Notes under the pieces: model-generated
Databases searched by the model: none
Told to the model about the DNA's origin: nothing
What the model saw: only the letters and a program-made list of their open reading frames with translations
From: Candidatus Thalassarchaeum sp.
Lineage (GTDB): Archaea; Thermoplasmatota; Poseidoniia; Poseidoniales; Thalassarchaeaceae
Direction: 5' to 3'
NCBI GenBank assembly: GCA_022451235.1
Contig: JAKUOA010000006.1
Location: forward strand, 44,413-108,412
Length of the DNA: 64,000 nucleotides
Position numbers and translations under genes: made by a program
In this document: positions 1-64,000 of the stretch, in pieces
How positions within the stretch are numbered: the stretch's first letter is position 1
Layout of the letters: each line of letters begins with the position of its first letter

Positions 1-684
1 GCCGATCAGATATTGCCCGAAGAAAATCCGAGTAATGCACATTGGTTGCACATCGTCCGCACGACGGAAACCGTTCAAGAAGCCATAGACGCAATGCAAG
101 GCACTCCTTGGGGGAGATGTCTAGCAAAATTAGATGCAGATACATCTCTAACCGAGATGGAGGATGCTTTGGATAGACAGTACTTTACTGATTCACTCGC
201 AGCATCCCGAGGCAAAGAAGGAAGCCCTCAATTAATCAGATATCTGCAAATCGAAATAGATCACAGGAACATCGTGAACCAGTTCAGAGCACTGAGACAA
301 AACTTGTCTACTGAAACACGTGAGAAAATCAATATCTCAGGTGGAAAAATTGCGGATGCTGTAATCAGGGCTGCTTCACAGGCAGATACAGAGGAGGCTT
401 TGCTCGATGCTCTCAGTCGTTCGAACTCTTTCGACGATTCAGGCTTCGATGAGGCTCTACAAGAATCAGCGGAGCGTTCAACGCTTGACCCGCTGGTCAA
501 CTTACTAAGGCTAAAGAGATTGAAGATGCTTAGGAGATTTTCATACCTCAATCCTGTCTCTGCGTTCCCTGTGATTTACTATATTCAAGCCAAGGTTCTG
601 GAAGTTCAGAACTTACGCCTACTCGTGCGCGGTAAGGCGGCAGGCCTCTCCGATGAGGTCATTGAAGCGCACTTATACATCTGA
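1..684 (+). CDS. atpC: A-type (A1A0) ATP synthase subunit C, C-terminal part; ORF is open to the window edge
   Basis: The reading frame is open from nt 1, so the TTG listed at 13 is not a true start. A 9-nt gap follows before the next gene, with the SD-like tgaggtgaaaaaATG. It lies directly upstream of atpF-atpA-atpB-atpD. Assignment rests on operon position and size, not on a diagnostic motif. Confidence 0.55.
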   Translation, partial: ADQILPEENPSNAHWLHIVRTTETVQEAIDAMQGTPWGRCLAKLDADTSLTEMEDALDRQYFTDSLAASRGKEGSPQLIRYLQIEIDHRNIVNQFRALRQNLSTETREKINISGGKIADAVIRAASQADTEEALLDALSRSNSFDDSGFDEALQESAERSTLDPLVNLLRLKRLKMLRRFSYLNPVSAFPVIYYIQAKVLEVQNLRLLVRGKAAGLSDEVIEAHLYI

Positions 685-693
685 GGTGAAAAA

Positions 694-993
694 ATGGATA
701 TCGCAGTAGTCGGGACACCAGAATTCACCCTCGGATTCCAACTCGCTGGCGTAACCCGCCTGCACAATCCAGCAGATTTAGAGGAGACAGCAAATGTACT
801 CCGAAGTCTGATGGATACACCCGAGGTCGGTATTGTCGTAATCGACAGCTCCGACCTCACACAGATGCCAGAGAAGTTGAGATTTCAACTCTCAGAGAGC
901 ATCACGCCCACAGTATTGGGTATTGGGACAGAGGAGGATAACACCCTTCGCGAGTCCATTAAGTCGGCTCTAGGAGTTGACCTATGGAAGTAA
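694..993 (+). CDS. atpF: A-type ATP synthase subunit F
   Basis: A 99-aa protein, [20 protein letters not shown]..., of typical V/A-ATPase F subunit length. It has the N-terminal GxxExxxGFxLAG pattern. It sits between atpC and atpA and overlaps the atpA start region. Confidence 0.75.
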
Positions 994-2764
994 TTCCAGA
1001 AAAAGAAAAGGAAGTGAAAAAATGAGTGAGGAAAAGGGATTGATTTATCGCATTTCAGGACCAGTAGTTACCGCTGTAGGTATTACCCCAAGAATGTATG
1101 AGGTTGTACGAGTCGGTGATGAAGGACTGATGGGTGAAGTCATTGAATTGCACGGAGACCAATCGGTTATCCAGGTCTACGAGGAAACATCGGGTATCAA
1201 GCCAGGTGAGCCTGTAGTCAGAACGGGGCAGACTCTGTCTGTTCAGCTCGGTCCGGGTCTGCTTACGCAGATTTACGACGGAATCCAGCGACCGCTGGAG
1301 GACCTCGAGGAGACTATGGGCGCCTTCATCACACGTGGTGTAGATGCTGATGGTTTAGATCTCAAGAAGAAGTGGGAGTTCAATGCTACCGCTTCGAAAG
1401 GAGATGAGGTAAACGCGGGTCATGTAATAGGAACAGTACAAGAAACTGAGACCATCGAACATCGAGTGATGGTGCCACCAGGAAAGAGTGGTACAATCAA
1501 GAGTATCAAATCGGGTAAATTCGATGTCACTCAGACTGTTTGTACTCTCGATGATGGTACGGAAATTGCCATGATGCAAGAATGGCCGGTTCGAACACCG
1601 CGTCCATTCGTTCGAAAGTACGCACCGGATGTTCCACTAATCACAGGTCAGAGGATCCTCGACTTCCTTTTCCCTCTGGCTAAGGGTGGTACCGCTGGTA
1701 TCCCTGGACCATTCGGAAGTGGTAAGACCGTTACCCAACAACAGTTGGCTAAGTGGTCTGACGCTCAAATCGTTGTTTACATTGGATGCGGTGAGCGAGG
1801 AAACGAGATGACTGAGGTACTTACTGAGTTCCCTCACTTAATCGACCCGCACACAGGAAAGCCTCTGATGAACAGAACCACGATGATTGCAAACACATCC
1901 AATATGCCTGTCGCAGCTCGTGAGGCTTCAGTATATACTGGAATTACTATCGCGGAATACTTCCGAGATATGGGATACGATGTTGCTCTAATGGCTGATT
2001 CAACAAGCCGCTGGGCAGAAGCAATGCGTGAGATTTCTTCTCGACTTGAAGAGATGCCTGGTGAGGAAGGTTACCCTGCTTACTTATCCAGCCGACTGGC
2101 TGAATTCTATGAGCGCGCAGGTCGTGTTCAGACTCTCGCTGGAGATGACGGATCTGTATCAGTTATCGGAGCGGTATCACCTCCTGGTGGTGACATATCC
2201 GAGCCGGTCAGCCAAGGTACACTACGTATCGTCAAGGTGTTCTGGGGACTTGATGCAGGTCTCGCTCGTCAGCGACACTTCCCTGCGATTAACTGGCTGA
2301 GTTCATACTCGCTTTACCCACAGGCATTGGACCAGTGGTATCGCGACAATATCGCCAGCGATTTCCCCGAGATTCGTACTGAAATCAGTGCTCTATTGCA
2401 GGTTGAAGCCGAGTTGCAAGAAATTGTCCAACTGGTCGGTTCCGATGCTCTACCAATCGACCAGCAATTAACTCTCGAAGTTGCTCGTATGATTCGTGAG
2501 TTCTTCCTTCAACAAAACGCGTTTCACGATGTGGATACTTACAGCAATCTCAAGCTACAATATACAATGGCTAGAGCGATTCTAGCATTCCAAGATGAAG
2601 CAAAGAAGGCTATTGCTGGTGGTGCAGACCTAGAATCAGTGGTTAACGTACAGGCTAGGACCGACATCATGAGGGGAAGATTCGAAGAAGGATACGAAGA
2701 TCGTATCGAGAAACTAGTGAAAGAAATGGGCAAGCAGATTTCTGCTACCATGGAGGAGAACTGA
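977..2764 (+). CDS. atpA: A-type ATP synthase catalytic subunit A. The true start is probably ATG 1022 ([16 protein letters not shown]), preceded by ggaagtgaaaaaATG.
   Basis: It has the P-loop GPFGSGKTV. The non-homologous insert region typical of A/V-type A subunits is present. The length and the ISGPVV N-terminus are characteristic. Confidence 0.95.
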
Positions 2765-2776
2765 GGAGGGATATGA

Positions 2777-4162
2777 ATGAGTGGAAAAGAGTACCGAACC
2801 ATTACTGACGTCAAGGGGCCGCTTGTGTTCCTAAACAAAACCGAACCTGTAGCTTACGGTGAAATTGTACAGTTGCGACTTTCCGATGGCACCATGAAGA
2901 ACGGACAGGTTCTCGATACATCCGATGACCAAGTTATCGTACAGGTTTTCGAAGGAACATCTTCGGTTGATCGACAAACCGGTGTTAAGTTCCTAGGCGA
3001 TGTATTCCGCCTACCTGTTAGCAAAGACCTAGTAGGTCGTATTCTAGACGGTGCGGGCCGACCTCGTGATGGTGGACCAGCAATCGTTCCTGACGAAATG
3101 GCCGATATCATCGGAGCTGCAATTAATCCATACTCTCGTGAAAGCCCAGAGTCATTTATCCAGACTGGAATTTCCGCAATCGACGCATGTACATCTCTTG
3201 TTAGAGGACAAAAGCTGCCTATCTTCAGCGCTGCTGGTCTTCCTCACAACGACATTGCACTTCAGATTGCTAGGCAAGCAAAGCTGGTCGGCAGTGACGA
3301 CGATTTCGTCGTAGTTTTCTGTGCTATGGGTATCACAGCGGAGGAGTACAACTTCTTCGTCCATGATCTTGAGCGAACAGGTGCATTGGAAAATTCAGCG
3401 CTGTTCGTCAACTTAGCCGACGACCCAGCAGTTGAGCGTCTGATTACACCACGTCTAGCATTGACTGCCGCTGAGTATCTTGCTTTCGAGCATGATTATC
3501 ACGTACTGGTTATCTACACAGACATGACAAACTACTGTGAGTCTTTGAGACAAATCGGTGCCGCCCGTGAAGAAGTTCCTGGACGACGCGGTTACCCTGG
3601 ATACATGTACACTGACTTGGCAATGCTCTACGAGCGCGCAGGTTTGGTCAAGGGTAAGAAAGGAAGTATCACACAATTCCCTATCCTAACTATGCCTGGT
3701 GACGATATTACTCACCCAATTCCTGACCTTTCAGGATATATTACAGAGGGTCAGATTGTTATTTCACGTGAATTGCATCAGAAGGGTATCTATCCTCCGA
3801 TTAACGTTCTACCTTCGCTAAGTCGACTAATGAACGCTGGTATTGGTGATGGCAAGACTCGTGAAGATCACAAGTCGGTATCCGACCAGTTGTACGCTGC
3901 TTACGCTCAAGGTAAGGAATTGCGAGGACTGGTTGCGATTGTCGGTGAAGATGCATTGAATGAGCGTGACCTTCAGTTGCTGAAGTTCGCTGATATATTC
4001 GAAAATGAGTTCTTGCGGCAGAGCCGCGATGAAGACCGATCAATCGGTGAAGGTACACTCGATCTTGCTTGGAATCTGCTAACCAATATCGACACGAAGT
4101 ATCTCGTTCGACTAGATCAGAAGTGGATTGACAAGTACCATCCAACAGAGAAAAAGGAGTAA
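2777..4162 (+). CDS. atpB: A-type ATP synthase subunit B (regulatory)
   Basis: A 461-aa protein with the SD gaggaggg 8 nt upstream. It has the typical A/V-ATPase B N-terminus ([14 protein letters not shown]) and the [15 protein letters not shown] segment. Confidence 0.95.
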
Positions 4163-4195
4163 ACTCTCGAAATAAGTCGATGAGGAGGTGAAAAA

Positions 4196-4813
4196 ATGGC
4201 ATTGGACATAAAACCAACCAGGTCCGAGCTAATCAACCTCAAGCGACGCATCAAGCAGACATCTAGTGGATACAATCTACTGAAGATGAAGCGTGACGGA
4301 TTGTTTCACGAGTTCCGAACTCTGTTGTCTGATATGATTAGTGCAAGAGAGGAACTCGTCGGCACTTATCGCGAAGCGGTAGAAGCTATCAGTTTAGCAA
4401 GTGCAATCGAAGGCGGACTTGTTGTAAAGAGTGCAGCCATTGCTAACTCGGCCTCACCGGAAGTTGAAGTTAGTCGCCGAAATATCATGGGAGTTGTAGT
4501 TCCTCAGGTAGAAGGGCAGAATCTAACCTCGACAATCGAAGAACGCGGCACAGGTCTAATCGGTGGTTCTCCATATATTGACGAGGCAGCAGATGCCTAC
4601 TCCTCACTAATTGCCAATATAGTCAAAGCCGCCGAGATGGAGGCTACTTTGAAGCGACTTCTAGAAGAAATCGAAGCAACCAAGCGCCGTGTCAACGCAC
4701 TTGAGTTCAAGGTTATTCCAGAGATGAAAGAAGCGCAGACTTTCATCCAACTCAGATTGGAAGAAATGGAGCGTGAAGAGACCTTCCGCTTGAAGCGATT
4801 CAAGAATAAGTGA
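4196..4813 (+). CDS. atpD: A-type ATP synthase subunit D
   Basis: A 205-aa coiled-coil protein, MALDIKPTRSELINLKRRIK..., typical of V/A-ATPase D. It has the strong SD ggaggtgaaaaaATG and is the last gene of the atp cluster in this window. Confidence 0.85.
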   Translation: MALDIKPTRSELINLKRRIKQTSSGYNLLKMKRDGLFHEFRTLLSDMISAREELVGTYREAVEAISLASAIEGGLVVKSAAIANSASPEVEVSRRNIMGVVVPQVEGQNLTSTIEERGTGLIGGSPYIDEAADAYSSLIANIVKAAEMEATLKRLLEEIEATKRRVNALEFKVIPEMKEAQTFIQLRLEEMEREETFRLKRFKNK

Positions 4814-4889
4814 GAGCATCTTTGTATCACGGTTTGCGCATTACGCGGTTTGATAGGTGGGTGCATGAGTTCGCAACCACCAAAGGTGG

Positions 4890-7343
4890 TTGCGTAGTAT
4901 GTCGGAAGCCGAAGCAATCATCCTCGATCACTCGGCTTGGAGCCAGCAAGAATTGCTCCTCCACATCATCCATCGCTACTTCGATTTAGGTAACGAAGTG
5001 ATGGCCGGGCAGGCTTGGGAGGTAAGGGCAAAAAGTGGTAGAAGCGACTCAGAGGCGTTAATCCAACTCAACAAGGAACTGGAGCCCTTAGGCTATCTTT
5101 CGATGCTAGACAGGGGCAATCCGCCCATACTTAGCATCGCTAATTATCCGGAAGGTCAGCAAATTATTGCAAATTGGCAATTATCTGCTGTTTGGCTAAT
5201 GATGGCCGGCTTCCTTACTATGATTGGTAGCGCTTGGCTAATGCAGTTCGATTCAAGCGCTACCGCACTCGATTCGAATTTACTGCAAGAATCTATGATT
5301 TACTTGGCTATTCCAATGATATTCGTCTTGGCCTTGGCTAGCGAAGTTCGCAGAAGAATTGCCCTACAATATGGAGTTAAAATAGGTCATGTTGTGCCGA
5401 TAGCCTTCCCTATTTTGGCCGTTAGTTGGCCTTTTGGTTTGGCTGGTGTGTTGAGTCAACATAGAGCTGATTTACTTCCAATACCCAACCGAAGGGCTCT
5501 TGCGATGATCGAATTAGCGGCCCCTCTCACCCTATTCTTCGGTGGAAGTTTACTAACTCTCATCGGTTTGCATTTAACTCCTCTGGAGCCTCCTGAATTA
5601 TCCTCTGCACCTATTGGTTTTGACAATAATGTCCTAATCTCAATCCTAACATTAGATTGGATTGGAGATGATTTGCTCATCAAATTACAATGGATTCATC
5701 TTACTGGTCTTGCTGGAATCGGCCTCACTCTAATCGGTTGGACTCTGTTGTTACCTATTCCAGGATTTCCTGGCGACCGAATATTGCATGCTTTAATCGG
5801 TCCTGCCGAGATGTCCGATTCAAACCGCCAAACAGGAATATTCATTCTAATGCTCGGTGCAATGGTGATAATCTTTGCAAATACCGAGTATATGCCTTGG
5901 CTGTTGATTGCAGCTTTGGCGGCTATGCGCCGTTTCAGTCCAGAGAATTCTCCTCCACCACTGGTTATTGACGAGTCAATAGTTCCTTCTAACAAGGAAC
6001 GCAGTAGATTTGTCATGCTTCTTGTATTCGTTCTAATTTTGGGATTCCCTGGATTGAACCCTTCCTTTGCAATCAACCAATGGGACGAAGGCTTGGACAC
6101 CTCTGGATGGGTTGATGAGATCGAACTTAACTTCTCAGAATCCTACAATCTAACTCTAGAGTTAACTCCAGAAGGAATCAATCCGGTCTCCGGATGGATA
6201 CAGATTAGACTGGAGGGGGAATACTCCCAATTATGGGATATAAATTCCTCTAAGTTGAACGAAGATAGAATCTACAGGTTTGATCAGGTGACTCAAAATT
6301 CACCCGACGACCTAAGTCTGACAATAACTCCTCTGAATATAGCTCAAAATAATCCAAACCTAGCTCCTGACGCCTCTATGTGGTTGAGAATTCTAGTTGA
6401 TGTCGAAGGTCATATCGAAGAGCATCTAACGGTTCTGAGAAATTCTGCAACAACCTCTCCAATAGATCCTCTTTGGTTACTGATTGAGGATACTGAGACT
6501 CCAAGAATTTGTATGAGTATTCAGAAGGTGGATAATAGGACTGCGTCTTTAGTTCTAACAAATCCATTTTGGGAGTTTGAGAACGACACTAACCTGACTC
6601 AACCAGGCCTTTACGACGTTTGTCTAAGAGGCTACGAAGGTGCATTGCAATCATCACAATACAAAGATGAATTTAGAAGAGTCATGGGTCCAGCACTGGC
6701 ACTAGATTTCGAAGATGGCGAGAGGGTGACGTGGTGGTTGCCAGTGGATGGAACCGAAGCCAAATTACAGATTTCTGATGGCGCTTGGCAAATGCCGGAT
6801 TGGTACTCAGCAAATACAGATTATACGATAACTTTCGGTGCTCAAGGAAATGCATTTTGTCCATCAACTACAATAATGCCTGAGATGGAAATTGGGGATA
6901 GTTGGAATTGGACCTTTTCCGACCGTTCTTCCATTAGAATTCCAGCCGGTCAATTAGGTTCGGGAACTCTATACTTCGGTTCTAGTGGTTGGTTAGCCTT
7001 CTGTAAGGAAGGAGTAATGCTACGTTCGTATATGGTCATCGAGGGAGATGATGTAATTTTAGACGGAGGAGATATCGGGATGCATTTGGCTTTCCCCGAA
7101 TACATAATCTCTAATCGCATGAACAAGACAATTCCGATTACCGTAAGTTGGACTGGAGATTCACCCGAAGCAGATGTTTGGACAGTCTCTATACCGGACG
7201 AAATCTCTCCAAACTCAGATTTGATGGTGCTTCTGGAGACTGCAGGTACAACCGCTTTGTATCGAGCGGTTTGGGTAACCGTAGATGAGGGTGAAATCAC
7301 AGTTAACCTAGCCGCTCGGTGTCCAGTTGATGGGTGTGAATAG
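4890..7343 (+). CDS. Polytopic membrane protein homologous to site-2 protease (peptidase M50) with the HExxH replaced. Likely a pseudoprotease with a large extracytoplasmic C-terminal domain.
   Basis: The segment FVLALASEVRRRIALQYGVKIG aligns to the M50 signature hhHE[LF]GHxxxARxxGVKV, but reads S-E-V-R-R where H-E-x-x-H is expected. The second M50 motif is retained as LLLPIPGFPGDRILHALIG (NxxPxxxLDG-like). No HExxH occurs anywhere in the ORF. The C-terminal roughly 450 aa carry many NxS/T sequons (NFSESYNLT, NRTASL, NDTNLT, NWTFSD, NKTIPIT). Confidence 0.5.
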   Translation: MRSMSEAEAIILDHSAWSQQELLLHIIHRYFDLGNEVMAGQAWEVRAKSGRSDSEALIQLNKELEPLGYLSMLDRGNPPILSIANYPEGQQIIANWQLSAVWLMMAGFLTMIGSAWLMQFDSSATALDSNLLQESMIYLAIPMIFVLALASEVRRRIALQYGVKIGHVVPIAFPILAVSWPFGLAGVLSQHRADLLPIPNRRALAMIELAAPLTLFFGGSLLTLIGLHLTPLEPPELSSAPIGFDNNVLISILTLDWIGDDLLIKLQWIHLTGLAGIGLTLIGWTLLLPIPGFPGDRILHALIGPAEMSDSNRQTGIFILMLGAMVIIFANTEYMPWLLIAALAAMRRFSPENSPPPLVIDESIVPSNKERSRFVMLLVFVLILGFPGLNPSFAINQWDEGLDTSGWVDEIELNFSESYNLTLELTPEGINPVSGWIQIRLEGEYSQLWDINSSKLNEDRIYRFDQVTQNSPDDLSLTITPLNIAQNNPNLAPDASMWLRILVDVEGHIEEHLTVLRNSATTSPIDPLWLLIEDTETPRICMSIQKVDNRTASLVLTNPFWEFENDTNLTQPGLYDVCLRGYEGALQSSQYKDEFRRVMGPALALDFEDGERVTWWLPVDGTEAKLQISDGAWQMPDWYSANTDYTITFGAQGNAFCPSTTIMPEMEIGDSWNWTFSDRSSIRIPAGQLGSGTLYFGSSGWLAFCKEGVMLRSYMVIEGDDVILDGGDIGMHLAFPEYIISNRMNKTIPITVSWTGDSPEADVWTVSIPDEISPNSDLMVLLETAGTTALYRAVWVTVDEGEITVNLAARCPVDGCE

Positions 7344-8297
7344 ATGCGAATCGCAGTTCTTGGAGTCGGTTCAATCGGGGGGGTTATTCTCGGCGCTCTT
7401 TCGGATACAGATGCAGATCTTGTGGCAGTATCTCGTGGCCAAGTTGCTAGCAATCTGGAAATGATTGGCTTGATTCTACACACTCCAGAGGGTTCGATAG
7501 AGATGATTCCTCCAGACCGATTTAGTGTCGTCGATAGTCATGAAGGGCCAATTCCTGAACAGATTAGAGGTACTTGTGATGTTGCTATCATATGTGGAAA
7601 GGCCTCCTCAACTTCTGTTTTAGCGCAAATCGCTGAAGAAGTTCTAACTCCAAATGGACTCGCAATCAGTATACAGAATGGTCTTGGTCACTCAGAGATG
7701 TTGGCTCATCGTTTAGGTAGGGAAAGAATACTTGGGGGTTCGATTACTCATGGTGCTTGGAAGGATGGTGAATCAGGAATTCATTGGGTAGGTCGAGGAG
7801 CCATTCGAATGGGCAACCTCGATGGAGGAGGTGCCGCCGAGGTGGCCTTATCTCTAATGCAAGTATTTGAGGATGCAAACCTCAATCCGATATGGTCCGA
7901 TGATGTACAAAACATAGTATGGAGAAAGCTACTGTTGAATGTTGCAATCAATCCAGTCTGTGCGATTGCTGGAGTTAGAAATGGTGCCCTTATCGACGTA
8001 CCCGAACTCTGGGATCAAGCGATGGCCGCTATGCTAGAAGCAGCGGCAGTGGGCAGAGCCTCCGGTGTCGACTTAGGCGATGTGGATTTGGAAGAACACC
8101 TACGAAAGGTGGTCGAGGCAACGTCCGACAATCGTTGCTCGATGTTACAAGATGTGATGGCTGGACGCGCCACAGAAATTGAATCACTTTGCGGTGCTGT
8201 TGTAGAAAGAGGTGAGTCGGTTGGGATTCCAACTCCTGCAAATCAGTCCCTCTATGCATTGGTCAAAGGTATCCAAAGGTCTGGCGAATTCGCCTAA
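7344..8297 (+). CDS. panE: 2-dehydropantoate 2-reductase (ketopantoate reductase, ApbA/PanE family)
   Basis: It has the N-terminal Rossmann motif MRIAVLGVGSIGG. The conserved NGLG motif and LLLNVAINPVCAI are present. The 317-aa length is typical of KPR. Confidence 0.8.
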   Translation: MRIAVLGVGSIGGVILGALSDTDADLVAVSRGQVASNLEMIGLILHTPEGSIEMIPPDRFSVVDSHEGPIPEQIRGTCDVAIICGKASSTSVLAQIAEEVLTPNGLAISIQNGLGHSEMLAHRLGRERILGGSITHGAWKDGESGIHWVGRGAIRMGNLDGGGAAEVALSLMQVFEDANLNPIWSDDVQNIVWRKLLLNVAINPVCAIAGVRNGALIDVPELWDQAMAAMLEAAAVGRASGVDLGDVDLEEHLRKVVEATSDNRCSMLQDVMAGRATEIESLCGAVVERGESVGIPTPANQSLYALVKGIQRSGEFA

Positions 8298-9929
8298 TTA
8301 TTCGCAATCAATATTGTAGTGAAGTCCGACGTTCTTCCTTCTAGCAATCGAGGCTTCGATAACCAGTTCAGCACAAATAATCAGATTACGTAATTCCACC
8401 ATTGCCTGAGTAGGTTTAGTCGCATGCCAGACAGGAACTACATCGGCTCTGATTTGTGTAATCTTCTCTCTGGCTTTTTCTAATCGAGAATCACTCTTGA
8501 CCAAACCAACATCGTTTGTCATCATCATTCTAAGCGCCAATAAATCACTTTGGAGAGTTCCGTGGTCTGCTAACTCCTCAAGATCTTCTCCTCTCCAATA
8601 AGTGATGTCTTCAACGATATCTGGAAGCAATCCATCTTCTGCTCTGGAAATAATATCAGTAGCCGCTCTCTCAGAGTACACTACCGCTTCTAGTAGCGAA
8701 TTGGAAGCGAGGCGGTTAGCGCCATGAAGTCCGGTTCTAGCAACTTCTCCGATAGAGTATAGCCCAGGTAGAACTTTTCCTTCATGCATTGCCCTGCCTT
8801 TCTTGTCAACCTTTACTCCTCCAACAAGATAGTGTGCGGCAGGGCGCACAGGAATAGGATCAGGCCCTAGATCGATTCCATGTTCAGACAATTTATCTGT
8901 AATCGTGGGGAACTCTTGTCGGATTGCCTCAACATCTAGATGTTCAGTTACTAGGAGTACGTGAGAATCTCCACTTCTCTTCAATTCTCTATCAGTGGCT
9001 CTTGCTACGACGTCTCTAGTGTCCAATGAGCCTTTGTCTGAATATCGGTTCATGTAGGATAAATCATCAGGAGAGTCGCCAATCTCCTTCCATTTGTGAT
9101 ATTCGGAACGGGTCATCAAAATCGCCCCATGCCCTCTCATAGCTTCTGTAATCAAAAACGGATTTTGTGAATCGACGGCTAATGCAGTTGGGTGGAATTG
9201 AATGAATTCCATGTCGCATATATCTGCTCCTAATCTATGCGCCATGGCTACACCATCACCTGTGGAAACCATTGGATTTGTAGTTGCAAGATGAAGCATA
9301 CCCGCTCCTCCAGAAGCTAACACAACACAGCGTGATGCCAAGGTGTAGACCTTACCATCTGGGGCTAGGCACCACAAACCTGCAACTCCTTTCTCGGGCT
9401 TATGCAAATCCCGCCTAACAAGATCTAGAACCATCCAGTCCTCTAGAATTCTCAGACCGGATTCGTATTCATCTGCCGCACCTTCAGTCAAGGCCCGCTC
9501 GATTTCGGCTCCAGTTCTATCGCGAGAATGTAATATTCTATGCTCGGAGTGGCCACCTTCCCTGGTTAGATCATACAGACCATCCGCACTCAAATCGAAT
9601 TGCACTCCATGTTTTACCAAATCACGAATCCTATCAGCAGCATCGTACACAACCGAACGCACAACCTCCTCATTACACAAACCTCCTCCTGATGCTAACG
9701 TGTCCTCAACATGAGCCTCTAGAGCCGCCTTGTTATCGATATCGAGAACTCCAGCAATTCCTCCTTGAGCCCAGTTCGTAGATGAGGTTGAGAGGCTCTT
9801 CTTTGTGATGATTGCAACAGAGAGTCCTGCTCGGAAGCAACGCAAGCCAAGAAACAGTCCAGCGATGCCCGAGCCGATAACCGCGACGTCGACTGGCGGC
9901 AAGTCGCGGTTCGGTGCATCCACTGCCAT
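8298..9929 (-). CDS. nadB: L-aspartate oxidase-like FAD flavoprotein (NadB / succinate dehydrogenase flavoprotein family)
   Basis: It has the FAD-binding motif VDVAVIGSGIAGL and the motifs WAQGGIAGV and HGANRLASNSLLE. The 543-aa length fits NadB better than SdhA. Confidence 0.75.
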   Translation of the reverse strand: MAVDAPNRDLPPVDVAVIGSGIAGLFLGLRCFRAGLSVAIITKKSLSTSSTNWAQGGIAGVLDIDNKAALEAHVEDTLASGGGLCNEEVVRSVVYDAADRIRDLVKHGVQFDLSADGLYDLTREGGHSEHRILHSRDRTGAEIERALTEGAADEYESGLRILEDWMVLDLVRRDLHKPEKGVAGLWCLAPDGKVYTLASRCVVLASGGAGMLHLATTNPMVSTGDGVAMAHRLGADICDMEFIQFHPTALAVDSQNPFLITEAMRGHGAILMTRSEYHKWKEIGDSPDDLSYMNRYSDKGSLDTRDVVARATDRELKRSGDSHVLLVTEHLDVEAIRQEFPTITDKLSEHGIDLGPDPIPVRPAAHYLVGGVKVDKKGRAMHEGKVLPGLYSIGEVARTGLHGANRLASNSLLEAVVYSERAATDIISRAEDGLLPDIVEDITYWRGEDLEELADHGTLQSDLLALRMMMTNDVGLVKSDSRLEKAREKITQIRADVVPVWHATKPTQAMVELRNLIICAELVIEASIARRKNVGLHYNIDCE

Positions 9930-10109
9930 GCTGATTCCTCAAACTATCTTGCATTGAAGATAACCATTCTTCACCCACACTTCCGGCTCTTGGTAATAGT
10001 GTCTGCAAACACTCTCCGAACCGCTGTGATGCCTCAACCTTCATAGTCTTGGAAGGGGGCAGGGAAAGAATGACGTCGGGTAAATTCCTTTCGTCATTTA
10101 GGTGATGGG

Positions 10110-13100
10110 ATGCACTTACTGAGAATAGAAGTGGAGAACTTCAAGTCCTTTGGCGGTGAGATTACCATACCCTTCGATGAAGGGTTTACTGCGATAACCG
10201 GCCCTAATGGGTCAGGGAAGTCAAATTCTGGTGATGCCATACAATTCGTACTCGGCACTCGTTCGACAAAAGTCATGCGAGCAGACAATGTTGGCGACTT
10301 AATATTCAACGGTGGAAAGCGCGGTAAGCCTGCCCGTCACATGTCGGTGACTCTAGTTTTTGCAAACAAGCCCGAATTAGGCGGGCGACGAAGGTTACGT
10401 ATCGATGAGGATGAAGCATCATTCACAAGGTCTGTCCGCCTGAACAGAAAGAATCAACCGATTTCATCTTACAAAATTGGGGAACGCAGTGTCACTGCAA
10501 CCGAGATGAGAAGAACTCTTGCAGAAGCCGGATTACACGGCGACGGATACAACATAGTTCTGCAGGGGGACGTAACAAATCTTGCAACCATGACTGATTG
10601 GAAGAGAAGAGGAGTTCTAGAAGAGGTAGCTGGAGTTACTGCTTATGATTCAGAAATCCGCTCAGCAAATAATCAACGTAAAGTGGTTGAGAATGATATT
10701 GAGACTATCGAATTGTTTGAGTCGGACCAGAAGACTCGTTTGAAGAAGTTGGAAAAGGAGAGAGAACAGGCTCTCAAGTATCGCGACCTTAAGGAGCAAT
10801 TAGATCAAGCTAGAATCATATTGGCTCAGGCCAAGTATCGTAACCGAGTCGAAGAGATTCGTATGCTCAATGAAGACCATGGAAAGTATCAGGAAAAGAG
10901 CAACAAGGTCCGTGAAAGTGTCAGAAGTAACGAATCTCGTCTTTTACAACTCGAAGAAGAATTGGTCAATGTCTCTCGTGAACTTGAGGATATGGCGACT
11001 GGAGAATCAAAGGCAGTCATGGATGAGATTCGGACTTTAGAAATCGAATTAGAGACCAGCCGTGATAGAATTGGCGACCAAAACCGAGCCTCTGAAGACG
11101 CGACAGATGAAATCGAGTTTTTCCAAGCCGACCTAGAATCAGCCGAGGCAGCCATTCAACAACTCGTAGACGAAATCGAGGCGGCCAAACAATCCGTCAC
11201 GGATGCCGACAACGCCCTGGATGAGGCGGAACAAAATGAGTCGGAGGCTCGAAAAGCCATTGAATCCGGAGACAAGCATTCCCGTGATTTGAATCGAGCC
11301 TTAGGATTAGCAAATGAGGAACTATCCGAGGTACATGACAAGATGGCTGAAGCCAGACTAGAATCTGATAGAGCCGAGCAAGCGGCAAGAATTGCATCGG
11401 ACAATCTAGCGGATTTGGAGGAACAATACGAGGTCGTATCACTTGAGAGAGACGACCTCGAGCTAACCGGCGAGGGTCTACAAGAAGAAAAGCCGGTAGA
11501 GGATAGAGAATCATTGGCTGTTAAACTAACACAATTACAGAAACAGGAGGTCGCACTTCGCGGCGATCGCGATAGTGCGGAGGAACAATTGAGAAATGCA
11601 AATCGGTCACTTGACCGCGCTCGTGCCGCACAGGAGGCTAGAGCCTCGAAACCAGGTTCCGCAGTAACTCTACGCGCATTATCAAAACTTAGACAGAGCG
11701 GGGAAATCCGGGGAATTCTCGGATCGCTTGGAGAATTGACTTCACCAAAGGATGACTCACACGAAGAGGCATTAGCATTCGCACTTGGTGGCGGTATTAA
11801 CTCAATCGTTGTCAGCGATGATGAGGTTGCTGCAAGTTGTATCAAGTGGCTTGGTGCAAATGGTGGTGGAAGAGCAACATTCCTGCCTCTCAACAAGATT
11901 AGTGCCTCTCGTGCTCAAGGCCGTGCGCTAATGGTTGCTAGAAACCCCGGAATTATTGGATTTGCGCATGACCTATTGGATTACGATGAGGAAATTGAAA
12001 CTGCTGTGCGCTTCGCCTGTAGAAATACATTGATTGTTCAGTCGATGGACGTTGCACGCCGCAATATGGGCGGAGTTAGAATGGTGACTCTTGATGGTTC
12101 AATAGTCGAAGCGACTGGCGCTATGACAGGTGGTTCTTCAGCAAAGGGAACACGTCCTTCATTCGGTGGTGCTGGTGCAGCTGGCGCCGGAATGGAGAAT
12201 CTAGAATCAGCAGTTAACAGAGCCAACTTGAGGTATTCAACAGTGGAAGCTGCACTGAAAGAAATCCGTGACAACATGAATAATCTTCGAAACCAAATTC
12301 ATGGACTCGATGATAGCGATCACTCTGTAAAAGTTAGGAATTGGAAGGCTGATGTTAAGATCGCTCAGAAGCAAGTGGATGATATCTCAAAGAAGGTAGT
12401 CGATGCTCGCAAAGAATATGAGAGATTGGAATCCGCGAGCCAAAACGCTACTGCTGCGGCTGTTGAATCAGAAAAAGAACACACAGCCGCTGTCGATGCT
12501 CGTCGATTAGCCGCGGAGGCATTACAGAATCATACACCTGATCATCTCTCGCAAATTCTTCGAAGCGCTCAGGACACACGAACCGAGGCTGAGCGCACTA
12601 AACTTAGAGCTGAATCTGACATTGTAACCGGTGGCGAGAAACTCAAGGTTCTCGAAGACAGAAAGAAAGATCTCGCCAGGTCTGTTGAGAGACAAAACGA
12701 AATCATTACAGAAGCCACAAAGACGATTGAGAAACTTCAGAATTCAATTCAAAAGGCAGAAGAAAGTCTCAAAGAACTCAAATTACAAGCTTCACAATTC
12801 AATGAAGAGCATCAGATTCTCAGCCAGCGTAAGGACGAGATAGTCGACGAGCGTGCAAGTCTTCGAGCTCATGTAGAACAGATGCAGACTCAGCGTGAAA
12901 CAATCAAAGCGAGATTGGAAGGTCTCGTGGAGAGCATCAGGAACAAGGAAGAGACCTTGGTCGAATTACAGAGTGATTTAGCCGAGAATCAAATCGAACT
13001 TCCTGATTTAGAAATTCAATTGCCAACAGTGGCCGAGGCGGAGAAGGGGGTGCAGGGCCTAGATCGCCGCCTCGGCCAACTCGGCGACGTCAATATGCTA

Positions 13101-14039
13101 GCGATAGAAGACTACGACATAACTGTAGAGAGAATCGCCGGACTCGTCGCCGACGGAAAACTCTGCAAGGAGAGGCATGCAATGTTGGTTAGTCTTGCAG
13201 AACAACTCGAAGACGAGAGAAAGACAAGACTTCTCGCCGTCTTCAATGAAGTCAACCAGAACTTCACTCGTGCCTACAAGTTGCTACAGCCTGGTGGAGA
13301 GGGTGAATTGCAACTTGAGAACACCAAGAATCCATTTGAGGGTGGACTCAGGATGGCTTGTATTCCTCCTGGTAAGAGTAAGAGAACTCGTCGAAGTTTC
13401 CTCTCCGGGGGAGAAAAGTCGATGGCGGCCCTGGCTTTCGTTTTCGCGATCCAAGATTACGAACCTAGCCCATTCTACTACTTTGACGAGGTTGACCAGA
13501 ACCTTGATCCATTCAACGCTGAGCGAATCGCTACTCTCTGTAGAATTCGTAGTACCCACGCTCAATTCATCATGGTGACTCTAAGAAAGGTCAGCCTTAC
13601 ACTTGCTGACCACCACATTGGAATTACCCATGCGGGAGATGGCCGCAGTCGTCGAATTACCGACTTCGACAGAGCAGCTGCAATCGAACTTGGAGAAGAA
13701 TTCGAGGCCGAGCAAGAGGCACTGAAAGAAGCACAAAGTGCCAAGGAAGGAATGGGCGACTTGCCAAGCGCTGAGACCATGCCAAAGGTGCCTGAACCAA
13801 TGGATCGTCCATTGAGCCTAGGCGGCCTTGCCGATAGGGCTGGCGTTGAAGTGTCCGATGATGCTGAAGAAGAGGACTTAGACCCAAGTGAATCAACCAT
13901 GTCTTCACTGAAGGAAAGAACTGACGAATGGAGTGAAGATATCGCAGAGAAGGAAGCAGCCATTCCTCAACAGGAAGAGGAAGAAGAGCAGGTTGACAGC
14001 GAAGCAGCAATCGAGCAGGAGTTGGAGAGAGAAGAATGA
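10110..14039 (+). CDS. smc: Chromosome segregation protein SMC (condensin), with an unusual acidic C-terminal extension of about 150 aa
   Basis: It has the Walker A motif FTAITGPNGSGKSNSGDAIQFVLG. Long coiled coils flank a central hinge. The C-terminal head carries LSGGEKSMAALAFVFA (signature) and YYFDEVD (Walker B). ScpA and ScpB follow directly. Confidence 0.95.
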   Translation: MHLLRIEVENFKSFGGEITIPFDEGFTAITGPNGSGKSNSGDAIQFVLGTRSTKVMRADNVGDLIFNGGKRGKPARHMSVTLVFANKPELGGRRRLRIDEDEASFTRSVRLNRKNQPISSYKIGERSVTATEMRRTLAEAGLHGDGYNIVLQGDVTNLATMTDWKRRGVLEEVAGVTAYDSEIRSANNQRKVVENDIETIELFESDQKTRLKKLEKEREQALKYRDLKEQLDQARIILAQAKYRNRVEEIRMLNEDHGKYQEKSNKVRESVRSNESRLLQLEEELVNVSRELEDMATGESKAVMDEIRTLEIELETSRDRIGDQNRASEDATDEIEFFQADLESAEAAIQQLVDEIEAAKQSVTDADNALDEAEQNESEARKAIESGDKHSRDLNRALGLANEELSEVHDKMAEARLESDRAEQAARIASDNLADLEEQYEVVSLERDDLELTGEGLQEEKPVEDRESLAVKLTQLQKQEVALRGDRDSAEEQLRNANRSLDRARAAQEARASKPGSAVTLRALSKLRQSGEIRGILGSLGELTSPKDDSHEEALAFALGGGINSIVVSDDEVAASCIKWLGANGGGRATFLPLNKISASRAQGRALMVARNPGIIGFAHDLLDYDEEIETAVRFACRNTLIVQSMDVARRNMGGVRMVTLDGSIVEATGAMTGGSSAKGTRPSFGGAGAAGAGMENLESAVNRANLRYSTVEAALKEIRDNMNNLRNQIHGLDDSDHSVKVRNWKADVKIAQKQVDDISKKVVDARKEYERLESASQNATAAAVESEKEHTAAVDARRLAAEALQNHTPDHLSQILRSAQDTRTEAERTKLRAESDIVTGGEKLKVLEDRKKDLARSVERQNEIITEATKTIEKLQNSIQKAEESLKELKLQASQFNEEHQILSQRKDEIVDERASLRAHVEQMQTQRETIKARLEGLVESIRNKEETLVELQSDLAENQIELPDLEIQLPTVAEAEKGVQGLDRRLGQLGDVNMLAIEDYDITVERIAGLVADGKLCKERHAMLVSLAEQLEDERKTRLLAVFNEVNQNFTRAYKLLQPGGEGELQLENTKNPFEGGLRMACIPPGKSKRTRRSFLSGGEKSMAALAFVFAIQDYEPSPFYYFDEVDQNLDPFNAERIATLCRIRSTHAQFIMVTLRKVSLTLADHHIGITHAGDGRSRRITDFDRAAAIELGEEFEAEQEALKEAQSAKEGMGDLPSAETMPKVPEPMDRPLSLGGLADRAGVEVSDDAEEEDLDPSESTMSSLKERTDEWSEDIAEKEAAIPQQEEEEEQVDSEAAIEQELEREE

Positions 14040-15043
14040 CAGTCTTCGATGCCACTGCAATGAGGGACGATATCGTCGAAAGGCTATTGCAAGGCGAGGA
14101 AGACCTTGAAACCAGCCGTTATCTAGACCGATTGGTAGAGCTAGCTAGTTTAGAAGAAGCGGAACATCAATTCCTAATCGAACCATTTGATCGCTCGGTA
14201 GCATTGGTATTCCAATTATTCAGATCAAAGGACTTAGATCCCTGGGACGTCGATCTTACAAGCTTCCTAGAGATGTTTGAGGCGCGAATCAAAACTACTG
14301 ACAATATCGATTTACCAACCTGTGGTCGACTTATCCGAATGGCTTGGCAGATTCTAAGAGGTCAATCATCCACACTTATCGAGAGACAAGACCGAGCATG
14401 GGATGAACACGAGGAAGAATTCCTTGACTTTGATGTAAGTGGCTGGGAAACAGAATTCACTGAGGATGATTACAACTTCTCTGTAGGAGTTATGACAGGG
14501 GCGGCGGACAATGTACTCCCCTCGATGTTCGAAGGTAGAATTCATCGAGAGGAAAGCCGTCCTGTAACTCTCGGAGAATTACTAATGGGATTACAGAGCG
14601 CTAAACAAATCTCTGAGGATTTGAAACTCAGAGAACAAATCGCCAAAGAGAGGAGAGAAGCTCATGCAAAGGCAAGGGCTAGATTTTCCGGGAGTCTTCA
14701 CATCGAGGATTTGGAAGGAGATCTTCGACGAACATGGAATGCCCTTAGAGACCGGTCTGATGAAGGCGATATGGCGGTCGACCTGAAGGACATTACAACC
14801 TACCTTAGGGACAAATCACTGGAAGGTGGGTTGGAGTTCGATGAAGCGGAGGCCGAAGCACAGGTTACTGCCTTGGTCTCAGCACTATTCCTGACTCACA
14901 GAGGTTATGCAGACTTAACTCAGAAATCAGGCCGTGATGGATTGATTTCCATCAAGGATTTACACCCCGATTACAATGATTTTGATGTGCTAACAGAGAA
15001 AATTAACCCAAAGCCAGAGATGGAGGTGGAAGTAGATGTCTGA
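14036..15043 (+). CDS. scpA: Segregation and condensation protein A (kleisin)
   Basis: It overlaps the smc stop (ATGA). The N-terminal pattern FLIEPFDRSVALVFQLFRSKDLDPWDVDLTSF matches ScpA. ScpB follows. Confidence 0.8.
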   Translation: MTVFDATAMRDDIVERLLQGEEDLETSRYLDRLVELASLEEAEHQFLIEPFDRSVALVFQLFRSKDLDPWDVDLTSFLEMFEARIKTTDNIDLPTCGRLIRMAWQILRGQSSTLIERQDRAWDEHEEEFLDFDVSGWETEFTEDDYNFSVGVMTGAADNVLPSMFEGRIHREESRPVTLGELLMGLQSAKQISEDLKLREQIAKERREAHAKARARFSGSLHIEDLEGDLRRTWNALRDRSDEGDMAVDLKDITTYLRDKSLEGGLEFDEAEAEAQVTALVSALFLTHRGYADLTQKSGRDGLISIKDLHPDYNDFDVLTEKINPKPEMEVEVDV

Positions 15044-15668
15044 TTCTGTCGAATTATCCACTATTCTTGAAGCTATTTTGTTCAGTGCCGGTCGCTCCAT
15101 GACGGTTGAAGAATTGATGGAGCAAACTGGTAAAACTCGTACAGAGGTTTCCGGCGCTTTGGAGAACTTACGTGCTACAATCAAGCGCCGTAGAGACTCT
15201 GCTTTGCAATTAACCGAAGTTGCGGGCCGATGGATTTTCGAAGTTAGACCCACACTTTCCTCTCATCTACCAGAGTCGGTTAGACCGGATGTTCCAGCTA
15301 GATTGCTACCTGCGGCCGCACTAATCGCTTACCATCAGCCTATGAAGCAAGCGCAACTGGTCGATATGATTGGACCTAAGGCCTATGATAGGGTCAGGGA
15401 ATTAGCCGGATTAGGATTCATCGATAGACGCAGGGATGGGTTGACTCGTCGATTAACAACAACTCGAAGATTTGCAGAATACTTCGGTTGCCCCGATGTC
15501 GAATATCAAAAGGTACGCCAATGGTTCAGGGCAGAAGCCGGAAAGGCTGGACTTACCAGTGCACAGTTGGCTGCATCACTTTCTGATGAACAGATGACTA
15601 TCGAAGAGTTCTCTGAAGCACCATCCGAAGAGGCGCTAGCGATGGAAGCGGCTCAAGGCGACGAGTGA
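15036..15668 (+). CDS. scpB: Segregation and condensation protein B
   Basis: It has the motif LSTILEAILFSAGRSMTVEEL, characteristic of ScpB. It is 210 aa and has tandem winged-helix character. Confidence 0.85.
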   Translation: MSDSVELSTILEAILFSAGRSMTVEELMEQTGKTRTEVSGALENLRATIKRRRDSALQLTEVAGRWIFEVRPTLSSHLPESVRPDVPARLLPAAALIAYHQPMKQAQLVDMIGPKAYDRVRELAGLGFIDRRRDGLTRRLTTTRRFAEYFGCPDVEYQKVRQWFRAEAGKAGLTSAQLAASLSDEQMTIEEFSEAPSEEALAMEAAQGDE

Positions 15669-16964
15669 TTACTCGCCACGAACCTGTTGCAATGCAGACT
15701 CAACCGCTGCCATGGTGATTCTTTCGCCACTTTCCCGAACAATCGCCGCCACAGGCTCGATTTCATTTGGAGAGGCGCCAGCACTGGCAATCATGTTGCG
15801 TAAGTGCAGTTTCATGTGACCCGCCTGTATACCAACTGTTGCAAGAGCCCGAAGAGCACCGAGATTCTGTGCGAGACCTGCAGCAGCCATTACTTTCGCT
15901 AGATCATCTGCGGAGTTAATGCCCAGGAGTGCTACATTTGCTTGGGCTCCTGGGTGGATTGTAATCGCCCCTCCGACTAATCCTACAGCCATTGGTATCT
16001 CAATGGAACCAACTAGGTTCCCATCTGTGTCCTTTTCCCAATGAGTCATTGAACCATATCGTCGCTCATGCGATGCATAGGAGTGGGCACCAGATTCTAC
16101 AGCCCTCCAGTCTTGTCCGCAGGCAATTGCAATGGGCGATATTGCATTCATTATTCCCTTGTTATGGGTAGTTGCACGGAATGGGTCTGCTGCCGCGAAA
16201 TGGTAGGCTTGTAAGACACCATCAATCACTTCTGTACCTCTAGATGAATCGTCACCAGTATCGGACATCTCTTCTGGAGTGAAGGTAGCGCTGACTCTGG
16301 CCAACCTATGGACTGCTAGATTGCTAATTATTCGAAGAATGACAGTTCCTCCAGAGATATTTTCTACTCTTGGAGCAATTGTTTCGGCCATTGTATTGAC
16401 TGCATTTGCTCCCATTGCATCTCGACAATCTACCAGAATGTGAACGATTATCATTGGACCTGAATCTGTTTCGATTATTCTGGCTTCAACATCTCTGCAT
16501 CCTCCACCAAATTTCACTAATATTGGATCGACCTCATTACAGGATTCTACCAATTCTTCTTTAGCAGCAAGAATAGCATCCCGAGATGCCTCTGGGTCTT
16601 CACACCCTACTACCTGAATCTGTCCAATCATGACTGGGTCTGTATTGTTTGAGACAAAGCCACCATTCTTCTGACATCTCTTGGCCATGTTTGAAGCGGC
16701 TGCAACAACACTAGCCTCTTCAACCACAAATGGAATTACATAGTGTTCGCCATCGATAATGAAGTTAGTCGCAACACCGATGGGTAGTGAGTATCTGCCA
16801 ATTACATTCTCAATCATTCTGTCAGCTGTACCCTCGTCCAACTCAGCATCTGCCCAAGCCTGGACTTGTTCATCACTGAGGCCAGCAAGTTCTGCGAGCA
16901 TGGCTCTTCGTTCTGGAATTGATAGTTTGTAGAATCCACTCAATCGGCTGTTGTCAACAGGCAT
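15669..16964 (-). CDS. hmgA: HMG-CoA reductase, class II (bacterial-type)
   Basis: A 431-aa protein. Its N-terminus, LSGFYKLSIPERRAMLAELAGLSDEQ, and overall length match the class II enzymes (Pseudomonas mevalonii type). Its stop abuts the scpB stop. Confidence 0.9.
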   Translation of the reverse strand: MPVDNSRLSGFYKLSIPERRAMLAELAGLSDEQVQAWADAELDEGTADRMIENVIGRYSLPIGVATNFIIDGEHYVIPFVVEEASVVAAASNMAKRCQKNGGFVSNNTDPVMIGQIQVVGCEDPEASRDAILAAKEELVESCNEVDPILVKFGGGCRDVEARIIETDSGPMIIVHILVDCRDAMGANAVNTMAETIAPRVENISGGTVILRIISNLAVHRLARVSATFTPEEMSDTGDDSSRGTEVIDGVLQAYHFAAADPFRATTHNKGIMNAISPIAIACGQDWRAVESGAHSYASHERRYGSMTHWEKDTDGNLVGSIEIPMAVGLVGGAITIHPGAQANVALLGINSADDLAKVMAAAGLAQNLGALRALATVGIQAGHMKLHLRNMIASAGASPNEIEPVAAIVRESGERITMAAVESALQQVRGE

Positions 16965-17331
16965 TGTTTCACCAAACCGTGCGACAACCTTCCGGTTCTA
17001 AGCACTTCGTGGTGACTAATCCCAAATTGCCTATTTTAGACTCAGATGAGGCCCAAGCCAAGAATGCTGATAATCGCCTTCTAATCGGGGCAAAATCAAA
17101 CCGAATAGGTTCATTTCTAGTCTCAATAAAGCGTTAATTTAGCCATTAACGCATTGTTAACGTATTTAGAAAGCGTTAGTAAAGCGTTAATATTTATCGC
17201 TACTATTCAAATTACTGCAAGCCTACTAAACTTTTTATCTATCTGAAAAAACCCAATAATACGTTAATTTCGCATCATTGATGCGTGAGAATACGTGAAT
17301 ATTATGTACCCCTAGGCTCACGTGTGCGATA
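16965..17331. promoter_or_regulatory. AT-rich divergent intergenic region dense in GCGTTAAT / ATTAACGC repeats and other short palindromes. Candidate origin-like or operator cluster.
   Basis: GCGTTAAT-ttagcc-ATTAACGC is a perfect inverted repeat at 17131-17152. Tandem AAAGCGTTA(G/A) repeats lie at 17170-17191. TTAACG is at 17157. ACGTTAAT is at 17260. CGCATCAtTGATGCG is a palindrome at 17270-17284. There is a CGTGA direct repeat and a CACGTG. A TATA-like aatattat lies at 17298-17305. Confidence 0.6.
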
Positions 17332-19287
17332 ATGGCTGAAGGGCCCGCATCGGTACTCGATTTGCCTCCATTACGAGGCAACCCCTTCGATTTACGTCCT
17401 ATCGAAGCAAATCGCGCAGAGTATCTAGTGGGGCGGGATCGATTGCTGGCGGAATGTCGCGAGCACCTAATTTCCCAAACTCCACGAATGCTACTATTGG
17501 TGGGGGATCGTGGATCGGGTAGAACGTCATTCCTCAACGCCCTTGCCTCAACAACATCTCGCCGCCCGTTCATAGGACAATTCTGGCCAGAAGACGATGA
17601 CCCTGTTCAGGGGATAATCCATGAGTTATCTGTATATCTCGGCGGCTTCGATATTCCACCATCTATCCAACAGGCCTCTGACAAGATGGTTGAGATTCTA
17701 GACAAAGAGACAGGAACTTTGCCTCTAGTCGCACTGGATTATCCTGCTAATGTAGATTTGAACCATATGCTATCTCGATTAGCACCTTTACTACAGAGGC
17801 TTCGAGCACTTATCGTGGTCGCAGTTACCCCCTCTCAATTGGCTGGGTTAGATGAGGGGGTGTTGGATATTTTCGACGACCCTCATCATTTACGGAATTT
17901 AGATGAAAAACAAATTCAGATTCTTAGCAATCGTAGAATCTCTCGCGCCGCCAATCAAAAGTGGAATATCAGGGCGAGTCTTCTAACTGCAATTCACCAA
18001 CATACAGATGGTAATCCGCGTAGGATAATTCGCCTATTGAGGGACTTAATCGATGAGCGACATAATCCAGTCGACGGGGGCGTCTTAGATCGGTTAACTA
18101 CCTGGAGAGCTCCACCAGTTCAATCGGAACCCGAAATATTCGAAGAAGAGGAGATAGAATCCGAGATACAAGAACCTACTGAAGAGTTCGAAGAAGTAGA
18201 AATAGAGTCAGAAGATGAAATTTCCCAAATAGATGATTTTGAACTAGAAGAAGAAGAACCCGATGATCTTTGGGATGATGATGACGACGAGGAAGAGTCA
18301 TGGAACGATGAATTCGAGGCACCTGATGAAATTTGGACTACTCCTGAGGAGCCAGAGTCACTAGAAGTTGAAGAGGAAAGATTCCATCAAGCAGAGCAAA
18401 TCCCTGAACCTGAACCTAGCGAAGTGTACCAGAGAGCTGATGATGAGTCTGGATTCTATTTCGTTGAAGAAGGAACAGAGCCGCCTGAATTGCCCGAATC
18501 TAGGAAACCTAAGGGCAATTTTGGACGCTTACTAGGTCGCACACTACAAGCCAATGATAGGATGCCAACAACAGGCGACGATACACCAATTCAAGTCGCT
18601 GAACCTCACAAGAGTTTGGTGCCAAGAACTCCGGTAAAGGAAATGCCTCCCGAAAGCGTAGAGGATGAACAATCGACTGCAAGAATCGATACATCGGTAG
18701 AGTCTGGTATAGAAGAGTCCGTTTTCCATGACGACCAGTCAGTTTGGATGGTTGATTCAGATTCCAAATCTACCTTGCCCAACAATCCTAGGGTATTCGA
18801 ACCAATAGCACCAGAGCCAGAGCCAGTTGTCGAAGAAATTGATACTGAATGGTTCGTCGATGACGCACCTGTAGAAGATGAATTCGAACCAATTCCTGAG
18901 CCTGTTTTTGAGCCGGAACCCCCCCAAGTTAGTATCCCATCAATTCCAACCACACCACCACCAACACCTGTACAAGTCCCGGTCCAAGTTCCAGTTTCAT
19001 TAGGTCCGACATGGGAACCAGATTTACCATTCAATCCCATCGTTTTGCAAACACTGACCGAGGCCGAGAGAATGATTGTCGAGGCCTCGTCGATGCGCGA
19101 AGTCTCTCCCTCGGATAATGAATTACAAGCCCGTTTAGAGGTCGGTCGTTCCCGTCTTTCGCAGATATACAATGGAATGCGACGCAAGGGTCTTCTGTCG
19201 GTAAGAAAGCAAGGTAGAACTCGATACTTCAAACTCAGTGAGGCTGCAAATCAGCACTTGCGTGGGGCGCCACAGGAGGCTGCATAA
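17332..19287 (+). CDS. Orc1/Cdc6-family AAA+ / winged-helix protein with degenerate Walker A and Walker B and a long acidic, Pro-rich disordered insert
   Basis: The N-terminus (NPFDLRPIEANRAEYLVGRDRLLAECREHL ... LLLVGDRGSGRTSFLNAL) parallels the canonical Cdc6 in this same window (PLSYDWVPPSLIGRDEEL ... AVVMGPVGSGKTVLTRRF). Walker A has R in place of K. The Walker B position reads LVALDY. Sensor-like segments read ALIVVAVTPSQ and GNPRRIIRLLRDLI (cf. Cdc6 GDARMAIELLEAAI). About 300 aa of D/E-rich then P-rich low complexity follow. The C-terminus is winged-helix-like (LSQIYNGMRRKGLLSVRKQGRTRYFKLSE). Confidence 0.55.
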   Translation: MAEGPASVLDLPPLRGNPFDLRPIEANRAEYLVGRDRLLAECREHLISQTPRMLLLVGDRGSGRTSFLNALASTTSRRPFIGQFWPEDDDPVQGIIHELSVYLGGFDIPPSIQQASDKMVEILDKETGTLPLVALDYPANVDLNHMLSRLAPLLQRLRALIVVAVTPSQLAGLDEGVLDIFDDPHHLRNLDEKQIQILSNRRISRAANQKWNIRASLLTAIHQHTDGNPRRIIRLLRDLIDERHNPVDGGVLDRLTTWRAPPVQSEPEIFEEEEIESEIQEPTEEFEEVEIESEDEISQIDDFELEEEEPDDLWDDDDDEEESWNDEFEAPDEIWTTPEEPESLEVEEERFHQAEQIPEPEPSEVYQRADDESGFYFVEEGTEPPELPESRKPKGNFGRLLGRTLQANDRMPTTGDDTPIQVAEPHKSLVPRTPVKEMPPESVEDEQSTARIDTSVESGIEESVFHDDQSVWMVDSDSKSTLPNNPRVFEPIAPEPEPVVEEIDTEWFVDDAPVEDEFEPIPEPVFEPEPPQVSIPSIPTTPPPTPVQVPVQVPVSLGPTWEPDLPFNPIVLQTLTEAERMIVEASSMREVSPSDNELQARLEVGRSRLSQIYNGMRRKGLLSVRKQGRTRYFKLSEAANQHLRGAPQEAA

Positions 19288-19583
19288 TGTCAGACGAAGG
19301 TTCTACGGTAACGAAAGAAAAAGTCGAGAAGTATCTCGAATTAACAGCAGAAGCACGAGGAAAAGCATCACCGATTGCAGAGTCTGAAGAAGATGTAGCC
19401 AGACTCGATTCAATGATGAGAATGTGTGATGATTACCAAGCAGACGCCAAGCATTTCCTGGAGAAGGGAGATTTGGTTCGAGCCTTTGGAGCGATCAATT
19501 ACGCACATGCTTGGATTGATGCTGCGGTTAGGATTGGCTTGATGGACGGACATGGTGATGATCGCCTCTTCACCCTTCCATGA
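19287..19583 (+). CDS. Small conserved archaeal protein, possibly DUF357-like
   Basis: Its start overlaps the upstream stop (taATG), indicating coupling. The 98-aa protein is acidic then helical, with the motif AINYAHAWIDAAVRIGL. This motif is reminiscent of the archaeal DUF357 family. That is from memory and unverified. Confidence 0.45.
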   Translation: MSDEGSTVTKEKVEKYLELTAEARGKASPIAESEEDVARLDSMMRMCDDYQADAKHFLEKGDLVRAFGAINYAHAWIDAAVRIGLMDGHGDDRLFTLP

Positions 19584-19614
19584 CTGCTAACAATTATCTC
19601 CTTCATGTTTTGAG

Positions 19615-20511
19615 GTGAATACAATGTCTGATTGTCTCGATGATTTTCCCAATCAATTAGAACCAAGTTTTTCTTGTTTCCAAGACTCTATGTCTGCAGG
19701 ACCTGCCTCAGGGATTCTAATTTTGATACTCGGAATTCCTTTGATTGGAATAGTTAAGAGATATTTACGAAGGTTGCTAGATAAAACCGACTTTGATGAA
19801 GGACTGGAAAATTTTCTTTTCCGAGTTGCAAATGTCGTACTATGGGCGGTTGTTATCCTAACCGCAGCAAATGAATTCGGAATAAATGTCACAGGTTTGG
19901 TTGTCGGTTTAGGGTTTGTAGGATTAGCAGTAGCCTTTGCGGCACAAGATACAGTAGAGAATGTAATTGCTGGTATTTTCATCATAATTGACAGACCATT
20001 CAGAGAGGGGGAGAGAATTCTATTGCCGAAGAGTCTAGGTGGGACTTATTCAAAATGGGGTGATGTTAGTTACATTGGTTTGAGGACCACCAGAGTAAGA
20101 TCAACAGATGGAGTCTTACTTACCGTTCCAAACAAGATTCTAACAAAAGATGCAGTTGCAAATTTCAGTCACAGCTCGGATATGGAACTCAGGGTAAGAA
20201 TCAGACTTGGACTTACTGCAACTTGGGCGAACGTCACAAAGGCGGAGGAGATTGTACAAGATATCGCTGATAATCATCCAGACATCGTTAGCAAACCAAA
20301 ACCACCAGAGGTTGTTTTGAGAGGATTCGGAGACCAAGAAATAGTCATGGAGATTCGATATTATGTGGACCATGCAAAGAAAATGAGGCCATCTAAATCA
20401 TTCTTTGTTACTGAGATATTGAGAAGATTCGAGGAAAATGGAGTGACCTTAGCCTTCCCGGTTCGAGTCAATATGAATAGTGATGTGAATCTAGAAGATC
20501 TTGGATTCTAG
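19615..20511 (+). CDS. mscS: Small-conductance mechanosensitive channel (MscS family)
   Basis: It has N-terminal TM helices followed by the MscS signature region AFAAQDTVENVIAGIFIIIDRPFREGERI and a C-terminal beta domain. Confidence 0.85.
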   Translation: MNTMSDCLDDFPNQLEPSFSCFQDSMSAGPASGILILILGIPLIGIVKRYLRRLLDKTDFDEGLENFLFRVANVVLWAVVILTAANEFGINVTGLVVGLGFVGLAVAFAAQDTVENVIAGIFIIIDRPFREGERILLPKSLGGTYSKWGDVSYIGLRTTRVRSTDGVLLTVPNKILTKDAVANFSHSSDMELRVRIRLGLTATWANVTKAEEIVQDIADNHPDIVSKPKPPEVVLRGFGDQEIVMEIRYYVDHAKKMRPSKSFFVTEILRRFEENGVTLAFPVRVNMNSDVNLEDLGF

Positions 20512-20534
20512 TGATTCAAAGGGTACCCATTGAT

Positions 20535-20924
20535 TCAACCAACGAGTCGTAGAGAAGGTCCACTAGTGACTTCGATATACGAACCGCCAGCACTAACCAA
20601 TCGCTCCTTCAATCTCCTGTCAACAGTCAAGACAGGCCAACCGGATTCAACTGAAAGTTCAACCAACATATCGTCGGTATGCTTCATCCCTTCAATATCT
20701 GACATTCTCTCAGATTTCTGCTCTAGCAAATCGAGTAGTAGACCGCCGCGCGTCTGCGATAATTTCTGTAATTCCGCATCCACTGAATCCAGAACCAATA
20801 ATCTCGGCGAACCAGCAACTGAAGCCATTGCCACATCAAGATTCAATCTAGCATCGACTAATGCCACCCAACCACAAGCGTCGATGAGGACGCTGGACAT
20901 CACTTCACCCCGTGATGGTTCCAT
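20535..20924 (-). CDS. PIN-domain protein (VapC/Nob1-like nuclease fold) in an operon with aIF2-gamma
   Basis: It carries acidic residues in a PIN-like arrangement (VLIDACGWVALVD, LLVLDSVDAEL, TDDMLVEL, LTVDRRLKERL). It overlaps the aIF2-gamma stop by about 20 nt. An aIF2-gamma and PIN neighbourhood is a conserved archaeal arrangement. Confidence 0.6.
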   Translation of the reverse strand: MEPSRGEVMSSVLIDACGWVALVDARLNLDVAMASVAGSPRLLVLDSVDAELQKLSQTRGGLLLDLLEQKSERMSDIEGMKHTDDMLVELSVESGWPVLTVDRRLKERLVSAGGSYIEVTSGPSLRLVG

Positions 20925-22155
20925 GACCGATTAGTCGCCATCGTGTTCCGATTCTTCGAGACAAAGTGATTCGACTTCCCTCAAGTGCACAAATTGGCAA
21001 ACGTAGGCGCAGTGTGCATTTTTTCCCTTTGATTGCAGTAACTTGGCCTACACTTGTAGCGGTTGCAGAGTTGATCATTAACATTTCATTCGGCTGTAGC
21101 GGCCTTACCTTCTCAGGAGCATCATCGCCACTTGCCACCATATGTTCTAACAAATCCAAATCAAGATTGAACTCCTCCCATATCGGTGGTAGTTCACCTT
21201 GACGAGCCATCACTTGTCCAGATAGGTCATCAGCTTTGGTGACATTAGGGTCCATCGGAGTAGCAACTCCACAGAGTCCACCAGCGTGAATCGTCTCTAG
21301 GTCTAGGCCGCCACCTTGTACAGATTCGATGACTGTCTTGATTGGTTCCCATCGGGTTTTACTTCCCTCTTGGATTCGGCGACCTGGAGCGATTAGGATG
21401 TCATCTCCAACTGAGAATTGGCCCTTCACCACAGAACCTCCTATGATTCCTCCTCGTAGTTTATCCGGCCTTGAACCAGGACGATTGATATCGAAGGATC
21501 TTGCAACATACATCAGTGCCTCCTTTTGTTTCCCATGGTCAGGGGTAGGAATAATGTCCTCAATAGCCTGAATCAGAATATCGAGATTTACATCATGATG
21601 CGCTGAGATCGGAATTATTGGTGCATCTTCTGCAATCGTTCCCTTTACGAATTCCTTGATTTCATTATGAGACTCAATGGCTCTTTCTTTTGTCACGATG
21701 TCGATTTTATTTTGAACGATTATAATATTCTCAATTCCTGCAATTTGTAAAGCTGACAAGTGTTCACGTGTCTGCGGTTGTGGACATTTTTCAGTTGCAG
21801 AAATCAGCAGAAGTGCTCCATCCATAATCGATGAGCCTGAGATCATCACAGCCATCAGCGTCTCGTGTCCGGGAGCATCGACGAATGAAACAACTCTGAG
21901 TAGTTCCTTGTCAATGTCCTTCTTTCCATCTGGTCGCTTACCTGTAGGGTAATATTCTCCATCCTTGGTCCTGTAGAATGCAGTGTCGGCATAGCCGAGT
22001 TTGATACTTATCCCTCGTTTTCTTTCCTCAGAATGGGTATCTGTCCAGACTCCTGAAAGAGCACGGGTTAGAGTCGTCTTGCCGTGGTCGACGTGACCGA
22101 CCATGCCGATGTTGACTACAGGCTGGCTAGGTAATTGACTTGCCAGACTCATCAA
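20905..22155 (-). CDS. eif2g: Translation initiation factor aIF2 gamma subunit
   Basis: It has the G1 motif VNIGMVGHVDHGKTTL and an EF-Tu-like GTPase fold. The 416-aa length is typical, and the zinc-knuckle region typical of aIF2-gamma is present. Confidence 0.95.
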   Translation of the reverse strand: MMSLASQLPSQPVVNIGMVGHVDHGKTTLTRALSGVWTDTHSEERKRGISIKLGYADTAFYRTKDGEYYPTGKRPDGKKDIDKELLRVVSFVDAPGHETLMAVMISGSSIMDGALLLISATEKCPQPQTREHLSALQIAGIENIIIVQNKIDIVTKERAIESHNEIKEFVKGTIAEDAPIIPISAHHDVNLDILIQAIEDIIPTPDHGKQKEALMYVARSFDINRPGSRPDKLRGGIIGGSVVKGQFSVGDDILIAPGRRIQEGSKTRWEPIKTVIESVQGGGLDLETIHAGGLCGVATPMDPNVTKADDLSGQVMARQGELPPIWEEFNLDLDLLEHMVASGDDAPEKVRPLQPNEMLMINSATATSVGQVTAIKGKKCTLRLRLPICALEGSRITLSRRIGTRWRLIGHGTITG

Positions 22156-22166
22156 CCCCTACCGAT

Positions 22167-22652
22167 TCACTCCTCTTCGTCAGAGGGCGTCTCGGTAGCG
22201 GCCTCTTCCTCGAGACCAAAAATCACTGGTAGTGAGCGCTTTCCTGCCTCAACGACCTTCAGATTGATTTGACGTGTATCCTGACTGATGACATTGCCTC
22301 GAAGGTTTCTTCTTCGGCGAATCCCGTCATACTTGTAGACGTATTCTTGGGCGTTCTTCTTCACGTATTTCTTCCCCTTGTATCCAACTCCGGGCGATAC
22401 GAGAACCGACTTTACTCCTCCACCATCTAGGTCAGGGCGCATTGGTCGGCCTGTGACATCTGAGCCACCGGTGATTTGCAACTTGTATCCAGAAAGTGTT
22501 TGATCACCATCTCCAACGAACATCCCATCGACGGAATCCCCGATTTTCTTACCCAAGAAATGGTTGTAATTTGCACCTGTGATATCCACAGCATATGCTC
22601 GATGGTCGACTGCTCCATTAACCACCGCCTTGAACGCCTGTTCTCCTGCCAT
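22167..22652 (-). CDS. rps6e: Ribosomal protein S6e. The listed ORF extends to 22709, but the likely start is the internal Met (MAGEQAFKAVV).
   Basis: It contains FKAVVNGAVD...GYKLQITGGSDVTGRPMRPDLDGGGVKSVLVSPGVGYKGKKYVKK, a typical archaeal S6e. It lies upstream of aIF2-gamma. Confidence 0.9.
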   Translation of the reverse strand: MAGEQAFKAVVNGAVDHRAYAVDITGANYNHFLGKKIGDSVDGMFVGDGDQTLSGYKLQITGGSDVTGRPMRPDLDGGGVKSVLVSPGVGYKGKKYVKKNAQEYVYKYDGIRRRRNLRGNVISQDTRQINLKVVEAGKRSLPVIFGLEEEAATETPSDEEE

Positions 22653-22721
22653 GATGTCACCTGAACGGCCTCCCGACAGGAGACCCCTATAAGAGCGGTT
22701 CGGATTCACCTACGGTGAGTC

Positions 22722-23897
22722 TTAGCCTCTCAAAAATTCTCTCTCAATTCTGCTTTCGATGGTTGCTGGTGCAGTATTGTTCATTGTGATATGTTGAGTT
22801 CTTCCTCTTCCAACGTTGGTATTTGCTGCCCTAGTTTCGATTAGTCCTTCGGTTTCCAACGTCTTCAGATGCTTCCAGAAAGTAGTGTAACTTCGCGGTT
22901 TTACCTCATATTCTTCACAGACTAGTAAGTAGAGCTTGTGAGCATCTCCGCTCGAGACGTATTCAGCCTTCTTCAAACGTCTACAAATACCTAGCAAAGA
23001 CAATTTTTGGTGTTGTGATAAATTGTCAACCGAACTCGGCTCCAGTGATGCCTTTCTCAAGGTACTAGGTCGCACATCATCAGGTAGAACTTCACCACGA
23101 CCCTCTTTCTCGGTTCGGCGGATGGCCGCTTCCAGTAGTTCAATCGCCATCCGCGCATCTCCTGATTCAGCAGCGAATTGACCAATTTTAGTTAGAGTTT
23201 CATCGGCTACCGACCCAGTTCGACAGGCAACCTCTACCCTTTGGCTAGCGATACCTGTCAGAGTCTCCGCATTGTAGGGTTGCATCTCGACGATATTTGA
23301 TTGCCCCAAGCGTGAGATAATCGCTGGCTCAAAGAGCTTCATCAAAGCTAAATTCTGACTAACAAGAATCATCGAAATCGTTCCTTGGTTTTCTTTTCCT
23401 TCATCGATTCTCAATAATTTGTAGATTAGATCCGACTGATCACGATTTACCAAAATATCAGCCTCGTCCAAAATCAACAGAAGATGACTATCGTGTGTAA
23501 TCAGATTTCTTCGAATAGATTGGATGATTTCACTTGGACTAAATCCTCTCTCCGGATGTCGTTCGTCGAGGCTGAGTGCAATCTGTTGCAATACCTGTGG
23601 ACCGGTTGGATGATTACGACAGTTTACGTGAGTTATCACGGTTTTTCTTCTTCCTTCGAGATGACGTTGAATATCTTCTGCAAAGCGACGTGTCAGAACA
23701 GTCTTTCCTGAGCCAACCGGACCCATTACGACCGCTTGGCAACTGGTTTCATGATTCTCAATTTGCGAAAATATGGCAGCCATATCGCCTAATTCTTCGT
23801 CTCTACCTATCAGAGATGGCGGAACCCAGTCGTACGAAAGAGGGGCCTTATCCAGCAGGACTTTGCCTGCTCCGATGCGGTCGAGGTATCCTGCCAT
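22722..23897 (-). CDS. cdc6: Orc1/Cdc6 replication initiator (canonical)
   Basis: It has the Walker A motif VMGPVGSGKTVLTRRF, the Walker B motif LILDEAD, the sensor 2 motif GDARMAIELLEAA, and a C-terminal winged helix. Confidence 0.9.
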   Translation of the reverse strand: MAGYLDRIGAGKVLLDKAPLSYDWVPPSLIGRDEELGDMAAIFSQIENHETSCQAVVMGPVGSGKTVLTRRFAEDIQRHLEGRRKTVITHVNCRNHPTGPQVLQQIALSLDERHPERGFSPSEIIQSIRRNLITHDSHLLLILDEADILVNRDQSDLIYKLLRIDEGKENQGTISMILVSQNLALMKLFEPAIISRLGQSNIVEMQPYNAETLTGIASQRVEVACRTGSVADETLTKIGQFAAESGDARMAIELLEAAIRRTEKEGRGEVLPDDVRPSTLRKASLEPSSVDNLSQHQKLSLLGICRRLKKAEYVSSGDAHKLYLLVCEEYEVKPRSYTTFWKHLKTLETEGLIETRAANTNVGRGRTQHITMNNTAPATIESRIEREFLRG

Positions 23898-23997
23898 TCA
23901 AGGGAGTCTTGCTCTAGCCGTTCTTAGAGATATTTACTGCAAAGCGCGCGCATACAGGCGTCTGTGACCCGCGCCGGGAGAATTCACTCAATCCCGA

Positions 23998-25116
23998 TTA
24001 TGGGATTTCATCGAATTGGTAACCGTTTTCCCATTGTTTTTCACCTAGGGCAACTTCTAATTCGAAGGGTGTGATTAGTGGCTTAGCGTACTTCACTGCA
24101 TCATCGATTGCTATGCGCGGGCATGCGGTATTGACGAAGGCATCAACGGGATAGAAGTCGATTAGTTCAGGGCCGACATGATCTAGTGCGAGAAGGTATC
24201 CTTTACGCCCGTGTTTTTCGAGAAGCCGCTTCATTCTGATGGCTAGATTACGTCGCATTTGACCCGGCTTCTCACCGATGAGAATACCGAATGACTTCGC
24301 CTCATCGACAGAGAAAATTAATCCCATTCTCTGTCTAAGAATTCGTTCGATACGTTCGAAGGATAACTCGCTGGCCTCACCCGTATATGGGTCTAGCAAG
24401 GCTAGTGGTTTACCGGTATGCATGACCAATCCAATCGGGTGGAAATCTCCCGAACCTAGGAATATGTAGTGTCCGATAGAGGGGTCATCTCCAGAGTAAT
24501 TGCAACCTAGGACTTGTCCAGGGAAAGTCAGCCGTGCTCCTCCTGTTGGTATCTCAACCTCAAATCCAGCATTCTCAAAGCGTTCTTTGTACTCTGGAAG
24601 AAGGTGCAGGTGTTGGATAGAGCCGACTAGTCCCAATTTGGTACCAGACAAAGGAGCGACTCTACCTACAGCATCAAGGAATCTCTCTTTTGCTTCATCC
24701 TCACTGAGGTCGAAGGGAGTTATCGACTCAGTTAATCTGGTTTCTGCGATTGCTTTGTGTCGGGCTAAGATAGGAACAACGGGATCAATTTCAGGATCTC
24801 CTTCGTAAGTTACCGGAATGAAATGAGTTGGCATACCCGAGTCGATATTCATTGCACTATGCCCCATGTGGGCGACTAATTCAACACCCATCATACGCAT
24901 TTTATCATGCACCAAATCACATGCCCCATAGCAAGGATCTGCTGCCAAGACTACCTTCGCTTCTGAGTCCTCTTCAATCGAGTCCATCATTTCAAGAGCT
25001 TGCATTTTCAGACCTTCGGGAACTTGCAAAGCAACCAAGCGATGATCATTGTCTTTGATCCGCTCGACTAGGTCGTCGAGCTGAAAATCGTGACGTTCCA
25101 TGTCCATGGTAACCAA
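23998..25116 (-). CDS. dph2: Diphthamide biosynthesis enzyme Dph2 (2-(3-amino-3-carboxypropyl)histidine synthase)
   Basis: A 372-aa protein with the three-domain Dph2 architecture. Conserved Cys-containing segments are present (CYGACD..., NTACPRI). Confidence 0.85.
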   Translation of the reverse strand: MVTMDMERHDFQLDDLVERIKDNDHRLVALQVPEGLKMQALEMMDSIEEDSEAKVVLAADPCYGACDLVHDKMRMMGVELVAHMGHSAMNIDSGMPTHFIPVTYEGDPEIDPVVPILARHKAIAETRLTESITPFDLSEDEAKERFLDAVGRVAPLSGTKLGLVGSIQHLHLLPEYKERFENAGFEVEIPTGGARLTFPGQVLGCNYSGDDPSIGHYIFLGSGDFHPIGLVMHTGKPLALLDPYTGEASELSFERIERILRQRMGLIFSVDEAKSFGILIGEKPGQMRRNLAIRMKRLLEKHGRKGYLLALDHVGPELIDFYPVDAFVNTACPRIAIDDAVKYAKPLITPFELEVALGEKQWENGYQFDEIP

Positions 25117-25175
25117 CTAGCCGTCCTGAGTTCGGTATTTGAGCGGTTTCGATGAAAATGCTATATTTCTCAGTA

Positions 25176-25754
25176 TCAATCGACAATCTCGACCTTTCCA
25201 TCAATGATATCGATTCTAGCAAGAGATCGAATAGGCCAATGTGGTTTTTCACGATTCAACCTCTCTCGCCCTTCGCCCTTTTCGATTGCGATGACAATAT
25301 CCTGTAAGATTACTCCCATATCTTCGAGTTGTTGAATAAGAGGTTCTAGAGTTCCACCAGTAGAGATTACGTCATCAACGATTACAATTCTTTCTCCAGC
25401 CTTGATATCGTTGATGTATACGGTAGATTGCGAATATCCGGTTGCTACGTCAACACGAGTTTCTCCTTCCATACCATATGAGCGCTTTCGCACAACAACC
25501 GTTGGCTTTCCAGTAGCATCTCCGACCGCTGCAAGAAGTGGCAGCCCCATCGCTTCTACACTTACTATCAGGTCAACCTGTGACCAATCTACGCTAGATA
25601 CGATTAGGTCGCGTGTTGCCCGAAGTACATCGGGGTCCATTCTTGGAATACCGTCCGAAATTGGATGAATGAAGTAGGGATATTCACCCTTCCAAATGAT
25701 TGGAGCACCACGCAGTGATTCTTGCAGTACTGTAAGAGGATCGGCAGATCCCAT
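25176..25754 (-). CDS. Purine/adenine phosphoribosyltransferase family protein (type I PRTase)
   Basis: It has the PRPP-binding motif IVIVDDVISTGGTL. The 192-aa length is typical. Confidence 0.75.
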   Translation of the reverse strand: MGSADPLTVLQESLRGAPIIWKGEYPYFIHPISDGIPRMDPDVLRATRDLIVSSVDWSQVDLIVSVEAMGLPLLAAVGDATGKPTVVVRKRSYGMEGETRVDVATGYSQSTVYINDIKAGERIVIVDDVISTGGTLEPLIQQLEDMGVILQDIVIAIEKGEGRERLNREKPHWPIRSLARIDIIDGKVEIVD

Positions 25755-25766
25755 ACCCGACCAACC

Positions 25767-26312
25767 TCAGATTAATCCCAATTCACTAAGTCGCTCATGG
25801 CCCTTCTTGACATGAATAGTGGTCGGGCTTGGGAACTTCATTCCTGCCTTACGAAGTGAATCACGAGCGGCCGCGTAAAATTCAGCAGTTGTCTGAACTG
25901 AGACTATGACATCATTTCTCTGTACGCGGGCTGCGGTTCCGACATTCTTTCCAAAGGATAGTCGCATACCCTGTGATACCCTGTCTGCTCCGGCGCCCGT
26001 AGCCTGCTTATTCTCCCGTAGGATGTTGTGCGGATACTTGTGAATTCGAAGAGCATAGCCCATATCTCCAGCTGCGTTTCTTATTGTTGAGTTAGAGACT
26101 TGTCGAGCAGCCTCTAGTGCAGTATCTCGGATTTGTACAGCATTGTCTACGGTTAGCTCGAGTACTACCTCAAATCCTCCCGCCTCGGCAACCTTTCTGT
26201 TGCCCATATGGTAGCGAAGAATTCGATTATTTGGCACACCGCCAGTATACTCTCGGCGTGTGTATGCCTGTCCCTTGACTTGGCGATACATTTTGGCGGG
26301 TTTGCGTGCCAT
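25767..26312 (-). CDS. rpl10e: Ribosomal protein L10e (uL16)
   Basis: The N-terminus MARKPAKMYRQVKGQAYTRREY is diagnostic of L10e/L16. It is 181 aa. A TATA-like TTAAATA lies about 37 nt upstream on the minus strand. Confidence 0.9.
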   Translation of the reverse strand: MARKPAKMYRQVKGQAYTRREYTGGVPNNRILRYHMGNRKVAEAGGFEVVLELTVDNAVQIRDTALEAARQVSNSTIRNAAGDMGYALRIHKYPHNILRENKQATGAGADRVSQGMRLSFGKNVGTAARVQRNDVIVSVQTTAEFYAAARDSLRKAGMKFPSPTTIHVKKGHERLSELGLI

Positions 26313-26364
26313 CTCAACTACCTCGGGCTCGGCCGACCTACCCGCCGTATTTAACGATAGGTGC

Positions 26365-26379
26365 AGCCCCTACGGGGCT
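26365..26379 (-). terminator. GC hairpin AGCCCC-TAC-GGGGCT 12 nt after the transporter stop. Possible terminator or stability element.
   Basis: It is a perfect 6-bp stem with a 3-nt loop immediately downstream of the 26391..27332 gene. It lies upstream of the rpl10e promoter. No long T-tract follows. Confidence 0.35.
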
Positions 26380-26390
26380 AAGTAAATCGA

Positions 26391-27332
26391 TTAAGCAGTT
26401 CTCAATGCCTCACTTTCACGCTGAACCACTCTAACACCAATAACAATTAGAATAAATCCGAGTAGAAGAGTCCATCCTATATTCTCGTCTAGTAAGATAA
26501 CGCCCCCCAGTACCCCGAAAACTGGCATCAAGAAGATGTAGGAGGAGGCAGCGGTTGCACCGAGTTTCTCAACTCCAATAGCAAACCAATAGTAAGCCAA
26601 AACTGTAGATATGGCAGCGAGATAAAAGATCGCATACCAATCGGTCAGGGTCGGCTCGGGGATTCCATATTGCCAAGTTTCCCAAGCCGCTAATGGCGTT
26701 AGTAAAACCGTTCCAATGAGAGAATACCATACCACAATTTCCAATGTTGTCGCTTTTTGCTCACTATTTCTTTGTTCCATCATTCGCTTGGTATTATTCG
26801 TCGTCATCGCCCAATTTAGTGAAGCCAATAAAATCATGAAGTCTCCAAGAATTCTATCTTCAAATGGGATATCTGTATTGGGGCTCCATCCGGTAACTAC
26901 CCCCACTCCAATGAAGCCACAGAATAGACCAACGAACATCTTGCGAGAAATTTTTTGGCCTAACATTGGAGCTGCCAATAGTACAGTAAAAATCGGATTG
27001 AATGTGATTATGAGAGAAGCATCACCAGCAGCAGTGAATCGCATACCATTCATGAAAAATATCTGATAACCCAGAACGCCAGTTAACGCAATCAGCGTTA
27101 GTGTTCTCCAAGTTTTTCGACCACTTGGGAGCCAATTGACTTCATATCCTTTCAGAGCACGGCCAGCAAACCAAGCATAGAACAAGACCATCGTTAGGAC
27201 ATACCTAAGCCAAGCACCAGTCATTGGAGGCAATCCCAATGCTAGGATTCTACCCACTGCCCAGGCCATTCCCCAAGAGAACACAACTAGGATCATCAGT
27301 CCGTGAACTCGCCATTGATTCCCGAAACTCAT
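26391..27332 (-). CDS. DMT-superfamily permease (EamA/RhaT-like, 10 TM)
   Basis: It shows the two-fold repeated EamA pattern of hydrophobic helices. It is 313 aa. Segments include GYQIFFMNGMRFTAAGDASLIITFNPIFT. Confidence 0.8.
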   Translation of the reverse strand: MSFGNQWRVHGLMILVVFSWGMAWAVGRILALGLPPMTGAWLRYVLTMVLFYAWFAGRALKGYEVNWLPSGRKTWRTLTLIALTGVLGYQIFFMNGMRFTAAGDASLIITFNPIFTVLLAAPMLGQKISRKMFVGLFCGFIGVGVVTGWSPNTDIPFEDRILGDFMILLASLNWAMTTNNTKRMMEQRNSEQKATTLEIVVWYSLIGTVLLTPLAAWETWQYGIPEPTLTDWYAIFYLAAISTVLAYYWFAIGVEKLGATAASSYIFLMPVFGVLGGVILLDENIGWTLLLGFILIVIGVRVVQRESEALRTA

Positions 27333-27384
27333 CTCAAGCGCTCAGACCTGCGTGTATTGACTTGAGTCAAATAATGTACTGAGT

Positions 27385-27786
27385 TCAAAATAGATGAATA
27401 ATTACTCTATTCCAAGCCATAATTGCAAATACAGTAATTGTAGAAAACAGCCACAAATTGTAGATAGAGTTGGGGATTTTGAATTCCTTGATATCAGAGA
27501 CGATGGGTACTAAAGATCGTAATGAAAGATAAATGAAGGCTAAGTAAATCAATGGTGTTCCTAGATTAAAATCCAATGCGGATTTCAAATCAAGATGAGT
27601 AATTGCAACAAATCCTCTGGTCATTCCACAGAATGGACATTCCTGTCCTGTGAGATAGTAATGGGGGCATAAGTTCAATCCATCTATATCTCCATGTGGG
27701 AGAATTGCGGAAGTAATCAGAGCGCCAGATGCAATTACACCTTCGATATCTTCTTTTTTTATAGAAGAAACACTGAATTTCGGCAT
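27385..27786 (-). CDS. DUF2752-like small membrane protein
   Basis: It contains LCPHYYLTGQECPFCGMTRGF, matching the C-P-x4-T-G-x2-C-P-x-C-G-x-T-R signature remembered for DUF2752. Two to three TM helices follow. Confidence 0.6.
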   Translation of the reverse strand: MPKFSVSSIKKEDIEGVIASGALITSAILPHGDIDGLNLCPHYYLTGQECPFCGMTRGFVAITHLDLKSALDFNLGTPLIYLAFIYLSLRSLVPIVSDIKEFKIPNSIYNLWLFSTITVFAIMAWNRVIIHLF

Positions 27787-27869
27787 ATTTTAGACACCTT
27801 GTCAATAATGCCTTCTGGCTTATATGAAGGCGGTGCCGGAGATTGATTTAAACCTAAGATGGCTAACCG

Positions 27870-28097
27870 TTGTTTATGGAAGAACAAACCTCAGACAAAG
27901 ACTGGACTACGCTGTTGATTCTATCTATCCTATTGGGTGGATTGGGAGTTGACCGATTTTATGCAGGGCACATCGGCCTCGGTGTACTGAAGCTACTTAC
28001 TGTAGGCGGCTGCGGAATTTGGGCGCTTATCGACATCATCTTGGTTGCAACTGGAAAGTTCTCAGACGCTGATGGTCTACCGATTGTCAACCAGTGA
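27870..28097 (+). CDS. TM2-domain protein
   Basis: It contains LSILLGGLGVDRFYAGHIGLGVLKLLTVGGCGIWALIDIIL, the TM2 signature (GxDRFY ... GGxGIWxxID). Confidence 0.75.
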   Translation: MFMEEQTSDKDWTTLLILSILLGGLGVDRFYAGHIGLGVLKLLTVGGCGIWALIDIILVATGKFSDADGLPIVNQ

Positions 28098-28123
28098 AAG
28101 CTGCTTACTCTGAATAACCAAGT

Positions 28124-28140
28124 CCTTCCCATAGGGAAGG
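28124..28140 (+). terminator. Hairpin CCTTCCC-ATA-GGGAAGG 27 nt after the TM2 gene stop. Possible terminator.
   Basis: It is a perfect 7-bp stem with a 3-nt loop. It lies between the TM2 stop and the mutS promoter motif. Confidence 0.35.
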
Positions 28141-28201
28141 TTAGCACAGGATTGCTTATGCACCCTAGGCTCACAGACACAGCCCACGCGCAGCGTAAGC
28201 A

Positions 28202-30913
28202 ATGGAGGAGTCTGATATGGCGAAGCGATCAATGCTTGACCAATTCGCTGAGATTAAGGCGCAGCACCCCGATACTGTTCTATTTTTCAGAATGGGAGAT
28301 TTCTACGAGATGTTCTATGATGATGCAGTGTTAGCATCGGAAGTACTCGGAATCACCCTGACTAGTCGCGACAAGAGCGCGGATGAACCGGTTCCGATGG
28401 CAGGTGTTCCTTGGCATTCTGTTGAATCCTATCTACAGGGTATGTTGCGAGCCGGGCACAAGGTGACCTTGTGCGAGCAAGAAGATGAATTACGACCGGG
28501 TTCCAAAATTCTTGAAAGAGTAGTTACCCGTGTTTATACTCCTGGCTCGCTTTACGAGGAGGACCTGATTGGAGAAGATGGCTCAAGTTTACTTGCAGGT
28601 CTAATTTCACGAGGAGATGGCATCGGTCTAGCAATCCTTGACTCTTCAACAGGTAGAGCATGGTTGCAAGAGCATTCTGGACCCGGTCGCTATGAGCGGG
28701 TGCGTGATGAATTACAGAGATGGTCTCCAAGTGAGTTAGTTCTTGGGCGCCGCGAAGCTGAGAGCGAGGAGTCTCGAGCATTGTTATCCTCGCTAGATAA
28801 GGTTACTATGAGCGTTCACGAGGGTGGTAAGGAGCAACATCTTCAGGTAGTCAAAGACCACCTAGAATTAGTCGACTTAGGTTCTGTTGACTTAGATCGT
28901 AGACCCTTAGCAATGGAGGCTTGTGGACTCACTGCTGGATATCTTACAAAGTTACATCTCGTCGATGTAGTGCCTCTTCGCGAGGTACATTTCGATGCCG
29001 ATGACGGCCATCTTGTACTCGACCAAACAACACTTCGTAATCTGGAGTTAACACATACATTAGCCGGAGAGAAGGACGGCTCACTCTTACAAGCCATTGA
29101 TTGTACTCGTACTTGGATGGGGCGAAGACAACTCAAAGAATGGATTCTACGCCCACTAACCGATTCTGAGAAAATTGCCTCAAGACAGTCCGCTGTTGCG
29201 AGTCTAATTCGCGCACCTCGTCGCCTGGACAATATTCGTGAGTCGCTTAAGTCGATGCGCGACTTAGAACGTCTCTCTACTCGCTTGGCCTATGGTAGGG
29301 CCAACGCGAGAGACTTAGTTGCAGTCTCAGATTGTTTGGAGAGGATGCCACGACTCCAGGGATTACTTTCTGAAGGAGATTCTGAATTACTGCATCAATG
29401 TGCAGAGGGATTGTCAGATCTTGATCCTCTAATGCATCATATTGCATCCAGGGTTGTTGAAGATCCTCCGATGACGATTCGAGATGGCGGTATTTTCCAA
29501 GACGGCGTAAATGAGCAACTGGATGACCTACGTCAGAAGGCCGGAGAGGGTACAGATTGGCTAAAGGGATTTGAATCTAGGGAGCGTGAAAGACTCGATA
29601 TTCCAAGCCTCAAAGTCAAGCAGAATCGTCAGTTTGGATTCTTCATTGAAGTCACTAAGTCTCATTTAGACAAGATTCCTGATGAGTACCGTCGAAGGCA
29701 AACAATGACCAATGCAGAGAGATTTACTACAGAGGAATTGAAGGAATGGGAAGAAGTCATTTTAACAGCAGATGATAGATCCAAGGCCCTAGAACACGAA
29801 TTATTTCTTGGACTTCGTAAGGAGGTTGCATCAAATGCATCTAAACTTAGTGAATTAGGACGAAAGGTTGCCTCTGCTGACGTTCTGTCAGCATTCGCCA
29901 AACACGCTAGAAAGCACTCTTGGAATCGACCAGATATCAAACATGATTCGACAATGGAAATTGTAGCAGGCCGTCATCCAGTATTGGAGGGTGATGGGCG
30001 TTTTGTACCGAATGACATAAGCTTTGATAATCGTAGAAAATTCCTCCTCTTAACTGGCCCAAATATGGGTGGTAAGTCGACATATCTTCGACAAACAGCA
30101 CTAATTACAATCCTTGCTCAGGCCGGATCATTTGTACCTGCTGAAAAGGCAAGAATTGGTATTGTTGACAGAGTATTCACTAGAGTCGGCGCTCACGATG
30201 ATTTGCGACGAGGTCGTTCGACATTCATGATGGAAATGATTGAGGTTGCTCATATTCTACGAAGAGCGACACCTCGAAGTCTGATACTACTCGATGAGGT
30301 CGGACGAGGTACCTCAACTTTCGATGGTCTAGCAATCGCTTGGTCGGTTACTGAAGACATCTCCACCAGAGTTGCTGCAAGGACTCTGTTTGCCACTCAC
30401 TACCATCAGCTTGTTGGCTTGGCTAATGAGGTTGAAGGATTGGTAAATATCCATGTTCAGGTCGCTGACGTCAAGGGAGAAATTCGATTCTTACACACAG
30501 TCGCCGAAGGACCTTGTGACGATTCATATGGTGTACAAGTGGCGGCCTTGGCTGGCCTTCCTAGTGGGGTTGTTGAAAGAGCACGCGACTTGCTTATATT
30601 CCTTGAAGGTCAAGCTCAAGGTGCTCGAGCAGGTAGCGAGGGAACACCCGATACCAGGGAATCGGGGCAGTCTAGTATATACGGTTGGATGCTGGGTAAT
30701 GGAGACAAACCACCGGCTACCAATCAACTAATTTTGAATGAAGAACCGACTAAGGAAATAGTAGTCCAAGAAGACCCAGTATTGCGTGAAATAGCAGAGA
30801 GGCTAGAATCACTCGACCCAGACACACTTACTCCTCGAGAGGCATTAGAGGCACTCTATGCAATGAGAGCAGCACTGAATAACACACTTGATGGAAAACA
30901 TTTGGAGGAGTAA
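28202..30913 (+). CDS. mutS: DNA mismatch repair protein MutS (MutS1 type, bacterial-like). The start is possibly at 28217 (MAKRSMLDQF).
   Basis: It has the N-terminal mismatch-binding motif FFRMGDFYEMFYDDA (Phe-x-Glu), the Walker A motif LLTGPNMGGKSTYLRQ, and the motif STFMMEM. It is 903 aa. Confidence 0.95.
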   Translation: MEESDMAKRSMLDQFAEIKAQHPDTVLFFRMGDFYEMFYDDAVLASEVLGITLTSRDKSADEPVPMAGVPWHSVESYLQGMLRAGHKVTLCEQEDELRPGSKILERVVTRVYTPGSLYEEDLIGEDGSSLLAGLISRGDGIGLAILDSSTGRAWLQEHSGPGRYERVRDELQRWSPSELVLGRREAESEESRALLSSLDKVTMSVHEGGKEQHLQVVKDHLELVDLGSVDLDRRPLAMEACGLTAGYLTKLHLVDVVPLREVHFDADDGHLVLDQTTLRNLELTHTLAGEKDGSLLQAIDCTRTWMGRRQLKEWILRPLTDSEKIASRQSAVASLIRAPRRLDNIRESLKSMRDLERLSTRLAYGRANARDLVAVSDCLERMPRLQGLLSEGDSELLHQCAEGLSDLDPLMHHIASRVVEDPPMTIRDGGIFQDGVNEQLDDLRQKAGEGTDWLKGFESRERERLDIPSLKVKQNRQFGFFIEVTKSHLDKIPDEYRRRQTMTNAERFTTEELKEWEEVILTADDRSKALEHELFLGLRKEVASNASKLSELGRKVASADVLSAFAKHARKHSWNRPDIKHDSTMEIVAGRHPVLEGDGRFVPNDISFDNRRKFLLLTGPNMGGKSTYLRQTALITILAQAGSFVPAEKARIGIVDRVFTRVGAHDDLRRGRSTFMMEMIEVAHILRRATPRSLILLDEVGRGTSTFDGLAIAWSVTEDISTRVAARTLFATHYHQLVGLANEVEGLVNIHVQVADVKGEIRFLHTVAEGPCDDSYGVQVAALAGLPSGVVERARDLLIFLEGQAQGARAGSEGTPDTRESGQSSIYGWMLGNGDKPPATNQLILNEEPTKEIVVQEDPVLREIAERLESLDPDTLTPREALEALYAMRAALNNTLDGKHLEE

Positions 30914-30915
30914 TT

Positions 30916-32883
30916 GTGGCATCTTTAGAGAAGCCTGATAGAGTCTCAATCAAGCAACTGGATGAGTTAACCATTGGGAAAATAGCAGCCGGTGAGGTTG
31001 TTGAAAGACCGGCTCAAGTGGTTAAGGAACTCGTAGAAAACTCAATCGATGCCGGTGCCAATAGAGTTCGGGTTGAAATTGAGAGAGGTGGATTCGATAG
31101 GATCACAGTTATCGATGATGGCCATGGTATTCCCAAAGACGAATTATCACTGGCGATAACTCGCCACGCAACCAGTAAATTATCGAGTCCAGACGACCTT
31201 AGTAGCATTGAAACCAAGGGTTTTCGAGGAGAGGCTTTGGCTTCAATCGGAGCCGTTAGTGAACTTGTAGTTGCGAGTAGAATAGGAGACGGAGATGGTG
31301 TTCAAATCCGCGTCGATAACGGTATTGTTGGAGACGTAGAGGCAGCAGGCATTGCACCTGGTACTCGTATTGATGTTCTCAGCCTATTTGCCAAAGTTCC
31401 AGCACGTCTTTCATTTCAACGCCGTCCTTCAACAGAAACCGCTGCCATTGTTGATGTCGGTGTGCAAATGGCATTAGCTGAACCCAATGCTGGCATATTA
31501 ATCGAGGTAGATGGTAGGAAGGTGTTGGACTGCCCTCCAACCGAATCAGCCGAGGACCGATTGTACGATTTGTTCGGTTCAACCTCTTCAGAGTTGATTC
31601 CACTTACCTCCTCACAAGCCGATAGCGACGCACCAGGAGGTGAGAAATGGACTGGTTGGATATCACCACCAGGGCTCAATAGAAGCAGAGCGGATGATGT
31701 TCACATTCTAGTAAACGGAAGGCCAGTATCCCCTGGTCCTTTCCTTCAATCAGTAAGACGCGGCTACCATACTCGGTTAATGGTGGGAAGACATCCAATT
31801 GGTGTTCTATTGCTAAGTCTGCCCGCGGATGAGGTGGATGTCAATGTTCATCCGACAAAAAGAGAGGTAAGGCTGAAGAATTCCTGGCGTGTATTGGAGC
31901 GGCTTGAGCGTTCGATAAAACACACGCTTTCGCAAATCGCAACTAGGCCAGAAGCTAGTGAAGATACAGTTCTGGAAGGTATCTCAGAGAGAGCTGGGCC
32001 AATACCTCCTGAATCACCAGCAACGAATCTACCCGAATGGGCTAGCGCTGCTAGTGAGAATCAAACTGTGCAGACTCGATTTTCTAGTATTCGTTCTTCT
32101 GTAGAAACAACCGCACGGATTCAATCCAAATCTACTTCCGAATACATCACTGAACAAGATACTCTACCTGGTATGGACTCCGAACCAACAACACCTTCTC
32201 TATCCTCAGAGGAAAGAGAATTACACAGACACGCGATTGGTAAATCAACTTCTCCACTTGATGAACCAATCCCAAAGGCGGCGGTTATACCAGAACTCCC
32301 AGAGATGACTCCATTAGCACAGTTGTCCGATTCCTACATCTTAGCCGAGGGTCAAGATGAGTTATTCATTGTAGATCAACACGCTTTACACGAACGAATT
32401 CGTTATGAGCGATTACGTGAACAAATGGTTAGTTGGGATGGTCAAGATTTACTAAATCCAATTTCTCTCTCTGTTGGTGCAAGGCAGAAGGCTGCAGCTA
32501 TTGCTAGGCAGTCGACATTGGAGAGTTTGGGTATCGCATTTGAAGCACACAATGACTCACTACAAATTACTCGAGTACCGGAGATTTTAGTTGGAAACGA
32601 ATCTTTAGAAGAATTCCTCCAAGATTTACTCATCGAATTAGTAAGTACTCCAGATGGAACTGAGGAATTTGATGCTGTCACAAATCTCCGCGACCATATT
32701 GCATTTATGCGGTCTTGTCGAGGTTCCGTCAAGGCAAATGAAAAGTTGAACCTTGCTCAAATGAGGAGATTGTTACAGGATATGCGAACCGTTCCAAACC
32801 CTTGGGCTTGCGTGCATGGTAGGCCGACAGTGCTCCGATTAACAATGAAACACTTAGATCGTCATTTCGGTCGTCATGGTTGA
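30916..32883 (+). CDS. mutL: DNA mismatch repair protein MutL
   Basis: It has the GHKL ATPase N-terminus ELVENSIDAGA ... VIDDGHGI ... GFRGEAL. It begins 3 nt after the mutS stop. It is 655 aa. Confidence 0.95.
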   Translation: MASLEKPDRVSIKQLDELTIGKIAAGEVVERPAQVVKELVENSIDAGANRVRVEIERGGFDRITVIDDGHGIPKDELSLAITRHATSKLSSPDDLSSIETKGFRGEALASIGAVSELVVASRIGDGDGVQIRVDNGIVGDVEAAGIAPGTRIDVLSLFAKVPARLSFQRRPSTETAAIVDVGVQMALAEPNAGILIEVDGRKVLDCPPTESAEDRLYDLFGSTSSELIPLTSSQADSDAPGGEKWTGWISPPGLNRSRADDVHILVNGRPVSPGPFLQSVRRGYHTRLMVGRHPIGVLLLSLPADEVDVNVHPTKREVRLKNSWRVLERLERSIKHTLSQIATRPEASEDTVLEGISERAGPIPPESPATNLPEWASAASENQTVQTRFSSIRSSVETTARIQSKSTSEYITEQDTLPGMDSEPTTPSLSSEERELHRHAIGKSTSPLDEPIPKAAVIPELPEMTPLAQLSDSYILAEGQDELFIVDQHALHERIRYERLREQMVSWDGQDLLNPISLSVGARQKAAAIARQSTLESLGIAFEAHNDSLQITRVPEILVGNESLEEFLQDLLIELVSTPDGTEEFDAVTNLRDHIAFMRSCRGSVKANEKLNLAQMRRLLQDMRTVPNPWACVHGRPTVLRLTMKHLDRHFGRHG

Positions 32884-34061
32884 GATAAGCCAAGTAATTG
32901 CTGAATAAATCCCGGATGTGAAACTTCACAAATCTCCGCATCAACAACCTCACCTCCAACCTTGCTTGCAAGAATCATTGCAACCATCGCTAATCTATGG
33001 TCCATGTGGGTTTGAATCGGCTCATTTGGAGAATTAGGCGTCTGTCTTCCAGGAATCACAAGACCATCATCAGTCTCCTCTGCTTTCATCCCAAATGACT
33101 GCAAAAGTTCCACGGTGCGCAGAATTCTATCAGATTCCTTTCCTCGAGCATGCGGAATTCCGGTTATGTTCCCTCCCTCCCCTAAAGCCATCCAAACCGC
33201 GGCCGGTGTAACTAAATCGCTCGCATCTCTCAAATCGACTTCACCTCCATTTGCCCTGTCGATTGCATCAAATGCCATTAATAGCAGTGGGTCATATGTT
33301 GCCAATTCGGTTTGTAAGTGCAATCCATCGTGGAGAAGTTCCAGTAGAATGGCCATTGGGAATAGGCTCAACTCAGGTGGAATATCGATTTCATTGGGTG
33401 GATTAACACTCCAAGGTTGAAGGATTAATTGAGAGCTCATTTCTATTGGACAGCCACAACTCCGAGCAATATCGAAAGTCATGCCAAGATATCCTCTGCT
33501 GACAGCATCTCCCTCGACGTGTATCTCAATCGCTTCCTCGAGACTTGGGGACGCCAAAATCAATGCAGTTAATGGCTGACTTGATTGGCTTAGGTCTACG
33601 GTAGTGCCACCTTTCATTTTTCCATTTACAGTTACGGGTAATGAATCACTATCGACATCTACTTGTAAATCTCTCAAGACTTTTCCAAGACTACTACTTC
33701 TAGTTCTTAATGATTCATCTCCATCTAATTTGATTTTTTCACCCATAGTTGCCACAAGGGCACTGAGGACTCTCGCAGAAGTCCCCGAATTGCCACAATT
33801 TAGAATTGTATTCGGAGCACTCAGGCCCTGTTTTGGAGTTTCGACAAGCCAACCGTCTTCCTTATGATGAATATTTATTCCCATCTCCTGAAGACACTTT
33901 GACATCGATTCCGCATCTGCTCCAGGAGATTCATTGAACCGGATTAAACAACTAGAATTGCTCTGTGAAATCATTGCTAACCATCGAATTATGTGACTTT
34001 TTGAGGGAGGTAAACTCCACTCATGAGAGCCCGAAAGCCGCATCTCAGGTATGCTTAGCAC
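32874..34061 (-). CDS. aroA: 3-phosphoshikimate 1-carboxyvinyltransferase (EPSP synthase)
   Basis: It contains the motif LPPSKSH(I) and has the EPSP synthase two-domain length (395 aa). Its C-terminus is VSHPGF.... Confidence 0.75.
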   Translation of the reverse strand: MLSIPEMRLSGSHEWSLPPSKSHIIRWLAMISQSNSSCLIRFNESPGADAESMSKCLQEMGINIHHKEDGWLVETPKQGLSAPNTILNCGNSGTSARVLSALVATMGEKIKLDGDESLRTRSSSLGKVLRDLQVDVDSDSLPVTVNGKMKGGTTVDLSQSSQPLTALILASPSLEEAIEIHVEGDAVSRGYLGMTFDIARSCGCPIEMSSQLILQPWSVNPPNEIDIPPELSLFPMAILLELLHDGLHLQTELATYDPLLLMAFDAIDRANGGEVDLRDASDLVTPAAVWMALGEGGNITGIPHARGKESDRILRTVELLQSFGMKAEETDDGLVIPGRQTPNSPNEPIQTHMDHRLAMVAMILASKVGGEVVDAEICEVSHPGFIQQLLGLSQP

Positions 34062-34127
34062 AACCTCTCATCGAGGCTCGACAATTCAACCCAACGATGT
34101 GCAATAGAGAATTTGCATCAAACAAAT

Positions 34128-34973
34128 CTAGGCTCTGATGACGTCTCCAAAATCATCCTCGCCATTCCATTCCTTTGCTTTTTGATCGATTTCACAGGCG
34201 GCCAATGTTTCCTCCAGAGTACCTCTCATCTCAATCAAATTTGCACGTTCCAGCATCTTTGGACTAAGCCCCGGCATCAATATAGAAATAGCTCTAGGTA
34301 CACGTTTTGGATAGACTTCGTTTACGTGTCTAACGATATTTGTTGTACAGGTATTAGTGATGGTATTATACCATTCAGGATTATTTGCCAAATCGTTGGT
34401 CCTGTTCAAGTAGGATTCAAGCATTCTTCTCTCATTTCCTGGACCCAAAACCACTGCTTTGAATAGATGGGTTACTGAGTATTTTCTACATCGACTACGA
34501 ACTCCAATCACGTCCCTTTCCGTAGCCCACACATAGATTAATTCATATTCACGAAACAGCCCTTTCACAGGATGATATTTCTCACCTTGTTCCCTTCTAA
34601 CTTCTATGGAACAGGCTAGACGTCGCCCATCTTCAAATTGAAATGATAGAATTGTATGGGCCATTTGTCTGTGTCTAGGGTCAAAATATTCCAACATTAA
34701 CCAGATGGAATCTACCTTACTTAGGTCATATTCTTCGTCGATCCATTTCTCATCATAATCTCTAGTAGTACGCCAGTTGAAGTCTCGAATATTATTGATT
34801 TTAGCAATATCTCCTTCGAAATCTATGGTCGCATTACGTGAATTATCATTCACCCATGAACGGTCATTTGAAGGCCGTAATCTCCGAACTCTAATCCATA
34901 TCACGAGTAGAATCAATAGCCCGATAATCGCTAAACCGGCAAGGCCGGTAGTCAACCAGCTGGCTACGCTCAT
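34128..34973 (-). CDS. Hypothetical N-terminally membrane-anchored protein
   Basis: It has a single N-terminal TM (LTTGLAGLAIIGLLILLVIWI) followed by a soluble domain of about 240 aa. No family was recognised with confidence. Confidence 0.45.
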   Translation of the reverse strand: MSVASWLTTGLAGLAIIGLLILLVIWIRVRRLRPSNDRSWVNDNSRNATIDFEGDIAKINNIRDFNWRTTRDYDEKWIDEEYDLSKVDSIWLMLEYFDPRHRQMAHTILSFQFEDGRRLACSIEVRREQGEKYHPVKGLFREYELIYVWATERDVIGVRSRCRKYSVTHLFKAVVLGPGNERRMLESYLNRTNDLANNPEWYNTITNTCTTNIVRHVNEVYPKRVPRAISILMPGLSPKMLERANLIEMRGTLEETLAACEIDQKAKEWNGEDDFGDVIRA

Positions 34974-35021
34974 AGCCTCTGAGGAGGCCTATCAAAGCAT
35001 GAAACCTCTCCTTACTTCAGG

Positions 35022-35108
35022 TGGCGCGGCAGGGGAGATTCGAACTCCCGAGGTGAAACACCACTGGATTAGCAATCCAGCGCAATGGCCAGGCTATGCG
35101 ACTGCCGC
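35022..35108 (-). tRNA. tRNA-Ser (anticodon GCU) with long variable arm. A CCA is encoded.
   Basis: The minus-strand read is GCGGCAG ... CTGGATTGCTAATCCAG (anticodon loop TTGCTAA gives GCU) ... a long variable arm ... GGGAGTTCGAATCTCCC (T-arm) ... CTGCCGC G CCA. The 7-bp acceptor stem pairs perfectly. Confidence 0.85.
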
Positions 35109-35154
35109 AGTGTCCCGGCGACCTTAGATTGGGGCTTAAGGCGAGCGGTTGGAA

Positions 35155-37851
35155 TCATTCTTCCTCGCTCGCCCCATCTGAATCCTCGTCATCTCCATCG
35201 ATGAGTTCAGCAGGAAGACGTGCTACGAAGATAATTTCGTCGACATGGGACTTTTTGTCCGAGCCCCTTAATTCCATTATCCTCGTGCCTTTTGTCACCT
35301 TACCCAAGGTTTCTTTGGTTTGAGTAGCAGGCATACGAATCATCATTCCACTGCCTGTCAACATGAATAATTGGTCAGATAGATCGGGGATTTGTCGCAG
35401 ACCGACAATTGAATCTTCATCAGATAGCGCCATTGTTCGAACTCCCTTAGTGCCGCGATTGGTTTTCCTGTAGCCATCTCTTTCCAACATGGTCTCGCCA
35501 TCGTCATCGACAATTTGCGTTCCATCTTCATCGGTAACCTGAATCATATTCCCTGAACCTAAACGGCTACGTTTTGCCATACCGTACTTAGAAATTGTAA
35601 GCACACTGGTGTCGAAATCATCAGTAACGATCATACCAATTACGCTATCTCCGGATTGTAGTTTCATTCCACTTACGCCTTGGCTAACTCTGCCTTGCAC
35701 CCTCACTGTGTGAGTTGTCTGAACTTCTCCACTTGTGGGGTCAGTCCTGGTTTTGACTTCAGATGGAACGAAGCGGCAAGCATACCCACCTGAAGACACC
35801 AAAACAACATGATCAGTATCGGTTGCAGGCCTTACCTGTACCAATGAATCGTCATCGTTTGCAAACTTCAAAGCATATTTTCCATTCCGGTTAATTCTAA
35901 CGTAATCAGAAAGTCTGCTTCGCTTAACTCGCCCCTGACTGGTAGCGAAAATGAGGTAGTTACCCTCTGGTTTTTCAATCAGCTCTCTATTCATTGGAAG
36001 TATTGAGATAACCTTCTCATCATCTCTAATTCCCTGTAACAAATTGCGAATATGAGTGCCTCTTCCATATCTGCTTGCTAGAGGAGTTTCCCAAGCTCGC
36101 AGACCGTAAACGCGCCCTTGATCAGTGAAAATCAGTAACCTGTCTTTAGAAAAGCAGGTAACGATTGCTGCCGGTGCATCTTCATCCTTGGTTGCAACTC
36201 CCTTGAGTCCCTTCCCTCCTCGATTTTGCAATCGGAAGGCCTCTACTGGTAGGTGTCTAATGTAATTGTCTTGAGTTAGAGAGATTACCAGTGCGCGTTC
36301 TGCTACTAGGTCCTCTCTATCCATTGAAAGTGGAGTTGGGTCAATGTGACTACGCCTTTCATCTCCATGTTTTTCTACTACATTGTCGAGTTCAGAAATC
36401 AGTATTTCCAATCTTTGCTTGCGACTATCGAGAATTGATTTGTACTCTTTGATTGCCTCTTGTAGTTTTGCAAGCTCTTCTTCAACCTCTTTTACGTTTA
36501 GTTTGGTAAGTTGATATAATCTACGTTCAGCAATCGCTTTTGATTGCTTTTGTGAGAAGTCAAATCGCTTTATCTTTGGATATTTTTCTTCTCCTCTGAG
36601 GTAAGTTTCGAATTGATCTCTAGAGTCGGAATTTCTTCCGACTTCAATTATTTCCGTCATTCTCTTCTGAGCAGCCATGAGGCCTTCGAGAATGTGGGCT
36701 CTTGCTTCAGCTTTGTTCAAATCAAATTGAGTTCGTCTTTCTATAACTGACTCTCTATGTCGGACATAGGTGTGCAAAATAGTGGACAAATCTAGTTGTA
36801 CAGGTGCACCATTGAGGATACCCATCATATTAGCTGAATATGATTCTTGTAATCTGCTTGATTTGTATAATTGGTTGAGGATTGCGTGTGGGTCAGCATT
36901 ATTTTTGACTTCGATTACTACTCGGATTCCTTCTTTACTGGACTCATCACGAATGTCACGAATGCCTTTGATGGTCTCTTTGGTTACTAACTCTGCAATC
37001 CCCTTCAGCATGCTTGCTTTACGAACCTGATAGGGAATAGAAGTGATCACTATTTTCTTGCCTGATGAATCATCTCTAACCTCTGCTTCAGAGCGTATGT
37101 GAAATCTACCCTGCCCGGTTCTATACATATCTAGAATACCATCTATTCCGTAAATTGTTGCCCCTGTGGGAAAATCCGGTCCTTTGAGATGTTCCATATA
37201 TTCCATCGCGTCAATCTTTGGTGGTTTATCCAATGACCTTTTCCGATCTTCTTCGATAACCTTCTCGGTGTGAAATCGCACTGCCGCGGCGACTTCGTTT
37301 AGGTTGTGAGGGGGTATTTTTGTCGCCATTCCAACTGCGATTCCATCGCTTCCGTTTAGCAGAAGATTAGGGAGTCTTGAGGGTAATACGGTGGGTTCAC
37401 TCTCACTATCATCGAAGTTCGCAACCATGTCTATGGTGTCCTTGTTGATATCGTCTAACATGTGAGAAGAAAGTCGGTCTAACCTACTCTCGGTGTATCT
37501 CATAGCGGCAGGAGGGTCACCATCGATGGAGCCGAAATTACCCTGACCATCAACCAATGGATATCGCAATGAGAAGTCTTGAGCCATTCTGACCATGGTG
37601 TCGTAGAGTGCCTGGTCACCATGTGGGTGGTACTTACCCATGACTTCTCCAACGGATCTTGCTGACTTACTGTAGCTCTTATCGTGAGTATGACCTGCTT
37701 GATGCATTCCCCATAGAATACGCCTATGAACTGGCTTCAAACCGTCTCTAACGTCCGGAAGCGCTCTACCAATGATTACGCTCATTGCATAATTTATGTA
37801 GCTCTCTTTCATCTCATCGGAGACAAATCTTCGCTCTAAATCTTCACTCAT
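35155..37851 (-). CDS. gyrA: DNA gyrase subunit A
   Basis: It has the active-site region AAMRYTE and a C-terminal beta-pinwheel with repeated GxG motifs. It is 898 aa and sits directly downstream of gyrB. Confidence 0.95.
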
Positions 37852-37860
37852 TTTTCCACC

Positions 37861-39873
<2,013 letters not shown>

Positions 39874-40000
39874 GGCATTCTAATAAAACTCTTCCTGTAG
39901 AGGGTTAATCAATACTCCCTAGTGTAAGTCAGATATACGTGGAAAGTGTAAGTAAATGTCCATCTTCACCCCTCCATAGGAGGGGTATTGGCTCACAAAT

Positions 40001-40843
40001 ATGGTTAAACAGACCTCTCCGTTCGCCGAGCCGATGCAAAGACCCACCATCTGTGTGACTTTATCCGGTTGCTCGGTGGATGAGATACTCGCAGATGCTG
40101 CACGTGCTACTGCGGTAGGAGCTGATCTTTGTGAGGTACGCCTCGATATGCTTTGGGTTGTTGAGAAAGTCCCTGAACCTGTAGAAACAAATGATTCCGA
40201 TAGTAAGGACCGCTACACAAAGCCTGCATATGTCCCACCTGAGTACATCCCTCAAGCATTCGATTCGATCGATTTATCGGCCGCTCTTGAGGCATTCAAG
40301 GGTGGCATCGATTTACCTGTAGTTCTAACCTGTCGACCAGAGAGACAGGGAGGTTTTTTTCCGGGTACTGAAGAAGAGAGAATTTCTGTTCTTAGAACCG
40401 CAATCGACAGTGGAGTAAGTTGGGTTGACCTGGAGGCAGATATTGATTCCAAAATCCGCACTGAACTTTTGCAGATTGCTAAAGGCAATACTAGGGTAAT
40501 TTCCTCAACTCATTTCTCAGAAGAGCCTGATAGCGCATCAGAAATCATCAACGACATTGAAGATATGGCAGACTCTGGAGATATACTCAAAGTCTGTTAC
40601 AATACCAGTGGAAGGAACTCAGGCTTGAAATTATTTGAGGCGGCGTGGTTGCTAAGAGAATCCGAACATAACATAGCGATTATGGGCATGGGTATAGGTG
40701 GCGATTGGACTCGAATTCACGGCCCATTACTCAACCAAGAACTTGTATATTCCACAATGGAAACTGGCTCACATCTTTCTTCTCAAGGTAGAATAAACGC
40801 ATCAGACCTACTAATTGCTTGGGAAATGTTACACTACGAATGA
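40001..40843 (+). CDS. aroD: 3-dehydroquinate dehydratase, type I. The start is possibly at 40034 (MQRPTICVTLSG).
   Basis: It has AroD-type motifs: ADLCEVRLDML, VDLEADID, VISSTHF and ILKVCYN (the Schiff-base Lys region). It has an insert of about 40 aa relative to typical AroD. Confidence 0.7.
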   Translation: MVKQTSPFAEPMQRPTICVTLSGCSVDEILADAARATAVGADLCEVRLDMLWVVEKVPEPVETNDSDSKDRYTKPAYVPPEYIPQAFDSIDLSAALEAFKGGIDLPVVLTCRPERQGGFFPGTEEERISVLRTAIDSGVSWVDLEADIDSKIRTELLQIAKGNTRVISSTHFSEEPDSASEIINDIEDMADSGDILKVCYNTSGRNSGLKLFEAAWLLRESEHNIAIMGMGIGGDWTRIHGPLLNQELVYSTMETGSHLSSQGRINASDLLIAWEMLHYE

Positions 40844-40844
40844 T

Positions 40845-41726
40845 TCATTGCTCTAGCAATGGAACCAATTCTTGCTTCTCTTGACTCTCCTCGGTACCGC
40901 TAGCATGGTATCTTGAGTGCATTAGTATGGGTACAATTACACAGCTTAGAGGTAGTAATCCCACAATTACGTATGCTGTAAATTTAGGTAGAGTTAATCG
41001 TTCCTCTACTTCAACCCAAACCTGAACAATCATATCTCCATCAACAACAGATGCATCATTTGGTCTGCTATTGTTCCAATTATCCAGAGCGAGGAAATAT
41101 TCTGCATCACTATTATCTCCAAACCAAGAAATGAATGCCTTGTTGTCGTTATCTAGAGCTGTGGAAAAACTAGTGCTCCGTTTTTCTTCATAGGCATGAG
41201 CGTCTCTGAAGGGAAGAAACACGACCATATCTCGCCATTCAACAGGAATCATATCTATTACCTCCTCCGGAGTCTCCCAACCTTCGGATGTCATTTCATA
41301 TTCATCTTGGTACCTTCTCCAATTCGCGGAATCAAACAGGTATACGTCTCCTTTCGGATCATCGGTAGGTGGATTATCTGGGTCGGAATTAAATTCAACA
41401 CAGAAGGTATACGAATATCCGGTAACCAATTCCAAACGAACCGCTTGAGCATAATTTCTTTGCAAATCGATTTCAACATACAAATCTTCAGTAAGAGGAA
41501 GTAAGTCGGTATTTTGGTTTGGTTGCTGCCCCCACCAATTCCATGGATTCTCATCAACCTCAACGACTTCTGCTACAGAGGAGTCAAATCCAACATCAAG
41601 AGGTACTGAGCAATCCTCTCCTGAGGCAACAACCGGACTAGTTGTCGCCAATAAAATTGCCAACATCGGTACAATTAGTCCAAAACTAAATCCACTCGCA
41701 AAGAGCTTTTTCAGAATTTCATGCAC
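40845..41726 (-). CDS. Hypothetical secreted, C-terminally anchored protein, translationally coupled to the upstream giant metalloprotease
   Basis: It has a signal peptide and a C-terminal TM (VIVGLLPLSCVIVPILM). Its start overlaps the stop of the 41729..45835 ORF by 4 nt. Confidence 0.5.
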   Translation of the reverse strand: MHEILKKLFASGFSFGLIVPMLAILLATTSPVVASGEDCSVPLDVGFDSSVAEVVEVDENPWNWWGQQPNQNTDLLPLTEDLYVEIDLQRNYAQAVRLELVTGYSYTFCVEFNSDPDNPPTDDPKGDVYLFDSANWRRYQDEYEMTSEGWETPEEVIDMIPVEWRDMVVFLPFRDAHAYEEKRSTSFSTALDNDNKAFISWFGDNSDAEYFLALDNWNNSRPNDASVVDGDMIVQVWVEVEERLTLPKFTAYVIVGLLPLSCVIVPILMHSRYHASGTEESQEKQELVPLLEQ

Positions 41727-41728
41727 CC

Positions 41729-44700
41729 TCAGCGCCTCCGAGTTCTAATTGGGCGGACGTATCCGGACTCCTTGTTCCTTCGCTCGTCAACCGTCAGATA
41801 CTTCGGTTGTGGGGGTGGATTGTGTTGATCCATACCTGGTAGCCCGCCTTCCGCTTCTACTTCCTGAACATCGTAGGTATCAAGCATTTCCTCGGCATCA
41901 ATCTCCTCTTCATCTTTCTGCCTCATAACTAGCCAGCCGAGCAGCATTACCATGGCGACGAGTGCTAGGAGGCCACCGCTCTCTTTGTTTGGAACGAAGT
42001 CCTTCCAAGTCAATTCATCCCAAGACTTCTGTCGATCTTCTTCTTCGGCAGAAAGTACACTGATAATATAGTCCTCTGAAGTGCATACACCAACTCCGTC
42101 ACATACCTGTAAAACAAGACGAATTTCACCGGTTTCGCCCCAAGTCATATTGCCCCAAAGGAAGTCGTTTCTAGGGTCACCATCTTGATCTACATCGTTC
42201 AATGCATTGAGGTCCCAATAGACACTAAGTTCACTGGTCAAACTTGTGTCCTTATCATTTGTAGAGACTCCATCGCCATCACTATCCTCATCAGCATTTA
42301 CATCTAGCCATGCTTCTAATCCCTCAATCAAATCAATGTCATAAGCACTATGGTTCAGAATAACTAAGTCACCTTCGTTGACATAATCTGAATCAATCGG
42401 GTCTATTGGATCTATTTCCGGTGCTCTTGAGACGTGTACTGTAATGGAGGTAGTATTGGTATCTCCTCCTTCGAATCCATCAACAACAGTCAGAGTTACT
42501 ACGTAGGTTCCGGGGCGGTCCCAAGAGTGCCAAACCACGGGTCCTTCGACTTGTGGAGTTGCGTCACCAAAGTCCCAAATCCATCTTGTTATTCCATTCC
42601 ATTCAGAGTTCTCAGGATCTGTGGAGTCCCTTCCAACAAATTTCGGGTCAGAATCATAACTTTCTGAACCATCAAATTTCAGGGGGCAATTTGGAGCGAT
42701 AAATGCACCTCCGTCGGCGGCAAATGGAACCCACCAAGTAACATCTTCATCTGAGCTAGGGATTGAATTAAGTGCGCTTCCATTAATACTTGGTTGTAAA
42801 AATTCAACCATGGGGACAGGAATAGGATTGGCGATTCTGACCTGGTATGATTTGGTGGCAGATTCAGCGCCTCTTTCATCAATAACAGTCAACGAAATAG
42901 TATACAACCCAGGCTCTGTGAAACTATGATATACTGTAGATGTGTTTTCTATTTCTTCATCCATTCCAGTGATGTTCCATCGAGTTTGTAACAATGACGT
43001 ATCCCCATCAGGATCGAAGGATAAACTCTCGAACAAATACTCGGTTTCAACAGTGCCATCAGAAGGACTAGCAAATACTGCCACAGGCCTCTGATTCAAC
43101 ACTCTAACAACTATGCTTGCAGAAGATACATTGCCATCGTCATCAGTTACCTCTAAAGTGACAGTTTTGAGACCTGGAGTATTCCATCCAACGGTTGGAT
43201 TTTGGTTTACTGAAGTAGTTCCTGAAAAGTCGGAGGTCAGTGATATTCCTTGGCTTGAGAAATTAACACCGGATTCAAACTCCCATCGATATTCAACAAT
43301 TATTCCGTCATCATCAGTAAATATATCTGGTAATGTCAGAGGTGTTAGGGTGTAAGTTTGAAGTTCGTAATCGAAAATTTGCCGAGGTAGCCTATTCAAT
43401 ACTCTAACGTATACCTGATGTTCCACAATGAATGTTCCATCATTGATTGTAAGGGTCAAGGTGTAAACAGTCCCATCTGCACTCCCATCGACGTATGCAT
43501 GACTAGCTTCTACTAGACCGAGTCCACCTTCATCGCTTCCATCACCCCAATTCCAAGTAAAGTCTATTTCTTCATGTGGGACATTATCTACGGTACTTCT
43601 TGCAGAGAACAATACCCTCTGGTTTGTCAATAAGACTATTTCATCAGTTATTGTTACTCCATCTACTCTAATCTCGGGAATAGGCTCCGTAGTGTCTGCA
43701 ACATTTACCGTCCAATATTGGATTTCAGAGTAGAATCCTCCAATGTCTTCAACGGTGAGTGCTACGGTGTAGTTTCCAGGCTCCTCGTAGATGTGAACAG
43801 GATTCTTTAGCCCTGATGTAGCATTGTCTCCCAAGTTCCAATTGTATGCTATTGGTGTCTCATTGTGACCGTATGAACCATTCATTAGTCCGAACCCCCA
43901 TACATCGTATCCTCCGCCGAATAGGCTGACTGGTAACCAAGTCTGAGTAATTGAGGTTGAAGTCGACCCACTTGCAACCGGTTTCAAGTTTCCAAGTTGT
44001 ATTGGTAGCGTAAATGCGGTATCGGTAACTTCGCCACTAATATCTCGAATGTCAACTCCAAATGTCCAATCGCCAGTATATGGTGGGGTAAACCAAATGG
44101 TTTCCTCAGTAGGAATGCTGTTCCCTGCAGTCATTGAGAAAGTAATGGAATCAGTAAGCGTGTTGTTCACGAATGCCTCAAAGGTGACTTCGATAATTTC
44201 AAAGAAAGCATTGGATGTAACTTGTAACTCAATTTCCACACTATCGTCTAAGTTATCTTCGTCACGATCGAACGTAGTGACCGAGATTATGTCAACTTCA
44301 GCAGGGTCGGTAATTATGCCTGCTTGAACAACGATATCTGTGGTTGGATAAGAGCCAGTAGTTATTCCACAACTAGCAAAATTGTAATCGCAATCAGTTA
44401 CCTGAGATTCATACCAAGCAATTACCCAAACTTCGTCGGTGGTATTTCCAAATCCATGTACAAGACCGGTTCCTGCACCCGTAGCCGAGTCAATTCTCAA
44501 TCTATTCATTGTCCAAGTTCCAGTAGCGGAATCTTTTGCCATAACGGTTCCAGCGACGCCAAATTGAGTTGGTTGAACCATCAGATTGAGTGGCGCCCCT
44601 GTTCCACCTGAGAATTTGTAGGCCCGCATTCCCCAACCTTCAAGCTCCTGTGTGGGACTAGTCCAAGTCGATTGCCACTCATCGCGGTAGCCACTCATCT

Positions 44701-45835
44701 GGACTTTGCAAATGTATCCAGTAACGCATCCTGCAGTCATTGCAATATTGGAAAATCCAAATGCGCCTTGCGCACTATCTAGAGCCACAGCAGCGGTGAA
44801 ATTTGCGAAAATATCAGACATTGTCGTTCCTATTGCAGTTGAACCTGGTTCTGGATTTCGAGCCAAGTTTTCCACCCCGGCTCCACCTGTTGCAGTATCA
44901 GAAACCAATCGAGAGATCGCGGTGCCACCACCGAGCTTGTCTGCTAGGTACATTACAAACATGAAGCCACCACCGTAATCTGCGATTCTTTGATTCCACC
45001 ACCTCACACTCATGTTGGAATTCTGAGACCATTCGTTTGCATGACCAGACAACGTACTAGTAACGCCAAAGCAAAGGTAGGCCGCCATATCCGCGGCTCC
45101 CTCATCTAACCAGATGTATTCGTATGGGTCTCTGGCATTGTGTAGAAGGTGTTCTAATTCGTGAGCAAGTATCGTATTTCTCCAGCTCATATCGCCAGAG
45201 TCAATGAATAGGATTTCTCGCTGACTTGCAATATTGGGGTCAAAGTATCCTCCAATACCCCCTCCGCCATCGATTTGGAAAATTAAAATTTCAATTTGAC
45301 AATTGTTGTCTACATCAGGTGGATTACCAAAGTATGTCGTATCTGTTGGGTAGATGGTCGATTCCCATGTTGAGGTGATGTCATTTAGAGTAGTGGATGA
45401 AATCACCACATCATCCTCGACGAATATAGCCGAATTTGTTGAAATTTTCCTCACTGTTGCACTCACTGAACCACTTGAGGTAGAGAATGTGTCAGTGTCA
45501 TCAACTGACCATGCATTTTCGCAAGATCGGCTACTCGATCGCATGTTTTGGTAAGTTGGTGAAAATGGTTCAATCAAGTTAGGATAGTCGTTCTCAATCC
45601 ATTGCTTTTTGAGATAGCCAAATGCGGAGAAAACGGGGTTGTCTGGGTCATTGTAAATGTAGGCATGACCATCGTTTGCCGGGTCGAAATCACTCAAGTC
45701 ACCTGCTACAACCTGAATTTCTTCGTCAGTCGAGTCGTCACTTGCACTAACCAATGGTAGCATTATCGAAGCTAGCATAAGCCAAACTAACAACAACGTA
45801 GTTGTTGATTTACTTGAACTACTGAAAGTCCTCAC
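41729..45835 (-). CDS. Giant secreted zinc metalloprotease (HEXXH...E gluzincin, M6/InhA-like) with multiple PKD repeats and a C-terminal TM anchor
   Basis: It has a signal peptide. It contains ILAHELEHLLHNARDPYEYIWLDEGAADMAAY (HExxH plus a downstream Glu). PKD signatures include TWNWGDGSDEG and RWIWDFGDATPQVEGPVVWHSWDRPGTYVVTLTVVDG. The C-terminus reads LLALVAMVMLLGWLV followed by an acidic/basic tail. Confidence 0.75.
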   Translation of the reverse strand: MRTFSSSSKSTTTLLLVWLMLASIMLPLVSASDDSTDEEIQVVAGDLSDFDPANDGHAYIYNDPDNPVFSAFGYLKKQWIENDYPNLIEPFSPTYQNMRSSSRSCENAWSVDDTDTFSTSSGSVSATVRKISTNSAIFVEDDVVISSTTLNDITSTWESTIYPTDTTYFGNPPDVDNNCQIEILIFQIDGGGGIGGYFDPNIASQREILFIDSGDMSWRNTILAHELEHLLHNARDPYEYIWLDEGAADMAAYLCFGVTSTLSGHANEWSQNSNMSVRWWNQRIADYGGGFMFVMYLADKLGGGTAISRLVSDTATGGAGVENLARNPEPGSTAIGTTMSDIFANFTAAVALDSAQGAFGFSNIAMTAGCVTGYICKVQMSGYRDEWQSTWTSPTQELEGWGMRAYKFSGGTGAPLNLMVQPTQFGVAGTVMAKDSATGTWTMNRLRIDSATGAGTGLVHGFGNTTDEVWVIAWYESQVTDCDYNFASCGITTGSYPTTDIVVQAGIITDPAEVDIISVTTFDRDEDNLDDSVEIELQVTSNAFFEIIEVTFEAFVNNTLTDSITFSMTAGNSIPTEETIWFTPPYTGDWTFGVDIRDISGEVTDTAFTLPIQLGNLKPVASGSTSTSITQTWLPVSLFGGGYDVWGFGLMNGSYGHNETPIAYNWNLGDNATSGLKNPVHIYEEPGNYTVALTVEDIGGFYSEIQYWTVNVADTTEPIPEIRVDGVTITDEIVLLTNQRVLFSARSTVDNVPHEEIDFTWNWGDGSDEGGLGLVEASHAYVDGSADGTVYTLTLTINDGTFIVEHQVYVRVLNRLPRQIFDYELQTYTLTPLTLPDIFTDDDGIIVEYRWEFESGVNFSSQGISLTSDFSGTTSVNQNPTVGWNTPGLKTVTLEVTDDDGNVSSASIVVRVLNQRPVAVFASPSDGTVETEYLFESLSFDPDGDTSLLQTRWNITGMDEEIENTSTVYHSFTEPGLYTISLTVIDERGAESATKSYQVRIANPIPVPMVEFLQPSINGSALNSIPSSDEDVTWWVPFAADGGAFIAPNCPLKFDGSESYDSDPKFVGRDSTDPENSEWNGITRWIWDFGDATPQVEGPVVWHSWDRPGTYVVTLTVVDGFEGGDTNTTSITVHVSRAPEIDPIDPIDSDYVNEGDLVILNHSAYDIDLIEGLEAWLDVNADEDSDGDGVSTNDKDTSLTSELSVYWDLNALNDVDQDGDPRNDFLWGNMTWGETGEIRLVLQVCDGVGVCTSEDYIISVLSAEEEDRQKSWDELTWKDFVPNKESGGLLALVAMVMLLGWLVMRQKDEEEIDAEEMLDTYDVQEVEAEGGLPGMDQHNPPPQPKYLTVDERRNKESGYVRPIRTRRR

Positions 45836-45894
45836 TCACACTCACCTCAGCAATAAGACAGGTTCAAGCCCCTCTTCTACCCGCTATAACATCG

Positions 45895-46959
45895 ATGGAG
45901 CATCGTTCGGACGCCCCCGGCCCAAAGGGCCGTGCCTTCAGTAATAGGGGGGAATATGGAACCCGAACCTCAGTACTAGTCATATTCTGTATTTTTTTAT
46001 CAGTATTTTCTCCCGTTTCGAGTGTAGTTTCTCAGACTTCAGAAGTATGGCAAGTTGTAGTTATTGAACCAGAATTAATCGGTCAAGTCCCCCATGATGA
46101 ATCAGCCTTTACTCAAGGCTTGGAAATCCACTCTGGAAAATTCTATGAAAGTACTGGACTATACGGTGAATCTAGCGTTAGAATAGTCAATATGGAAACG
46201 GGTCAAATTGAGACTCAGTACAACCTTTCTGATGATTATTTTGCTGAGGGATTAACAATTTGGAATAATTCGATAATCCAACTTACATGGAAAGAAAATA
46301 TAGCATTTATTTACGACACTGATTCATTGCAGCAAATTGGTAATTTTTCTTATCAGGGAGAGGGCTGGGGGGTCTGTAATTTTGATGAATCAGGATTATG
46401 GTTTTCAGATGGTTCAGGCCACCTAAAATATTCCAATAATTCAACAGTTTCATTCACCAATTCATTGGAGGTTTTAGTGGGTGGGGGACCAAGCGAGCGT
46501 TGGAATGAATTGGAGTGTATCGATACTAACGAACACATACTCGCGAACAAGTGGTTTGACGACTCGATTTATTTGATTCAAATCTCAAATGGCTATGTCT
46601 GTCAGAAGGTAGATTTTAGTTCGATTCGAGAAGAATTTGAGTCAGAATCTTCCGGGGTATTGAATGGAATTGCCCAAGATCCAGAAACCGGCAATTATTG
46701 GGTTACTGGCAAAAACTGGTCGAATTATTATGAGGTAAAAATTGACTTTTCAAACCTGTCAACCAATTGCCAAATTAACTCCTCCAGCGTCCCTCCCGTC
46801 GATTGTCTAGATTGTGAGGAAGAAAACCAAATCGGGATAGTGTACGCAACGATTTTATTAGCACTAATTTGGCTCACATATACGTCAATATCAAAGCGGC
46901 AAACTGAGAAGCCGCCGATTATCAGCAAGGACGAGCAGGAGGGTGGCGAGGATGTCTGA
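45895..46959 (+). CDS. Glutaminyl-peptide cyclotransferase (plant/bacterial beta-propeller type), membrane-anchored
   Basis: It contains HDESAFTQGLEIHSGKFYESTGLYGESSVRIVNMETG, the QC PF05096-type signature (FTQGL...YESTG.YG.S). It has N- and C-terminal hydrophobic segments. Confidence 0.7.
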   Translation: MEHRSDAPGPKGRAFSNRGEYGTRTSVLVIFCIFLSVFSPVSSVVSQTSEVWQVVVIEPELIGQVPHDESAFTQGLEIHSGKFYESTGLYGESSVRIVNMETGQIETQYNLSDDYFAEGLTIWNNSIIQLTWKENIAFIYDTDSLQQIGNFSYQGEGWGVCNFDESGLWFSDGSGHLKYSNNSTVSFTNSLEVLVGGGPSERWNELECIDTNEHILANKWFDDSIYLIQISNGYVCQKVDFSSIREEFESESSGVLNGIAQDPETGNYWVTGKNWSNYYEVKIDFSNLSTNCQINSSSVPPVDCLDCEEENQIGIVYATILLALIWLTYTSISKRQTEKPPIISKDEQEGGEDV

Positions 46960-47689
46960 CGATGATGAATCTAGGAGAACTCGCTTTGAGTGGTGGCTTG
47001 AAGATCTCTCCACCGATCCCGCCACAAGAGTTGCCGGCGCAGTATTGATAATCTTTGGAAGTATACTTGGGGTTCTGACCGGTAGCCTGCACATTAGTGC
47101 CGATATCGGAGATGTGCTAAGCGGTCAACTCGACGATTCAGGACAGAAGGCAGATGTCAACGGAGCGGTCTTTGCCGCTCTTATCAACAACTCTTCTGGA
47201 GCAGAGGGGATGGAAGATGTTACGGTAATTCTCTATGATGATGAAAATCTCGAAATTGGCCGCGATATCACAGATTCTGGTGGCCGATTTTTTATCCTAG
47301 ATGTGCCAAGAAAATCTTCAATAATTGTGGTCGAACATCCTGAACATATCACTCAACGAATTCTATTGATTCCAGGAGATCATACTCAAATCATTGTCAC
47401 TCTGACCGAAGGAAATGGGCTTCAGGAAACTGACATGCGCGGGGAGAGTTTCCTTAGTGAGTCTGTTCTAATTGCATCAATAATAGGTGCAGTAACTCTG
47501 CTTGCAGGAATTGCAGGTATTTTCGGTGGGATTGAAGCTTACAATGGCAAGAGTCACTTTCGTACTCAATTTCTATCTTATCTTGGCCTTTGGAGTCAAG
47601 GATTGATGTTCATAGGTCCTCTATTCATTTTGATGGGTATGGGTCTCAGTTATCTGAGTCGAAAACAGTTTGGTTTACTGGAGGGTTAA
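46943..47689 (+). CDS. Membrane protein with a carboxypeptidase-regulatory-like (CarboxypepD_reg) beta-sandwich domain
   Basis: It contains VTVILYDDENLEIGRDITDSGGRFFILDVP, the typical GxVxD...TDxxGxFxIxxVP pattern. TM helices flank it. Confidence 0.5.
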   Translation: MARMSDDDESRRTRFEWWLEDLSTDPATRVAGAVLIIFGSILGVLTGSLHISADIGDVLSGQLDDSGQKADVNGAVFAALINNSSGAEGMEDVTVILYDDENLEIGRDITDSGGRFFILDVPRKSSIIVVEHPEHITQRILLIPGDHTQIIVTLTEGNGLQETDMRGESFLSESVLIASIIGAVTLLAGIAGIFGGIEAYNGKSHFRTQFLSYLGLWSQGLMFIGPLFILMGMGLSYLSRKQFGLLEG

Positions 47690-49031
47690 CTTGTATCTAA
47701 TCACCATCGAAGGAGGTGATGGCTCCGGTAAAGGCCTAGCAACCAAGGTTGTTGCTGAGGTACTGACAAAGGAATTTTGTTTCACATCGGTTGAGGTAAC
47801 AGGAGAGCCTCGTCGAGATCATCCATTGGGTAGACTCGCCATAGATTCCGTTAGACAGAATACACATACTCCCGAGGAAGAAGCGGGCTTCTTTGCAGCA
47901 GATAGAGTAGACCATTCTCACGGCTGGATACTTCCACGGCTCGAAGAAGGTAGAATTGTTGTGAGTGAAAGGAATGTCCATTCTTCATTAGTATACCAGG
48001 GTATTGTTGGTTCACTAGGAGTTGAGAGGGTAGCTCAAATTAATTCTGCTGCACTAATCCCTGATCTTTGCATATGGGTCGATTGCGACCCTGTGATAGC
48101 GATGAAGAGGATACAATCAGGGACACTTAGAATGATGTCTGATAAAGCTGAATACTTCGAGACAACAGAATTGCAAAAAGCTATTCGAGCAGGATATGAA
48201 TCGTTACTTTCTGGTGATATTGAGATGCCAACTCCATTCGACATGGGAGCCATAATTGGGCCGGTATCAAACGAAACTACTGAGAGGGAGTTTCGACGTA
48301 AATTATCACTACATGTGAGAAAGTTCCTCCACTCACGTCCAACTCCCGTTAACGTTGATACAGAAGGTATTGAACGATTTATGCTCAAACGCCTAATCAA
48401 ATCCACAAAAGGGCAAACGGTACTAGACGGATTGGGTGTAGAGCCGGCTAGGAATCTAAACGATTGGTTAGATGGTAAAGCACCGTGGCGTGTGTTAAGA
48501 GAAGCACAAGAGGAGCATAATAGAGCTCTTGATGAGATATCAGAAGATGAGAGGGTTGACGTACCCAAGTCTGTTTTGGCTCATTCTCTATCTGCTATCT
48601 GTGGAACCTTGGCTTTGCTTCCCTCTGCAGATGTCAATGAGCTGCGTGAAGCCCAAGGCCCCGTTAGGGCGGTTTCTGATTCTCACTCCCACAAGGTTTT
48701 GCGCTTCCTTGCAGATAAGAGCAAATGGGTAAATCAACACAAGTCTTTGTTAGGAAGAGATGCGGCACGTAACCAATTGAGGGACGAATCACATTCTTTC
48801 GGAATACTTTCCTTAGTTCTTTGGCCACTGAGGAAGGCATTAGCAAAATGGATTGTAACAAATCCAGACACACATCCACGATTTGCAATGGGGCAAATCG
48901 TACGTTCTGGTGAATATCCCAATGCGGTTCGAGATACAATCGAGAGATTAGCGATTTTAGGAAACGGAAAATCCGACTCCTTACCACCCGCTGGAACCAG
49001 CGGATTAGTTAATTGGTGGCAAGGGAATTGA
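47670..49031 (+). CDS. Thymidylate kinase-like P-loop kinase with a 250-aa C-terminal extension. The start is possibly the TTG at 47691.
   Basis: It has the P-loop ITIEGGDGSGKG. The region aligning to the Tmk DRY/SSLAYQG motif reads VVSERNVHSSLVYQG, so D-R-Y is replaced by E-R-N. The remainder (about 200-453) has no recognised motif. Confidence 0.6.
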   Translation: MVYWRVNLYLITIEGGDGSGKGLATKVVAEVLTKEFCFTSVEVTGEPRRDHPLGRLAIDSVRQNTHTPEEEAGFFAADRVDHSHGWILPRLEEGRIVVSERNVHSSLVYQGIVGSLGVERVAQINSAALIPDLCIWVDCDPVIAMKRIQSGTLRMMSDKAEYFETTELQKAIRAGYESLLSGDIEMPTPFDMGAIIGPVSNETTEREFRRKLSLHVRKFLHSRPTPVNVDTEGIERFMLKRLIKSTKGQTVLDGLGVEPARNLNDWLDGKAPWRVLREAQEEHNRALDEISEDERVDVPKSVLAHSLSAICGTLALLPSADVNELREAQGPVRAVSDSHSHKVLRFLADKSKWVNQHKSLLGRDAARNQLRDESHSFGILSLVLWPLRKALAKWIVTNPDTHPRFAMGQIVRSGEYPNAVRDTIERLAILGNGKSDSLPPAGTSGLVNWWQGN

Positions 49032-49034
49032 CCA

Positions 49035-49805
49035 TCAAACCATGCGCAGTGTAGCATTTGCGGGAAGGCGAACCTCCTCTGAATTTTCGAATTCATTAGG
49101 TCTGGCAGAGAACATTGCTGAGAATATCCAACCTCCGATGAAGCCCGCTGGAAAACCAGTTAGTATCCTCATTGTATTCGTCGACTCGTATGATGTCAGT
49201 AACTGAGTAAACCCATCAATTGCCATCGGGCCGAGGCCTAAACCGATAATAACAAACATCAACATCATTCTGCGATCATCGTAGTAGAATTTCTCTATCG
49301 ATTCATCGGAGAACATTGACAGGAAGGTGTCTCGTACTGTCCATCTATTCAAGCCCCTTTGCTGCCAAATTAAACAACAAGCAACGAAGCCGAATAATAT
49401 TCCAATATCTCGTACACAGACGGCTAATTGATTGCCATTAATTTCCCATGAGCGATAATATTTCTGATGACAATTCAAATCACCAATTGCGTACACAGTT
49501 GCTGCAATTGGATTTAGATCGGTCCATGCAAATGAGCCTCCGTTTGCATCTTGATCGTGTCCAGCATGTTCGTAGTCGCTATTGTCACCATTTCCCCACG
49601 ACCATATTCCATCAATTGTTGCATAATCGAGGCGATTAGCACGACCAGAGAGGTCAGGAATTGTATCTGCAGGCATAGTTAATGGTATCAAAAATAGCAG
49701 AATAAGATAGGTTCCTGCGATTGCTGAGAAGTTACGTCCAACCTTGGATTCTCTCCTTCTATCTTTGCGCCCATTTTTCAATCGGCCTTCCTCGTTAATG
49801 GCCAT
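49035..49805 (-). CDS. DUF2085-family membrane protein with an N-terminal extension
   Basis: It contains CHQKYYRSWEINGNQLAVCVRDIG, matching the CHQ...RS(F/W)...G.Q..VC.R motif remembered for DUF2085. It has multiple TM helices. Confidence 0.55.
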   Translation of the reverse strand: MAINEEGRLKNGRKDRRRESKVGRNFSAIAGTYLILLFLIPLTMPADTIPDLSGRANRLDYATIDGIWSWGNGDNSDYEHAGHDQDANGGSFAWTDLNPIAATVYAIGDLNCHQKYYRSWEINGNQLAVCVRDIGILFGFVACCLIWQQRGLNRWTVRDTFLSMFSDESIEKFYYDDRRMMLMFVIIGLGLGPMAIDGFTQLLTSYESTNTMRILTGFPAGFIGGWIFSAMFSARPNEFENSEEVRLPANATLRMV

Positions 49806-49850
49806 TATATCGTCGATTAGTTCTATCGTGATGAACTTATCCGCTCCATT

Positions 49851-50621
49851 ATGGTGGAGGTCAGGGTACGTGATGCCTTCGTTATATCCGCCGTCATTGG
49901 CTTGATGGTTACAGTCATGGGTTCTATGATGGCTTTCTTCGCTACAGGGATGGATGAGGATGGAATAATCTCATCATTGAGAACAGGTTTCGTACTTGGT
50001 TTAGGAGTCGGTACTGTTGTTCTGATGTTTGCTCTGGCTAGAGTTCGAAATCATGCTGAAAAAGGCCAAGCTAGAGAAGAAGCGCGGGCCGCTGAAGTCG
50101 CAGTACTAAGAGAAGAGATGTCCCATCTCTCGGATGAAACTGATGGAGCGTGGGATGTAGGGGAACGAATTCGTCGTGAACGAGGAGTGCTAACCTTCGA
50201 CATGCATGGGCTTGATGCACCAATGGCCGCAGGTGCAACTGAGAAATTGTTAGGAATTCGTAACCGTCTACAGAGAGTTAGAATAGTAACCGGCAGAGGA
50301 GAAATTTTGCATGATAAATCTGCAGACCCAGGCATACGTCCTGCGGTATTGCAAAGATTGCGAATTGGGGCAGAAGCGGTTGATTGGCAGGTATTAGAAA
50401 AAGCCGGTTCTATCACCCTGAGGCCCATGGGTGTCGCTCCAACAAATGCCCAGAGAGGTCGCCGTTTCGCAATTTTTGTGGTGCCAATGTGCACAGTCAT
50501 GGGATTTACATTTCGGGATCTTGCAGGTTCTACTCTGGAAGAGCAAGGCCTTGCATTCGGCATTGTTGCAGGCGTACTTCTGACGGCTCTTTTATCGAGT
50601 TACAGAGATCGTTCAGGATGA
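49851..50621 (+). CDS. Polytopic membrane protein with an internal Smr (small MutS-related) domain
   Basis: It has two N-terminal TMs. The Smr-like core is LTFDMHGLDAPMAAGATEKLLG...VRIVTGRGE...IRPAVLQRL (cf. Smr xDLHGxxxxEA...IIHGKG...LKxAV). It ends with C-terminal hydrophobic helices. Confidence 0.55.
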   Translation: MVEVRVRDAFVISAVIGLMVTVMGSMMAFFATGMDEDGIISSLRTGFVLGLGVGTVVLMFALARVRNHAEKGQAREEARAAEVAVLREEMSHLSDETDGAWDVGERIRRERGVLTFDMHGLDAPMAAGATEKLLGIRNRLQRVRIVTGRGEILHDKSADPGIRPAVLQRLRIGAEAVDWQVLEKAGSITLRPMGVAPTNAQRGRRFAIFVVPMCTVMGFTFRDLAGSTLEEQGLAFGIVAGVLLTALLSSYRDRSG

Positions 50622-50801
50622 CTATTGTGAGTAATCAGGGACTCCTTCACAACAGGCCTCAACGACTCTCCTACACCGTGGACATTCCATATGTTGTCGC
50701 ATAGGAATCGCAGCTCCACGAAAGCCACACTCGCACAGAATTGCAGAGCAATGGTCGTAGTCCATGATTGATGTGAAGGTCGCTCAGCCCAAATTGATTT
50801 C

Positions 50802-51944
50802 TCAAGATTTGAGGTCCTCTAATTCATCTTGTAGATGCTCGGCTAACCAGTTGTGAAGAGCATCACTGCCCATTTCAACAAGTGTTGAATTAAGGAAGGC
50901 GGCGATTAGAGCATCCTTTGCCTCCTCAGTATCGAAGCCTCTGGATTCTAGGTAGAACATCTGGTCTTCATCTACTGGACCATTGGCTGTGCCGTGGCCA
51001 CAACCAACTACATCGTGTTCGCTAACCTCTAGTTCAGGAATTGCATCAGCCTCTGCTTTGCCAGATAATAGCAGATTGTGGAATAGTTGCCCTGCATCCG
51101 CTCCTCTTGCACCTTTTGCGACCCGGAGCATTCCGGTACCCACAGTGCGAGAATTTCCTCCACACGCTGAATGCCAATCTAGACGACTGAAGGTTTCTGG
51201 AGCATCGTGGTGAATCTCGATGTGGTGATCAAGGTGCATATCGCTAGCAGACAGAATTGAACCAAGAACGTTCAAGTGTCCGCCGGTTTCACCCATCTTG
51301 TATCTCAAATCAGCCTTCGTTCTCTCACTACCTGAACTGACTGTTCCTGCCTTCACCTGTGCATCTCGACCAATAGCGATACTGTCGACCCTTAGTAGAA
51401 TTCCAGAATCGGTGTGTCCAATTACGACATCATTGAGGATGCTTCCGTCGCCGATTCTACCAGTGCGAAGAAATCCTGTCCAAGGTGCCGCACCACTAAT
51501 TTGTGTGATTAATTCGAATTCACAATTTCTTCCAATATCCAAAGTTAAGTGGATGGCACAATTTGAGTCGCCTGTGTCGATGTCTAGAATGATTGGAGAA
51601 TTAGCAATGAAATTGTTCTCGACCCTTAAGGTATAGACCGATTCTTTTGCAGCGGCTCGGATGAAAGAGGCAGTAACCTCATCCGATTCAGGCAATACCT
51701 CGGCCCCTACAACTCCTTCTTCAACAGAGATTCCCACTAGGGCTACGCTATCATCCAAACAGCTGAGCGTGAGTTTAGGTGAGGCTGCAATTGGAATTTC
51801 ATTTAAATCACCACTTGGGTGGACTCTTTTCCAAGGGGTATAACGCCAAAGATGGTCTGCTCTGTCAGGCTCGTCTAACGACTTATACAGGCTCGCAGCG
51901 TCCATATCATCACCCAAGTCAACCGATGCTTCCTTCCATTTCAA
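50802..51944 (-). CDS. sufD: Fe-S cluster assembly protein SufD
   Basis: It has a SufB/D-family C-terminal beta-helix. It is shorter (380 aa) than the adjacent SufB. It is the last gene of sufC-sufB-sufD. Confidence 0.8.
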
Positions 51945-53382
51945 GGGCCATCAATTTGTTGAGTTCTACGGCATATTCCATCGGTAATTCACGGGTAAAC
52001 GGCTCAAAGAACCCATTGACAATCATCGCCAATGCTTCCTCCTCCGAGTGCCCCCTACTCATCAAATAGAATACTTGTTCATCACTAACCTTGGATACAC
52101 TCGCTTCGTGTTCACAACGAGCGCTTGGGTTTGCAACCTCCATTGTAGGGTAGGTATCGGAGCGAGATCCATCGTCTAATATGAGAGCATCACAGACAAC
52201 ATTCAATTTGCAATTCTCGGCCTTAGGAGATACTGATACCATCCCACGGTAGGAACCTCGACCACCATCTTTTGAAATTGATTTAGAGAGAATCTTCGAG
52301 GTTGTGTTACTCGCAAGATGGTGAATCTTTGCCCCAGCATCTTGGTGCTGACCTTTGCCGGAGTAAGCAACGGAAATTACCTCGGCATGGCTTCCTTCAC
52401 CCTTGAGGATAACAGCAGGATACTTCATTGTCAATTTACTGCCAATGTTACCATCCACCCATTCTATCTTCGCATTCTCATGAGCGATTCCGCGCTTTGT
52501 TACTAGATTGTAGACATTCGCACTCCAATTCTGAACAGTACTGTATCGGATGTGCGCTCCAGGTAGTGCAATTAATTCAACCACCGCAGAATGCAAAGAA
52601 TCGGTGGAGTAGGTTGGAGCAGTACAGCCTTCGACATAATGGATACTACTTCCCTCATCGGCAATAATCAGGGTTCTCTCAAATTGACCCATGTTCTTTG
52701 CATTAATTCGGAAGTAGGCCTGTACTGGCATCTCAACATGAACTCCCTTTGGAACGTAAATGAATGACCCACCAGACCAGACTGCTGTATTTAGGGCGCT
52801 GAATTTGTTGTCTTGAAATGGAACTACTGAACAAAACCATTTCTTGACAAGCTCAGGATATTCTTTCAGTCCAGAATCCATATCTAGGAAAATTACTCCC
52901 TGTTGCTCCAAGTCTTCTCGAATCGAGTGGTAGACTGCTTCTGATTCATATTGGGCAGTTACTCCTGATAGCCACTTTTGTTCTGCTTCTGGGATCCCTA
53001 GTTTATCGAACGTGTCACGAATATTTTCTGGTACATCTTCCCAGTCCTTTTCTGTTGCATCAGACGAACGAAGATAGTAACATATTGAATCGAAATCGAT
53101 TTCTTCCAACATTGACATATTGCCCCAAGTGGGCATCGGTCTATTTTCGAAGTGGTGAAATGCCTTGACTCGTATTTCAGTCATCCAATCTGGCTCATTT
53201 TTGAGAGCAGAGATGTCTCGAACCACTTGCTCGGATAGTCCGAAATCGAATCGAATTGTTGCATTTTCAGGGTCATGCCAGCCGGCTTTGTATTCGCCAA
53301 CTGCTTCACGTGCTTCCTTTGCTGCCATGTTTCTAACCATCCCTTTTTCTATTAGGCGGATTTTTCCGCTTCTTCCAACCAC
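51919..53382 (-). CDS. sufB: Fe-S cluster assembly protein SufB
   Basis: A 487-aa protein with conserved SufB C-terminal motifs ([22 protein letters not shown]). Confidence 0.9.
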
Positions 53383-54119
53383 TCGTATCCTCTTTCTTCC
53401 AGCTCAAGAGCCAGTTCTGGACCACCTGACTTGACTATTCTGCCCTTGATTAAGACATGCACCCTGTCTGGCTGGACGTGCTCGAGAATACGAGAATAGT
53501 GAGTGATAATCAAAGCACCAGAGTCAGTTCCTCGAACTGCGGCATTAATTCCTTTTGCTACAGTTCTAATTCCATCTATATCCAATCCAGAATCAGTCTC
53601 GTCTAATATTGCCAACTTTGGTTGAAGTAGCATTAGTTGTAAGATTTCAAAGCGCTTTTTCTCGCCGCCACTGAATCCATCGTTGACATACCTACCCAAG
53701 AATGAACGATCGATATCAAGTTCAGTCATAGAATCTTTCAGCTTTTTCCGAAATTCAGCACCTTTGGCTTCATCTTCACCTCTAATCGCGGCGACTGACT
53801 TTCGAAGGAAGTTTCCGACTTGTAAGCCTGGAACGGCTTGTGGGTATTGGAAAGAAAGGAAAACTCCTGCCCTTGCTCTCTCCCACGGCTCCATGTCCAA
53901 TAGATTCTCTCCATCTAGTTGCACACCTCCATCTGTGACCTCGAAATCTGGATGTCCCATGATAATATTCGCAGTAGTTGTCTTTCCACTTCCATTACGA
54001 CCCATTATGGCATGAATTTCGCCCGCGGGTATCTCGAGTTCAATTCCGCGAAGTATTGGTGTGTCGTCGATCCCAGCATGCAAATTTCTGATTTCGAGGA
54101 CAGGTATGTCAGATGCCAT
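53352..54119 (-). CDS. sufC: Fe-S cluster assembly ATPase SufC. The listed ORF begins at 54149, but the likely start is the internal Met ([14 protein letters not shown]) at 54119.
   Basis: It has the ABC ATPase Walker A motif [10 protein letters not shown], the signature FSGGEKKR, and the Walker B motif [11 protein letters not shown]. Confidence 0.9.
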
Positions 54120-54161
54120 TGTTTTGCCTCGATTCTTGGTAGGAATCATCCCTTTTGAATC

Positions 54162-54180
54162 CGACCGTCATAGACGGTCG
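54162..54180. promoter_or_regulatory. 19-bp perfect palindrome CGACCGTC-ATA-GACGGTCG in the sufC / nfu divergent intergenic region. Candidate operator.
   Basis: It has perfect 8-bp arms. It is centred in the 118-nt divergent region between sufCBD and the nfu-dtxR operon. Confidence 0.45.
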
Positions 54181-54237
54181 TTGCATCAAGCCAAAATAAT
54201 GGTCAATCAGAAGTAGGAGTGGCATCTCCGGCTTGGT

Positions 54238-54717
54238 ATGGATGATGGGGATGAACTAGCTGAGGCATATCGTCTACAAGTTGAGGCGATTATGCAAAAG
54301 GAGGCGGAAAAGAGAGTTTTAGAGGCTAACGATCCAGCAGAGCTGGATCGACTTCGTTCTTTGTCTCTAATAGAGTTGGTACAAAGTGACCACCCCGATC
54401 TAATACCTGCCCTGATGTCTAGACTCGGTCCGGTTAGAGCTGCTCTCGATGGCCATGGTGGTGGACTAATACTGGCAAAATCTGGTGTTGAGAAAATGCA
54501 TTCCGGAACAGATGCATTATCACTGGTCATCGATTTGGATGGTGCTTGCGTCTCCTGTGGGGCTGCACCGGGAACTCTGAAAGGAATCCAGGATGATTTA
54601 TTGATCGATGATGAAGTATTATCTGTGAGTTTTTCTGCTCAGATGTTGGAATGGTTTGATGATTTACAACGCGAGTTTGTGTTAAAGCACGGCGGAGTAA
54701 CTTTTGTTGAGGTGTGA
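54238..54717 (+). CDS. nfu: NifU/Nfu-like Fe-S cluster scaffold domain protein
   Basis: It contains LDGHGGGLILAKSGVEKMHSGTDALSLVIDLDGACVSCGAAPGTLKGIQDDL, the Nfu C-terminal-domain signature with CxxC. Confidence 0.75.
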   Translation: MDDGDELAEAYRLQVEAIMQKEAEKRVLEANDPAELDRLRSLSLIELVQSDHPDLIPALMSRLGPVRAALDGHGGGLILAKSGVEKMHSGTDALSLVIDLDGACVSCGAAPGTLKGIQDDLLIDDEVLSVSFSAQMLEWFDDLQREFVLKHGGVTFVEV

Positions 54718-55184
54718 ACTTGGACGCTGAAAGACTTGAAGCTCTTCGTTCTGCTCACCAGGCAGATGGAGTGCGACGCTCCAAACGTCACTCTGTTAGG
54801 GTCGAAGATTACCTTGAGGTCTTACATGAATTAGAACTGGTTGAAGGTCGGGCAAAGCCTGCACGAATTGCAGAATCATTGGCAGTCGCTCGACCTTCCG
54901 TAACTAAGATGTTGCAAAGGCTAGACGAAGAAGGTCTGGTTGAGTACAAACGCTATCATGGTGCCGTCCTTACAAGAGAAGGCAGAATAGCCGCGGCAAG
55001 TTTACGCGAAAGACATAGCCTTTTAGTCAGATTTCTAATCGTTCTTGGAGTAGATGAAGAAACTGCGCATATCGATACCGAGGGTATCGAACATCATTTT
55101 CACGAAAAGACCCTTGATGCTCTCAGTAGATTGGTAGAAAAAGCGGAGACCGACCCCGATTGGTGGGGGTCTCGTAATCGATGA
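54714..55184 (+). CDS. DtxR/MntR-family metal-dependent transcriptional regulator
   Basis: It contains VEDYLEVLHELE...ARIAESLAVARPSVTKMLQRLDEEGLVEYKRYHGAVLTREG, the DtxR N-terminal HTH pattern. Its start overlaps the nfu stop. Confidence 0.8.
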   Translation: MNLDAERLEALRSAHQADGVRRSKRHSVRVEDYLEVLHELELVEGRAKPARIAESLAVARPSVTKMLQRLDEEGLVEYKRYHGAVLTREGRIAAASLRERHSLLVRFLIVLGVDEETAHIDTEGIEHHFHEKTLDALSRLVEKAETDPDWWGSRNR

Positions 55185-55188
55185 AATC

Positions 55189-55821
55189 CTATATTGATTC
55201 TAATTGAGAAATTGCAGTTGCTGCAAAGCCGAGCACTGTTACTTCCTCTCCTTCGACTAATCGAGTATCAAGAGAGGCAGCACCTGCCAAATCATATGCC
55301 CCTGCCTTTCCTTTCCACGACTCGCTACTTACCAATTCAATGAGTCTCTCTTGAGACAATTCGTCGAATTCAACAACTGCTGAATCCGTCCAAATATCTG
55401 CGCTCCATCCACCATGAAGTGAATGTTCACCGTCGCCATTTGGAGGATATACTAGGGCGGTTGAGGACCATACACGATGTCGGTTTCCAGAAAGTCTCAG
55501 GAGCATAGCCATGGCGTGTTGTTCATCCTCAGGTTTTCCCATCGGCATTAATGGGTCATCAGGGTCAGCAACAATGGTGTCTGAAACGATCACAACTTCG
55601 GCTAATTTTTTTCCCGCCATTTGGCTTACAACACCTTCTCTAGCGGCCGCTTTCGCCTTGGCAGCACAGGTAAATTCAACCTGTTCATTTACTGGCGCAC
55701 CCCAGCGTGGTTTCGGTTCTTCGAAAATTAATGCAGCGGCGCTTAGTTCGAAATTTGCAAATCTTTCTTTCAACCAAGTCAAGCGTCTTTCAGAAGCAGA
55801 TGCTAAATGCAATCTGCGCAT
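55189..55821 (-). CDS. maf: Maf-like nucleoside triphosphate pyrophosphatase
   Basis: It has the N-terminal motif LHLASASERR (cf. Maf LILAS.SPRR). It is 210 aa. Confidence 0.75.
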   Translation of the reverse strand: MRRLHLASASERRLTWLKERFANFELSAAALIFEEPKPRWGAPVNEQVEFTCAAKAKAAAREGVVSQMAGKKLAEVVIVSDTIVADPDDPLMPMGKPEDEQHAMAMLLRLSGNRHRVWSSTALVYPPNGDGEHSLHGGWSADIWTDSAVVEFDELSQERLIELVSSESWKGKAGAYDLAGAASLDTRLVEGEEVTVLGFAATAISQLESI

Positions 55822-55830
55822 GATTAACCC

Positions 55831-58800
55831 TCATAGATTAATTCGAAATGCACAGATAGGACAACGCGTCATTTTTAGGTCGAATGCGACATCAAATTGA
55901 CTCCCACATTCTGGACAAAGCACTGGCTTGTTCAAGGGAGGGAGTCCAGGTAAAGTCGTTGCATCTCCCATCGGCGGTAATGGCTTAGCGACCACCCCGT
56001 CGTTTGTTGCAGTCTGTGTCATTTCTGGTATAGTCGTAGGTATTTCAGCCATCTCTGGTTGTGTTGTTCGCCGTTGTCGTCTTTCCCGTCTTGGTGATGT
56101 GTTCTCTACATTGATATCTACAACTTCGACAATGGAAGAAGTGTCTATTGCCTCAACGGGAATATCATCCTCATCGATAACATCCACTACATCATCTTCC
56201 AACATAATAACTCCTTGAACGCTTTTTCTTCTCCGACCACCGATCCAACGTATTGCACGTCCTGACATTACCGCCAAAACAATGGTACAGAGCAACAAAA
56301 CCGCAATTGCCACTCCGCCGAGTAAAATATTGAAACTTCCTTCGTCTAAACCAAGCTGGAATCGGAGTTCTTCTAGAATGTCCGTTGGACCTGTGTTTGG
56401 CTTACTATCGTCAATTACTGCCCTTATGACCCAACCTTGGGTTGAGGTGTGAATAATCACAGCCTCACCACTCGCAGATGAGCGACTTACTGAATGTAAC
56501 CAACCATCAGAAATCCGATTCGATATTGCCATCCAAGGAGTCTCTGAATTAATCATTCCGTACTGAACTTGAGGTCCACCTGGGCCCACCATATCATGCA
56601 TTACTTGAATTCCTCGAGAGGTTTCTATGAAGACAATTTGAGACAGACCTCTAGCAGAGAATTGCATAGAAGAATTTTCTATGATGTTGAAGGTATCATC
56701 AACTATACGAGTGATTAGTTCACTATCTATTCCCTCTCCCTCTTTCCAAGCAACAACTAGTCTATCTTCTTCGTCTATTGTGTTCACCTTCATCTGGGGC
56801 AAAGAGGCATAATCGCCGACCGCCTTCTTGTAAGTCCACGATGATTGTTTGATATCTCCATGAGCATACCAAAGACCTAGTCGGTCATTTCCTGTGGTGT
56901 CGTTACGCATTGATTGGTAGAGGATATGACCATCCTCCTCGCCATACTCAATTTGTACTGGATCTGTATACCCCGCAATCACATCGATATCAGAAATAGC
57001 ATTTGGAGTAAGTCTCCAATCGTTAGAAGAAGTGGGAGCGTCTGCTTCTAAGATGAATATACTAGTTAGATCCTGAAAACTGCCGCCAGTCAACAAGTCA
57101 CGATGATATCCAGCAACTAATAATTTTGTTCCATCAACATCGATGTCGATACCCCAATATTTACCATCGGATAATAGAATTGGATCCATCAAATCTTGGA
57201 TTGGTCGCATCTCACAAGCAGAGTCTATTGTGGAGTATGAAACCGTCTGCTTAAGATAACCACTAGTATCTAGGAAGCGCCGACTCCAAACTATGTGTGC
57301 GATACCATCTGAGGTAGGGGCCGCGACAAAATCACCAGACCATTTTTCTTCCAACATATTTGAGCAGGCAGTCATTCCTTTGTTGGAGTTGAGTCTGTAA
57401 AGCGCCAGCCCTCCATCTTTCGATGTTACGACAATTCCTTCTCCATCTAAGTCGATTACTTCGACGGGTGTTTCTCCAGTTTGGAAGTTTAATCCTCTTC
57501 CTCCTGAGACTGTGCTCTTTTCGATCAGTATGCTCCATTCTGCTTGATTATTTGACCAGTCGATATCCGATAGAACAGGTCCGCTAAGGCTGATTCGGAA
57601 TTTGAAAGCGCCACTTTCTTCATTTGTTTGGGCGAATGAAACTGTCTCAGCATAACCACCTTCTATTCTAGGGATTGTAGTTGAGGAGGTTAACTCCCAT
57701 CCTCTTTCAGTGTAAAGGTGGAGTTGCGCCTCTATTTGTTCAGCAGCTGATGAACCTAAATTATCTACACGGGCATTAATTTTGAACTGCTCTCCCGGTC
57801 TTGGAATTGTAGGAGTGGTGGTAAATGCGCCGTTTGAAAAAGCCAAATCGACTCCTTCCGGTCTATCAATCACATCAAATTCAATACTTTGGTCATTATT
57901 TGTCTCATCGATTTCGAGTATTGCATCACCTGGGTCTAAGGCGATACTAAGCTCACGTTGACCTACAGATAGAGGATTCCAGTAAAGTGTCACATCTACA
58001 ATATCGCCGGAGTCGATTGTGGGTATGGTCAACTCATATTTTCTGGTACCTTCCTCAAGTAGGAAAACAACGACATTAGTAGCTGATTCATCGCCATCAT
58101 TACGAATTTCAGCGCTAACATCGACGAAGGAGTTAACGTAGGTTTCTGACAGAGGTATACCCCATTCTGATACAGTTATTCCACTTCTGAACATCAAGTC
58201 AGGAGCAGGTGGTTGATTATCGATATCCAAAGTGACCCTGACTTCCTCAGAGCGAACACTTGTGCCACTGACGAAACGTAATGATATGCGATGTGAACCG
58301 TCTGGATGTTCGGTAGAATCCCAAATGAAATTGAACATATCCGTTGTGCCACCTGAGCCAGTGTAGGTTCTTTCATCAACCCAATCTTCCTTACCTATTC
58401 GCCACTGCAGGGTGCCACCATTAACGGTTTCATATTCGCCTTCAAATTGGACATTACCTTCAACGAAATTTTGTCCACTTGGGCTGTCCAAAGTTAGAGA
58501 TACTCGACCAATATCGTGATTTTGTCTTTGTTTATTGCTCCATTGATCCCATTCATTACGAGCCTGTACCGAGATTTTGATTTCCAAGGCGTTAATTTCA
58601 TCCTCTTCAAAGTCAGGAATAGAGAAATCAGTAGTCCAATTTACTGTGCCTTGAGCAGTGTGCCAATCGACAAGAATTTCTTCCTGAGTCGGCGACCCCT
58701 CAGGTTTGTGGGTGTAGGTGATTTTGACCTGAACTTCTTCTATCGTTCCATTTGTCTCCGCATCTTCGTCGATATGCCCTCTGACTGAATAGGTCTCACC

Positions 58801-60633
58801 TTCTACTAGCCAAGAATCCTCAATCGGCCTTTCATAAACTAACCAATCACCCTCTCCTGGAGGTGGCGGTTCTGTTGTGTTCCCTCCTCCGTTATTTCCT
58901 CCACCATCTCCTAACAGAGCGGATAAAATCAGATTCCCATCAATTATTCCAAATCCATATTTCTCATTCCAAGTATCCGAAATATCTGGTTCAGATGCCT
59001 CCCCCTTCGGTTCGGAATTTTCTCTCAATAATTCCTTTACTTCGGCAGGATTCAGATCTAGTCCTTCCTCTTCGCTAATTTGTAAAATCACTGCTACCAA
59101 ACCTGCTACTGCGGGACATGCCATACTCGTCCCACTCATTTCCGTATAGCTATCTTCAGCAAGTGGTTTTGGTGTACCAGGTAATTGGCTTGATGAAGCA
59201 GCATGCGCTGCAGAATTCATATCGCTTCCTGGTGCTACCACGTCTGGCTTGAGTTCCTCTTCTCTGTCGTCGTCCCCATCGTCTTCTCTAGGGCCGGAAT
59301 TAGAGTATGAAGCAATCGAATCGTCGCCTCTATCGATGGTATCTTTATCATCAATTGACCCAACTGTAATTGCTTGGTCTGCGGCTCCTACAGAAGTGAC
59401 CCTTCTTCTTCCATCATTTCCAATCGCTGCGACGGGAACTATACCTGCCTCAGCCGCTTGGTTTACCGCACGGGCGTCTGCAGCAGACCCGTTATCTCCG
59501 GGGTCATCGCCATTTGGATCACCGAGGCTACCGAAAGACATTGACATGACTTGGATTCCTTCGCTAGAGTCATTATTACCCCAGTCGGTATCTACATTGG
59601 CAGCTACCCAATTTATTCCCTTTAGTGTTGCAGCGGAATTGGTGCCCCCTGTATCAGTCATGACTTTGACATCCACTAGGTATGCGCCTGGGGCATAACC
59701 CTGATTTATTCGTCTTGAATCTCCTGTGCCAAGTGCAATTCCTGCTACATGAGTCCCATGTCCATCTCCATCATCAGGATCGTGCGTGCCTTCGTTATTG
59801 CATTCATTTTGATTCAACGAAGTGGCATCACAACCGGCGATCCACTTTGGGTCTGGAAGATCTTCGGGATCATTCTCATTATCATCGTTATCATCCGAAA
59901 AATCGTCTAAGGAGAAGTGTTCATTATCGACTCCTGTATCGAGAATAGCAATTACAATCCCCGAACCATCGTAACCGAAGTCTCGCATAGTTTCGTCATA
60001 TCGTTCTGAATCTCGTACCTTGGAACCTCTAGTAGCGGTATCTAGTGATGGAACAATTACATTCTGTTCCTCGACCATAACAACCCCATCAAGTTGCCAA
60101 ATCTCAATTAAAGCACTAACTGGCACATGGTCGAGAACTATACTGTCTAGAATATCCATTTCGAAGAACCAAGATCCCTCTTGCTCCCAACCATGAGATT
60201 CGAGAACTTCTCTTAGAGCAGCCGTATCGCTAGGGCCTGGGTGCCAAGCGTAATCAACAACGATTGCAACAGTAGGTCTACCATCTAGTCCAATTATTGC
60301 TGTAGAGGAAACTGATTCACGTTGACCAGCGATGATTCTTTGCAAACGATCATCCATACCATCAGAATCCAAATCGTACCAATAGCTGAACCACCACCCC
60401 TCTTCCTCTACAGGGAATCCTGCATCAAAGGGAGGACTTCTAACAGATCTATCTATGGGGTCGCATATGACCTCTCCACACATTAATGCAGGTGGCCAAT
60501 TTCCCGGCCTTTCTTTGCTAGGCAAATCTTCGGTTTGAATGGCTGTGGATGCAGATACCCCTACTCCCATATCCATGACTAGAATCATTGCAACTAGCAC
60601 CAGCGGGGTGAGGTTTAGGCGTCTTCCAGACAT
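55831..60633 (-). CDS. Giant (1600 aa) secreted subtilisin-like serine protease (S8) with CARDB-like and beta-rich domains, a C-terminal TM and a cytoplasmic Zn-ribbon tail
   Basis: It has a signal peptide. The catalytic residues are all present: Asp (IAILDTGVD), His (HGTHVAGIALG), Asn (AAIGNDG) and Ser (GTSMACPAVAGL). It contains a CARDB-like ILEIDETNND. The C-terminal TM reads LGGVAIAVLLLCTIVLAV. The tail ends CPECGSQFDVAFDLKMTRCPICAF. Confidence 0.85.
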   Translation of the reverse strand: MSGRRLNLTPLVLVAMILVMDMGVGVSASTAIQTEDLPSKERPGNWPPALMCGEVICDPIDRSVRSPPFDAGFPVEEEGWWFSYWYDLDSDGMDDRLQRIIAGQRESVSSTAIIGLDGRPTVAIVVDYAWHPGPSDTAALREVLESHGWEQEGSWFFEMDILDSIVLDHVPVSALIEIWQLDGVVMVEEQNVIVPSLDTATRGSKVRDSERYDETMRDFGYDGSGIVIAILDTGVDNEHFSLDDFSDDNDDNENDPEDLPDPKWIAGCDATSLNQNECNNEGTHDPDDGDGHGTHVAGIALGTGDSRRINQGYAPGAYLVDVKVMTDTGGTNSAATLKGINWVAANVDTDWGNNDSSEGIQVMSMSFGSLGDPNGDDPGDNGSAADARAVNQAAEAGIVPVAAIGNDGRRRVTSVGAADQAITVGSIDDKDTIDRGDDSIASYSNSGPREDDGDDDREEELKPDVVAPGSDMNSAAHAASSSQLPGTPKPLAEDSYTEMSGTSMACPAVAGLVAVILQISEEEGLDLNPAEVKELLRENSEPKGEASEPDISDTWNEKYGFGIIDGNLILSALLGDGGGNNGGGNTTEPPPPGEGDWLVYERPIEDSWLVEGETYSVRGHIDEDAETNGTIEEVQVKITYTHKPEGSPTQEEILVDWHTAQGTVNWTTDFSIPDFEEDEINALEIKISVQARNEWDQWSNKQRQNHDIGRVSLTLDSPSGQNFVEGNVQFEGEYETVNGGTLQWRIGKEDWVDERTYTGSGGTTDMFNFIWDSTEHPDGSHRISLRFVSGTSVRSEEVRVTLDIDNQPPAPDLMFRSGITVSEWGIPLSETYVNSFVDVSAEIRNDGDESATNVVVFLLEEGTRKYELTIPTIDSGDIVDVTLYWNPLSVGQRELSIALDPGDAILEIDETNNDQSIEFDVIDRPEGVDLAFSNGAFTTTPTIPRPGEQFKINARVDNLGSSAAEQIEAQLHLYTERGWELTSSTTIPRIEGGYAETVSFAQTNEESGAFKFRISLSGPVLSDIDWSNNQAEWSILIEKSTVSGGRGLNFQTGETPVEVIDLDGEGIVVTSKDGGLALYRLNSNKGMTACSNMLEEKWSGDFVAAPTSDGIAHIVWSRRFLDTSGYLKQTVSYSTIDSACEMRPIQDLMDPILLSDGKYWGIDIDVDGTKLLVAGYHRDLLTGGSFQDLTSIFILEADAPTSSNDWRLTPNAISDIDVIAGYTDPVQIEYGEEDGHILYQSMRNDTTGNDRLGLWYAHGDIKQSSWTYKKAVGDYASLPQMKVNTIDEEDRLVVAWKEGEGIDSELITRIVDDTFNIIENSSMQFSARGLSQIVFIETSRGIQVMHDMVGPGGPQVQYGMINSETPWMAISNRISDGWLHSVSRSSASGEAVIIHTSTQGWVIRAVIDDSKPNTGPTDILEELRFQLGLDEGSFNILLGGVAIAVLLLCTIVLAVMSGRAIRWIGGRRRKSVQGVIMLEDDVVDVIDEDDIPVEAIDTSSIVEVVDINVENTSPRRERRQRRTTQPEMAEIPTTIPEMTQTATNDGVVAKPLPPMGDATTLPGLPPLNKPVLCPECGSQFDVAFDLKMTRCPICAFRINL

Positions 60634-60702
60634 GGCTCTGCAAGCAGAGCCAGCGTAGTTCGGGGTATAAGCCGAACCCGTACAAGAGCCATCAAGAGGC
60701 CA

Positions 60703-61680
60703 TCATGGCCAGTTGATATGATTTTTCGAGTGAGCGCATTTTAGGGTACAATTCTGCCCTGATATTACAGCATGAACCTCTCCGCTACAAACAGGGCAGA
60801 GTACCTGTTCTGCAAGCTCCTCTAACCAGGCTCTTCGAGTCTCAAGTTCATCACCTTCTTCTCTAAGCCTCTTGAGTATTCTAGCAGCCTCCTCTTTCAA
60901 ACCATCCCCTGCTTCTGACCAAGGGTCCGAATCAAGACTACCCATCTTCGCAGTGGCCGCTTCTCTTGCCGCCTTCGATGCCGTAGAACCCGCTATGGAA
61001 ATATCGCTGGAATCATCTAATTTCGACGGTGCGCCTCTAGCGATTGGTCTTGCTAAAATCCAAGCAAGCATAAATCCTCCAAGATGGGCCATATGCGCCA
61101 CATTTGTTACTGATTGTTCTGCTTCGATTTGGTACACATTCCAGACTTCAATACCTAGTCTGAATGCTACAATTCCCCAAACAGGCCAAGCTCGAATGAT
61201 GAAGAGCAGAGGGAATTCAATACGATCATTCGGCCAGCAAGCCATGTAAGCCCCAAGAATGCCGAAGGCCGCCCCACTCGCACCAATGGCGGGGCTTATC
61301 GAATCAGGATGGGTTAGCACCCATGCGATATTGCCTCCTAATAGACCAAGGAAGTAAACCAATATCCAGCGTAATTTACCCATTCGTTGTTCAAGGGGAA
61401 CACCTGCTAGAGCGATCACCAATATATTACCTAGAACGTGAATCCAATTTGCATGAAGCCAAGCACAGGTAATAAATCGATGAATCTGGTCGGGATGATC
61501 TGCAATTTTTGGGATTATTGAAAGAAAGGCAATAGGTGTAAAATCGAGGAACCCCATATCGATAATCATCTGAAAGAAAGTTACCAATAATAATGATAAA
61601 ACTGTGGCTAGGGCTATGCTTGTATCTTGTTTCCAAGCTACGATATATGGTGTTGTTGCAATTACTAGAAACAACACCAA
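60703..61680 (-). CDS. Rhomboid-family intramembrane serine protease with a C-terminal cytoplasmic coiled-coil and Zn-ribbon extension
   Basis: It has the GxSG motif AIGASGAAFGILGAY and the catalytic His helix AHLGGFMLAW. It has 6 TM helices. The 125-aa C-terminal tail ends LCPVCSGEVHAVISGQNCTLKCAHS. Confidence 0.85.
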   Translation of the reverse strand: MVLFLVIATTPYIVAWKQDTSIALATVLSLLLVTFFQMIIDMGFLDFTPIAFLSIIPKIADHPDQIHRFITCAWLHANWIHVLGNILVIALAGVPLEQRMGKLRWILVYFLGLLGGNIAWVLTHPDSISPAIGASGAAFGILGAYMACWPNDRIEFPLLFIIRAWPVWGIVAFRLGIEVWNVYQIEAEQSVTNVAHMAHLGGFMLAWILARPIARGAPSKLDDSSDISIAGSTASKAAREAATAKMGSLDSDPWSEAGDGLKEEAARILKRLREEGDELETRRAWLEELAEQVLCPVCSGEVHAVISGQNCTLKCAHSKNHINWP

Positions 61681-61828
61681 TGCCGCCCAATCAGACCCTG
61701 TTAGGTCGGACCAAACAAACTCATAATCTGCGGTAGCCAGCTCTCTCCCTCGGGCCTCGACAGAGCCTCTATGTGCATAGGGACTTCGATGGAACTACTC
61801 AAACGCAGGCTGCTAGTGGGGGATTATC

Positions 61829-63235
61829 GTGAGCGCGCGAACTTTGCTCTCAGCCCGAGGGTTGGTTGTTGATCGAGGCGCCCGAAAGGTGCTTCGAGAT
61901 GTTGACTTTTCACTCTCTGAGGGTGAGGTCGTTGGTTTGTTGGGAGTAAACGGTTCAGGAAAGTCCACTTTGTTAGAATCGCTTGCAGGATTACATCCAA
62001 TGACTGGCGGAAGTGTTCAAAGAAACGACAGGGGATTTGAAACTACGGTTAGAGACTCGGAAGGTCAGCGTGGAGATATCTCCGGTTTTGGCCTTTGTTT
62101 GCAAACTGAGGGGATGTCTGGTGACGAAACAGTACTCGAAAGAATTCGTGGTGCTTGTAGAGTTGCTGGACTTGCAGATAACTCAGAAGCACTCAATGAA
62201 ATAATCTCAGAATGGGGCCTTGGACACCGAGCAGATGATAGAATATGCAAACTCTCTGGTGGTCTACGCAGAAGAGTTGCAGTTCTGTCCGCAATTGTTC
62301 CAGTTGCTCTGAATTCTGAGCCATCGGTAGTTCTTCTTGATGAACCATCAGAGGGACTCGACCAATCATCTCGAGGACAGTTGTTAGGGTGGTTAAGAGC
62401 ACTAGCAATGAGAGGCCATGGGGTTCTAGTTGCGACTCACGACCCTGAAGTCATAACCGCTTGCGACAGAACTGTCACCATCAGCGAGACCTCAGAATTG
62501 ACAAGTAAGGTACAGGAATCAAACCTAGAACATACAAATCTTCCAGATCCCTCCGCATCAGAATACCATAGAGAATTAGTTGCTTGGACTTGGAGACTTG
62601 AAAGACGCAACCCAATCGATACAATTGGACGCGGAGTCCCTGCCTTGGTCGCCTTATTGCTAGCATTTACACTGTCTACAGATATCGCTAGGAGCAGTGA
62701 AAATTATGATTTGTTAGCCGCTCTAATTCTAACCCCTGCTTTCATCACAGCTATTGTTACTCCAGCTATTATCAAACGACTCGCAGAAGAGAGAGCGGGA
62801 GATTGGTGGAGGGCAATGACCGGTGCCAGCTCAAGAGGCTGGTTTTCCATAATGGGTGTCTCATTGATTCTACCACTGCCAATAATTTACATCTCATGGT
62901 TTGTTATTGCCGACGATACAGCATTGGAAGCAATGAATTCTGATGTTATGTTGTGGCTGTGGTTATTCGCGTTCCTAATCATTGACCTAAGTGTGGCCGC
63001 TTCGGCTTTGCATCTGATGGTGTCCGATCTTACTAGAGCCGGTGCTGTAGCGGGAATTTTATTGCAGCTAGTTCTAATCTGGCCATTCCTGCAAATGACT
63101 AGCGCTCTGACTTCGATAATGAGCAATGGAATGAGTTTTGAATTAGCGCTAGGTGAACCTATTGCAGACATCGCTATAGCATGGCTGACTGTGGTTTTAT
63201 TGTGGGCAATGGCAGTCATCATCCCTGAGGATTGA
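61829..63235 (+). CDS. ccmAB: ABC ATPase fused to a permease domain, CcmA-CcmB-like (heme exporter). It uses a GTG start.
   Basis: It has the Walker A motif LLGVNGSGKSTLLESL, the signature LSGGLRRRVAV, and the Walker B motif VLLDEPSEGLD. The C-terminal half has about 6 TM helices. It lies immediately upstream of a CcmC-like gene. Confidence 0.6.
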   Translation: MSARTLLSARGLVVDRGARKVLRDVDFSLSEGEVVGLLGVNGSGKSTLLESLAGLHPMTGGSVQRNDRGFETTVRDSEGQRGDISGFGLCLQTEGMSGDETVLERIRGACRVAGLADNSEALNEIISEWGLGHRADDRICKLSGGLRRRVAVLSAIVPVALNSEPSVVLLDEPSEGLDQSSRGQLLGWLRALAMRGHGVLVATHDPEVITACDRTVTISETSELTSKVQESNLEHTNLPDPSASEYHRELVAWTWRLERRNPIDTIGRGVPALVALLLAFTLSTDIARSSENYDLLAALILTPAFITAIVTPAIIKRLAEERAGDWWRAMTGASSRGWFSIMGVSLILPLPIIYISWFVIADDTALEAMNSDVMLWLWLFAFLIIDLSVAASALHLMVSDLTRAGAVAGILLQLVLIWPFLQMTSALTSIMSNGMSFELALGEPIADIAIAWLTVVLLWAMAVIIPED

Positions 63236-63972
63236 ATGGTGAGAAAATGAATTTTCGTGATTCCGGTTATGCTCTGACATATCTTGGACTTGCAGGTATC
63301 GTATTTGTTGCAATTCTTGGTTTGGAGTACGCTCCCGGGTTGAAACCATGTACTGGAGGGGGTTGTTGGGGGGCTCCAGAAGCCTACAGAATTCTCTATC
63401 TTCACGTCCCATTTGCTTGGTGTTCATTCTTATCTTTCAGTATCCTATTTTATGGCTCATTGATGTGGTACCTCAAGCGTAGTGAAGACGCTTGGGTTTA
63501 CTTTCAGAGTGGGTCCGATCTTGGTGTAATTTTTGGATTAGGAGTAATTACTTCCGGACCAATTTGGGCATCTGCAGAATGGGGCCGGCCTTGGGATTGG
63601 GGTGATATGAGACTCAATTCCTTCGCCTTACTCACTGCGGTTGCTTTGTTTCTAGTATATTCTCGTCAATCTCAACCCGACACACAACAAAACCGAGATA
63701 CTCTATCAGCAGTTGGTTTGTTCGGCTTCGCCTTAGTCCCGATTACTGCCGGTGCAACCACTTGGTGGGACACTACTCATCCTGAAGTTTTGATTGTAGA
63801 GTCAGGCGAAACATTAGGAATGAGTCCTGAGGTACGATCATTCCTGCTAATCAGTTTTGGACTAATGTGCATTTTATTCACGGGTTTACTAATACTTTCA
63901 AACAAACGATATCGCCTTGCTGCGGAGGTGTCTAGTAGAAAGAATGAGCTTGATCAGGAGGCGATATCTTGA
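63232..63972 (+). CDS. ccmC: Cytochrome c-type biogenesis protein CcmC (heme lyase/exporter WWD family)
   Basis: It has the WWD motif AEWGRPWDWGDMRLNS and conserved His in flanking loops. It overlaps the upstream stop (ATGA). Confidence 0.8.
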   Translation: MNGEKMNFRDSGYALTYLGLAGIVFVAILGLEYAPGLKPCTGGGCWGAPEAYRILYLHVPFAWCSFLSFSILFYGSLMWYLKRSEDAWVYFQSGSDLGVIFGLGVITSGPIWASAEWGRPWDWGDMRLNSFALLTAVALFLVYSRQSQPDTQQNRDTLSAVGLFGFALVPITAGATTWWDTTHPEVLIVESGETLGMSPEVRSFLLISFGLMCILFTGLLILSNKRYRLAAEVSSRKNELDQEAIS

Positions 63973-64000
63973 GTGGTATTACGGAAGCCTACATAGCCTA

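What the first reader, a model, noticed from the sequence alone, without database searches (positions are those of the whole stretch)
16965..17331. Repeat-dense AT-rich intergenic region next to a divergent Orc1/Cdc6 paralog: candidate origin-like element or operator cluster
This is the longest non-coding stretch in the window, at about 370 bp, and it is AT-rich. It is packed with one short motif in both orientations. GCGTTAAT-6nt-ATTAACGC is a perfect inverted repeat at 17131-17152. Tandem AAAGCGTTA copies lie at 17170-17191. TTAACG and ACGTTAAT variants are also present. There is also a 15-nt palindrome CGCATCAtTGATGCG, CGTGA direct repeats, and CACGTG. Archaeal origins typically sit next to an orc1/cdc6 gene and consist of an AT-rich unwinding element flanked by inverted initiator-binding repeats. 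Here the adjacent gene is an Orc1/Cdc6-family protein. The canonical cdc6 5 kb away has no such repeats upstream. The motif does not resemble known ORB or mini-ORB consensus, so this could instead be a dense transcription-factor operator array for the hmgA / orc1-like divergent promoters.
Basis: partly seen in the sequence, partly recalled or inferred. Interest (0 to 1): 0.7.

Follow-up and report, generated by a model that had tools for sequence, protein, structure and literature searches.

The report
Conserved GCGTTAA-box array beside AAA+/wHTH gene
The longest gap between genes in this Marine Group II archaeal window holds eight fixed copies of a GCGTTAA box, kept across the whole order just upstream of an uncharacterised ATPase-plus-DNA-binding gene, and it is most likely that protein's own docking and control site, possibly the still-unknown replication origin.

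Summary
The 367-bp hmgA–X spacer (16965-17331) is the longest non-coding stretch in the window. It holds 6 of the window's 8 AWRCGTTA matches, plus two GCGTGA variants.

The array is conserved. All 73 related Poseidoniales (MGIIb) loci carry eight boxes, within ±4 bp of fixed positions relative to the start codon of the downstream gene X. The sequence between boxes and the hmgA side drift. MGIIa and deeper relatives, whose X is only 21-28% identical, keep the same boxes.

X is not a recognisable Orc1/Cdc6 family member. It has:
- a roughly 300-aa acidic disordered linker;
- an ArsR/SmtB-type winged helix with an invariant recognition helix.

No canonical ORB occurs in the window or in 1.2 Mb of related loci. 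There is no skew inflection. Genes converge on the site, and MGIIa lacks an AT-rich spacer.

Best reading (0.5): a multi-site array bound by X that controls X's promoter. An origin (0.25) is not excluded.

The parts
16965..17331 (.). The hmgA–X intergenic region (367 bp, GC 0.38). It is the longest non-coding stretch in the window.
16965..17127 (.). The hmgA-proximal part of the spacer. Its length varies from 63 to 227 bp in relatives and its sequence is not conserved.
   Evidence: mean majority fraction 0.46
17128..17138 (+). Box 1, AAAGCGTTAAT. It is the left arm of the 8-6-8 inverted repeat.
   Evidence: The slot is occupied in 73/73 loci at -193 to -201 from the X ATG.
17145..17155 (-). 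Box 2, AATGCGTTAAT on the minus strand. It is the right arm of the inverted repeat.
   Evidence: 73/73
17156..17166 (-). Box 3, AATACGTTAAC on the minus strand, 11 bp from box 2.
   Evidence: 72/73
17170..17180 (+). Box 4, AAAGCGTTAGT.
   Evidence: 73/73
17181..17191 (+). Box 5, AAAGCGTTAAT, 11 bp from box 4.
   Evidence: 73/73
17192..17257 (.). Spacer between the distal and proximal box clusters. In MGIIb its length is conserved (57-65 bp), its sequence is not, and it is always more AT-rich than the locus. In MGIIa it is short (about 30 bp) and GC-rich.
   Evidence: GC below locus GC in 73/73, mean -0.175
17258..17268 (+). Box 6, AATACGTTAAT.
   Evidence: 70/73 at -68 to -70
17280..17290 (+). 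Box 7, the variant GATGCGTGAGA.
   Evidence: 69/73 at -46 to -48
17290..17300 (+). Box 8, the variant AATACGTGAAT. It abuts and overlaps the TATA-like element.
   Evidence: 73/73 at -36 to -38
17298..17306 (+). Conserved TATA-like element AATATTATG, 26-34 nt before the X start codon. This implies a leaderless or short-leader X mRNA (inferred).
   Evidence: consensus GAAtaTTAtG.Act; conservation 0.83. A similar conserved AATATnTCT element sits at -38 of cdc6.
17332..19287 (+). Gene X (651 aa). Residues 10-250 form an initiator-clade AAA+ module. Residues about 260-560 are an acidic disordered linker with a conserved short helix at 396-410. Residues 565-645 form an ArsR/SmtB-type winged helix-turn-helix.
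15669..16964 (-). hmgA (HMG-CoA reductase), the divergent neighbour. The array is not anchored to it.
22722..23897 (-). The canonical Orc1/Cdc6 gene, 5.4 kb from the array and syntenic with it throughout Poseidoniales. Its own flanks (12 bp and 100 bp) hold no boxes, no ORB and no AT-rich stretch.

Best explanation
The spacer is a conserved multi-site docking array for the protein encoded immediately downstream (X).

Proposed mechanism:
1. X's C-terminal ArsR-type winged helix reads the box (A/T)AA(A/T)GCGTTAA(T/C). Reading as a dimer at the 8-6-8 inverted repeat is inferred.
2. Boxes spaced 10-11 bp apart place neighbouring molecules on roughly one DNA face.
3. The N-terminal Orc1-like AAA+ modules, tethered by a long acidic linker, let bound molecules oligomerise. 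This bridges the distal cluster (boxes 1-5) and the proximal cluster (boxes 6-8).
4. Boxes 7 and 8 sit directly upstream of, and overlap, the TATA-like element of X. Occupancy therefore sets transcription of X and its operon, giving autoregulation.

Shown: the array, its order-wide conservation, its fixed register to X's start, and the domain make-up of X.
Inferred: that X is the binder, that it oligomerises, and the sign of the regulation.

This reading does not preclude the same nucleoprotein complex having a chromosomal role such as origin or organising centre.
For: - Eight box slots are occupied in 69-73 of 73 MGIIb loci, within ±4 bp relative to the X ATG. The hmgA side varies from 63 to 227 bp.
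- Box columns are 0.87 conserved and the TATA-like element 0.83, against 0.46-0.57 for all other spacer columns.
- The same boxes precede X in Poseidonia (MGIIa), Poseidoniaceae-like and 'Poseidoniia' contigs, where the X N-terminus is only 21-28% identical.
- X's recognition helix (R606, R608, S610, Q611) is invariant in 52 diverse members. This parallels the invariant DNA box.
- The C-terminal domain is an ArsR/SmtB/HlyU-type wHTH by sequence and by fold.
- Some source annotations call family members 'ArsR family regulator'.
- There is one cluster per locus in 76 of the 78 genome loci of up to 18 kb (the other two are short fragments with no boxes), and none elsewhere in the 64-kb window.
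- An Orc1/Cdc6 paralogue acting purely as a transcription regulator has precedent: Sulfolobus Orc1-2 (PMC6061795, PMC9738581).
Against: - No binding data exist. X as the binder rests on co-occurrence and co-conservation only.
- Eight sites in two clusters, 140-200 bp from the start codon, is far more than archaeal autoregulators usually need.
- The orientation of the proximal boxes is flipped between MGIIb (same direction as boxes 4-5) and MGIIa (inverted), and their distance to the TATA-like element differs. A strict promoter-occlusion mechanism is therefore not conserved.
- The rest of the genome could not be scanned, so a wider regulon, or uniqueness of the site, is unknown.
Confidence: 0.5

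Rival explanations
1. The array is the chromosomal replication origin of Poseidoniales. On this reading non-ORB GCGTTAA boxes recruit X, an Orc1-like AAA+ protein, and/or canonical Orc1. The AT-rich spacer melts, and the proximal boxes autoregulate X, as DnaA boxes and ORBs do at dnaA and cdc6 promoters.
For: - It is the only repeat-dense non-coding region in the window, and the longest gap in a very compact genome.
- It is syntenic order-wide with Orc1/Cdc6 (5 kb away) and with smc-scpA-scpB.
- Canonical Orc1/Cdc6 has no room for an origin at its own flanks.
- No canonical ORB occurs in the window or in 1.22 Mb of related loci. Sister Methanomassiliicoccales do have ORBs beside orc1/cdc6.1 (PMC4153887).
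- X's ATPase fold is closest to Orc1/Cdc6, ORC, TnsC and MuB, and a profile match to the local Cdc6 gives 94% probability.
- In MGIIb a 57-65 bp spacer with unconserved sequence is more AT-rich than the locus in 73/73 cases.
- Lineage-specific initiators are known, for example WhiP at Sulfolobus oriC3 (PMC3607249).
Against: - There is no skew change across the site once gene strand is modelled: +0.010 ± 0.008, against a strand effect of 0.105 ± 0.007.
- Only 31% of coding bases are co-oriented with forks leaving the site. Genes converge on it.
- In MGIIa the spacer is about 30 bp and GC-rich, and the only AT-rich stretch is the box array itself.
- In MGIIb the boxes flanking the spacer are in direct, not inverted, orientation.
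- X has an ArsR-type DNA-binding domain and a degenerate ATPase site.
- A second Orc1/Cdc6 paralogue and the rest of the genome could not be examined.
Confidence: 0.25
2. The array is a centromere-like or chromosome-organising site. X would bind and spread or bridge there, for partition or for loading the adjacent SMC-ScpAB complex. This would be analogous to repeat-array centromeres that double as operators of their own operon.
For: - Order-wide linkage to smc-scpA-scpB immediately to the left.
- Two clusters of short boxes phased at 10-11 bp bracket a promoter-proximal region.
- X has an oligomerisation-prone AAA+ module of the type that forms DNA filaments, such as TnsC and MuB, among its top structural neighbours.
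- The resemblance to plasmid parC/ParR arrays and to ArsR-like AspA is recalled from general knowledge and was not tested here.
Against: - No ParA, ParB or SegAB-like partner is seen in the conserved neighbourhood.
- There is no evidence of additional sites or of spreading.
- The linkage to smc may simply reflect conserved synteny of the whole region.
Confidence: 0.1
3. The boxes are operators for a different factor, not X. Examples would be a regulator of hmgA and isoprenoid-lipid synthesis, or canonical Orc1. On this reading X's adjacency is incidental.
For: The promoters are divergent, and the true binder is untested. The distal cluster lies 140-200 bp from X's start, closer to the middle of the spacer.
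Against: - The array keeps register with X, not with hmgA.
- Boxes 7 and 8 abut X's TATA-like element.
- Array and X co-occur in every lineage sampled, including those with 21-28% identity.
- X's recognition helix is invariant.
Confidence: 0.1

Closest known systems
Archaeal oriC with ORB/mini-ORB elements bound by Orc1/Cdc6 (e.g. Sulfolobus oriC1, Pyrococcus oriC; Methanomassiliicoccales ORBs in PMC4153887)
   Same: A cluster of repeated protein-binding boxes in both orientations lies in an unusually long intergenic region. It sits directly upstream of a gene for an AAA+ plus winged-helix protein whose promoter the boxes overlap. In MGIIb there is an AT-rich spacer. A canonical orc1/cdc6 gene lies in the conserved neighbourhood.
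   Different: The box (AAAGCGTTAAT, about 11 bp) bears no resemblance to the ORB consensus CTTCCAGTGGAAACGAAAGGGGT, and no ORB occurs anywhere nearby. The adjacent gene is not an Orc1/Cdc6 family member. No skew or gene-orientation signature is present. The spacer is not AT-rich in MGIIa.
Sulfolobus/Saccharolobus Orc1-2, a non-initiator Orc1/Cdc6 paralogue acting as a global DNA-damage transcription regulator (PMC6061795, PMC9738581)
   Same: An initiator-type AAA+ module with an ISM-like insert plus a winged-helix domain is used for sequence-specific promoter binding rather than for origin firing.
   Different: Orc1-2 is a bona fide Orc1/Cdc6 family member with a Cdc6-type winged helix and a short hexanucleotide site spread over a regulon. 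X has an ArsR-type wHTH, a 300-aa acidic linker, a degenerate ATPase site, and, as far as seen, one eight-box array at its own gene.
ArsR/SmtB-family repressors (HlyU, BigR, SmtB, CzrA, NolR)
   Same: The C-terminal domain has the same fold and detectable sequence similarity. The 8-6-8 inverted repeat is the kind of site a dimeric wHTH reads, and the sites lie at its own promoter.
   Different: ArsR proteins are roughly 100-120-aa stand-alone dimers with one or two operators. X is 500-1000 aa with an AAA+ module and eight boxes. It scores below the NCBIfam cutoff (22.5 against 55 bits).
Bacterial DnaA/DnaA-box arrays and plasmid iteron origins (general knowledge, not tested here)
   Same: Arrays of 9-11-bp boxes, some at roughly one-helical-turn spacing and in both orientations, lie next to and partly overlap the promoter of the gene for an AAA+ (DnaA) or winged-helix (Rep) binder, which autoregulates.
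   Different: There is no homology of DNA-binding domain or box. Replication from this site is not demonstrated.

Membership tests
Archaeal ORB-type replication origin | ORB or mini-ORB consensus elements (core TCCAnTGGAAA, often with a G-string) | tested here: not met
   TTCCASTGGAAAY with up to 3 mismatches gives 51 matches in the window against 59.9 expected. None has 1 mismatch or fewer, and none is in the spacer. Only 13 scattered matches with 1 mismatch or fewer occur in 1.22 Mb of 88 related loci, and none is positionally conserved.
Archaeal ORB-type replication origin | Directly adjacent orc1/cdc6 (or whiP) initiator gene | tested here: inconclusive
   The adjacent gene X is Orc1-like only at fold and remote-profile level. 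The true Orc1/Cdc6 gene is 5.4 kb away but is syntenic in all lineages.
Archaeal ORB-type replication origin | AT-rich unwinding element flanked by inverted initiator sites | tested here: inconclusive
   In MGIIb the 57-65-bp spacer is AT-richer than the locus in 73/73 cases, but it is flanked by same-orientation boxes. In MGIIa the flanking boxes are inverted, but the spacer is about 30 bp and GC-rich.
Archaeal ORB-type replication origin | Nucleotide-skew inflection or gene co-orientation away from the site | tested here: not met
   The side effect on GC skew is +0.010 ± 0.008 (not significant) after the gene-strand term of 0.105 ± 0.007. Only 31% of coding bases are co-oriented. The test covers 64 kb only, so it is weak.
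Archaeal ORB-type replication origin | Replication initiates there (marker frequency, 2D gels) | not testable with these tools
   This needs read-coverage profiles on closed MGII genomes, or experiments.
Orc1/Cdc6 protein family (for gene X) | Matches the family models (TIGR02928, PF22703 Cdc6_lid, PF09079 Cdc6_C) | tested here: not met
   Only AAA_16 at 23.9 bits (cutoff 32.6) and nSTAND1 at 19.9 bits hit, with no Cdc6 models. The real Cdc6 in the window scores 226.9 bits on TIGR02928. phmmer over 1.84 billion representatives finds 98 relatives; those examined share X's length and domain layout, and the ones that carry names are Poseidoniales/Poseidoniia hypothetical, ATP-binding or ArsR-family proteins.
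Orc1/Cdc6 protein family (for gene X) | Initiator-clade AAA+ fold with an extra helical insert (ISM) between beta2 and beta3 | tested here: met
Orc1/Cdc6 protein family (for gene X) | Canonical Walker A GKT/S and Walker B DE catalytic residues | tested here: not met
   Walker A is GxxGSG-R-T, with R in 45/52 and K in 7/52. Walker B D136 is followed by Y/F/V-P with no Glu.
Orc1/Cdc6 protein family (for gene X) | C-terminal Cdc6-type winged-helix domain contiguous with the lid | tested here: not met
   The C-terminal profile hits ArsR/SmtB proteins (5e-6 to 2e-4), while the Orc1-1 winged helix scores only E about 1. All 50 top Foldseek hits but one (a ribosomal chain) are ArsR/SmtB/MarR-type regulators. 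hhalign to the Cdc6 winged helix gives 4%. The domain is separated from the lid by a roughly 300-aa disordered linker.
ArsR/SmtB transcription regulators (for gene X) | ArsR-type wHTH fold with recognition helix and wing | tested here: met
   The AF2 C-terminal model has pLDDT 93. Foldseek gives HlyU 4k2e at 1e-4 with TM 0.64, followed by SmtB, SqrR, CzrA and NolR. phmmer and hmmsearch hit HlyU and BigR.
ArsR/SmtB transcription regulators (for gene X) | Reaches the curated family threshold; small stand-alone dimeric sensor | tested here: not met
   NF033788 scores 22.5 bits against a cutoff of 55. X is 651 aa (472-1012 aa across the family) with an AAA+ module.

The most novel reading that the evidence does not exclude
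The hmgA–X spacer is the long-sought replication origin of Marine Group II archaea. On this reading the origin is defined not by ORB elements but by an array of GCGTTAA boxes. A lineage-specific fusion protein reads the boxes: an Orc1-like AAA+ module, an acidic disordered linker and an ArsR-type winged helix. This protein would have taken over, or would share, origin recognition with the canonical Orc1/Cdc6 encoded 5 kb away.
Probability: 0.25. Interest if true: 0.85.

Novelty: new variant of a known kind. Interest (0 to 1): 0.62.

Why it matters
Marine Group II (Poseidoniales) are among the most abundant archaea in the surface ocean and have never been cultured. I found no published replication origin or characterised regulator for them.

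This result defines a precise cis element conserved across the whole order, and a candidate cognate protein family that no Pfam or NCBIfam family model covers and whose few source names are hypothetical, ATP-binding or ArsR-family.

If the element is only an autoregulatory site, it is an unusually elaborate one. It would show an initiator-type AAA+ fold recruited to transcription control through a swapped DNA-binding domain.

If it is the origin, it would be a non-ORB archaeal origin with a non-canonical recognition factor. It would also give an anchor for growth-rate (peak-to-trough) estimates of MGII from metagenomes.

Both readings can be tested directly with public read data and one recombinant domain.

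Tried and rejected
1. Chance or low-complexity artefact: rejected by shuffles and by order-wide positional conservation.
2. Known RNA or tRNA in the spacer: Rfam and ARAGORN find only tRNA-Ser at 35022-35108.
3. Canonical ORB anywhere near: none.
4. Origin at the cdc6 flanks: the upstream 60-100 bp holds only a conserved TATA-like element and a GC-rich palindrome.
5. Mobile-element or viral origin of X or the array: there are no X relatives in IMG/VR. The palindrome's 46 viral matches are at about chance level and lack arrays.
That repeat lies on gene-poor, eukaryote-like contigs, most of those listed coming from one metagenome (Ga0209679). Only 5 of 120 loci were the MGII spacer, so the scan says nothing about a regulon.
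7. hmgA-only operator: rejected because the array is anchored to X.
8. The first alignment (A1) was too diverse for locus finding, so A2 was used instead.
9. The supplement of PMC3914693, checked for the Orc1 copy number in MGII, is not held.
10. Whole-genome skew, Z-curve and genome-wide box scans were impossible, because only up to 20-kb pieces of the closed contigs can be fetched.
11. Which Orc1 paralogue class the window's Cdc6 belongs to stayed ambiguous.

Full report
**Organism and setting**

The window comes from a Marine Group II archaeon. Proteins identical to the 651-aa ORF are named "Candidatus Thalassarchaeum sp." (MGIIb, Poseidoniales), and they occur on contigs up to 1.5 Mb.

The local gene order is smc (10110-14039), scpA-like, scpB, then hmgA on the minus strand (15669-16964). 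The 367-bp spacer follows. After it come gene X (17332-19287), DUF357 and mscS on the plus strand. Then, on the minus strand, come eIF2-gamma, S6e, a bona fide Orc1/Cdc6 (22722-23897; TIGR02928 at 226.9 bits) and dph2.

The genome is very compact. The only ORF-free gap longer than the spacer (27787-28201) contains a 75-aa TM2-type ORF. The spacer is therefore the longest non-coding stretch in the window.

**Checking the observation**

The core repeat is best written (A/T)nAA(A/T)GCGTTAA(T/C).

- Six of the eight AWRCGTTA matches in the whole 64-kb window lie within 17129-17266.
- Shuffling the spacer gives a mean of 0.08-0.15 matches, with a maximum of 3 in 20,000 trials.
- Two further copies are GCGTGA variants at 17280-17300.
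- The window holds no other intergenic repeat cluster and no Rfam family apart from one tRNA.

**Conservation**

X's family alignment retrieved 78 loci from GTDB species representatives, all Poseidoniales. In 73 of them the hmgA–X spacer is complete.

- All 73 spacers carry 4-9 CGTTAA copies, although spacer GC ranges from 0.26 to 0.51 and the X N-terminus drops to 44% identity.
- Eight slots are occupied in 69-73 of 73 loci. Their positions stay constant within ±4 bp relative to X's start codon.

| Box | Position from X ATG | Orientation |
|---|---|---|
| 1 | about -200 | forward |
| 2 | -185 | reverse |
| 3 | -174 | reverse |
| 4 | -158 | forward |
| 5 | -147 | forward |
| 6 | -70 | forward |
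| 7 | -48 | forward |
| 8 | -38 | forward |

- Boxes 2/3 and 4/5 are 11 bp apart, and boxes 7/8 are 10 bp apart.
- Box columns are 0.87 conserved. A TATA-like element just after box 8 (window AATATTATG, 17298-17306) is 0.83 conserved. All other columns score 0.46-0.57.
- The hmgA side varies from 63 to 227 bp. The array is therefore anchored to X, not to hmgA.

Very distant X homologues (21-28% N-terminal identity) show the same synteny and the same boxes. They come from Poseidonia sp. (MGIIa), Poseidoniaceae and "Poseidoniia" contigs. In these lineages the proximal boxes are inverted and the spacer is shorter.

**What gene X is**

Family models do not place X in Orc1/Cdc6. The only hits are AAA_16 and nSTAND1, both below cutoff, and no Cdc6 NCBIfam model matches.

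An exhaustive phmmer search of 1.84 billion representatives finds just 98 relatives. Those examined share X's length and domain layout. Where the source gives a name, they are called hypothetical, "ATP-binding" or "ArsR family regulator".

AlphaFold2 with a 52-sequence alignment gives two confident domains (residues 10-250 and 565-645, pLDDT above 94). A disordered, very acidic linker of about 300 residues joins them, and it contains one conserved short helix at 396-410.

N-terminal domain:
- Foldseek also puts Orc1-1 first, but by a small margin.
- A profile-profile comparison with the MGIIb Cdc6 profile gives 94% probability over 216 columns. The alignment spans the LVGRD motif, the P-loop, Walker B, sensor 1 and the lid.
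- The model has two helices between strands 2 and 3, where initiator-clade AAA+ proteins carry their specific insert. This is an inference.
- The active site is degenerate. Walker A is GSG-R-T in 45 of 52 members, and Walker B Asp is followed by Tyr/Phe/Val-Pro rather than Glu.

C-terminal domain:
- It is an ArsR/SmtB/HlyU-type winged helix by sequence and by fold. All top-50 Foldseek hits but one (a ribosomal chain) are ArsR/SmtB/MarR-type regulators.
- The Cdc6 winged helix is not significantly matched.
- Its recognition helix (R606, R608, S610, Q611) is invariant across the family. This mirrors the invariance of the DNA box.

X is thus a chimera of an Orc1-like AAA+ module and an ArsR-like DNA reader. 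It is not a divergent Orc1/Cdc6 in the family sense.

**Origin or operator: evidence for an origin**

- It is the only complex repeat array in the window, and the longest gap.
- It has order-wide synteny with Orc1/Cdc6 and smc-scpAB.
- Orc1/Cdc6's own flanks are too short and carry no repeats.
- Canonical ORBs are absent from the window and from 1.22 Mb of related loci. The sister order Methanomassiliicoccales has near-consensus ORBs beside orc1/cdc6.1 (PMC4153887).
- In MGIIb there is a length-conserved spacer with unconserved sequence that is AT-richer than its locus in 73/73 cases.

**Origin or operator: evidence against an origin**

- A regression of per-gene GC skew shows a strong gene-strand term (0.105 ± 0.007). 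There is no significant change across the site (+0.010 ± 0.008; third positions +0.021 ± 0.017).
- Only 31% of coding bases are co-oriented with forks that would leave the site. The cumulative-skew maximum near 16 kb simply tracks this gene convergence.
- In MGIIa the spacer is about 30 bp and GC-rich, and the only AT-rich stretch is the array itself.
- In MGIIb the boxes bracketing the spacer are direct, not inverted.
- The DNA-binding domain is of a transcription-factor type.
- The skew and orientation tests are weak, because only 64 kb is covered and archaeal skews are small.

**Origin or operator: evidence for the operator reading**

- The array keeps a fixed register to X's start codon.
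- Boxes 7 and 8 abut the conserved TATA-like element, 26-34 nt before the ATG. A comparable conserved AATATnTCT element sits at -38 of cdc6.
- There is precedent in an Orc1 paralogue that is purely a transcription regulator (PMC6061795, PMC9738581).

**Verdict on the mechanism**

I commit to a multi-site docking and autoregulatory array for X as the best-supported mechanism, at confidence 0.5. The origin reading is a live rival at 0.25. It is not mutually exclusive, because initiator boxes overlap initiator promoters in known origins. Smaller weight goes to a centromere or SMC-loading role and to a different binder.

**Dead ends**

- No X relatives exist in IMG/VR, and the palindrome's viral matches are at about chance level.
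It recovered the MGII spacer only 5 times in 120 loci.
- No paper in the library describes an MGII origin or this motif.
- Whole-genome skew and genome-wide box scans could not be run, because only pieces of up to 20 kb can be fetched from the closed contigs.

**Novelty and interest**

The kind of object is familiar: a repeated-box array beside the gene of its AAA+/winged-helix binder. This instance, however, has a new box, a new unannotated protein family with an unusual domain fusion, and order-wide conservation in an abundant uncultured lineage whose origin is unknown.

I rate it a new variant of a known kind, with interest 0.62. Simple experiments and public read data can decide between the readings.

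Noticed in passing
window 23898-23997 (and orthologous positions in L003, L020, L024, L029, L034, L058, L074): Between the dph2 stop and the cdc6 start lies a conserved TATA-like AATATnTCTAAGAACG at about -38. It is preceded in many MGIIb lineages by a GC-rich alternating purine-pyrimidine palindrome (CGCGCGCGT-CACAGACGCGTGT-ATGCGCGCGCG). This could be a terminator for dph2 or an operator for cdc6.
   Followed up: partly
window 17310-17320 and about 28160-28172: The 11-nt string CCTAGGCTCAC occurs just upstream of both X and the mutS-like gene at 28202. At X it is not conserved in other loci.
   Followed up: no
window 58418-58431 (-) and 58585-58598 (+): Two isolated box-like matches (13.6 and 14.2 bits) lie 167 bp apart inside the 1600-aa ORF 55831-60633. 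They are probably chance, but they are the only other high-scoring sites in the window.
   Followed up: no
window 27870-28097 (+): An unlisted 75-aa ORF with a TM2-domain-like sequence (GLGVDRFYAGHIGLGVLKLL) fills most of the other long apparent gap.
   Followed up: partly
window 18517-18561 (X residues 396-410) and residue W472: The 300-aa acidic disordered linker of X contains a conserved short helix (F397, L400, invariant R403) and a near-invariant Trp. These could be short linear motifs for a partner protein.
   Followed up: no
L127, L128, L131, L132 (MGIIa / Poseidoniia loci): These lineages carry an extra uncharacterised gene of about 350 aa, with no Pfam hit, between X and DUF357. They also carry a PIN_9 gene where MGIIb has mscS.
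   Followed up: no
L134-L253 (e.g. L134 320-410 and 630-720; L172 5180-5270): Many contigs, most of those listed from one metagenome (Ga0209679), carry a dispersed or tandem repeat (about 313-327 bp period) rich in TTAACGCGTTAA. The contigs are gene-poor and eukaryote-like. The repeat is unrelated to X but matches the same palindrome pattern.
   Followed up: partly
window 17332-19287 (X), Walker A residues 58-66: The P-loop lysine is replaced by arginine in 45 of 52 family members and Walker B lacks the catalytic Glu. This suggests a nucleotide-binding switch or pseudo-ATPase rather than a motor.
   Followed up: partly

What the first reader, a model, noticed from the sequence alone, without database searches (positions are those of the whole stretch)
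17332..19287. Orc1/Cdc6-family paralog with a crippled ATPase site and a 300-aa acidic, proline-rich disordered linker before the winged helix
Colinear similarity to the canonical Cdc6 in this same window places it in the Orc1/Cdc6 AAA+ family. The shared features are the pre-Walker-A LVGRD segment, Walker A, the sensor-1-like ALIVVAVTPSQ, and the sensor-2-like GNPRRIIRLLRDL (cf. GDARMAIELLEAA). Walker A reads GSGRTS, with Lys replaced by Arg. The Walker B position reads D-Y in place of D-E. ATP hydrolysis is therefore probably lost, while binding may be retained. Between the AAA+ core and a C-terminal winged-helix-like domain lies about 300 residues of extreme low complexity. It includes EEEIESEIQEPTEEFEEVEIESEDE and DDLWDDDDDEEESW with interspersed Trp, then PEPEP and TPPPTPVQVPVQVPV. 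I do not recall this architecture for archaeal Orc proteins. It could be an ATPase-dead initiator or regulator that recruits partners through the acidic tail. It sits beside the repeat-dense region and is translationally coupled to a small conserved ORF.
Basis: partly seen in the sequence, partly recalled or inferred. Interest (0 to 1): 0.75.

Follow-up and report, generated by a model that had tools for sequence, protein, structure and literature searches.

The report
Degenerate AAA+–wHTH protein with cognate repeats
An unannotated protein found in every checked genome of the abundant marine archaea Poseidoniales joins a crippled Orc/Cdc6-like ATPase, a long acidic disordered linker and an ArsR-type DNA-binding domain, and it always sits beside a conserved array of RCGTTAA repeats that it most likely binds.

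Summary
ORF 17332-19287 (651 aa) is real and lies on many independent contigs. It has Walker A GSGRTS (Lys->Arg) and Walker B D-Y. A 298-aa acidic linker (31% D/E, 14% Pro, net charge -78) is predicted disordered. The C-terminal winged helix is predicted with high confidence.

- no Orc1/Cdc6 model matches it;
- the arginine finger is absent;

It defines a small, unannotated family seen only in Poseidoniales-type genomes (about 100 clusters at 50% identity among 1.84 billion). Synteny is fixed: SMC-ScpB-HMGR | target-(X)-DUF357 | PIN-aIF2gamma-S6e-Cdc6.

New finding: the gene's upstream region carries about eight phased RCGTTAA sites. GCGTTAA is >700-fold enriched there and present in 77/77 loci, and the array is also seen in four distant lineages. 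The last site abuts a TATA-like element.

Best explanation: a hydrolysis-impaired switch protein that assembles on this array and autoregulates. An origin or centromere role is not excluded.

The parts
17128..17299 (.). Array of about eight RCGT(T/G)A(A/G) sites. Positions: 17131(+), 17146(-), 17157(-), 17173(+), 17184(+), then a ~70-bp AT-rich spacer, then 17261(+), 17283(+), 17293(+). Neighbouring sites are 10-11 bp apart.
   Evidence: Five of the 12 RCGTTAA sites in the 64-kb window lie within 137 bp. GCGTTAA occurs 314 times in 77 homologous intergenic regions against 0.4 expected, and is present in 77/77 loci. The order, orientation and distance to the ATG are conserved. The array is also present in four distant lineages with locus GC 0.42-0.70. 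No Rfam family matches and there is no significant RNA fold.
17299..17309 (+). Conserved TATA-like element (A)ATATTATGTAC, about 25-33 nt upstream of the ATG. The last repeat (ACGTGAA, 17293-17299) abuts it at the position where a BRE would lie.
   Evidence: Consensus of 71 aligned upstream regions...GCGTGAA[T/C][A/G]TTA[T/A]G..., then ~22-27 nt to the start codon. Its role as a promoter element is inferred, not measured.
17332..19287 (+). Whole ORF, 651 aa; NCBI 'hypothetical protein MKZ68_02295 [Candidatus Thalassarchaeum sp.]'.
17359..17901 (+). N-terminal arm (LPPLRGNPFDLRPIE) plus the AAA+ alpha/beta base (aa 10-190). Two helices (91-104, 112-125) lie between beta2 and beta3, the position of the initiator-specific motif.
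17503..17529 (+). Walker A / P-loop G58-DRGSG-R64-TS, with Arg in place of the canonical Lys.
   Evidence: Family counts: R 47, K 7. G58, G61, G63 and S66 are invariant.
17722..17742 (+). Walker B strand LPLVALD136-Y137, with no catalytic Glu.
   Evidence: Beta3 is 132-136 in the model. D136 is invariant and is followed by Y/F/H/L/V/A/I, never E.
17905..18102 (+). AAA+ lid (aa 192-257), including the sensor-2-like G227-N-P-R230 and the conserved IR237xLRD.
18118..19011 (+). Acidic, Pro-rich disordered linker (aa 263-560).
   Evidence: 31% D/E, 14% Pro, net charge -78. pLDDT mostly below 50. In the family the linker is 147-669 aa and always acidic.
18514..18546 (+). Conserved linker island GNFGRLLGRTL (family consensus G.FGGL..R.R), within a predicted short helix at 398-410.
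   Evidence: R403 is invariant and L400 nearly invariant. The helix has block-mean pLDDT 63-76. A second island is at W472 (nt 18745-18747), nearly invariant.
19012..19266 (+). C-terminal ArsR/SmtB-type winged helix-turn-helix (aa 561-645). The recognition helix is R606-S-R608-L-S610-Q611-I-Y-N614.
19287..19583 (+). Downstream DUF357 gene; its start overlaps the target's stop by 1 nt (same operon).
   Evidence: PF04010, E 2.3e-19. It lies immediately downstream in 80/80 loci, with a gap of -4 to +21 nt. DUF357 is a universal archaeal single-copy marker (PMC12680538).

Best explanation
The gene encodes a lineage-specific, sequence-specific DNA-binding switch protein.

Shown here:
- It is an AAA+ base+lid module of the Orc/Cdc6-like kind.
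- Its catalytic apparatus is degenerate: Walker A Lys->Arg, no Walker B Glu, no arginine finger.
- A 150-670-aa acidic disordered linker tethers it to an ArsR/SmtB-type winged helix.
- The gene always lies directly downstream of a conserved, helically phased array of RCGTTAA sites, and the last site abuts a TATA-like element.

Inferred:
- The winged helix, probably as a dimer as in ArsR/SmtB proteins, recognises the RCGTTAA sites.
- The AAA+ module still binds nucleotide. The P-loop glycines, Ser/Thr and a basic residue are kept, and Arg and Lys interchange. It hydrolyses slowly or not at all. It acts as an oligomerisation and cooperativity switch that lines up several copies on sites spaced one helical turn apart.
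- Occupancy of the promoter-proximal sites at the BRE/TATA position represses the target-(X)-DUF357 operon. The divergent HMG-CoA reductase gene may also be affected.
- The acidic linker acts as an intramolecular DNA mimic that sharpens specificity, and/or as a platform for partners through its conserved islands (G.FGGL..R.R helix, LW).
For: - Degenerate catalytic site conserved across 54 representatives, with K/R interchange and invariant P-loop glycines and D136. The Arg-finger segment is replaced by F-D.
- ArsR/SmtB-type wHTH by profile and by fold. It is the most conserved segment, with invariant R606, R608, S610 and Q611.
- Array: GCGTTAA more than 700-fold enriched in 77/77 upstream regions. 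Layout and 10-11-bp phasing are conserved. It is present in all four distant lineages examined, including as an AT-rich island in a locus of 70% GC. There is no second cluster in the window.
- The promoter-proximal sites abut a conserved TATA-like element about 25-33 nt from the ATG.
- The nearest sequence outgroup is an AAA_16 ATPase fused directly to a MarR/ArsR HTH. The ATPase-plus-regulator-HTH logic therefore pre-exists.
- The gene is a chromosomal, syntenic core gene, found in 151 Poseidoniales species genomes with one strict pattern. It is not viral and matches no defence model.
Against: - No binding experiment exists. Synteny is so rigid that co-occurrence cannot separate this protein from other candidate binders of the array, such as the Cdc6 4-5 kb away or a MarR-like gene present in some lineages.
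- The recognition helix and the motif core are both invariant, so no protein-DNA covariation test was possible.
- Eight sites reaching to -200 plus a large AAA+ module and a long linker are more than a simple autorepressor needs.
- Nucleotide binding is inferred from motif retention only. The sensor-2 Arg is not conserved family-wide.
- The TATA/BRE assignment is by position and conservation, not by a mapped transcription start.
Confidence: 0.5

Rival explanations
1. Origin- or centromere-type nucleoprotein complex. The array is part of the chromosomal replication origin or a partition/SMC-loading site. The protein is its dedicated binder: a lineage-specific initiator, an initiator accessory, or a centromere-binding protein encoded next to its site, as in archaeal replicator-initiator pairs or iteron-Rep plasmids. 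Autoregulation would then be secondary.
For: - The AAA+ domain is closest in fold to Cdc6/Orc and is joined to a DNA-binding winged helix.
- The gene lies directly beside a phased, bidirectional repeat array with an AT-rich ~65-70-bp spacer.
- The intergenic region is the most AT-rich of those over 120 bp in the window (0.62), and the only one of those examined that carries repeats.
- The true Cdc6 is 4-5 kb away in fixed synteny and has only ~100 bp, without repeats, upstream of it.
- SMC-ScpB lie 1.6 kb upstream, and MutS/MutL and GyrA/B lie within 20 kb downstream.
- There is a precedent for lineage-specific non-Orc origin-binding factors in archaea (UBP/ucm; PMC12141716).
Against: - Gene orientation converges on the locus (9 of 11 genes to the left are on +; 23 of 36 to the right are on -). 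This is the opposite of the co-orientation expected around an origin (gene list).
- No strand-skew change is seen at 17.15 kb after correcting for gene orientation (|t| < 1.5).
- The motif does not resemble known ORB or mini-ORB elements (my knowledge).
- The segment at the ISM position has no conserved basic residues, and the N-domain is net acidic.
- The spacer is not notably AT-rich in the high-GC lineage, and arrays are shorter in distant lineages.
Confidence: 0.2
2. The array is the operator or binding site of a different protein, such as Cdc6/Orc1 or another regulator of HMG-CoA reductase. The target's winged helix would then bind other DNA, or act as a global regulator or nucleoid protein whose adjacency to the array is only inherited synteny.
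For: - The whole block from SMC to Cdc6 is syntenic in every lineage, so co-occurrence is not specific to this gene.
- The distal site cluster lies between two divergent genes.
Against: - The proximal sites sit at the target's own promoter, not at that of HMGR.
- ArsR/SmtB-type regulators typically bind operators at their own promoters (my knowledge).
- The invariant recognition helix parallels the invariant motif core.
Confidence: 0.15
3. One reading: a bona fide Orc1/Cdc6 paralog that acts as an ATPase-dead replication initiator.
For: Fold-level and profile-level similarity to Cdc6; weak profile hit to Drosophila Cdc6 over the whole domain (7jgr_G, E 0.004); proximity to Cdc6.
Against: - It fails the family models.
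- The winged helix is of another type.
- The Arg finger and Walker B Glu are absent.
- The nearest sequence outgroup is an AAA_16-MarR fusion, not an Orc.
Confidence: 0.08
4. Artefact: a frameshift or mis-assembly joins two genes, an ATPase and a small HTH regulator.
For: None beyond the unusual linker. A 208-aa antisense ORF (18606-19232) exists, but it is typical of low-complexity coding sequence.
Against: - The identical 651-aa protein is on dozens of independent contigs from five sources.
- The architecture is conserved in 54 divergent representatives and in 85 loci.
- Conserved islands inside the linker are in frame.
Confidence: 0.01
5. A defence-system STAND/AAA NTPase (QatA-, BrxC- or PtuA-like).
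Against: - It sits at a fixed position in a housekeeping block across all lineages examined.
- There are no partner defence genes and no viral copies.
- All hits are far below any threshold.
Confidence: 0.02

Closest known systems
Archaeal Orc1/Cdc6 initiators (TIGR02928; Pfam AAA_22/AAA_16 + Cdc6_lid PF22703 + Cdc6_C PF09079)
   Same: AAA+ base+lid fold with two helices at the initiator-specific-motif position. The N-terminal '...P..LVGR' lead-in, Walker A, Walker B, sensor-1 and sensor-2 segments are colinear. A C-terminal winged-helix DNA-binding domain is present. The gene is encoded next to a repeat-bearing AT-rich intergenic region.
   Different: - No family model matches.
- Walker A has Arg instead of Lys; there is no Walker B Glu and no Arg finger.
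- A 300-aa acidic disordered linker separates the lid from the winged helix; in Orc1/Cdc6 the winged helix follows the lid directly.
- The winged helix is ArsR/SmtB-type.
- The repeat motif (RCGTTAA) is unlike ORB elements.
AAA_16 / ATPase_2 ATPases fused to a winged helix (e.g. P0209-type AAA_16-MarR proteins; archaeal PAB2304 2qen and SSO1545 2fna)
   Different: Those proteins keep the canonical GKT and have no long acidic linker. The AAA_16 score here is below the Pfam threshold (23.9 against 32.6 bits).
ArsR/SmtB-family winged-helix repressors (CzrA, SmtB, ArsR, BigR, HlyU; archaeal RosR)
   Same: Five-element alpha1-alpha2-alpha3-alphaR-beta-hairpin-alpha5 fold. The best sequence and fold matches for the C-domain are in this family. 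Binding sites lie at the gene's own promoter.
   Different: Here the domain is a C-terminal module of a 651-aa multidomain protein. The score is below the curated family cut-off (NF033788 22.5 against 55 bits). No metal or ligand site was identified. The array has ~8 sites, not a single operator.
Iteron-Rep plasmid replicons and archaeal replicator-initiator pairs (functional analogy only; from my knowledge)
   Same: A winged-helix protein is encoded next to direct repeats phased at about one helical turn, with sites of inverted orientation reaching its own promoter. This suggests a dual role of assembly and autorepression.
   Different: No homology to Rep WH1-WH2 proteins was tested or claimed. 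The locus is chromosomal and syntenic across the lineages examined, and no evidence of origin activity exists.
MuB / TnsC AAA+ DNA-binding ATPases
   Different: They are active ATPases of transposons with no winged helix and no acidic linker. The target is a chromosomal core gene.

Membership tests
Orc1/Cdc6 (archaeal initiator) | Passes the curated family models (TIGR02928; Cdc6_lid PF22703; Cdc6_C PF09079) | tested here: not met
   No hit at E <= 1 for any of the three. The window's true Cdc6 scores 226.9 bits on TIGR02928, 51 on Cdc6_lid and 60 on Cdc6_C. Only 1 of 25 family C-domains touches Cdc6_C, at E 0.005.
Orc1/Cdc6 (archaeal initiator) | AAA+ base+lid fold of the initiator clade, with an extra helix between beta2 and beta3 (ISM position) | tested here: met
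Orc1/Cdc6 (archaeal initiator) | Canonical Walker A lysine (GxxGxGK[ST]) | tested here: not met
   R64 in this protein. The family has R in 47 and K in 7 of 54 representatives.
Orc1/Cdc6 (archaeal initiator) | Walker B hhhhDE with catalytic Glu | tested here: not met
   D136-Y137. The residue after the invariant Asp is never Glu in 54 representatives.
Orc1/Cdc6 (archaeal initiator) | Arginine finger (box VII, ...SR...) | tested here: not met
   Cdc6 'AIISRLG' aligns to 'GVLDIFD'. The family consensus there is F-D, with D182 nearly invariant in the 16-sequence alignment.
Orc1/Cdc6 (archaeal initiator) | Sensor-2 arginine in the lid (GDAR) | tested here: inconclusive
   G227-N-P-R230 aligns to GDAR in this protein. 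The Arg is not conserved across the family, whereas R237 is nearly invariant.
Orc1/Cdc6 (archaeal initiator) | Cdc6-type winged-helix domain directly after the lid | tested here: not met
Orc1/Cdc6 (archaeal initiator) | Binds ORB elements and recruits MCM at an origin | not testable with these tools
   Needs biochemistry or marker-frequency data.
ArsR/SmtB winged-helix regulators | alpha1-alpha2-alpha3-alphaR-beta1-beta2-alpha5 fold | tested here: met
ArsR/SmtB winged-helix regulators | Passes the curated sequence models (NF033788 HTH_metalloreg; Pfam HTH_5/HTH_20) | tested here: not met
   NF033788 gives 22.5 bits against a cut-off of 55. There is no Pfam HTH_5 hit on the query C-domain, and MarR_2 hits in 5 of 25 members. 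It is a relative at superfamily level only.
ArsR/SmtB winged-helix regulators | Homodimer through alpha1/alpha5; binds an inverted repeat at its own promoter | not testable with these tools
   Sites of both orientations, and GCGTTAACGC palindromes in some loci, are compatible with this. No binding data exist.
AAA_16 (PF13191) | Score at or above the Pfam gathering threshold | tested here: inconclusive
   23.9 bits against 32.6 for the query. Some family members carry precomputed PF13191 hits, mostly marked 'weak'.
STAND NTPases | NTPase followed by a helical/WH arm and C-terminal sensor repeats (TPR, WD40, LRR) | tested here: not met

The most novel reading that the evidence does not exclude
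The RCGTTAA array and this protein could form a Poseidoniales-specific replicator-initiator or centromere-like module. A hydrolysis-dead, Orc-like AAA+ protein would assemble on phased sites between smc-scpAB and cdc6. There it would mark the chromosomal origin or load the SMC or MCM machinery, recruiting partners through the conserved motifs of its acidic linker. This would be an archaeal counterpart of ParB-parS or DnaA-box logic, built from an Orc-like ATPase and an ArsR-type winged helix.
Probability: 0.2. Interest if true: 0.85.

Novelty: new variant of a known kind. Interest (0 to 1): 0.6.

Why it matters
Poseidoniales (Marine Group II) are among the most abundant planktonic archaea and remain uncultured. 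Their chromosome biology and gene regulation are known only by inference from sequence.

Here a 'hypothetical protein' conserved across the lineages examined is paired with a precisely defined, conserved cis-element. That turns an anonymous gene into a biochemically testable protein-DNA system:
- a recombinant C-domain and a 200-bp fragment are enough for a first test;
- the system is a natural example of an AAA+ module that keeps its P-loop but has lost Lys, Glu and the Arg finger, which bears on how pseudo-ATPases work as switches;
- it is also an archaeal DNA-binding protein with a long acidic disordered linker that carries conserved short motifs.

If the array proves to be origin- or centromere-associated, it would identify a lineage-specific chromosome-maintenance factor of the kind called for after the discovery of UBP/ucm in Sulfolobus (PMC12141716).

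Tried and rejected
- Pairwise BLASTP against the window's Cdc6: not significant. A profile-profile comparison replaced it.
- Alignment A1 (47 sequences) was too diverse for the genome scan (error). The 16-sequence A2 worked, but it returned only the closer relatives. Distant lineages were reached through exact-protein look-ups.
- Strand-skew test for an origin at 17.15 kb or 28 kb, using third-codon-position GC/AT skew regressed on gene orientation and side: uninformative, |t| < 1.5.
- The 27787-28201 'intergenic' stretch as an alternative origin: it encodes a TM2-domain ORF and has no direct repeats and only two short inverted pairs.
Only 3 of 120 loci were this locus. The rest were unrelated or chance matches with no related winged helix nearby. 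The regulon-versus-single-site question stays open.
- Protein-DNA covariation: impossible, because the recognition helix and the motif core are both invariant.
- Structured RNA in the upstream region: no Rfam family, fold z -1.46.
- Defence-system NTPase: no credible PADLOC hit.
- Viral or mobile origin: no relatives in IMG/VR.
- Literature searches found no description of this family or of a Poseidoniales origin.
- The label 'ScpA' for ORF 14036-15043 rests only on its position between SMC and ScpB; Pfam gives no hit.
Full report
**1. The observation**

ORF 17332-19287 (+) encodes 651 aa, as described. The window comes from a Marine Group II archaeon. The identical protein is 'hypothetical protein MKZ68_02295 [Candidatus Thalassarchaeum sp.]'. 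It is recorded on dozens of independent contigs up to 1.5 Mb from five sources, so a frameshift or assembly join is excluded.

- Walker A is G58-DRGSG-R64-TS.
- The Walker B strand ends in D136-Y137.
- Beta4 (160-165) is followed by T166.
- The lid carries G227-NPRR.

Residues 263-560 hold 92 Asp/Glu against 14 Lys/Arg (net charge -78) and 14% Pro. AlphaFold gives pLDDT below 50 over most of this stretch. Residues 10-250 and 560-645 are above 93.

The TAA stop overlaps the ATG of a DUF357 gene by one base.

**2. What family is it?**

Direct evidence for 'Orc1/Cdc6 paralog' is weak at sequence level.
- BLASTP against the window's own Cdc6 (22722-23897, -) is not significant.
- Pfam gives only sub-threshold AAA_16 (23.9 bits against a 32.6 cut-off) and nSTAND1.
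- TIGR02928, Cdc6_lid and Cdc6_C do not hit at E <= 1, although they hit the true Cdc6 strongly.

An exhaustive phmmer search with the N-domain against 1.84 billion cluster representatives found only 100 proteins. Nearly all full-length hits are 500-1012 aa with the same three-part architecture. The single outsider, P0209, is an AAA_16 ATPase fused directly to a MarR/ArsR-type HTH.

A strict-pattern scan of species-representative genomes returned 151 confirmed loci. All 80 listed are Poseidoniales/MGII-type MAGs or SAGs. No relative exists in the viral collection, and no defence model matches.

**3. Family-wide features**

- The P-loop glycines (G58, G61, G63) and S66 are invariant.
- The Walker A basic residue is Arg in 47 and Lys in 7 of 54 representatives. 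The Lys forms are scattered among subgroups.
- D136 is invariant and is never followed by Glu.
- The linker is always present (147-669 aa) and always acidic (12-32% D/E against 3-12% K/R).
- The linker is otherwise unconserved except for short islands: G.FGGL..R.R (query 395-405, R403 invariant; the predicted helix 398-410 lies here) and LW (W472).
- The C-terminal domain is the most conserved part: RE[IV]SPSD..LQ..L.VGR.RLSQI.N.L...G.L.VRK.GR.R. R606, R608, S610 and Q611 are invariant.

**4. Structure-based placement**

MuB and TnsC (both 14.7), RFC3 (14.0) and PAB2304 (13.7) follow closely.

The family profile aligns to a profile of the Cdc6 orthologs from the same genomes with probability 95.4% (E 2e-8, 211 columns). 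Walker A, Walker B, sensor 1 and sensor 2 are in register. The Cdc6 arginine-finger segment 'ISRLG' falls on the family's conserved 'F-D'. Two helices lie between beta2 and beta3, where the initiator-specific motif sits.

So the N-domain is an AAA+ module of the Orc/Cdc6-like kind. It has lost three catalytic elements (Lys, Glu, Arg finger) while keeping the phosphate-binding loop.

C-domain. A dedicated model (pLDDT 92.7) has alpha1-alpha2-alpha3-alphaR-beta-beta-alpha5 topology.
- By profile it matches BigR at 2.3e-5 and HlyU at 1.9e-4, against Cdc6 at 0.51.

Membership in Orc1/Cdc6 is therefore not met, although the protein resembles Orc1/Cdc6 in overall logic.

**5. Genomic context**

Across the 80 loci, tblastn with the window's neighbours gave:
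- DUF357 immediately downstream on the same strand: 80/80
- HMG-CoA reductase divergent upstream: 77
- PIN: 79
- aIF2gamma: 78
- S6e: 72
- Cdc6 on the opposite strand downstream: 69, median +4.3 kb
- ScpB, the ScpA-position ORF and SMC upstream, wherever the flank reached

Four distant lineages were also checked: a 70%-GC genome with a 3-Mb contig, MGIIa Poseidonia, the Lys-retaining subgroup, and a fourth clade. All show the same block. They carry one extra overlapping ORF ('X', 345-377 aa, no Pfam hit) between the target and DUF357. X is absent from this window and from the 80 closer loci.

The MscS gene at 19615-20511 is an insertion specific to this window's lineage (0/80). The target-DUF357 gap is -4 to +21 nt in 70 loci. 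DUF357 is itself a universal archaeal single-copy marker (PMC12680538), so its adjacency may partly reflect the conserved aIF2gamma neighbourhood.

The wider window also holds A-type ATPase subunits, Dph2, MutS-MutL and GyrA-GyrB. This is a region rich in chromosome-maintenance genes.

**6. The repeat array (the main new result)**

The 367-bp HMGR-target intergenic region is the most AT-rich of the nine intergenic regions over 120 bp in the window (0.62). None of the three others examined for repeats has any direct repeats. Five of the window's 12 RCGTTAA sites fall within 137 bp of it.

In the homologous regions of 77 loci, GCGTTAA occurs 314 times against 0.4 expected from the rest of the same loci. 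It is present in 77/77, most often four exact copies per locus.

The layout is conserved relative to the start codon:
- one forward site near -200;
- two reverse sites 11 bp apart near -185/-175;
- two forward sites 11 bp apart near -160/-150;
- a spacer of about 65 bp, AT-rich in the window and the closer loci;
- one forward site near -75;
- two RCGTGAA variants 10 bp apart near -50/-40;
- the last of these abuts a conserved (A)TATTATGTAC-like element about 25-33 nt before the ATG.

Some loci carry the perfect palindrome GCGTTAACGC. The array is also present in all four distant lineages, including as an AT-rich island inside a GC-rich intergenic region. It is almost absent from the remaining ~17 kb of each locus. 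It is not a known RNA and does not fold significantly.

**7. Mechanism**

Shown: the domain architecture, the degenerate site, the conserved array and its position at the promoter.

Inferred:
- The ArsR-type winged helix, whose recognition helix is invariant, binds the RCGTTAA core, which is also invariant.
- The AAA+ module binds nucleotide but hydrolyses poorly. It supplies cooperative, helically phased assembly.
- Occupancy of the BRE/TATA-adjacent sites autoregulates the target-(X)-DUF357 operon.
- The acidic linker acts as a DNA mimic and/or a partner platform.

This is the most parsimonious reading. ArsR/SmtB regulators typically bind at their own promoters (my knowledge), and the nearest sequence outgroup is an ATPase-HTH regulator-like fusion. 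I give it about 0.5.

**8. Rivals**

Origin or centromere-like role. The Orc-like fold, the gene-next-to-repeats arrangement, the AT-rich spacer, and the proximity to cdc6 and smc-scpAB keep this reading alive. The true Cdc6 has no repeat-bearing region of its own. I give it about 0.2. UBP/ucm in Sulfolobus is a precedent for lineage-specific origin factors (PMC12141716). Three points speak against it: gene orientation converges on the locus, no skew change is detectable in 64 kb, and the motif is unlike ORBs (my knowledge).

Another protein binds the array. Rigid synteny prevents excluding this (about 0.15).

The artefact and defence-system readings are rejected.

**9. Novelty and score**

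The kind is known: an ORC-like AAA+ ATPase joined to a winged-helix DNA binder. The variant appears undescribed in four respects:
- a natural Lys->Arg, Glu-less, finger-less site;
- a long acidic linker with conserved motifs;
- an ArsR-type winged helix;
- a dedicated conserved phased repeat array in a whole order of abundant marine archaea.

No Pfam or NCBIfam family covers it. Sources call it 'hypothetical' or 'ArsR family regulator'. Interest 0.6.

Noticed in passing
window 19615-20511 (+): An MscS-type mechanosensitive channel gene lies between DUF357 and the PIN gene in this window. It has no counterpart at that position in any of the 80 related loci, so it is a lineage-specific insertion into an otherwise rigid block.
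   Followed up: partly
L081:9823-10956, L082:9902-10954, L084:9845-10885, L085:9650-10687: In four distant lineages an extra ORF 'X' (345-377 aa, no Pfam hit, Trp/Gly-rich with a helical C-terminus) lies between the target and DUF357 and overlaps both. The L081 and L082 copies are 31% identical. It is absent from this window and from the 80 closer loci, so it was lost or relocated in this clade.
   Followed up: partly
L081:11248-11655 (-), L084:11166-11570 (-): A small MarR-like gene lies between DUF357 and the PIN gene in two of the distant lineages. It is another candidate DNA-binding protein in the block.
   Followed up: no
window 27083-27101: An isolated inverted pair TTAACGC-N5-GCGTTAG lies inside ORF 26391-27332 (-). 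It is the only other place in the window with two motif copies close together, and it may be chance.
   Followed up: partly
L117:3800-3960, L118:2445-2605, L165:535-720 (metagenome contigs): Unrelated contigs from other environments carry their own dense GCGTTAA/TTAACGC arrays of 6 sites. L117 and L118 have nearly identical architecture, and no related winged-helix gene lies nearby. They may belong to a different repeat-binding system or a mobile element.
   Followed up: partly
window 27870-28097 (+): A 75-aa TM2-domain ORF (PF05154, E 2e-18) occupies what looks like a 415-bp intergenic gap between divergent genes.
   Followed up: yes
window 13900-14039, 15600-15668, 22167-22200: Several unrelated proteins of this genome end in acidic tails: SMC '...QQEEEEEQVDSEAAIEQELEREE', ScpB '...EEALAMEAAQGDE', S6e '...EEEAATETPSDEEE'. 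Acidic low-complexity extensions may be a proteome-wide habit, which tempers how special the target's acidity is.
   Followed up: no
proteins P0001-P0120 (near-identical copies of the target): Copies at least 95% identical to the query vary in length from 650 to 665 aa. This points to frequent small indels, presumably in the low-complexity linker.
   Followed up: no
window 14036-15043 (+): The ORF that overlaps both SMC and ScpB, at the position expected for the kleisin ScpA, has no Pfam hit at E <= 0.001. The equivalent ORFs in L081-L085 also carry no Pfam family. This may be a divergent kleisin.
   Followed up: no
window 4890-7343 (+): An 817-aa ORF next to the A-type ATPase A/B subunit genes has no Pfam hit at E <= 1e-5.
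   Followed up: no
window 28202-32883 (+) and 35155-39831 (-): MutS-MutL and GyrA-GyrB pairs lie within 20 kb of the locus, and a tRNA lies at 35025-35108 (-).
   Followed up: no

Follow-up and report, generated by a model that had tools for sequence, protein, structure and literature searches.

In a Marine Group II archaeon of the Thalassarchaeaceae (Poseidoniales), a rhomboid intramembrane protease may process the C-terminal anchor of a giant S8 exo-enzyme whose gene adjoins its own, which would make the pair an archaeal analogue of the dedicated rhombosortase/GlyGly-CTERM pairs. We hold this reading, which draws on comparative sequence analysis of a 64-kb stretch of DNA (the window) and its relatives, with moderate confidence. 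The gene pair itself is real: the S8 ORF lies 3' of the rhomboid ORF in the same orientation (minus strand), and an ORF check found that a first-pass annotation had given the coordinates, the co-orientation and the 69-nt gap correctly (Table 1). The same annotation had suggested that the rhomboid could shed the adjacent protease, an interpretation that is partly supported by the comparisons described here.

Table 1. Features of the rhomboid-S8 locus, with coordinates counted from the first nucleotide of the window
Feature	Residues	Coordinates	Strand	Basis
S8 subtilisin-like protease, type-I membrane protein	1600 aa	55831..60633	-	ORF, Pfam, topology, motifs
S8 signal peptide (predicted)	1-32	60538..60633	-	sequence: hydrophobic 6-32, then VSA/ST
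S8 catalytic domain	223-562	58948..59967	-	Pfam PF00082 and located motifs
S8 CARDB domains	~825-1030	57544..58161	-	Pfam PF07705, E 5e-20, two stretches
S8 extracellular juxtamembrane motif R-x-x-L-G-L-D-E-x-S-F	1424-1434	56332..56364	-	ortholog conservation
S8 C-terminal TM anchor, G1440 invariant	1435-1458	56260..56331	-	hydropathy, conservation
S8 cytoplasmic tail, 140 aa	1459-1600	55834..56259	-	sequence, ortholog comparison
S8 terminal zinc ribbon (predicted), CPEC-x14-CPIC	1573-1594	55852..55917	-	ortholog tails
Palindrome GGCTCT-GCTTGC-AGAGCC, candidate operator or leader element		60634..60651	-	abuts S8 start codon
BRE/TATA-like box GGTTCGGCTTATAC		60665..60678	-	37 nt upstream of S8 ATG, conserved
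Rhomboid intramembrane serine protease, ORF as listed, TTG start	325 aa	60703..61680	-	Pfam, catalytic residues, AlphaFold2
Rhomboid cytoplasmic tail	216-325	60706..61035	-	conservation, AlphaFold2 pLDDT
Rhomboid Zn knuckle (predicted) C295-P-x-C298...C315...H321, likely C3H		60718..60798	-	ortholog conservation, model
Probable N-terminal extension of rhomboid	20 codons	61681..61740	-	ortholog lengths, synonymous differences

The Rhomboid profile (Pfam PF01694, MEROPS S54) matched residues 64-211 of the rhomboid with 100.1 bits against a cutoff of 22.6 bits (E 1.6e-28), and the protein has 1+6 TM segments, its C-terminus lying in the cytoplasm. Its catalytic residues are intact (H81/N85 of HxxxN in TM2, G133-A-S135-G as the GxSG motif in TM4 and H199 in TM6), and these residues, the catalytic Ser and His included, are invariant in 47 sequences drawn from Poseidoniales and from other Thermoplasmatota, unlike the degenerate sites of iRhom/Derlin-like pseudoproteases. 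The core of an AlphaFold2 model (pLDDT 92) superposed on GlpG with a TM-score of up to 0.76, normalised to GlpG, and GlpG accounted for all of the top 10 Foldseek matches; iRhom/ADAM17 complexes (PDB 8snl and related entries) were also among the structural neighbours. The enzyme looks catalytically intact and is predicted to be active. Its true start is probably 20 codons upstream of the listed ORF, at CTG 61738-61740, giving a protein of 345 aa. This is the length of its orthologs, which begin M-A-T-A-D-Y-E-F; the codon at the extended site is CTG in the window and six close species, TTG in L016 and ATG in other clades, and all five differences from L008 within the extension codons are synonymous.

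The S8 protein matched the Peptidase_S8 profile (PF00082, MEROPS S8) with 172.6 bits (E 1.4e-50) and features the complete D232/H296/S503 triad in subtilisin order, together with the oxyanion residue N405. It is a single-pass N-out/C-in protein, the topology that rhomboids cut, and none of the S8 orthologs lacks the signal peptide, the C-terminal TM, the tail or the ribbon. At least three further proteins with a signal peptide and a C-terminal TM are encoded in the window and could equally be substrates. Mean Kyte-Doolittle hydropathy of the S8 anchor peaks at 2.9. Conservation of the TM (0.65) equals that of the folded ectodomains and exceeds that of the signal peptide (0.45), and the juxtamembrane motif and TM together are conserved to the same degree as the folded domains; within the motif, R1424, L1427, G1428, L1429, D1430 and F1434 are each at least 90% conserved across 76 orthologs. 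The expectation of helix-breaking residues in this TM held for the invariant G1440 and for MGIIa orthologs, whose TMs begin ILGLS, ILGGSG or IAIGIGAS and have Gly/Ser-rich outer halves, but not for the 'GG' pair, which is not conserved among orthologs. We propose the anchor with G1440 as the region of rhomboid cleavage.

As the first-pass annotation had described, a single C-terminal TM is followed by a cytoplasmic tail that ends in a CxxC-x14-CxxC element. The tail begins with the basic RAIRWIGGRRRK right after the TM and continues through the acidic LEDDVVDVIDEDD, RRERRQRR and a Pro-rich stretch to the ribbon, which stops six residues short of the C-terminus; MGIIa orthologs have these elements in the same order. 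Since 73/73 unique orthologous MGIIb S8 tails carry CxxC-x14-CxxC at 6-8 residues from the C-terminus, the ribbon is not a chance occurrence; its variants are an x15 spacing in MGIIa orthologs and a CxC first knuckle in L090. Pfam zinc-ribbon profiles (DZR, Zn_ribbon_3 and others) gave 12-14 bits (E 0.04-0.2) against cutoffs of ~27, and the end of the tail is predicted to be a metal-binding C4 zinc ribbon.

The rhomboid also ends in a cytoplasmic tail, and among window ORFs of at least 100 aa only these two proteins have Cys-knuckle endings. About 113 aa, rather than the 125 aa first reported, follow TM6 of the rhomboid, comprising a flexible linker, a DPW motif, the acidic helix LREEGDELETRRAWLEELAE and the Zn knuckle. 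AlphaFold2 modelled three helices and a beta-hairpin knuckle (hairpin at residues 301-315), with a pLDDT of 91-97 across residues 250-325. The motif given for this tail, CxxC-x14-CxxxC, reads CPVC-x12-CTLKC in the sequence, and its third Cys (C311) is present in only 68/83 unique rhomboid orthologs, so a conserved Cys spacing was confirmed for the S8 ribbon and not for this residue; a four-Cys ribbon (CxxC...CxxxC) is thus rejected. C295, P296, C298, C315, H321, W324 and P325 occur in all 83 unique ortholog tails, giving the pattern CPxC-x16-C-x5-H-xx-WP, and H321 is replaced by Cys in one deep clade (P0122). The putative Zn knuckle is therefore likely a C3H set, which makes the Zn modules of the two proteins different in kind.

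The rhomboid-S8 pair was found in 90/90 Poseidoniales loci examined (86/86 MGIIb and 4/4 deeper Poseidoniales clades, Poseidonia included), with rhomboid identity down to ~40%, so that synteny extends to every locus compared. In L089 the rhomboid and S8 genes share 10 nt, and in a fifth deep clade the rhomboid is followed, 137 nt downstream, by a gene encoding >1054 aa. The CcmC-ABC-rhomboid-S8 block is collinear throughout Poseidoniales and the unrelated neighbours NMD3 and PGI are equally conserved; because these housekeeping surroundings are also collinear, adjacency within Poseidoniales is weak evidence. Gene spacing is tight throughout the region (the S8-Maf gap is 9 nt). Partial distance correlations of the rhomboid tail were 0.58 with the S8 TM region, 0.52 with the S8 tail and 0.56 with the ABC gene, and rate covariation linked the rhomboid to the ABC gene at least as strongly as to the S8 TM or tail.

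A simple operon, in which enzyme and substrate would share transcription without an internal promoter, is also at odds with the spacer between the genes. GGTT-n4-TTA(T/A)AC stands 36-37 nt before the S8 ATG in 72/73 unique spacers and 35 nt before it in the remaining one, and we infer from standard archaeal promoter geometry that this BRE/TATA-like box is the S8 promoter. The operator-like palindrome, which spans the predicted transcription start and has an invariant stem sequence, matches once in the window against 0.01 expected; 80/86 MGIIb loci contain exactly one copy each, invariably placed at the S8 start, and MGIIa loci contain none. With its own conserved box and palindrome, S8 does not need to be co-transcribed with the rhomboid. 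This arrangement, the collinearity of the whole region and the non-specific covariation all suit a reading in which the two genes are mere conserved neighbours. The rhomboid would then act elsewhere (in membrane-protein quality control or on other substrates), S8 would be a permanently anchored surface protease and the ribbon tail would serve localisation or partner binding. Precedents exist in YqgP-type prokaryotic rhomboids, which carry out quality control of unlinked substrates (PMC7231995), and in archaeal RhoII, which affects glycosylation and pilins with no neighbouring gene involved (PMC9263693). We consider this reading rather unlikely, though a serious competitor. The genes 3' of S8 differ between MGIIa and MGIIb while the rhomboid and S8 stay joined, and conservation of the S8 TM and juxtamembrane region matches that of folded domains.

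Further evidence against mere neighbourhood comes from relatives of the rhomboid. Its clade, defined by a cytoplasmic C-terminal module in which a terminal Zn knuckle follows an amphipathic helix (R..AW.E), also occurs with a homologous tail in other Thermoplasmatota, and W285, C295, C298 and C315 are invariant across 47 rhomboids from both groups. In 11 distinct contigs of these other Thermoplasmatota, the gene for a PLD exoprotein precedes and overlaps the Zn-tailed rhomboid gene, with its stop codon 9-54 nt inside the latter. The PLD proteins consist of a signal peptide, LTD/CARDB/PLD domains, a TM and then RDWR[KR]R[KQER]W[TR] (e.g. "RDWRKRKW"), a motif with no occurrences in the remaining 2.06 Mb compared. 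A third cargo type, a 2241-aa protein ending in a TM and RRREDA, is encoded 94 nt upstream of the rhomboid in L106. By automated criteria, none of 32 generic rhomboid loci had a co-oriented adjacent C-anchored protein, while identical criteria were positive for 71/82 Poseidoniales loci and 5/13 other Zn-tailed loci; the 11 PLD contigs were counted by direct motif search. Gene order differs, with the rhomboid first in Poseidoniales and the cargo first in the PLD pairs. We regard the non-Poseidoniales PLD pairs as stronger evidence than adjacency within Poseidoniales, and adjacency to anchored enzymes suggests that the rhomboid cuts their anchors.

The PLD pairs also bear on the earlier idea that matching Zn-ribbons mediate pairing of the two proteins, which the data do not support: the motifs differ (C4 in S8, C3H in the rhomboid), the rhomboid tail goes back to the ancestor of the clade and is older than the S8 pairing, and it also accompanies PLD cargo, whose cytoplasmic end of ~9 residues contains no Cys, in contrast to S8 tails of 140-220 aa across orthologs. 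A related possibility is a stable non-proteolytic partnership, in which the rhomboid would bind the S8 TM and tail to control trafficking, stability or activity, with the Zn modules in contact, as in the iRhom2/ADAM17 sheddase complex. There, too, a rhomboid fold is paired with a single-pass anchored protease and the cytoplasmic tail of iRhom2 is regulatory, and such complexes are structural neighbours of our model; both proteins here carry conserved cytoplasmic Zn modules, and the rhomboid tail has its highest distance correlation with the S8 TM region, though that with ABC is close. We nevertheless judge a partnership very improbable: iRhoms are catalytically dead and share only the rhomboid fold with this enzyme, whose active site is complete and invariant, the covariation is not specific, and PLD cargo offers no cytoplasmic domain to contact.

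Rhombosortases provide a close comparison, and the general idea is not new, since a rhomboid beside a single C-anchored target is the published rhombosortase signature (PMC3237569). A rhombosortase adjoins a single GlyGly-CTERM target in 16/21 genomes (PMC3237569), and its targets include the protease VesB, which it cleaves (PMC6219818). As in the RrtA/GlyGly-CTERM system (VesB, Vibrio cholerae; PMC3237569, PMC6219818), the enzyme studied here is encoded beside a single target; in such systems the target is a hydrolase that is secreted, is often a protease and carries basic residues after a C-terminal TM. The adjacency that is diagnostic of such a dedicated system is present in all of the Poseidoniales loci and in the PLD pairs. 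The best NCBIfam match of the window rhomboid is the rhombosortase model TIGR03902, at 41.1 bits, far below the curated equivalog cutoff of 84; TIGR03902 is also the best match of L104 and L106, the only two non-marine Zn-tailed relatives scanned (43.8-47 bits), and the scan gave no TIGR03902 match for the MGIIa ortholog L087. The host is archaeal, the NCBIfam scan matched no GlyGly-CTERM or other CTERM model to the S8 or PLD proteins, the S8 anchor is followed by a long Zn-ribbon tail instead of the protein end, and rhombosortases have no counterpart of the cytoplasmic helix-plus-Zn tail of this rhomboid.

This resemblance raises the possibility of sorting instead of shedding, in which the rhomboid would remove the protein anchor and the new C-terminus would be joined to a lipid or envelope component, retaining the protease at the surface. 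VesB, once processed by rhombosortase, receives a lipid and stays on the surface (PMC6219818), and the end of the PLD cargo has the classic three-part layout of a sorting signal (motif, TM, basic extreme C-terminus). Given the low TIGR03902 scores, the lack of a GlyGly-CTERM match or conserved GG, the position of the S8 signal 140 aa from the extreme C-terminus and the fact that no transferase candidate was identified, sorting appears quite unlikely.

We return to processing of the anchor as the preferred reading. Domain content, gene order, conserved residues, topology signals and the parallel PLD pairs are observed, whereas cleavage of S8, its site and outcome and the roles of the tails are all inferred. 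S8 would be exported by Sec and remain anchored N-out/C-in until the rhomboid active site takes its TM and cuts the outer half near G1440. The 1430-aa protease ectodomain would be released or handed to another anchor, leaving behind a stub with the acidic/basic/Zn-ribbon tail, while the rhomboid tail could serve docking or regulation in the cytoplasm. The rhomboid may be dedicated to S8 or may cut several type-I anchored proteins, S8 among them. Across the clade, the rhomboid genes are coupled to a large secreted hydrolase with one C-terminal TM, which in Poseidoniales is the giant S8 protease.

Secretase-type rhomboids are known to shed type-I proteins, as for Drosophila Rhomboid-1 and Spitz, apicomplexan ROMs and adhesins, and Providencia AarA and TatA. 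The pair described here is comparable in its 6-TM core, predicted to be active, and in a candidate N-out/C-in substrate whose outer TM half contains small, helix-destabilising residues. Substrates of secretase-type rhomboids are not known to be encoded beside the enzyme or to include a giant protease that ends in a Zn-ribbon tail. Bacillus subtilis YqgP also combines an active rhomboid core with an additional cytosolic domain, which binds divalent metal (Mn/Zn) and modulates cleavage (PMC7231995). That domain lies at the N-terminus and shares no sequence relationship with the tail described here, and YqgP acts together with FtsH on a polytopic, genomically unlinked transporter, MgtE (PMC7231995). 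In archaea, Haloferax volcanii RhoII and the archaeosortase ArtA, with its PGF-CTERM targets, are membrane proteases implicated in surface-protein maturation (PMC9263693). ArtA, which is not a rhomboid, cuts off a C-terminal TM sorting signal, and RhoII has neither a validated substrate nor a linked cargo gene (PMC9263693). No PGF-CTERM-type model matched the proteins analysed here.

More tentatively, these rhomboids could belong to an undescribed Thermoplasmatota-wide sorting or shedding system, in which helix-plus-Zn-tailed enzymes recognise cognate C-terminal anchors on the exo-enzyme encoded alongside. Two anchor types would be served, a new '[DS]YKN - TM - RDWRKRKW' signal on PLD-family enzymes of sediment and freshwater lineages, and a TM with a Zn-ribbon tail on S8, universal in ocean Marine Group II. 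In Poseidoniales, S8 cleavage might also leave behind or liberate a cytoplasmic Zn-ribbon fragment through which the cell would sense proteolysis at its surface. An RDWRKRKW-type signal beside the same clade would take the rhombosortase concept beyond Gram-negative bacteria into archaea and add a new recognition module. As a validated substrate is known for no archaeal rhomboid (PMC9263693), a genomically hard-wired enzyme-cargo pair provides a directly testable candidate and, if this reading is true, archaeal rhomboids would gain their first assigned natural substrates. Marine Group II rank among the most abundant archaea of the surface ocean, and extracellular S8 proteases, present in every genome, are thought to drive their protein degradation (PMC6864105). 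Whether the main protease is cell-bound or shed as a public good would alter models of Marine Group II in marine carbon and nitrogen cycling.

The minus-strand rhomboid and S8 protease genes lie 69 nt apart, with the boundaries reported in the first-pass annotation. The S8 product matches Pfam Peptidase_S8 (residues 223-562, E 1.4e-50), carries two CARDB stretches and retains all of its catalytic residues (D232, H296, N405 and S503). The rhomboid matches Pfam Rhomboid (residues 64-211, E 1.6e-28) with intact catalytic residues (H81/N85, G-A-S135-G and H199), and both proteins look catalytically active by sequence. S8 begins with a signal-like segment at residues 6-32; a twin-arginine reading of its start, SGRRLNL, was dropped because ortholog N-termini have no consistent RR motif. 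Its one strongly hydrophobic segment (~1435-1458) is followed by RAIRWIGGRRRK. As first described, this single C-terminal transmembrane (TM) segment precedes a tail, here of 140 residues, with a CPEC-x14-CPIC ribbon ending 6 residues before the C-terminus. The CxxC-x14-CxxC pattern lies 6-8 residues from the C-terminus in 73 of 73 unique S8 tails. Signal peptide, C-terminal TM and terminal ribbon are also kept in four deeper clades, including Poseidonia (Marine Group IIa, MGIIa), where the tails are 170-220 aa, acidic, basic and Pro-rich, and the ribbon spacing is x15. Extracellular S8 proteases are carried by all MGII genomes (PMC6864105). The S8 region of ~385 residues between CARDB and the anchor (~1031-1415) has no Pfam match, and its conservation (0.65) equals that of the CARDB domains.

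Features in the window and in compared loci (handles beginning with L)
Feature	Position	Strand	Remarks
S8 protease gene	55831-60633	minus	1600 aa
Rhomboid gene	60703-61680	minus	as first annotated
Rhomboid candidate start	61738-61740	minus	CTG in window and 6 sister species; TTG in L016; ATG in other clades
Spacer elements	60634-60678	minus	BRE/TATA-like box and palindrome
ABC ATPase (468 aa, fused to 6-TM domain) and overlapping CcmC-like heme-handling protein	61829-63972	plus	divergent from rhomboid
Variable neighbours downstream of S8	54714-55821; loci L003, L028, L030 onwards		
S8 region between CARDB and anchor	56378-57542		
293-aa protein without assigned function	40845-41726	minus	signal peptide and C-terminal TM
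PKD-repeat protein, 1368 aa	41729-45835	minus	signal peptide and C-terminal TM
Membrane-anchored glutaminyl cyclase	45895-46959	plus	signal peptide and C-terminal TM
PLD/rhomboid pairs	L091-L094, L096-L098, L100, L102-L104, L107		non-marine Thermoplasmatota
Example PLD/rhomboid pair	L104:3210-6983 (PLD); L104:6959-7921 (rhomboid)		
Third cargo type, 2241 aa	L106:98-6823; rhomboid L106:6917-7789		94 nt upstream of Zn-tailed rhomboid

Rhomboid homologs are 345 aa long, and the position of their ATG is occupied by CTG in the window, leaving 20 conserved N-terminal residues without a canonical start codon. This extension is probably translated, giving a 345-aa rhomboid that starts at 61740, because the 20 codons after the CTG differ from a sister genome only synonymously; the sequence suggests CTG initiation or an otherwise unusual start codon. 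The extended protein has 1+6 hydrophobic helices, and the tail after TM6 is cytoplasmic with or without the extension. The tail motif had been given as CxxC-x14-CxxxC, which needs correction: the actual spacing is CPVC-x12-CTLKC, and no more than 68 of the 83 unique tails carry the third Cys. Invariant across these 83 are C295, P296, C298, C315, H321, W324 and P325, with Cys replacing His at the H321 position in one deep clade. The invariant residues and the variable third Cys therefore point to a likely C3H ligand set, CPxC-x16-C-x5-H-xx-WP, a different module from the S8 ribbon. An AlphaFold2 model built from 47 sequences (pLDDT 92, pTM 0.77) has a GlpG-like core and an ordered tail of three helices and a beta hairpin at 301-315, and structure comparison of this model found the tail in no solved rhomboid. 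Searches of Pfam and PDB sequences with the rhomboid and S8 tails returned nothing above threshold, and neither tail has sequence relatives in the PDB. The likeness of the S8 knuckle to a C2H2 finger linker (KPxxCPECGxxF) is superficial, no stretch passing in the same searches.

By the names of homologs and of 80 species-representative genomes, the window belongs to Marine Group II archaea (Poseidoniales, Thalassarchaeaceae/MGIIb), with MED-G37 as the closest genome (97% identity). The gene order CcmC-ABC, followed by Rho-S8-(Maf)-(DtxR)-NifU-SufC-SufB, was found in 86/86 Thalassarchaeaceae (MGIIb) loci, and the Rho-S8 pair recurs there and in four deeper clades. Adjacency within Thalassarchaeaceae alone proves little about linkage, because the whole block is collinear and unrelated housekeeping neighbours are equally conserved. 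In MGIIa and other deep clades, the rhomboid is 40-46% identical to the window type and is still followed by S8, at gaps of +84, +32, -10 (an overlap) and +170 nt, and the genes after S8 differ (GlmS and others). A fifth deep clade has a co-oriented gene of >1054 aa, a putative S8, 137 nt downstream of its rhomboid. The upstream ABC-CcmC block is also kept in MGIIa and the deep clades, and the S8-Maf gap is only 9 nt, so closely packed genes are the norm here. This block adjoins the rhomboid in all Poseidoniales loci. Downstream of S8, the DtxR-family repressor is confined to the subclade of the window, Maf is absent from a few genomes (e.g. L003 and L069) and displaced in MGIIa, and MGIIa has GlmS ~10 nt after S8.

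The Rho-S8 spacer varies little in length: of 72 species, 63 have 62-70 nt, including 54 with 68-69 nt, and the others have spacers lengthened by insertions. It contains a conserved GGTT-n4-TTA(T/A)AC element, whose TTA(T/A)AC box begins 36-37 nt before the S8 ATG, and an almost invariant palindrome, TGGCTCT-N4-6-AGAGCCA, that abuts this ATG. The whole window has a single copy of the palindrome, against 0.01 expected; 80/86 MGIIb loci have one copy each, and MGIIa loci have none. Standard archaeal promoter geometry predicts a transcription start inside the palindrome. The spacer contains no tRNA and has no Rfam match at E<=1. A structural RNA was also considered, but the stem of the palindrome is invariant in sequence without covariation and the spacer as a whole reaches a z-score of only -1.9; the spacer probably serves as a promoter and operator specific to S8. 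Such separate control of S8 would count against a simple operon, not against a functional pair.

The first-pass annotation proposed that the rhomboid sheds S8 from its anchor. S8 has the N-out/C-in orientation of proteins cut by rhomboids. Across 76 orthologs, conservation of its TM (0.65) and of an R-x-x-LGLDE-x-SF juxtamembrane motif is on par with the folded ectodomains (0.62-0.65), and is lower in the signal peptide (0.45) and mid-tail (0.36). G1440 is invariant in these orthologs, and MGIIa TMs start with ILGLS, ILGGSG or IAIGIGAS; all of this would fit a TM that is recognised, although such features carry little information. A GlyGly-CTERM-like reading of the LLGGV TM start was rejected, as orthologs have LITGV or LVIGV and share G1440 alone, and *-CTERM models gave no match to S8. 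Other products of the window also combine a signal peptide with a C-terminal TM, among them a PKD-repeat protein that has SGGLLALV at the start of its TM and a 62-aa acidic, Pro-rich and basic tail ending in RTRRR. C-terminal TM anchoring seems to be the general mode of surface display here, and the rhomboid could therefore serve several substrates.

The rhomboid tail also occurs outside Poseidoniales, as a profile search against 1.8 billion cluster representatives revealed: many archaeal rhomboids of 290-340 aa end in E..VR.AW[IL]E.F....CPxC-x9-12-C.(C|..H). Residues W285, C295, C298 and C315 are invariant in Zn-tailed rhomboids inside and outside Poseidoniales, the latter belonging, by source names, to other Thermoplasmatota. 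None of the non-Poseidoniales examples examined has an S8 neighbour. Instead, on 11 distinct contigs the gene directly upstream encodes an exoprotein of 480-1300 aa, consisting of a signal peptide, LTD, CARDB and PLD domains, and a C-terminus of the form [DS]YKN-TM-[ASV]RDWR[KR]R[KQER]W[TR]. The exoprotein gene runs into the rhomboid ORF, with its stop codon 9-54 nt into that ORF, and most of these loci have a signal-peptide peptidase gene (A22B/SPP) immediately downstream in convergent orientation. The RDWR-type motif has no other occurrence in 2.06 Mb of compared DNA. A third cargo type, in locus L106, has cupredoxin and M36-peptidase-like regions and a TM followed by a C-terminal RRREDA. 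NCBIfam sorting-signal (*-CTERM) models matched neither the PLD nor the L106 C-termini, and the motif [DS]YKN-TM-RDWR[KR]R[KQER]W[TR] may be a new sorting signal at the C-terminus, encoded with its putative processing enzyme.

By automated criteria, a co-oriented adjacent C-anchored protein was found in 71/82 Poseidoniales loci and 5/13 other Zn-tailed loci, compared with 0/32 loci of generic (tail-less) rhomboids in the same scan. The motif count is the preferred measure for PLD pairs, because the neighbour classifier under-detects their Thr/Tyr-rich anchors. The PLD pairs, L106 and the generic-rhomboid control therefore tie the Zn-tailed clade to a neighbouring C-terminally anchored exo-enzyme, a profile that S8 fits in Poseidoniales.

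The suggestion that matching ribbons pair the rhomboid with S8 is not supported, because the two modules differ in kind (C3H versus the S8 ribbon), the rhomboid module predates the association with S8, and it also accompanies PLD cargo, whose cytoplasmic end is ~9 residues long and has no Cys. Evolutionary-rate covariation, calculated as partial correlation after removing Suf/NifU distance, gave no specific Rho-S8 signal: values for the rhomboid tail were 0.58 with the S8 TM and 0.52 with the S8 tail, and those involving the ABC gene were similar or higher (0.56 with the rhomboid tail and 0.70 with the rhomboid core).

The Rho-S8 pair follows the same logic as dedicated rhombosortase/GlyGly-CTERM systems, in which one-target genomes encode the target no more than one gene away from the rhombosortase in 16 of 21 cases (PMC3237569) and one of the targets is the protease VesB, which undergoes cleavage and lipid modification (PMC6219818). 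However, the window rhomboid does not qualify as a rhombosortase, scoring 41 bits where the family cutoff is 84 bits; no GlyGly-CTERM domain is present and the host is archaeal. Metal binding by a cytosolic regulatory domain of a rhomboid has a precedent in YqgP (PMC7231995), and the pairing of a rhomboid fold with an anchored protease has one in iRhom/ADAM17, although the window rhomboid is not a pseudoprotease. Substrates of archaeal rhomboids are still to be identified (PMC9263693), and a full-text literature search found none that connects MGII with both a rhomboid and S8. Cleavage of S8 by its neighbour is unproven but has independent comparative support, since the clade is elsewhere tied to anchored exo-enzymes (PLD and L106), and we consider this enzyme-substrate relationship plausible, at about even odds. 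Dedicated rhomboid-cargo pairing is already known in general, and Rho-S8 would be a further case; the PLD/RDWRKRKW pairs are a further lead of comparable interest.
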